DNA of 20,000 nt from an uncultured virus (IMG/VR IMGVR_UViG_3300047319_001747) (IMGVR_UViG_3300047319_001747); one strand, 5' to 3'. Shown: positions 1-20,000, numbered from the stretch's first letter. The notes: generated by a model from the sequence alone, not told the origin. Program-made: numbers and translations.

Positions 1-1
1 C

Positions 2-403
2 TTGTTGATGTGCGGCAACGACGACATGGTGTTTCATACGTTCGGGTGGGATCACCACATCCTGGAGGCGGCGAACCAGTACCCGGACGGCGTGTTCGAC
101 TTCGGCGTCCACACGCACAACGAGGCGAACTTCCCGTTTGCAACGGTCTCTCGGATGGCATGCGACCGGCTGGGGTTCTTCTTCGACCCGCGCACCTTCT
201 GGGGCGACATCTTCTGGCGCGACGTTACGTCGCACTTCGGACGCGCCATCATGCTGCCGCACGTGCACATCGATCACGACTGGGTAGGATTCAACCCGGA
301 TCAGATCTTTCTCGACGGGGAAGGCGCGCGACGTTCGAATCACATGCAATACCACGGACAGGCCGTGGCGGAAGCCGTCAACAAGTTGAGGAGCGCAGCA
401 TGA
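2..403 (+). CDS. Glycosyltransferase, GT-A fold (GT2-like), 5'-truncated by the window edge
   Basis: Open from the window start; NDD (DxD-type) motif in 'MCGNDDMVF' and later 'FWGD..W' and 'HIDH' segments typical of GT-A enzymes; stop overlaps the next ATG (ATGA at 400-403). Confidence 0.65.
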   Translation: MLMCGNDDMVFHTFGWDHHILEAANQYPDGVFDFGVHTHNEANFPFATVSRMACDRLGFFFDPRTFWGDIFWRDVTSHFGRAIMLPHVHIDHDWVGFNPDQIFLDGEGARRSNHMQYHGQAVAEAVNKLRSAA

Positions 404-1062
404 AGCCCATGCACGTGTGCATTCCGGTCCTGAAGCGGTACGACCTCCTTCACAACCTCTTGGAGTCGTTGCGTGCCAGTACCGTCGAACCGGCAGGCGC
501 CTACGTCATCGACAACGGGCGCAACGCGGTCCGCGTCAACGCAGCGGTCAGCGACTGTCAGTTCCCGGTCATCGTGTGGACGCCCGAAGAGCCGATGGGC
601 ATCGCCGAGAGCTGGAACTGGTTCCTCGACCACGTGCCCGAGGAGCGCATCATCACGAACGACGACGTGGTCTTCGGGCCACAGACGCTGGCGAAGTTTG
701 CCGCGACGGAGAAGGACATTGTGTGGGCGGCCGAGGCGGGCTTCTCGTGCTTCATCATTCGCGACAGCTGCGTAAAGAAGATTGGGCTATTCGATGAGTC
801 GATCTCACCGGGGTATGGCTATTGGGAAGATGAAGATTACGCCATGCGCCTTAACCGCAAAGGCAAGGGACCAGAGTTTGCGTCGTGTGGTGACGTCGTT
901 TGTGGGGTGGAACATTTGCATAGTAAGACGCTTGAAGTGGCAACGCCGGTGGAGATGGAGGAGCATCACCGTCGGTTCTGGATCGCGCAGCACAACTACA
1001 TCGAGAAGTGGGGGCTGCAAAGGGAGTACGCGAAAGGACTCGTAGAAGGGATGGTCAAGTGA
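400..1062 (+). CDS. Glycosyltransferase family 2 (GT-A), 220 aa
   Basis: Start re-placed at ATG 400 (GAGGAG at 388-393, ATGA overlap). Motifs 'VCIPV', 'VIDNG', 'IAESWN', 'ITNDDV', 'IGLFDE', 'WEDEDYAMR' are GT2 hallmarks. Confidence 0.85.
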   Translation: MKPMHVCIPVLKRYDLLHNLLESLRASTVEPAGAYVIDNGRNAVRVNAAVSDCQFPVIVWTPEEPMGIAESWNWFLDHVPEERIITNDDVVFGPQTLAKFAATEKDIVWAAEAGFSCFIIRDSCVKKIGLFDESISPGYGYWEDEDYAMRLNRKGKGPEFASCGDVVCGVEHLHSKTLEVATPVEMEEHHRRFWIAQHNYIEKWGLQREYAKGLVEGMVK

Positions 1063-1286
1063 CTTTACAAGTAGCTCGCATGCTCGCCGAATCACTTGCC
1101 ATGCAACTAGCGACATGCCCTCAGCAGTTGTGCGATGATGCCTTTCGAGAAGGCATGCATCCCCGACTGGTGGCGGGCCTGCGTGCGGCGCGAAATGCAT
1201 TCACGGAATACGTTGGGGAAAATGATGCAGAGGAGCTCATGAAATCAATTCACGAAGAAGTGGCAGCGGGGTTGAAGGAGTTATGA
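1059..1286 (+). CDS. Hypothetical protein, 75 aa
   Basis: GTG 1059 overlaps the upstream TGA and its stop overlaps the downstream ATG; fills the gap exactly; lower GC than neighbours. Confidence 0.6.
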   Translation: MTLQVARMLAESLAMQLATCPQQLCDDAFREGMHPRLVAGLRAARNAFTEYVGENDAEELMKSIHEEVAAGLKEL

Positions 1287-1813
1287 TCACGTTCCTCGTT
1301 CCGACGATCGGCCGCAAGTCGTTGATCGATACGCTGCGCTCCATCGAGACGCTGCCAGGCGACGAGATCCTCGTCGTCGGCGGCAGCAACCCGGTCTGCT
1401 CCGACCCGCGCGTGCGCTGCATCCCCTGCAAGCCAGGAGGCGACTGGGGACACACCGAACGCAACTACGCGACGCCGATGGCGAAGGGCCAGTACATCGC
1501 GCACATCGACGATGACGACATCTATGCGCCGGGGCACCGCGCGCTGATGCAAGACGCTATCCAACGGGCGCCAGGTCAGCCGGTGCTGTTCCGGATGCAG
1601 TATCCAAGTGGGGCAACATTGTGGCAAGAAAAAGTCCTTCGGTGTGGGAATGTTGGGACGCCGATGTTCTTGATCCCGAACCAACCCGAGAAGCTTGGAA
1701 CGTGGAGATCGTTCGTCGGAGGTGACTTCGTCTTCCTTGAAGAGTCGAAGTGGGCGCCGGAGGAGTTCGTGTGGCGCGAAGAAGTCGTCGCGCTGCTGGG
1801 GCATAACGTATGA
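1283..1813 (+). CDS. Glycosyltransferase family 2 (GT-A), 176 aa
   Basis: AAGGAG RBS; 'ITFLVPT', 'EILVV', 'GHTERN...AKGQYIAHIDDDD' classical GT2 N-terminal pattern. Confidence 0.85.
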   Translation: MITFLVPTIGRKSLIDTLRSIETLPGDEILVVGGSNPVCSDPRVRCIPCKPGGDWGHTERNYATPMAKGQYIAHIDDDDIYAPGHRALMQDAIQRAPGQPVLFRMQYPSGATLWQEKVLRCGNVGTPMFLIPNQPEKLGTWRSFVGGDFVFLEESKWAPEEFVWREEVVALLGHNV

Positions 1814-2043
1814 TCATCGGCTTCAATGAACCAGCGCCGATCGGTACCATCACGCGCATCGACATCATCAAGGGTGAGGAGTACTACACAGATGTGCCTG
1901 TCATGGTCATGCGAGCAGCGACTGCTGAAGAGTGGCTCGCCGATGCAGTGGACCGCTATGGCGAGAAGGAGGGGAGAGCTATCCTAGCAGAACGACTGGC
2001 TCAGTTTCCGAATGCCGTGTTTTACGACGTGAGCATTGATTAG
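1810..2043 (+). CDS. Hypothetical protein, 77 aa
   Basis: ATGA overlap with upstream GT2; fills the gap to the GT4 gene. Confidence 0.6.
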   Translation: MIIGFNEPAPIGTITRIDIIKGEEYYTDVPVMVMRAATAEEWLADAVDRYGEKEGRAILAERLAQFPNAVFYDVSID

Positions 2044-2059
2044 CGTGGGGCTAATGACT

Positions 2060-3265
2060 ATGAAAAATCTCCTCTGGATCGGCGACGCAGGCGTTCCCAG
2101 CGGGTTCGCGCTCGCGACGCACAAGACCCTCGACGTACTGAGGGAGCACTACAACGTGACGGTGCTGGGCATCAACTACCGTGGCGACCCGCACACGTAT
2201 CCCTATCCCATCTACGCGGCGGCGACCGAGGGCGATTCGGTCGGCTACGGGCGGATCATTTGGATGTGTGACGTCGTGAAGCCAGACGTCATCGTGCTGC
2301 AGAACGACCCCTGGCTGATTCCGGGGTATCTGCAGCGACTGCGTCAGTTCCCCGAGTTCCGCAACATCCCGGTCGTCGCGTCGATTCCGGTCGACGGCAA
2401 GAACCAGAACGGCACGCAGCACCTCAACGGCCTCGCGATGGCCATCTTCTGGACCGACTTCGGGCTGAAGGAGGCGCGGCGAGGCGGCTACACGGGACCG
2501 GCGGTGGTCATCCCGCTCGGCGTGGACCTCGACACCTACTACCCGGTCGACAAGCGCGAGGCGCGGCTGGCGCGCAAGCTCGACTTCGTGGTCGACAAGT
2601 TCATCGTCGGCAACGTCAACCGCAACCAGCCGCGCAAGCGGTGGGACCTGACGATCAAGTACTTCGCCGAGTGGACGAAGGCCGAGAAGATCTTCGACGC
2701 GCACCTCTACCTCCACACGGCGCCGACGGGCGACGTTGGCTGTGACGTCAAGCAGCTGATGAAATACTATGGCGTCTACGACCGCCTGATCCACCGGGAA
2801 CCGGCCATCTGGTATGGCGACGAAGACACCATGATGGCCGTAACCTACAACTGCTTTGACGTTCAGGTCTCGACGACGCAGGGCGAGGGCTTCGGCCTGA
2901 CAACGTTCGAGGGGATGGCCTGCGCCGTGCCGCAGATCGTGCCTGACTGGGCGGCACTCGGCGAGCTGACGCCCGGCGCGGCGGCCCTTGTCCCGTGCCT
3001 GTCGACGGCCATCGGCTGGCCGTATCTGAACGTCATCGGCGGTATCCCGGACCAGGAACTGTTCACGCGGCAGCTCAGCCAGATGTACCACGACAAGGAG
3101 TACCGTGCCGAGGTCGGCCGTCGCGGCTTCCACCGGGCCAACGAGGACCGGTTCCGGTGGTCCAATATCGGCCGTCGGTGGCTGGACGTGCTGGCGGGTG
3201 TCGAGCAGAAGCACAACGAGATCACGTGGCAGGACCTCGGGCGACCCGAGGAGGTGACAACGTGA
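2060..3265 (+). CDS. Glycosyltransferase family 4 (GT-B fold)
   Basis: 'LLWIGDAGVPSGFA' N-terminus, 'IPLGVD', 'NVNRNQPRKRWD', and 'EGFGLTTFEGMACAVPQI' (EX7E motif). Start ATG 2060 or 2054. Confidence 0.9.
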   Translation: MKNLLWIGDAGVPSGFALATHKTLDVLREHYNVTVLGINYRGDPHTYPYPIYAAATEGDSVGYGRIIWMCDVVKPDVIVLQNDPWLIPGYLQRLRQFPEFRNIPVVASIPVDGKNQNGTQHLNGLAMAIFWTDFGLKEARRGGYTGPAVVIPLGVDLDTYYPVDKREARLARKLDFVVDKFIVGNVNRNQPRKRWDLTIKYFAEWTKAEKIFDAHLYLHTAPTGDVGCDVKQLMKYYGVYDRLIHREPAIWYGDEDTMMAVTYNCFDVQVSTTQGEGFGLTTFEGMACAVPQIVPDWAALGELTPGAAALVPCLSTAIGWPYLNVIGGIPDQELFTRQLSQMYHDKEYRAEVGRRGFHRANEDRFRWSNIGRRWLDVLAGVEQKHNEITWQDLGRPEEVTT

Positions 3266-3684
3266 AGGGCACCGCCGAGATGCTGGCCAAACTCAAGAAG
3301 GTCACGGCGATCTTCCCCGAGCGCGTCGGCGCGTCCCTGTACAAGCGCGGGCAGATCATCATGACGGCGAGCAAGCGGCTGTGCCCCGTGGCGCCGGACG
3401 GTGGCACGCTGCGTGCGTCGGGGATGGTCCATCCGCCAGAACGGGTGCGGAATACCATCTCGGTGACGCTCTCCTACGGGGGCGCGGCCGAAGCGTATGC
3501 CATTGCCGTGCACGAGCACCTTTCGGAGCACTCGCCGCCGTCGTGGCGGAACCATCCGAACGACATTCACTGGAACGTGCCTGGCACCGGGCCGAAGTTC
3601 CTGGAACGTCCGATCAACGAGGCGCAGTCGACGCTGGCGCACGACGTCGCGTCCGACATCCACTTGGAAGGGTTGAGGCTCTGA
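3262..3684 (+). CDS. HK97 gp10-like tail completion / head-tail morphogenesis protein, 140 aa
   Basis: GTG 3262 with GAGGAGG RBS, GTGA overlap; 'CPVAPDGGTLRASG', 'YAIAVHE', 'PKFLERP' match the gp10-family pattern; position before terminator and major tail genes. Confidence 0.8.
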   Translation: MKGTAEMLAKLKKVTAIFPERVGASLYKRGQIIMTASKRLCPVAPDGGTLRASGMVHPPERVRNTISVTLSYGGAAEAYAIAVHEHLSEHSPPSWRNHPNDIHWNVPGTGPKFLERPINEAQSTLAHDVASDIHLEGLRL

Positions 3685-3881
3685 TGGCACAAATCATGGG
3701 TACGCTGAACCTCTACAATGCGCTCAAGGCCGAAGGCTTCGAGTTGCCCAAGAACTGCGGCGACGTCCAATTGGAAATGCCTGTCGATGGCGTATTTGTG
3801 ATGGTCTATCGCGTGATGCTAGATCAGGAAGACTTGATGAAACTTGGGCGGGCGTTGGCGCGCATGGGTGAAAAGGTCTGA
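3684..3881 (+). CDS. Hypothetical protein, 65 aa
   Basis: TGATG overlaps at both ends (3682-3686 and 3879-3883). Confidence 0.6.
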   Translation: MAQIMGTLNLYNALKAEGFELPKNCGDVQLEMPVDGVFVMVYRVMLDQEDLMKLGRALARMGEKV

Positions 3882-4285
3882 TGCCATTCCTTGACGACAT
3901 CGCGGCGCGGCTCGTCGCCGCTGGCGTCGGTACGAAGGGTTCGAACATCTTCCTCGGGTCCAATGCCGTCATCCCAGACGGTGCCGGTCCGTTCCTGACG
4001 GTCACCGAGACCGGTGGCATGGCGCCGACGCGCATCCAGAACAAGGCGAGCGCCGCGACGCAGCGGCCGACGGCGCAGGTCGCCGTGCGCGCGGCGACGT
4101 ATCCGCCCGCCCGCACGATGGCGACGGCGGCGTACGCGGCACTCGACGGCATCTACAATACGACACTAGGCAGTACATTCTATCAGGTCGTGCGAGCACG
4201 GCAAGAACCGACAGACATCGGGTTAGACGGCGTGGGGCGCCCTGTTATCGTGTTCAATATCGAAGCGGAAAAGGAGCCATCGTGA
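3881..4285 (+). CDS. Tail terminator / 'minor capsid' family protein, 134 aa
   Basis: Size, position just before the major tail gene, and pattern 'NIFLG...PD...ETGG...RPTAQVAVRA...QEP..IGLD..GRP..VFN'. Confidence 0.75.
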   Translation: MPFLDDIAARLVAAGVGTKGSNIFLGSNAVIPDGAGPFLTVTETGGMAPTRIQNKASAATQRPTAQVAVRAATYPPARTMATAAYAALDGIYNTTLGSTFYQVVRARQEPTDIGLDGVGRPVIVFNIEAEKEPS

Positions 4286-4346
4286 CTGCCTAGCAGATCA
4301 AGCACAATGTCGTGCTTCGGCTCCCTCTTATACAGGAGTGTGACCC

Positions 4347-4850
4347 ATGAGAAGCGTCAGTAAGTTCTTGTTCCCCGTTCAGCATCTCCTCGAATCAACG
4401 CCAGAAGGCGTCTTCGAGGCCATCAGTGGACACGGAACAAAAGTCGCCCGCGCGCCCGCCGCGACTCCCACGGTCTTCACCGACATCGCCGAGATGAAGG
4501 ACGTCGCACCGCCAGAACTCAGCCGCAACGAGTTCGACGCGACGACCCAGAACCTCAACATCGACACCTACGTGGTCGGCGTGCTGCGCCGCACGGGGTT
4601 CACGATGGAACTGAACTTCCTCGACACCGACGCGTCGCACGACCACATCACGGGTCTGCTCAAGGCTACGATCACTGAGCCGCCGCCGGTAGACGGCTAT
4701 CGGTTGACGTTTCCGAGCGGCGTCGTCTGGGTGATGTCGGGTCAGGTCTCGAAGTTTGCGCCGAAGTATCCCGTCGATGGATTGCAGGCTGCTTCGGTCA
4801 CGATTCGACCGACGGGCCGCATGACCATCAACGGCATCATCATCGGCTAG
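4347..4850 (+). CDS. Major tail (tube) protein, 167 aa
   Basis: AGGAG RBS; 'FTDIAEMKDVAPPELSRNEFDAT', 'YRLTFPSG', 'ASVTIRPTG' resemble lambda gpV/TP901-type tube proteins; synteny before chaperones and tape measure. Confidence 0.85.
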   Translation: MRSVSKFLFPVQHLLESTPEGVFEAISGHGTKVARAPAATPTVFTDIAEMKDVAPPELSRNEFDATTQNLNIDTYVVGVLRRTGFTMELNFLDTDASHDHITGLLKATITEPPPVDGYRLTFPSGVVWVMSGQVSKFAPKYPVDGLQAASVTIRPTGRMTINGIIIG

Positions 4851-4855
4851 GTCTG

Positions 4856-4936
4856 CCCCACGCAGCGTCACTCCCTCTCTGCCGGTCTTAGAGAGGTGGC
4901 GTAATTGGAGACCGGCACCAACTCGTATGCGTGGGG
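4856..4936 (+). promoter_or_regulatory. Structured intergenic RNA element (three-way junction with complementary loops) overlapping the RBS of the chaperone gene
   Basis: CCCCACGCA 4856-4864 / TGCGTGGGG 4928-4936; hairpin 4865-4902; loop GCCGGTCT 4881-4888 complementary to AGACCGGC 4909-4916. Confidence 0.55.
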
Positions 4937-4946
4937 AGAGTGAGTT

Positions 4947-5321
4947 ATGAGCAACGAACGAATCTTGACGATCGACGAAATGCTGGCGGCGGATGACGTT
5001 GAGTACACGAACATCAAGACGTGGAAGGTCAAGGACCCGAAGACGGGCGAGATGGTCCAAGGCTACGTCCGCATCGTCTCGCTGACCGCCGAGGACGTCA
5101 TCAAGTGGCGTGAGTCGAGCGAAGGCGAGGCGAAGCGTACGATGGGCATCCGGCTGCTCGTCGACAGCCTCGTCGATGAGCACGGGACGCACATCGGCTC
5201 GCCGAAGTATTACGAGATGTTCAAGAAGAAGAGCAACGCCGTCATGGAGCGAATCCTGGCCGAGGTGATCCAGCTGAACGGCATGACGGTGAAGGCGGAG
5301 GAGAAAACAAAAAACGCCTGA
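4947..5321 (+). CDS. Tail assembly chaperone (lambda gpG-like), 124 aa
   Basis: Lies between the major tail and tape measure genes and ends in the slippery heptamer A AAA AAC. Confidence 0.85.
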   Translation: MSNERILTIDEMLAADDVEYTNIKTWKVKDPKTGEMVQGYVRIVSLTAEDVIKWRESSEGEAKRTMGIRLLVDSLVDEHGTHIGSPKYYEMFKKKSNAVMERILAEVIQLNGMTVKAEEKTKNA

Positions 5322-5371
5322 CGCGAAGCCCGAGCAGGCGCTTCGCCTATCAGATGGCCGTGAAGCTCGGG
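5309..5371 (+). promoter_or_regulatory. Programmed -1 ribosomal frameshift site with downstream stem-loop/pseudoknot
   Basis: A AAA AAC at 5309-5315 in the gpG frame; stem GCGAAGC 5323-5329 / GCTTCGC 5340-5346; loop CCGAGC 5330-5335 complementary to GCTCGG 5365-5370; -1 frame open to 5662. Confidence 0.85.
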
Positions 5372-5662
5372 AGGGTCAACGTCGACGCGATGCTTCGGAG
5401 CATCACGGCCAAGCAGTTTCAGGAGTGGGAAGCCTATGCGAAGCTGGAACCGTTCAACGAGCTGCGCGACGACTACCGGTTCGCGAGCATCGTGGCGATG
5501 ATCTTCAACATGGCGGTGGCGGTGAAGGACAGGAAGACGCTGGCGGAGTTCGTGTTGCCGTTCGGCGAGCAGCCGGAGCCGCCGCCGAAGAAGCCGGAAG
5601 AGCTGGAGTTCTGGGCCAAGATGATCGCGCTGGCATACTCGGTCGATGCAAAGGACGCCTAG
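5312..5662 (+). CDS. Tail assembly chaperone frameshift extension (gpT-like part of the gpGT fusion 4947-5662)
   Basis: -1 frame reads KRLTRSPSRRFAYQMAVKLGRVNVDAMLRSITAKQFQEWEAYAKLEPF..., typical of gpT-like extensions; ends immediately before the tape measure ATG. Confidence 0.8.
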   Translation, partial: KRLTRSPSRRFAYQMAVKLGRVNVDAMLRSITAKQFQEWEAYAKLEPFNELRDDYRFASIVAMIFNMAVAVKDRKTLAEFVLPFGEQPEPPPKKPEELEFWAKMIALAYSVDAKDA

Positions 5663-8600
5663 ATGGAAATAGGGTCGCTGACAGGCGAGATTACCCTCGA
5701 AGACAAGGCGACAGAGGTCATCCTTCAGTTCTCGGACAAGGTCAAGAAGTTCGCCGAGGAGATGGAAGGTGTGTCCGGTGCCATCGCCATCGGCTTCGGC
5801 GTCGTCACGGCCGCCGTCCTCGCGACGTCGGCGAGCATCGTGGCGCTCGGCGAGAAGGGGTCGACGCTGCTCGGCGTTGAGACGGCGTTCGACCACCTAG
5901 CCGAAGCGGCCGGGACGACGGGTGACAACCTGCGCGGCGCGCTGTCCGAAGGGCTGAAGGGCACCGTCGACGACATGGACGCCATGCAGTCCGTGCAACG
6001 TCTGCTCGTATCAGGGTTCAAGCTCACCGACGAACAGGCCACGACCCTCGCGCAGACGGCGCGCGAGCTTGGGAAGGCGTTCGGCAAGGATGCGGCCGAA
6101 GAGTTAGACATCCTGAGCACGTCGCTGGCCACCGGGAGGACGCGGGCGCTGACGATGCAGGGCGTCGTCATCGACGTGAAGAAGGGTGAAGAGGAGTTCG
6201 CCAAGTCCATCGGAACGACTGTCGATCAGCTGAACGCCGAGGGCCTGCTCGAGGGCAAGCGCATCGCCATCATGGAAGGCGTCAAGGGCAAGCGTGACGC
6301 CCTTGGCATCTCCGAACTCAGCTTCAAGGAGATGGTGCAGAATACGAACGTCGCCCTCGAAGAGTGGGGCGAGAAGCTGGCCAAGTCCGTCGCGTCATCA
6401 CCTGACGTGCTGAGGGCGTACGAGACGATGAGGGACGCGGTCATCAAGACGTTCGGCGGCGACTCTCAGGACCTGATGGCGACGATGACCGGGTGGATCA
6501 ACGCCTTCGCCAAGAGCGTCACGGAGCACGGGCCGGCCATCGTCAGTACGCTGGGCAACGTGGTCGACGGTATCAAGGGCATTTACGATTTCCTGTTGGA
6601 GCACGAGGACGACATCAAGACCCTCGCCGTCGGCGTTGCCGCGTATACCGCTGCATGGGCGGCGCTTGAAATCGGTGGGACGATCGTCACCGGCGTCATT
6701 GCCGGCATCAAGGCGATCACGCTCGCGGCGGAGATACTGGAGGCTGGGTCGTTGGTCGGCCTCATCACGCCAATCGGCCTCGTCGCGGCTGCTGTGGCCG
6801 GCCTCGCCATCGCCGTCTACAAGTTCAACCAGGAGATGAAGAACATCCAGAAGCCCAGCACCACGGGCGACCTGCTCGCCAGCCTCAAGACGGAGGCGGG
6901 CGCGAAGGCGATGACCATCGACGAGTTCAACGCGAAGCTGGCCGCGAAGCCGCAGCTGGAAGCTGGAAAGACACTCACGATTCCTGGCATCATGGCGCCT
7001 GGCGCTGGACTTCCAGATAACGCGCAGTATGTCAAGGACCAGGCCGAGAAGATCGAGAAGGCCACGACCGACAGCATCGCAAAGACGGAAGGCCTCTGGG
7101 ACCAGTACTTCATCACCATCGACAAGATGAGCGGCGACACGGTGGGCGCGCAGATCGGGGCGATCGACCGCAAGCGAGAGGCTGAGATCGCCTCGCTCGA
7201 CAAGACGAAGAAGTACAACCAGGACTATCAGAATCAGCTGCAGGCGATCGAGGCCGTGGCGGCGGTCAACCGTGCTGCCATCTTTGAGGACTTGTATAGG
7301 AAGGACGTGGCAGCTGCGGATCAAGCGGTGAAGGACCGCTTGCAGCTGGCCTATGACGAGGGAATAAAAGAAGCCGACCTACGGAAGTCTGGAAGCGATA
7401 AAGTCATCGATGCATGGAAGAAGACCCAAGACGATTTGGTAGCGATCAATGCCACGGGGCTGGACAAACAGCTGCTCAACATCAACAAATCGGCCGACGA
7501 CCAGATCGCCGTCATCAAGGAGATGACGGACAAGGAACCAGGATATACGCAGGCGGCGGTCGACAACGTGAACGCCATTCGGCAGCAGCAGATTGATGCC
7601 CTGTACGTCGACAACGCCGCGCTCCAGGACAACTCGGCCGAGACGCTCCAGGCCATCGCCGACAAGGCGTACACCACGTACCTGGCGATGGCGGCAGCTG
7701 GCGGCGAGTACTCCGAGGTGACGATCAAGCACTTCAAGGAGGTCGCCGACGCGGCGCAGCGCACGGCCAGCGGCATCGGGAAGAGCCTCGGGTCGGACCT
7801 GTTCGACGCCCTGAAGGGCGTCCCGCAGACCCTCGCCGATGCCTTCAAGGGCGGCGGCAGCCTGCTCGGCGCCGCTGAGTCACTCGGCTCGCAGTTTGGC
7901 GCCATCTTCGGCAAGCACATCGGCACCGCCATCGGCGGCGCGCTCTCGATCGCTGGTCCCATCGGCGCGGCCATCGGCTCGCTCGTCGGCCCGCTCATCG
8001 ACATGTTCGCAAAGCTCGGCGGCCCGTCGAAGGACGAGCTGGCCGCTCGCTCCACCTTCGCCGACTTCCAGAAGCAGTTCGGCACGCTGCCGCAAACGAT
8101 CGACAAGGTTGGCGCCGCGTACGCCCGCATGGGCCTCACGGGGACCGACGCGCAGCGCGACCTGCAGCGCGCGCTCGACGCCACGCACGTGAGCGCGGCG
8201 GCCGAGGCGTCGGCCCTCGACACCATCAACCTCGTACTCGAGGCCGACAAGCAGCGGACGGCGGACCTGGCCTCGGCCACGCAGGACGTCATCACGGCCG
8301 GGCAGGGGTTCTCCGGGCCGCTGCCCGACGCCATCAAGGTGACCATCGACCAGATCATGAACGCCTCCGGCGCCACCGACGCGATGAAGGCGGCGCTCCA
8401 AGGCGTGCTCGACAAGGCGAAGCCCGACTACGAGCAGCTCACGAAGCTGGCCGAGACCTACGGCCTCTCGCTCCAGGACCTCGGGCCGAAGTTCGAGCAG
8501 GCGAACGTCGAGGGGCGCGCGAAGAAGATCTTCGACGACTTCACGGCCCTCACGCAGGCGGGCGGCGACGTCGGCGGCGTGCTGAGCCACATGAAGGACC

Positions 8601-9184
8601 AGATCAGCGGCCTGGTCGACGACTCGATGAAGTTCGGCACCGCCATCCCGAAGAACATGAAGCCGCTGATCGACGAGCTGGTCCGGTCCGGGCAGCTGAC
8701 CGACGAGCAGGGCAACAAGATCGAGGACACGTCGAAGATCACGTTCGAGGATACGCCGCTCGACAAGAGCTTGACCGGGCTGAACGCCGCCATCGATCAC
8801 CTGTCGCAGGTCTTGGGCCTCGTGCCGGGACAGCTCGACAAGATCGGCAGCGCCGCCGACCGACTCCCCGACAATCCATACAAGGACTGGGTCGCACCGC
8901 CTCCGCCGGCGAGCCAGGACGGGCAAGCGTACGCGCAAGGTGGCGTCGTGTACGCGGCCGCTGGCATGACGGTCGGCGGACCGCGCGGCACCGACACGGT
9001 CCCTGCGTGGCTGACGCCAGGTGAACGCGTGACGTCGTTGAACCAACAGCGGCAGGACTCCGAAGCGATGGCGGAGCTGCAGATGGAGGTCGCGGGCCTC
9101 CGTCGTGACATGAACTCCAAGTTCCCGCGCGCGATCGGCGCGGCGGTCGGCACGGCGCTGGTCGGCGTGAGGATCGGCTCGTAA
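5663..9184 (+). CDS. Tape measure protein, 1173 aa
   Basis: Long Ala/Gly-rich helical protein after the chaperones; N-terminal 'EIGSLTGEITL', hydrophobic segments, C-terminal 'YAQGGVV...GPRGTDTVPAWLTPGERV' motif common in TMPs. Confidence 0.93.
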   Translation: MEIGSLTGEITLEDKATEVILQFSDKVKKFAEEMEGVSGAIAIGFGVVTAAVLATSASIVALGEKGSTLLGVETAFDHLAEAAGTTGDNLRGALSEGLKGTVDDMDAMQSVQRLLVSGFKLTDEQATTLAQTARELGKAFGKDAAEELDILSTSLATGRTRALTMQGVVIDVKKGEEEFAKSIGTTVDQLNAEGLLEGKRIAIMEGVKGKRDALGISELSFKEMVQNTNVALEEWGEKLAKSVASSPDVLRAYETMRDAVIKTFGGDSQDLMATMTGWINAFAKSVTEHGPAIVSTLGNVVDGIKGIYDFLLEHEDDIKTLAVGVAAYTAAWAALEIGGTIVTGVIAGIKAITLAAEILEAGSLVGLITPIGLVAAAVAGLAIAVYKFNQEMKNIQKPSTTGDLLASLKTEAGAKAMTIDEFNAKLAAKPQLEAGKTLTIPGIMAPGAGLPDNAQYVKDQAEKIEKATTDSIAKTEGLWDQYFITIDKMSGDTVGAQIGAIDRKREAEIASLDKTKKYNQDYQNQLQAIEAVAAVNRAAIFEDLYRKDVAAADQAVKDRLQLAYDEGIKEADLRKSGSDKVIDAWKKTQDDLVAINATGLDKQLLNINKSADDQIAVIKEMTDKEPGYTQAAVDNVNAIRQQQIDALYVDNAALQDNSAETLQAIADKAYTTYLAMAAAGGEYSEVTIKHFKEVADAAQRTASGIGKSLGSDLFDALKGVPQTLADAFKGGGSLLGAAESLGSQFGAIFGKHIGTAIGGALSIAGPIGAAIGSLVGPLIDMFAKLGGPSKDELAARSTFADFQKQFGTLPQTIDKVGAAYARMGLTGTDAQRDLQRALDATHVSAAAEASALDTINLVLEADKQRTADLASATQDVITAGQGFSGPLPDAIKVTIDQIMNASGATDAMKAALQGVLDKAKPDYEQLTKLAETYGLSLQDLGPKFEQANVEGRAKKIFDDFTALTQAGGDVGGVLSHMKDQISGLVDDSMKFGTAIPKNMKPLIDELVRSGQLTDEQGNKIEDTSKITFEDTPLDKSLTGLNAAIDHLSQVLGLVPGQLDKIGSAADRLPDNPYKDWVAPPPPASQDGQAYAQGGVVYAAAGMTVGGPRGTDTVPAWLTPGERVTSLNQQRQDSEAMAELQMEVAGLRRDMNSKFPRAIGAAVGTALVGVRIGS

Positions 9185-12100
9185 TGTTTGCACACGTCTA
9201 CTTCCCCGGCGCCTACTTCCCGGGAGTCTACTTCCCGCTGGAAGCCACCTCGTCGACCGCGACGCTGATCCCGAGCACCGCCGAGGCGCTCGTCGGCAAC
9301 ACGATTCAGGTGACCGCGAGCGGCGGACCTGGACACGTGCTCGACAGGGTGGCGCTCTACCGGGTCGGCACGCCGGACTACATCGACTACGCGGCCATCG
9401 TCCTCGGCGACACGCCCGTCGCCTACTGGCGGCTCGGGGAGCCGCTCGGATCTGCGACCATCGTGGACGCGAGCGGCCACGGCTACGTCGGCACGGTGAA
9501 CGGCACGGTGATCTTCGGGCAGCCGGGCCTGCAGCAGGACAACGACACGGCGGCGGCCTTCAGCGGCATCGACGGCAACGGCGTGACGCTCGATACGCCG
9601 ACGCCCGTCTCGGCGCACTTCACCGTCGAGGCCTGGGTAAAGCGCATCGGCGACAGCACGAGCAGCAGCGCGTACGAGTACATCTGGAGTTCCGGCCTCA
9701 TCGTCAACAACGCGGTCGAGGTGGCACTGTTCGACGCCGGGGCCACGACGACCCTGCAGTTCTTCATCAACTTCACGACCCTGACGCCGGGGTGGATCGA
9801 CACGGGCTACGTCGTCACCGACGGCGAGTGGTTCCACGTCGCAGTCACGTGGGACGGCGTCCGGGTCATCGTCTACGTCAACGGGAACGCCGTCTACTCG
9901 TCGGCGGCCTTCACCGGACTGACGCTCTACAGCGTCGGCTCGACCTCCGGTACGCGCGGCATCGGCTCGACGGAGGGCCTCGCCGGGCCGATCTGGGGCA
10001 TCCTCGACGAGGTGGCGCTGTACGACTACGCGCTGTCGAGCGGACAGATCAACGAGCACCTCGGCGCCGTCGTGCCGCAGATGGTGTCGTGGCAGTACAT
10101 GAACGGGACGCAAACGCCACCCGCCATCGGCCTCACCGACGCGACGCTGTCGTTCGTCATGGCGTACGGCGGCTTCTTCGAGTTCCGGTGGCTGTTCGCG
10201 GGCGGCTGGTCCCGCATCGCGACCAGCATCACGGTCTCGGTCCACTGGACGAGCGGCGTCGTGGAGATGGAGTTCAACGGGCGCGGCGGTGGCTGGACGC
10301 CAGTGACCGACTGGATGCGGAACCCTGGCATCACGTGGCACCGGGGGCTGCCAGGCACCAACATCACCGACCTCGTGGCCGACATCGGGACGCTCCACCT
10401 GACGCTCGACAACAGCGACCGGAACAGCGCTGGGCTGATGGGCTACTACAGCCCGGACAACGTCAACTGTCGCAAGGGCTTTGACCTCTACATTGGCCTG
10501 CGGTACACCGTTGCCGGCATTCGGCGATTCACGGGCACCATCTCGGCGATCGACGTCGTGCCGGGGACGAAGGGCTCGCGCAGGGTTGCGGTCGAGGCCG
10601 AGAGCTGGATGGGCACGGCCTCGCGTACGCGCCTCTCGGGCCTCATCGGCGTCCTCGTGAACAACCGCGGCGACCAGGTGTTTCAGGCGATCATCGACTC
10701 GCTGACGCCCTCGACGAAGCCGCTGGCGGTCGAGAAGGACGTCAGCTCGGACATCTTCCCCTACACGCTCGACCGCGTACGCGACGAACAGACGCTGCTG
10801 CGGGACGAGATCTACAGACTGTGCCTGAGCGGCCTGGACAAGTGCTGGGAGCGCGGCGACGGGACCGTCGTCTATGAGAGTCGATCGCGTCGGGTGACGA
10901 CGTCGAGCAGCGCGGACAACTTTCCCGACAACCATGGCTTCACGCCGACGCGCGACCGCAACGGGATCGTCAATCAGGTGCAGTCCACCGTCCACCCGAG
11001 GCTCCCCTCGGCGGTCAGCGTCGTGATGTACTCTCTGAACCAGCCGTTGTCGCTGGTGCCGGGGACGCCGATCACGGTGCTCGGCGGCTGGAACGACCCA
11101 GCCAACCCGAACGTGCGCCTCGGCGCCGTCAATCTTGACGCGCTGGTGGCGACGACCGACTACACGGCGAACTCGCTGGCCGACGGGTCGGGTACCGATC
11201 TCACGAGCCTCCTCGTCGTCACGACTGGGCTGTCCGGCAACGCGACCACGTTCACGATTACGTTGGGCGGCGCGACGCCAGGGTTCCTGACCAAGCTGCA
11301 GCAGCGCGGCAAGCCGCTCTATGACTACGGGCCGGTCGTCATGACCTACGACAACCCGGCGAGCATCGACAAGAGTGGCATGGCGTTCATGTCCCTGGAC
11401 ATGGCCTACCAAGCGGACCCGCGGTTCGGGCTGGAGGCAGCGCAGTACGTTATCTTCACCCTGTCAGGGCTGCAGACGAAGGTCTCGGGCTTTCGCCGCA
11501 CCTATGGATTCTTGAACGTCGCCGAGATGGCCCGCACGGTGGCACGCGAGGTAAGCGACCGCATCACGATCACCGACGAGCTGACTGGCCTCAGCAAGAT
11601 CTTCTTCATCAACGCCATCGACGAGATGGAGGTCGAAGGGCTGCTGACGACGGAGTGGCTGCTGACGCCCGCCGACAACACAGCGTTCTGGCTGCTGGAG
11701 GTCGTCGGTCGCAGCGAGCTGGACGCGACCACGCGGCTCGGCTTCGGGTTGATCGTCGGGCACACGGACGTCTTGCACGGCGACATCCATACGGACGTGG
11801 CGCACGCGGACTCTGTCCATCAAGACTCGCATACCGATGCGCACGCGGACGTCTCGCACGGTGACGACACGGGCCATACAGACATTCCGCATACCGACAC
11901 GCCGCACACGGACACGCACAGCGACGTGGCGCACGGGGACAGCCACTCGGACGTGGCGCACGTGGACTCGACGCAGACGGCGGGGTACGGCGACTATCAC
12001 GAGGACGAGGCGGCGACGGGGTTCCACTCCGACTACTGGACCGCGTCTCCAGTGACCCACGGCGATGGCGATGGCTCGAGCCACCAGGACATCCATCAGG

Positions 12101-12342
12101 ACGTGACGGTGCCGTTCTCGCACAACGACGTGGCCCACTCGGACGTGGCCCACTCGGACTCGCCGCACACCGATTCGCGGGTCATCGTCAACCACGTTGA
12201 TTCGGCGCACGGCGACGCCACGGGGCACACCGATACAGGTCACATCGACACGCACGGCGACGTTAACCACGCGGACGTCCTGCATCAGGACGCACCGCAC
12301 GACGATACGCACACGGACGCGGCGCACGGAGACATCAATTGA
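9184..12342 (+). CDS. Tail-tip / baseplate hub-like protein with LamG (concanavalin A-like) domain and C-terminal His-x-Asp repeat tract, 1052 aa
   Basis: Directly follows TMP (TAATG overlap). LamG motifs 'PVAYWRLGE', 'FTVEAWVK', 'WFHVAVTWDG', 'VYVNG', 'GILDEVALYDYALS'; minor-tail-like 'WTPVTDW...ITWHRG...GTLHLTLDNSD...YYSPDN'; HxD tract from 11761. Confidence 0.8.
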   Translation: MFAHVYFPGAYFPGVYFPLEATSSTATLIPSTAEALVGNTIQVTASGGPGHVLDRVALYRVGTPDYIDYAAIVLGDTPVAYWRLGEPLGSATIVDASGHGYVGTVNGTVIFGQPGLQQDNDTAAAFSGIDGNGVTLDTPTPVSAHFTVEAWVKRIGDSTSSSAYEYIWSSGLIVNNAVEVALFDAGATTTLQFFINFTTLTPGWIDTGYVVTDGEWFHVAVTWDGVRVIVYVNGNAVYSSAAFTGLTLYSVGSTSGTRGIGSTEGLAGPIWGILDEVALYDYALSSGQINEHLGAVVPQMVSWQYMNGTQTPPAIGLTDATLSFVMAYGGFFEFRWLFAGGWSRIATSITVSVHWTSGVVEMEFNGRGGGWTPVTDWMRNPGITWHRGLPGTNITDLVADIGTLHLTLDNSDRNSAGLMGYYSPDNVNCRKGFDLYIGLRYTVAGIRRFTGTISAIDVVPGTKGSRRVAVEAESWMGTASRTRLSGLIGVLVNNRGDQVFQAIIDSLTPSTKPLAVEKDVSSDIFPYTLDRVRDEQTLLRDEIYRLCLSGLDKCWERGDGTVVYESRSRRVTTSSSADNFPDNHGFTPTRDRNGIVNQVQSTVHPRLPSAVSVVMYSLNQPLSLVPGTPITVLGGWNDPANPNVRLGAVNLDALVATTDYTANSLADGSGTDLTSLLVVTTGLSGNATTFTITLGGATPGFLTKLQQRGKPLYDYGPVVMTYDNPASIDKSGMAFMSLDMAYQADPRFGLEAAQYVIFTLSGLQTKVSGFRRTYGFLNVAEMARTVAREVSDRITITDELTGLSKIFFINAIDEMEVEGLLTTEWLLTPADNTAFWLLEVVGRSELDATTRLGFGLIVGHTDVLHGDIHTDVAHADSVHQDSHTDAHADVSHGDDTGHTDIPHTDTPHTDTHSDVAHGDSHSDVAHVDSTQTAGYGDYHEDEAATGFHSDYWTASPVTHGDGDGSSHQDIHQDVTVPFSHNDVAHSDVAHSDSPHTDSRVIVNHVDSAHGDATGHTDTGHIDTHGDVNHADVLHQDAPHDDTHTDAAHGDIN
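11761..12339 (+). repeat. Protein-level His-x-Asp repeat array (34 HxD in 193 aa)
   Basis: Counted by hand in the translation (HTD, HGD, HAD, HQD, HSD, HVD, HED, HND, HID, HDD); every His in the tract has Asp at +2. Confidence 0.95.
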
Positions 12343-13649
12343 CGATCGAGCTGACGCCTGTCGGCGTCGCGTGCAACTTGTCATGCACATACTGCTACCA
12401 GAACCCCATGCGCGACGCGGGGAACGTCACCGTGCCGCACGACTTCGAGAAGATGAAGGCGGGGCTGGAGCGCGAGGGCGGGTCGTTCTCGGTGTTCGGC
12501 GGCGAGGCGCTGCTTACGCCGCTGCCGCTGCTGGAAGAGATCTTCGCCTACGGCCTCCAGCGCTTCGGGTCCAACGGCATCCAGACGAACGGCGCCCTCA
12601 TCACCGACGTGCACGTCGAGTTGTTCAAGCGGTACAAGGTGAACGTCGGCCTGTCGCTCGACGGGCCGGGCGAGCTGAACGACAGCCGGTGGGCGGGCTC
12701 GCTGAAGAAGACGCGCGAGGCGACGGCGCAGAGCTTCAGCGGCCTCTTTCGCCTGCTGGACGCGGGCATCGTGCCCAGCGTCATCGTGACGCTGTACCGA
12801 GGGAACGCGGTCGGCGACAAGCTGACGCAGCTGCTCGAGTGGTTCCGACTGCTCGAGGTGTACGGCGTCTACGCCGTGAGGCTGCACCTGCTGGAGGTCG
12901 AGACCGACGAGGTCCAGCAGGCGATGGCGCTGACCATCGAGGAGAACACCGCCGCGCTGCTGCGGCTCTACGAGTTCCAGGCCACGACGAAGGTCCGCTT
13001 CGACCTCTTCGGCGAGATGGCCAAGCTGCTCCTCGGCAACGACGTCGGCGCGACGTGCGTGTGGGGCGCGTGCGACCCGTACACGACGGCCGCCGTGCGC
13101 GGCGTGGACGCGGAAGGCGAGTCGTCCAACTGCGGGCGGACGAACAAAGAGGGCATCAGTTGGCAGAAGGCCCAGACGCCGGGCTACGAGCGTCAGGTGG
13201 CGCTCTACCATACGCCGCAGGCGGACTTCGGGTGTGAGGACTGTCGGTTCTTCTTCGCCTGCAAGGGCCAGTGCCCGGGCACGGCCGAAGGCGGCGACTG
13301 GCGGAACCGCAGCGAGCACTGCGGCGCGTGGATGACGCTGTTCGACCGCATCGAGGCGGACTTGATCAGCATCGGGCACGTGCCGCTGTCGCGGAACGAC
13401 GCGCTGCGGACGCAGGTCGACGCCCTGATGCTGAAGTACTGGGCGCGCGGCGAGAACCTCTCCATCACGCAGGCCGTCGCCGCCGTGCAGGCGGGCGTCG
13501 AGCCGACGATCGTCCCTCCGGCGCGCGGCCACGGCGACCACTGGGACGCGCCCGACGGCTACCGGCACGCGGACGGAGACTTTACCATTCACGGCGACCG
13601 CGGAACCACCGACATGCACGGGGACTCAGATGCCAAAAACCCTCGCTGA
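12339..13649 (+). CDS. Radical SAM/SPASM domain protein (anaerobic sulfatase maturase / peptide maturase-like), 436 aa
   Basis: CNLSCTYC (CxxxCxxC) at 12372-12395; GGE, 'IQTNG', 'SLDGP'; SPASM cysteines 'CVWGAC', 'GESSNCG', 'CEDCRFFFACKGQC' (13233-13274), 'SEHC'. TTG start overlaps the upstream TGA, with GGAGA RBS. Confidence 0.92.
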   Translation: MTIELTPVGVACNLSCTYCYQNPMRDAGNVTVPHDFEKMKAGLEREGGSFSVFGGEALLTPLPLLEEIFAYGLQRFGSNGIQTNGALITDVHVELFKRYKVNVGLSLDGPGELNDSRWAGSLKKTREATAQSFSGLFRLLDAGIVPSVIVTLYRGNAVGDKLTQLLEWFRLLEVYGVYAVRLHLLEVETDEVQQAMALTIEENTAALLRLYEFQATTKVRFDLFGEMAKLLLGNDVGATCVWGACDPYTTAAVRGVDAEGESSNCGRTNKEGISWQKAQTPGYERQVALYHTPQADFGCEDCRFFFACKGQCPGTAEGGDWRNRSEHCGAWMTLFDRIEADLISIGHVPLSRNDALRTQVDALMLKYWARGENLSITQAVAAVQAGVEPTIVPPARGHGDHWDAPDGYRHADGDFTIHGDRGTTDMHGDSDAKNPR

Positions 13650-13995
13650 CCGCCTCGTCGTCGTTCAGCAGCAGTACGCCGACCAGATCGAGATCCAAGG
13701 CTACAGCGTCGACGCGCAGACGCGGCAGATCACGCTGACGATCGTCCCGAGCCGGTTGAACGACGACGGCGTGACGCGAACCGTGCTGCCGTCGCACGCG
13801 GTGACGTTCGACGACCCGCTCGTCACGCAGACGATGGGCCTGATCGTCTCGCAGATCGTGCTGACGGTGCTGAATCAGATCGGCGCGCCCCAGCAGGTGA
13901 TCGACCGGGCGACGACGGCGATGAACAACAACCTGACGGCGACGGCGGACGTTTACTACCAAGCGACGAGGGACCAACTGTATGCCAGACTCTAG
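13630..13995 (+). CDS. Hypothetical protein, 121 aa
   Basis: Overlaps both neighbours, strong high-GC codon bias, no recognisable motif. Confidence 0.7.
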   Translation: MPKTLADRLVVVQQQYADQIEIQGYSVDAQTRQITLTIVPSRLNDDGVTRTVLPSHAVTFDDPLVTQTMGLIVSQIVLTVLNQIGAPQQVIDRATTAMNNNLTATADVYYQATRDQLYARL

Positions 13996-15151
13996 GCCGG
14001 ACTGGACGCGCATCATCTGGGCGAGCCGCGTGGCGCGCGAGGCGTGGGAGCCGCGCGTTCAGGCGATTCAACGGGCGTGGGTGCGCGTCGAAGTGGCATC
14101 GGTTGAGCGGCTGGTCCGAGCGGCGGCCCTCGTGTACGGGAAGCCGGAGACGAACCTGTCGATGCGCGAGGTCGCGCCAACCCGATGGGCCGTTGCCCGC
14201 AGCCTGGACCTTGACGTCTTCTGTCATGCCTATGAGACAGGTGACGACAATACGGTTGGGCGTCTACTTGGCTATCCTGAGTGCTGCCGCGCGTTCTTCT
14301 CGCGCACGTGGGGCGGCGCGAACGTCGACACGACGTGGGAGATGCTCGCACCGGGCCTGCGCGCGGACGGACCCGTGGAGTCGAACATCCTCGGGCGGTG
14401 GCTGGGCGTCCGCCTCGTGCCGCACCTGCCGTGCAGCTTCAACTGCACGGCGACGGTCGCGTTCGCCGAACGGCTGGCGCCGTCGTGGCCTGCCCAAGAG
14501 CTCGCCTGGGCGAAAGAGATCCTCAACTGGCCCTGCGAGTGGAACGCTCGGCACGGCATCGCCGAGGTCCGGTTCCCGGTGCTCAAGCTCTCAACCCGGA
14601 CGACCGTCTACCCAGAGAAGAGGACCATCCAGCGCCACGGGCCTGGCTGGCCGGCTGAGGCAGCCCGAGGGCTTCAGTTCCCTTACCAGAAGCCAGTAAG
14701 CCCTTTGCCTCTGGTCCGGCCCGTCCTCCAGGCTGCCATCAGGCCAGAGGACAACGGCTTCTTGACGCGGAGCGGCATGGACAGCGCGCACGAGATGATC
14801 CTGGCCGCGCTCCACGACGCGCCGCCCCGCGGCACCGTCCTGGACCTTGGCGCTGGCGACGGCCGCCTCATGCGCCGCATCGCCGCCACGTTCGCGGTCC
14901 CGGTGCAAGGCGTGGAGTCGGTGCCGCTCAAGGCGTCGAAGGACCCGCTCGTCATCTGCGACGACCTGCGCCACATGATGACCGTCGAGGGCCGGCAGCA
15001 CGTCGACACGATCGTCGTCTCGGTACGGCGCTACGAAGAGGTCCCAGGACTGGAGGCGTGGTGCCGCGCGCACGCGCGACAGGTGCTGACCTACTCCTAC
15101 GATTACCCGATGTTTACGAGCATGGAGGCGGCGTGCCTTACGTCAAGATAG
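13982..15151 (+). CDS. Two-domain protein: Cys-motif N-terminal domain (DUF483-like) fused to a class I SAM-dependent methyltransferase-like domain, 389 aa
   Basis: 'GRLLGYPECCRAFF' (about 14258-14299) and 'HLPCSFNC'; Pro-rich linker; SAM-binding motif I 'VLDLGAGDG' at 14837-14863 followed by 'VQGVE'. Confidence 0.65.
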   Translation: MPDSRPDWTRIIWASRVAREAWEPRVQAIQRAWVRVEVASVERLVRAAALVYGKPETNLSMREVAPTRWAVARSLDLDVFCHAYETGDDNTVGRLLGYPECCRAFFSRTWGGANVDTTWEMLAPGLRADGPVESNILGRWLGVRLVPHLPCSFNCTATVAFAERLAPSWPAQELAWAKEILNWPCEWNARHGIAEVRFPVLKLSTRTTVYPEKRTIQRHGPGWPAEAARGLQFPYQKPVSPLPLVRPVLQAAIRPEDNGFLTRSGMDSAHEMILAALHDAPPRGTVLDLGAGDGRLMRRIAATFAVPVQGVESVPLKASKDPLVICDDLRHMMTVEGRQHVDTIVVSVRRYEEVPGLEAWCRAHARQVLTYSYDYPMFTSMEAACLTSR

Positions 15152-15534
15152 AAACGGCGTCGACGCTGCGGTTCCCCGATGGTTCCCGGGTGACGTCGCC
15201 GCAGGCGTACCTCGGGTGGCACACGTGGCACCTCGCGGACCGCGAGGTGGCGCAGGCGTGGGCAAACGAGCAGCCCGTCCAGGCGCGCATCGAGCACGGC
15301 CGCTGGGTGACCAACTGCGCGTCGTGCGGCACGGGGATGTTCACGCACCCCGTCTGGCAGCTGGCCTGCTGCGGCGAGTGCGGCGCGGTGCACGCGACCA
15401 TCGTCGTTCCGCCGAACTGGCAGGCGATCGAGGCGGAGCTGCTCAAGCGCCCGGTCCGCGTGAACCAGAACTGGCTGCCGAACGAAACCCTCGAGACGTT
15501 GACGCGCGAGTCGCGCGCGCATGGAGTCCGCTGA
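15133..15534 (+). CDS. Zn-ribbon-containing phage tail-region protein, 133 aa
   Basis: GTG 15133 after GGAGG; 'HGRWVTNCASC...CCGEC' two CxxC pairs; C-terminal 'LLKRP...NQNWLPNETLETL'; TGATG-coupled to the fibre gene. Confidence 0.7.
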   Translation: MPYVKIETASTLRFPDGSRVTSPQAYLGWHTWHLADREVAQAWANEQPVQARIEHGRWVTNCASCGTGMFTHPVWQLACCGECGAVHATIVVPPNWQAIEAELLKRPVRVNQNWLPNETLETLTRESRAHGVR

Positions 15535-16022
15535 TGGCATGGACGACGCCCAGAACATGGGTCCCCGGCGAGCTGGTCACGGCCAGCATGATGAACATCC
15601 ACGTCCGCGACAACCTGAACTTCTTGCTCACGACGTTCGGCGTGTGGACGCCGGTCTCGTTCAACGCCGGGGACTACACGGCGACGGGCGGCGGCTGGAC
15701 GGTGACGGGCGGCATGGTGCTCCAGAACCGCTATTCCGTCATGAATAAGACCCTCTTCTGGAACGTGATGGTGCAAAATTCGACCGTCACGTCGACGCCG
15801 ACGCAGCTGCTGATCGCCGTTCCAGGTGGAGTACTCTTTTATACGACGATCAACTATAACCGCGTCGCGCGGTTAGTTGACAATGCTGTCGTCTCTGAAG
15901 GGACCGTCACGCCGGCCAGCGCTGGACAGGTCGCCATCGCGCGGAGTTCTGGCAGCGCCACGTTCGCGGCGTCGACGACGGCGACCACCGTCCAATTCTC
16001 TGCGTGGTTCGAACTTACATAA
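15534..16022 (+). CDS. Small tail fibre / receptor-binding protein, 162 aa
   Basis: ATG 15534; N-terminal 'MAWTTPRTWVPGELVTASMMNIHVRDNLNFL' is a recurrent fibre-anchoring motif; beta-rich C-terminal head ending 'VQFSAWFELT'. Confidence 0.7.
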   Translation: MAWTTPRTWVPGELVTASMMNIHVRDNLNFLLTTFGVWTPVSFNAGDYTATGGGWTVTGGMVLQNRYSVMNKTLFWNVMVQNSTVTSTPTQLLIAVPGGVLFYTTINYNRVARLVDNAVVSEGTVTPASAGQVAIARSSGSATFAASTTATTVQFSAWFELT

Positions 16023-16029
16023 GGGCCTT

Positions 16030-18153
16030 ATGAAACGCCTCCTGTATCTGCTGCTCCTCACGTCGGCCTGCGCCACCATCCCGCCCAAGCCCGTGCCACC
16101 TGGGCCTCCGGTGCCGCTGCACCTCGGGGTCGTCGGCGCGTATCACGGTCCGCTCGATGACGCCACCCTGAAGACGATGGCGGGGTCCTCGGACCTGACG
16201 CTGCGCGCGGCGGTGACGAGTGTCGAGCAGGCGCGGGCGATTGCGGCGTCCGTCCAGGCGTACCCGACGCTCCATATCCTCTGGCTGGTCGAGACGGCGA
16301 ACGGGCCGCTGCTGGAGGCGTTGCTGCCGGTCCTGACGGCTCCGGCGCCGAATCCGACGGCGGGCATCGAGCTGGGGAACGAACTGGATCTGGCGGGGTT
16401 GACGTCGGCGCAATTCGGGGCGTGGATTCGGGCGGCGCATTCCTCCCTCCGGGCGAACGGGTACACCGGCCGGATCATCTCGGGCGGCATCTTTACCACC
16501 CAGCCGGAACAACTGCGGTGGCTGACGCAGGCGGGGGTCCCGACGTGGCCGACGGACATCGTCGTCGGGCTGCACCGGTACGGCGGACCGGACGATCCGG
16601 TGTCCGGCTATCGGACGCGTGACGACGAGACGAACGCGATCCTGGCGGCGGCGGCGGGGCATGCGATCGCGTTTACGGAGTTCGGGTACCCGACGTTCAC
16701 CCCGGCGGATGAGGCGTGGGCGGCGAACGCAGTGCTCACCGATCTGAACTGGTTCCGGAAGGCGCGGGCGGAACTGGCGACGGAGTACCAGTATACGGAC
16801 GGCCCCGGCACCGGGAACCTGGATCACTTCGGCGTGCGCGCGTTCGACGGGCGGTGGAAGCCGGTGTCCGTGTCCATTGGGATTCCGATGGCGACGGGGC
16901 CTCCGGCGTCCGCCACGGTCGCGGCCGACCTCGTCGCCTGCAAGACACCCTTCCTGGATAACTATTGCGACGGTCCGGCGGGCGCGGTGTTCGCGGTCGA
17001 GACGGCGCCCAACGTCTGGCGGACGTATCACGGGGACGGCAACGGCTACGCGTGGGCGGCGGACCTGCCCAACGTCCCTGACAGCCGCATCACCATCTCG
17101 GCGCCCGGCTACTTCACGCTCGGGCCGCTCCACCTCGACATCAACCATCAGCCGCCCATCCCGACGGACCTCGTCGCGGTCAACGCGGCGGGCGTGCACA
17201 ACGCGTGGCCACTGCAAGCCACGCCGCCGCCGTTCCCGGCACCACCCACGCGACAGTCCGTCCTCAACGTCCACATCACCGGGCAGGGCCTGACCGTCGA
17301 CACGCAGCAGTACGGGACGCTGCCGTGGTGGGAAGCGGCGCTGACCTACCTGACGCCCACCGACCGCAACGCGGTCTATGCGGCGAAGCACGCGTCGACG
17401 GCGTGGCCGGGCGGCGACACGCACGCCATCATCGCGGTCCCGAGCGGGCGGGCGCTCTACGACGAGCCGAACCAGCCGTACAGTGCTGATCGCTTCCCGC
17501 CGCTGGACTGGACGCACGGCGGCACGGCGATGGTGCCCGAGTTCGATCAGTTGGTCATCGAGGTGATCCAGCACGGCTTCACGCCGATGATCTTCCTCGA
17601 CGAGACGATGGACACGTCCTACAAGACGCTGCCCGTCGTCTTGGACGCGCTGCAGCACTCGACGCTCGGCGACCTGACGCCCTACGTACTGGTCCTGCCA
17701 GGGTGGGACGGCGTGTTCTATGGCTGGGAGCCGTCGCACGAGGTGATTCCCAAGTGGGCGGCGAACGCCCGCGCCCTCTGTCCGCGGTGCTACCTCGGCA
17801 TCGAGCACAACGTCGGCCACATCCCGCTCGGCGAAGGCCCGTCGGACTGGACATCGACTGGGCTGATGAAGGACTTCGACGTCCTCTTCAGCGAGTTCTG
17901 GGACGGCATCTTCGACGACACCGTCTACCAGGTCGCCGGCCGCACCATCCGGCCCTACAACCGTCCGGCGGATCAGGTGGGCGACCCCAACCCGCCGATG
18001 TACATGCAGGGCAACGTGCGCGACCCGAACGCGCAGCCCGCGTGCTTCTTCGAGTTCGGCATGTACGGCTGGGTGCGGTCGACGTCATCGGCGGCGTCGA
18101 TTATCGCGTGGCGGCAGCGCTTCAAGGACATCGGCTATACGTGTGGAGGATGA
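16030..18153 (+). CDS. Predicted lipoprotein with a clan GH-A (GH5/GH39-like) glycoside hydrolase domain and further domains, 707 aa
   Basis: ATG 16030 gives the signal peptide MKRLLYLLLLTSA|C (lipobox Cys14); acid/base 'ELGNE' (GNE at 16375-16383), 'GLHRY', nucleophile 'FTEFGY' (TEFG at 16675-16686), 'HFGV...DGRWKP'; Pro-rich linkers. Confidence 0.7.
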   Translation: MKRLLYLLLLTSACATIPPKPVPPGPPVPLHLGVVGAYHGPLDDATLKTMAGSSDLTLRAAVTSVEQARAIAASVQAYPTLHILWLVETANGPLLEALLPVLTAPAPNPTAGIELGNELDLAGLTSAQFGAWIRAAHSSLRANGYTGRIISGGIFTTQPEQLRWLTQAGVPTWPTDIVVGLHRYGGPDDPVSGYRTRDDETNAILAAAAGHAIAFTEFGYPTFTPADEAWAANAVLTDLNWFRKARAELATEYQYTDGPGTGNLDHFGVRAFDGRWKPVSVSIGIPMATGPPASATVAADLVACKTPFLDNYCDGPAGAVFAVETAPNVWRTYHGDGNGYAWAADLPNVPDSRITISAPGYFTLGPLHLDINHQPPIPTDLVAVNAAGVHNAWPLQATPPPFPAPPTRQSVLNVHITGQGLTVDTQQYGTLPWWEAALTYLTPTDRNAVYAAKHASTAWPGGDTHAIIAVPSGRALYDEPNQPYSADRFPPLDWTHGGTAMVPEFDQLVIEVIQHGFTPMIFLDETMDTSYKTLPVVLDALQHSTLGDLTPYVLVLPGWDGVFYGWEPSHEVIPKWAANARALCPRCYLGIEHNVGHIPLGEGPSDWTSTGLMKDFDVLFSEFWDGIFDDTVYQVAGRTIRPYNRPADQVGDPNPPMYMQGNVRDPNAQPACFFEFGMYGWVRSTSSAASIIAWRQRFKDIGYTCGG

Positions 18154-18157
18154 GACG

Positions 18158-18367
18158 ATGATCGAGAAGCTGGTCAAGGTCTGGCCGTTGGTCGTTGCCG
18201 TCGTCAGCCTACTGGCGTGGGCGGGACATGCGCTGCTGACGTGGCAGGAACACCTCATCACCGAGCAACGGCGGTGCGAGCGGATCGCACTGCTGGAACG
18301 GATCTTCGTCAGCGAGCATCCGCAGTACAGTCAAACGTTCTTCTATCCAGGAGCGACACAATGCTGA
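18158..18367 (+). CDS. Small single-TM membrane protein (holin/lysis accessory candidate), 69 aa
   Basis: GGAGGA RBS, ATG 18158; hydrophobic 'WPLVVAVVSLLAWAGHALLTW' followed by a charged helix. Confidence 0.6.
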   Translation: MIEKLVKVWPLVVAVVSLLAWAGHALLTWQEHLITEQRRCERIALLERIFVSEHPQYSQTFFYPGATQC

Positions 18368-18663
18368 CGCACGACAGGCGCGGGATGGGCTGGTGGCGAC
18401 TGTGGCTCGACTCGCTGGACAGCAACGGCGGCCACCTCTTCCTGCTCGCGACGATCATCATCGTCGGAATGGTGCTGCTGAAGTTCCAGTGGTCGGCCCA
18501 GAAGGCGGGCGAGCTGGTGACGGGCGCGTTCGGCGCGATGCTGGCGATGCTGAAGACGGTCAGCAGCAACAGGGAGCAGCAGGGGACGTCGTCGACGCTG
18601 ACCGCCGAGGTCAAGACGCTCGGCGCGGTCGAGGACAAAGGAGGAGAAGGTGACACCAAATGA
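18361..18663 (+). CDS. Two-TM membrane protein, holin candidate, 100 aa
   Basis: AGGAG RBS, ATG 18361; two hydrophobic helices and a hydrophilic charged C-terminus; end of late operon. Confidence 0.6.
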   Translation: MLTHDRRGMGWWRLWLDSLDSNGGHLFLLATIIIVGMVLLKFQWSAQKAGELVTGAFGAMLAMLKTVSSNREQQGTSSTLTAEVKTLGAVEDKGGEGDTK

Positions 18664-18838
18664 TTGGATCGTGTTCGCGTGGCTGGTTAGTGTCTTTGTA
18701 CTGTTATTTGGAGCACTGCACTGGCGCCGGTCTGAACAGGCACCGTGCCAGCGGTGCGGCTACCGCTCGCCAGCCGCGTCGAAGGAAGCGTTGATCAACG
18801 CGGAACATCGGAGACAATCAGAAGAGAGGCACACATGA
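18650..18838 (+). CDS. Small membrane protein with CxxC, 62 aa
   Basis: GTG start after GGAGAAG; one TM helix then 'CQRC'; ATGA-coupled to the next gene. Confidence 0.55.
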   Translation: MTPNDWIVFAWLVSVFVLLFGALHWRRSEQAPCQRCGYRSPAASKEALINAEHRRQSEERHT

Positions 18839-19203
18839 GGAGTCTAGTCGCACTACTGATCGTGGGGCTGAGCATCACGAGCTGCGCCACCGGGGCGCCA
18901 AACCTGACGCCGGTCGGACAGCACGCCTACACGGCGGACCAGGTGGCGATGCGGGTGGCGGAGCTGCAGAACGCGGCGATTCAAGCGGAGGCGACCGGAG
19001 GCCTGCCCACAGCGACGACGCGCGTCATCGTCCAGTTCGCCGTGACGGCGGCGCCCACGCTGCGGGCCGTGCCCAACGGGTGGCCGCAGACGGTGAGCGC
19101 CGCGTGGGCGGCGACGAAGATGCAACTCGGACCGATGACCAACCCGCTCGTCGTCGCGGCGATGAGCGCGCTTGACGTCGTCATAGCGGGGATACAGCCA
19201 TGA
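18835..19203 (+). CDS. Predicted lipoprotein (spanin-like candidate), 122 aa
   Basis: ATG 18835 after GAGAGG; MRSLVALLIVGLSITS|C lipobox; helical Ala-rich body. Confidence 0.65.
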   Translation: MRSLVALLIVGLSITSCATGAPNLTPVGQHAYTADQVAMRVAELQNAAIQAEATGGLPTATTRVIVQFAVTAAPTLRAVPNGWPQTVSAAWAATKMQLGPMTNPLVVAAMSALDVVIAGIQP

Positions 19204-19394
19204 ACGCCGCACTCTTGCTCGCGCTCCTCACGCAGGTCGGCCTTCCCGAGCTGGAAGCATGGCTGCGGTCGCTCCGCAGCAACGGGCAGACGACGCTGAC
19301 CGACGCCGACGTACTGGCCAAGCTGGCCACCGACACGAAGTTCATCGAGGACATCGGGAACGCGTGGCTGGCAGCGCACCCGGCCAAGCCGTAA
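19200..19394 (+). CDS. Hypothetical protein, 64 aa (last gene of the + strand operon)
   Basis: ATGA overlap with the lipoprotein gene; high-GC codon bias. Confidence 0.65.
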   Translation: MNAALLLALLTQVGLPELEAWLRSLRSNGQTTLTDADVLAKLATDTKFIEDIGNAWLAAHPAKP

Positions 19395-19403
19395 TCGTCT
19401 GCT

Positions 19404-19444
19404 GGTGGGCGCGGTGCCCTGGCTTCACTGGCATCGCGCCTGCT
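19404..19444 (+). terminator. Strong GC hairpin after the last late gene (terminator-like, no U-tract)
   Basis: GGTGGGCGCGGTGCC 19404-19418 pairs with GGCATCGCGCCTGCT 19430-19444 (including G-U pairs). Confidence 0.4.
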
Positions 19445-19587
19445 CCTCCGCCCCTTGGCTGCGACTGCGGGCGAGCGCCAACCTCCACGCCGCCACCCGC
19501 TCCTCAAAGAACGCCGTAGACGGGACGTGAAAATCGTCGGGCTCAGCGAGCACGCGCTCGTCGCGGATGATCTGCTCGATGATAAGC

Positions 19588-19718
19588 TCTCTAGAATGAG
19601 TCACTTAGGAGTAATCCTCGTGTAACTGACCTAGGAACGGCCGGAAGTCTGGCTATAGGGAAGCTAGGCAGCGAAGCCGTACGGCCTGCCTCGGGCCGTT
19701 CACCTATATCCTTAGAGA
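19588..19718 (+). ncRNA. Candidate structured non-coding RNA
   Basis: Nested stems with G-U pairs, a GTAA (GNRA) tetraloop hairpin and a possible pseudoknot, in a gene-free region between convergent genes. Confidence 0.35.
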
Positions 19719-19727
19719 ACCAAGGCG

Positions 19728-20000
19728 TCATTCAGTTGGCTCACTGGGCGGGACTGGGAGCAGGGCCGCGAGATCGGCCCACGCGACATACTCGATCTTC
19801 CACGTCAGGCCATCGTTTCGTGTAATCGTGTGGGCATTGCGCGGCAGGGCGCGGATCTGCGCGGGGAGATCAGGGGCGGGCGGGTGCGCGTGCAGGAGCG
19901 CGGCCACCTCGTCAGCGCATTCTTCTAAGCCCCACCCGCGTCCAATGCGATACGAATCCCCGTGGTCGCGGTCTTTCGCAGACTGTTCACGCCACTGAGC
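19728..20000 (-). CDS. 3' end of a convergent hypothetical phage protein (5'-truncated by the window edge)
   Basis: Manual translation of the - strand from 20000 gives 90 sense codons (AQWREQSAKDRDHGDSYRIGRGWGLEECADEVAALL...PSEPTE) with TGA at 19730-19728; absent from the ORF track because its start is outside the window. Confidence 0.6.
   Translation of the reverse strand, partial: AQWREQSAKDRDHGDSYRIGRGWGLEECADEVAALLHAHPPAPDLPAQIRALPRNAHTITRNDGLTWKIEYVAWADLAALLPVPPSEPTE

Follow-up and report, generated by a model that had tools for sequence, protein, structure and literature searches.

Among SPASM-type radical SAM (rSAM) enzymes, anSME and QhpD modify entire proteins that have yet to be exported, and the links made by QhpD run to side-chain carbons of Asp or Glu. 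Triceptide maturation follows a W1-X2-X3 logic that includes His-first motifs, such as HTK in the case of HtkB (PMC11499958). The rSAM enzymes HxsB and HxsC mature the His-x-Ser (HxS) repeat protein HxsA, with a change of +8 Da on SHRSS, and HxsC forms a complex with HxsD (PMC13128918). The phage fibre protein T4 gp37 coordinates seven iron ions through HxH motifs, and comparable motifs are reported from other phage fibres (PMC11705849). A 2024 preprint (bioRxiv 10.1101/2024.08.14.607894; PMC11437467) described an 'rSAM module' in the Thermus phages Cumys and phiMa and proposed a role in DNA modification. It already noted DUF483 proteins fused with a methyltransferase or an rSAM domain, as well as rSAM and DUF483 homologues adjoining deazapurine DNA-modification genes in some cyanobacteria. 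The available portion of that text mentions histidine zero times and says nothing of arrays of His-x-Asp (HxD) triplets.

Here we analysed a 20,000-nt stretch of DNA (hereafter, the window) from an uncultivated tailed phage. It has the components of the Thermus phage module, i.e., an rSAM homologue, an adjoining DUF483 protein and a third protein encoded 5' of the rSAM.

Anatomy of the locus

The third protein is a 1052-aa tail protein (positions 9184–12342, plus strand, as are all features given here up to position 15151), encoded directly 3' of a tape-measure-like gene (1173 aa; 5663–9184; phrog_9570 tail length tape measure protein, E = 7.9e-5). It has a Laminin_G_3 domain (aa 132–289, E = 1.3e-18) and weakly matches the virion structural protein phrog_8510. 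The C-terminal array (11761–12333), the proposed substrate, comprises 34 HxD triplets confined to residues 860–1050, with zero before residue 860, and each of the 34 His in the final 198 residues opens a triplet. Shuffling these 198 residues 2000 times gave 6.5 ± 2.1 HxD, with a maximum of 14. Most triplets are spaced by 5 (17 gaps) or 4 (8 gaps), and the middle residue varies (T9, G7, S5, Q4, A3 and others). Tandem Repeats Finder returned just four short rows of 2–3 copies each, so it is at the protein level that the pattern is maintained, and it does not reflect a recent DNA repeat. The array region resembles the array of gene 13 of Cumys.

The stop codon of the tail protein (TGA, 12340–12342) overlaps the TTG start (12339–12341) of the rSAM gene (436 aa; 12339–13649), and a GGAG ribosome-binding-like site (12328–12331) was read 7 nt 5' of the TTG. 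The Cx3Cx2C motif (C12, C16 and C19) precedes the first Met (M24), thus the enzyme needs the TTG start. The database gene call P0013 (413 aa) would begin at M24, dropping the motif. As the motif begins at residue 12, the enzyme lacks an N-terminal peptide-recognition domain. The Pfam Radical_SAM model (PF04055) scored 45.2 bits against a cut-off of 29.5.

The SPASM subgroup is defined by a C-terminal seven-Cys pattern, Cx9-15Gx4C ... Cx2Cx5Cx3C ... C. By motif reading and alignment of the Cx2Cx5Cx3C block with anSME, the window enzyme has the full pattern (C240, C245-x14-G-x4-C265, C299-x2-C302-x5-C308-x3-C312, C328). All eight of these Cys, and likewise the rSAM cluster Cys, are invariant across 34 homologues, and the Pfam SPASM model gave no match to the window enzyme at E ≤ 0.01. 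All 34 family members match models of protein- or peptide-modifying SPASM enzymes (anSME, AmcB, DynA, GrrM/OscB, YhhB, XyeB, FxsB, QhpD), with TIGR03942 (anSME) matching 34/34 and TIGR03906 (QhpD) 32/34. The solved chains nearest in sequence to the window enzyme are anSME (PDB 4k36, E = 2.5e-18) and the ChlB rSAM domain (E = 8e-13). Its scores were far under every curated NCBIfam cut-off, including DynA (69 vs 450 bits), AmcB (64.2 vs 425), TIGR03942 (60.9 vs 349.45), GrrM/OscB (48 vs 310), QhpD (47 vs 453), YhhB (46.4 vs 445), XyeB (33.1 vs 450) and FxsB (28.9 vs 370), and the family can thus be assigned no more closely than 'SPASM peptide/protein maturase-like'. Judged from these scores, the enzyme falls in no curated family. 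The HxsB and HxsC models were absent among the best 25 NCBIfam matches of the window enzyme and its family. By sequence reading, the enzyme has a C-terminal tail of its own with five HxD triplets (about aa 398–429; 13530–13625). At least two HxD occur in the last 70 aa of 90 of the 120 closest homologues, and a dense run (≥8 in 60 aa) lies inside the enzyme polypeptide in 14 of 150 representatives.

Downstream, ORF 13982–15151 encodes a probable DUF483 domain (aa 1–245; 13982–14716) fused to a class I SAM-dependent methyltransferase domain (aa 250–387; 14729–15151). The DUF483 assignment rests on a Pfam match (PF04467, E = 6e-4) of 20.2 bits, under the gathering cut-off of 25, on homologues in locus L019 that score 30.2 bits, and on the nearest Atlas clusters, which carry DUF483. 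The domain was modelled by AF2 with a pLDDT of 94.7, and its invariant residues are C101, C102, H148, C151 and C155. The methyltransferase domain has a VLDLGAGDG motif and matched methyltransferases by Foldseek and VIA (best 3e8s_A; Z 13.1, rmsd 3.3, 132 aligned).

The array of 34 HxD, the overlap of its gene with a radical SAM/SPASM gene and the downstream methyltransferase fusion had all been described in the initial annotation and are borne out here. That annotation also listed an overlapping hypothetical gene. This 121-aa ORF (13630–13995) does overlap both the rSAM and the DUF483-methyltransferase genes, but it had no family match and no tblastn match in all other fetched loci, and is thus a window-specific ORFan outside the conserved cassette. 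The proposed setting between tail-tip and fibre genes found no support here: the 5' gene is tape-measure-like and family searches of the downstream ORFs 15216–16022 and 15877–18153 gave no match.

Conservation of the gene trio

Among the viral loci, 52 of 74 had a dense array (≥8 HxD per 60 aa, not counting the rSAM ORF itself) beside the rSAM, and so did 57 of the 80 bacterial loci; these counts come from related loci and do not represent independent events. The 838 kb searched up to 3 kb from the module contained 116 arrays, and the 1004 kb searched farther off contained four. At this threshold, no dense array was detected in 22/74 viral and 23/80 bacterial rSAM loci; truncated contigs account for many of them, as do arrays that are less dense or differ in motif (HxN, or PHSD with long spacers), though this does not cover every case. 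In a reverse search by DNA pattern alone, rSAM was present on 16 of 19 contigs with credible arrays. Ten of the 16 were new to the forward set, and five of their rSAMs are merely 27–32% identical to that of the window. The initial annotation had named two outcomes that would speak against it, i.e., enzyme homologues mostly without HxD neighbours and HxD proteins commonly without the enzyme, and both searches came out the opposite way. The three array contigs without rSAM are L193 (a collagen-like fibre array with glycosyltransferases; record 41% complete), L194 (a doubtful array of low complexity) and L197 (record rated 100% complete).

Across 121 arrays, Asp is at +2 of 3564 of 3709 His (96%), a count biased somewhat toward the motif because HxD positions had been used to delimit the regions. 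The middle position is unconstrained (G, T, S, V, A and others). The arrays have up to 93 triplets, end a median of 6 aa before the C-terminus and contain 18.5% His, 20% Asp and 0.1% Cys. Their carriers are ORFs of 70 to 2667 aa, the large ones structural, lectin or Tat-exported proteins.

The Thermus phages phiMa, phiLo and Cumys encode rSAMs 49–52% identical to that of the window, and all three have arrays. Those of Cumys_13 (54 HxD) and phiMa_29 (53 HxD) are encoded directly 5' of the rSAM, and those of phiLo_137 (72 HxD) and phiLo_136 (55 HxD) lie 3.4–4.8 kb from it. The initial annotation knew of no phage structural protein of this kind; the gene trio was in fact already in print, although the available text does not mention its HxD arrays (PMC11437467).

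The DUF483 protein was present in 66/74 viral and 74/80 bacterial rSAM loci, and at least 29 of 50 long representatives have it as a fusion with the rSAM. Models of the rSAM-DUF483 complex gave ipSAE values of 0.85, 0.85 and 0.87 (best control 0.00). In calibration, 116 of 157 solved complexes attained this mark, as did 2 of 215 mismatched pairs; these counts hold only roughly here, as alignments made for this analysis were used. The runs agreed in at least 91% of contacts, with a partner pLDDT of at least 87. The DUF483 protein is no accessory but the near-constant partner of the rSAM, with frequent fusions and a predicted interface between the two. Array protein, rSAM and DUF483 form a conserved trio that recurs across many phages and bacteria. 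The cassette is thus not confined to phages, and bacterial copies stand among cellular genes, with Tat-like signals in 22 of 63 array carriers. The Tat pathway exports folded, cofactor-loaded proteins. The initial reading of a phage-encoded maturase coupled to an HxD structural protein therefore needs widening to bacteria.

These patterns bear on the DNA-modification role proposed by the Thermus phage authors, under which the array protein would be a mere neighbour. The deazapurine genes reported beside some cyanobacterial homologues speak for it (PMC11437467), yet we consider it very improbable. The array-enzyme linkage holds in both search directions and in phages as well as bacteria, the family-level matches are all to protein- or peptide-modifying SPASM enzymes, and in both the window and Cumys the module lies among the tail genes. 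No DNA-modification genes were found beside the module in the six bacterial loci examined.

The arrays could instead be mainly metal-binding needles of trimeric fibres, a His/Asp counterpart of the iron sites of T4 gp37 (PMC11705849), with the rSAM-DUF483 pair leaving the triplets unmodified and serving another target or a loading or assembly role. The His and Asp content of the arrays, the Tat-like signals of bacterial carriers and the enzyme-free array of L193 are consistent with this, as is the fusion of DUF364 ('putative heavy-metal chelation') to DUF483 in 3 of 17 sampled cassettes. It would, however, leave unexplained why a Cys-invariant rSAM is translationally coupled to the arrays and has an HxD tail of its own, and we consider it improbable as the main function. 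Nor does metal binding exclude a covalent change, as copper binding by noursin requires a His crosslink (PMC10206099).

Proposed modification of the arrays

Given the conserved trio and its anatomy, the strictness of the motif, the gene fusions and the interface predicted between rSAM and DUF483, we suggest that the HxD array is quite likely the substrate of the rSAM, and that rSAM and DUF483 (here fused to a methyltransferase) probably act on such arrays as a two-subunit maturase. In the window, the enzyme, being translationally coupled to the tail protein, would act on the triplets while the fresh protein is still in the cytoplasm and virions have yet to assemble. As to chemistry, we favour, tentatively and by analogy, a triceptide-like His-Asp crosslink. 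The rSAM would cleave SAM reductively and abstract a hydrogen atom from C-beta of the Asp side chain, and this carbon would then bond with the imidazole of the His at position −2, as in three-residue cyclophanes, where an aromatic ring is joined to a C-beta. A series of small rings would result, to which the methyltransferase may add methyl groups. Such an array could form a stiff, heat- and protease-resistant fibre tip, possibly pre-organised for metal binding. If true, a chemical modification of HxD triplets would be new for a virus particle protein. The maturase coupled to an HxD structural protein, as initially annotated, is thus upheld in its genetic linkage, in both search directions; its chemistry we infer, with the cut-offs of the curated triceptide, anSME and Hxs models unreached.

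Other chemistry on the same arrays, which we hold to be rather unlikely, might be epimerisation to D-residues, a +C/−4H change as in HxsA, methylation-linked (C- or N-) crosslinks made with the help of the fused methyltransferase, or a His N-to-C link. The nearest functional precedent, the His-x-Ser repeats, gave +8 Da and not −2 Da (PMC13128918), and the window enzyme reaches the cut-off of no triceptide model. Of 139 window-type cassettes, 53 have a methyltransferase joined to DUF483, as do 10 of 17 sampled cassettes of other types, so that a methyl-dependent step appears to be common. Methylation cannot be the core step, however, because DUF483 occurs without a methyltransferase in 34 of the 139, Cumys included. 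The strict pairing of His at i with Asp at i+2 around a free middle residue is the signature to be expected of a two-residue link, as opposed to a single-residue change.

Comparison with known systems

The predicted His-Asp crosslink may be compared with the products of the triceptide maturases HtkB and HaaB. These rSAM enzymes act on repeated W1-X2-X3 motifs that have His first and any residue in the middle, and they make the link to the C-beta of the third residue (PMC11499958). The window likewise has repeated aromatic-X-X motifs (34 HxD) adjoining the enzyme gene, the motif across the 121 arrays fits the W1-X2-X3 logic, and the weak HMM matches include AmcB, GrrM/OscB, YhhB, XyeB and FxsB. 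The differences are the scores far under these cut-offs, the substrate (a small leader-core precursor there, the C-terminus of a large protein here, 1052 aa in the window), the missing N-terminal recognition domain, the obligate DUF483 partner and a chemistry that is predicted here.

The HXS antiphage system shares His-x-small-residue repeats, rSAM maturation, a partner protein and an exported mature protein. It serves the host as a defence and comprises five HxS repeats, two rSAMs, HxsD and a peptidoglycan-binding effector (PMC13128918). In place of its four components HxsA, HxsB, HxsC and HxsD, the window has one rSAM, a DUF483 partner and tens of HxD triplets in a phage-side cassette.

For anSME and QhpD, the likeness lies in the best solved-structure sequence match (anSME, 4k36) and in the match of both models to the family, against which stand scores far under their cut-offs. 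Thioether or formylglycine chemistry on Cys is excluded, since the arrays are almost Cys-free.

The fibre tip of T4 gp37 (PMC11705849) also has recurring His-x-residue triplets, which are likely arranged along a trimer axis, but these need no modifying enzyme, whereas the HxD arrays are far longer and genetically tied to an rSAM.

The Thermus phage 'rSAM module' has three genes in identical order in the tail region, with an unknown protein 5' and DUF483 3' of the rSAM, which in Cumys and phiMa is 50–52% identical to that of the window. The difference is that this upstream protein is now shown to be an HxD array, which in the window is fused to a 1052-aa tail protein, with DUF483 fused to a methyltransferase.

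An HxD array protein and the genes around it

The window belongs to a 48.8-kb IMG/VR record estimated to be 43% complete (CheckV), and all the genes relevant here are on the plus strand. Three glycosyltransferase-like genes (10-3265; GT2-like at 10-1062 and 1283-1813, GT4/GT1-like at 2036-3265) sit just 5' of the head-tail connector and tail genes, a position which hints that virion proteins are glycosylated. Genes of the head-tail connector, major tail and tail-assembly-chaperone types come next, followed by a tape-measure-like gene (5663-9184) and the gene for a 1052-aa protein (9184-12342; Laminin_G_3 domain at residues 132-289). The 1052-aa protein has 34 His-x-Asp (HxD) triplets, all in its last 198 residues and none elsewhere, and every one of the 34 histidines in this tail starts a triplet. 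Shuffling the tail (n = 2000) gave 6.5 ± 2.1 triplets, with a maximum of 14, vs 34 in the real sequence. The DNA encoding the array in the window is not a recent tandem repeat.

The TGA stop of the array gene (12340-12342) overlaps a TTG codon (12339-12341) that is preceded by GGAG at 12328-12331 and opens a radical SAM/SPASM reading frame of 436 aa (hereafter, rSAM; 12339-13649). The TTG must be the real start, since the Cx3Cx2C motif (C12, C16, C19) precedes the first Met; the public gene call (P0013, 413 aa) starts at Met24 and so loses the motif, which the TTG start restores. Next, a 121-aa ORF (13630-13995) is wedged between rSAM and the following gene and overlaps both. The latter (13982-15151) encodes a 389-aa protein with a DUF483-like region in its N-terminal 245 residues and a class I methyltransferase as its C-terminal domain. 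The initial annotation had reported the 34 triplets, the stop/TTG overlap, the radical SAM/SPASM gene, the overlapping ORF and the methyltransferase fusion, and all of these were confirmed in place.

The 121-aa ORF had no family match, and none of the other fetched loci held a homologue, so that it was seen only in the window and was rejected as a member of the cassette. Further downstream, an ORF at 15216-16022 without a family match may encode a small tail protein; its likely true start is an internal Met (MAWTTPRTWVPGELVTASMMN...), and the 5' part of the ORF is rich in Arg and seems to be either non-coding or in the wrong frame. A 758-aa ORF (15877-18153), also without a family match, has an internal Met followed by a lipoprotein-like signal (MKRLLYLLLLTSAC), so its true start is probably near 16030. 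Megablast of 9184-15151 against phage records gave zero matches.

Conservation of the enzyme and its association with arrays

The radical SAM/SPASM enzyme is intact, with a complete SPASM-type cysteine pattern that is invariant in 34 homologues. All 34 aligned members match NCBIfam models of peptide- or protein-modifying SPASM enzymes, including anSME (best E 1.3e-26), AmcB, DynA, GrrM/OscB, YhhB, PapB, XyeB and FxsB, and 32 match the QhpD model, with no score near a curated NCBIfam cut-off (the best for the window enzyme was DynA, 69 bits vs 450). By sequence, the nearest solved chains are anSME (E 2.5e-18) and the radical SAM domain of ChlB (E 8e-13). The window enzyme has no room for an N-terminal recognition domain. 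Among 8000 candidates scored, the family has 2238 proteins at E <= 1e-20, and an exhaustive search at E <= 1e-30 gave 305 clusters at 50% identity.

Many of the enzymes have HxD triplets of their own, five in the case of the window rSAM. For 90 of the 120 nearest homologues, the last 70 residues hold at least two such triplets, vs a mean of 0.34 in residues 1-350, and a dense run inside the enzyme polypeptide itself was seen for 14 of 150 cluster representatives. This tail appears substrate-like and could be either self-modified or a docking element. In two viral loci of a clade with mixed HxN/HxD arrays (L064:9339-9734 and L047:9295-9687), a small ORF with two HADHVD motifs is located between rSAM and the DUF483 gene, and looks as if the HxD tail of the enzyme had turned into a separate gene.

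The initial annotation had tied the enzyme to HxD arrays, and we profiled this association in both directions. An alignment of 34 rSAM members (A1) retrieved 74 loci from viruses and 80 of 210 from bacterial or archaeal genomes, and these loci were then searched in six frames; a scan of the genome contigs with a single protein found no relative. Dense arrays, i.e., at least 8 HxD per 60 aa in an ORF other than rSAM, were detected in 52 of the 74 viral loci, all upstream and on the same strand, and in 34 cases no more than 150 nt separate the end of the array from the start of rSAM. Among the genome loci 57 of 80 had a dense array (5' of rSAM in 34, 3' of it in 21, and confined to the other strand in 3). 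In total, 116 arrays were within 3 kb of the module (838 kb) and four were farther away (1004 kb), these four being genes of the Thermus phage phiLo and of a single locus that has several arrays. Contigs cut just 5' of rSAM, mixed HxD/HxN arrays of lower density (nine viral loci), and variants such as PHSD with long spacers account for some, but not all, of the loci in which no dense array was seen.

In the reverse direction, a DNA pattern of four HxD at a fixed period of five, which misses irregular arrays, was found in at least 125 stretches of the viral collection, and 79 loci were read. After 51 loci without an HxD-dense ORF and five with only ORFs shorter than 150 aa (L167, L202, L206, L224 and L230) were dropped, there were 19 contigs with credible arrays, of which 16 encode rSAM (15 within the locus, plus L163, where the first 65-odd residues are at the contig end). 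Ten of these 16 were outside the forward set, and in five of the ten the enzyme is only 27-32% identical to that of the window. The three contigs without rSAM are L193 (record 41% complete), in which the array of a collagen-like fibre is followed by glycosyltransferase genes in place of rSAM; L197 (record rated 100% complete), which has PHAD/PHTD pentapeptide repeats; and L194, whose array is doubtful low complexity. Both outcomes that the initial annotation had named as refuting the link were thus looked for, and neither refuted it, as most enzymes have array neighbours and most arrays have the enzyme.

The trio of array protein, rSAM and DUF483 protein is translationally coupled and widely conserved, and its arrays follow a strict H-x-D code. 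In 121 arrays, Asp is at +2 of His in 3564 of 3709 cases (96%), a share that gains slightly from the use of HxD positions to define the array regions. The middle position is free (G, T, S, V, A and others), the commonest spacing is 5, Cys accounts for 0.1%, and the arrays end a median of 6 residues from the C-terminus. An array of this kind could plausibly be a structural metal binder, by analogy to the HxH iron sites of T4 gp37 (PMC11705849), and such a role is compatible with modification of the array.

The carrier proteins differ between viruses and bacteria. Among 47 distinct carriers from viruses, 27 are short proteins that start with a triple GSxW[IV] repeat at the N-terminus, and a simple rule called no Tat-like signal in any of the 47. 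By the same rule, a twin-arginine-like signal precedes the array in 22 of 63 distinct carriers from bacteria, and the GSxW repeat is absent from all 63. These sequence features suggest that the bacterial array proteins may be exported after cytoplasmic maturation. Array ORFs with such signals include those located 3' of DUF483 in L105, L095, L149, L157 and L099. Pfam matches of 35 large carriers were Laminin_G_3 (n = 3), Phage-tail_3 (n = 1), tectonin/tachylectin lectin (n = 3), FAD-binding (n = 2) and a weak CLZ (n = 1), and 25 had no match. Three Myxococcales loci (L116, L117 and L121) have carriers of ~1350-1420 aa with tachylectin, tectonin and DUF7910 domains, and the carrier of L116 adjoins a CHAT-ricin lectin protein. 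For the six bacterial loci examined, an origin as prophages was rejected, as their flanks are ordinary cellular genes, and so the cassette has a range that extends beyond phages.

The cassette is also present in cultured phages of Thermus thermophilus, i.e., phiMa, Cumys and phiLo, whose rSAM proteins are 49-52% identical over 95-99% of the query (tblastn). In Cumys and phiMa the array genes (Cumys_13, 343 aa, 54 HxD; phiMa_29, 342 aa, 53 HxD) are directly 5' of rSAM and the DUF483 gene is directly 3' of it. The array of the window tail protein matched that of Cumys_13, its sole match in the phage database. In phiLo (L003, 5815-6944 and 12810-15407) the arrays (phiLo_137, 72 HxD; phiLo_136, 55 HxD) are 3.4-4.8 kb away on the opposite strand, and IS605-type transposase genes occupy the place of the array gene directly upstream of rSAM. 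A 2024 preprint presents the trio as an unexplained 'rSAM module' (bioRxiv 10.1101/2024.08.14.607894). The proposal made there for the Thermus module, DNA modification, fits poorly.

The DUF483 partner and its predicted interface with the enzyme

Among the viral loci 66 of 74 encode a DUF483 homologue, as do 74 of the 80 genome loci, and it is usually within ~50 nt downstream of rSAM. The two are often fused, in at least 29 of 50 representatives of at least 560 aa and in several genome loci. Of 139 DUF483 genes, 53 have the methyltransferase of the window type, 34 consist of DUF483 only, that of Cumys being an example, and 52 end in a different C-terminal part; a sample of 17 of the last group comprised 10 diverged methyltransferases, three DUF364 domains and four without an extra match. 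The DUF364 fusions, in bacterial loci without dense arrays (L097:3130-5004, L101:9243-11054 and L141:9238-11001), bear the annotation 'putative heavy-metal chelation'.

The DUF483 domain of the window was modelled with a pLDDT of 94.7. Foldseek against the PDB gave no match at E <= 0.001, and a wide VIA search gave as its best match a protein of unknown function that is not convincing (2guk_B, Z 5.0, rmsd 3.5, 88 aligned); the comparison with NleE by VIA gave Z 3.0. Structure searches with the full-length model found only methyltransferases, matching the C-terminal domain. Five residues of DUF483 are invariant (C101, C102, H148, C151 and C155), suggesting a possible metal or cluster site.

A complex of rSAM residues 1-390 with the DUF483 domain was predicted with ipSAE of 0.85, 0.85 and 0.87 (best control, 0.00), with a contact agreement of at least 91% between runs and a partner pLDDT of at least 87. 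In the calibration of the tool, 116 of 157 solved complexes attained the ipSAE mark, as did 2 of 215 mismatched pairs; this calibration is only a rough guide here because alignments made for this analysis were used. In the predicted interface, the SPASM region (248, 261-298 and 320-323) faces DUF483 residues 5-19, 190-213 and 228-238, including residues invariant in both families. To our knowledge there is no solved complex resembling this pair, which makes it unlikely that the model scored well by reproducing a known structure.

Possible chemistry and comparison with known maturases

We infer that the rSAM-DUF483 pair would modify the HxD triplets while the protein is still in the cytoplasm, ahead of assembly or Tat export. 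It is possible, though we would stop short of calling it probable, that phage particles have covalent rings installed by radical SAM chemistry, with a two-subunit rSAM-DUF483 maturase stapling each HxD triplet of a fibre tip (34 in the window protein and as many as 93 in relatives) so that a series of three-residue macrocycles results. Chemistry typical of RiPPs would then act at protein scale on the receptor-binding organelle of the virion, and with the same pair maturing Tat-exported bacterial proteins it would represent a widespread, undescribed class of protein modification.

Neither HxD arrays with radical SAM enzymes nor virion proteins matured by such enzymes were found in open-access papers and bioRxiv. 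The known targets of radical SAM/SPASM maturases are small antibiotic-like peptides and a few proteins, i.e., sulfatases, QHNDH and, as a recent addition, the defence effector HxsA. Should the cassette modify HxD arrays, this would be the first case of such chemistry on a structural protein of a virus. It would also account for the so far unexplained Thermus-phage module and define a large family (305 clusters) with an obligate partner that has no known fold. As Cumys and phiMa are in culture, the system is directly testable. It might also provide enzymes for the stapling of long repeat proteins, which would be useful to protein engineers and in studies of how phage fibres gain stability and bind metals.

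The formation of a His-Asp ring in each triplet is favoured by analogy, as H(i) and D(i+2) fit the aromatic-to-C-beta logic of triceptides, and we hold it as a tentative reading. Triceptide motifs that start with His are known, given that HtkB links His-C2 to Lys-C-beta on HTK (PMC11499958). Other chemistry on the array by the rSAM-DUF483 pair is nearly as likely as the ring, and has a precedent in the HxS-repeat defence protein HxsA, whose maturation by radical SAM enzymes was reported in 2026 with a mass change of +8 Da (PMC13128918).
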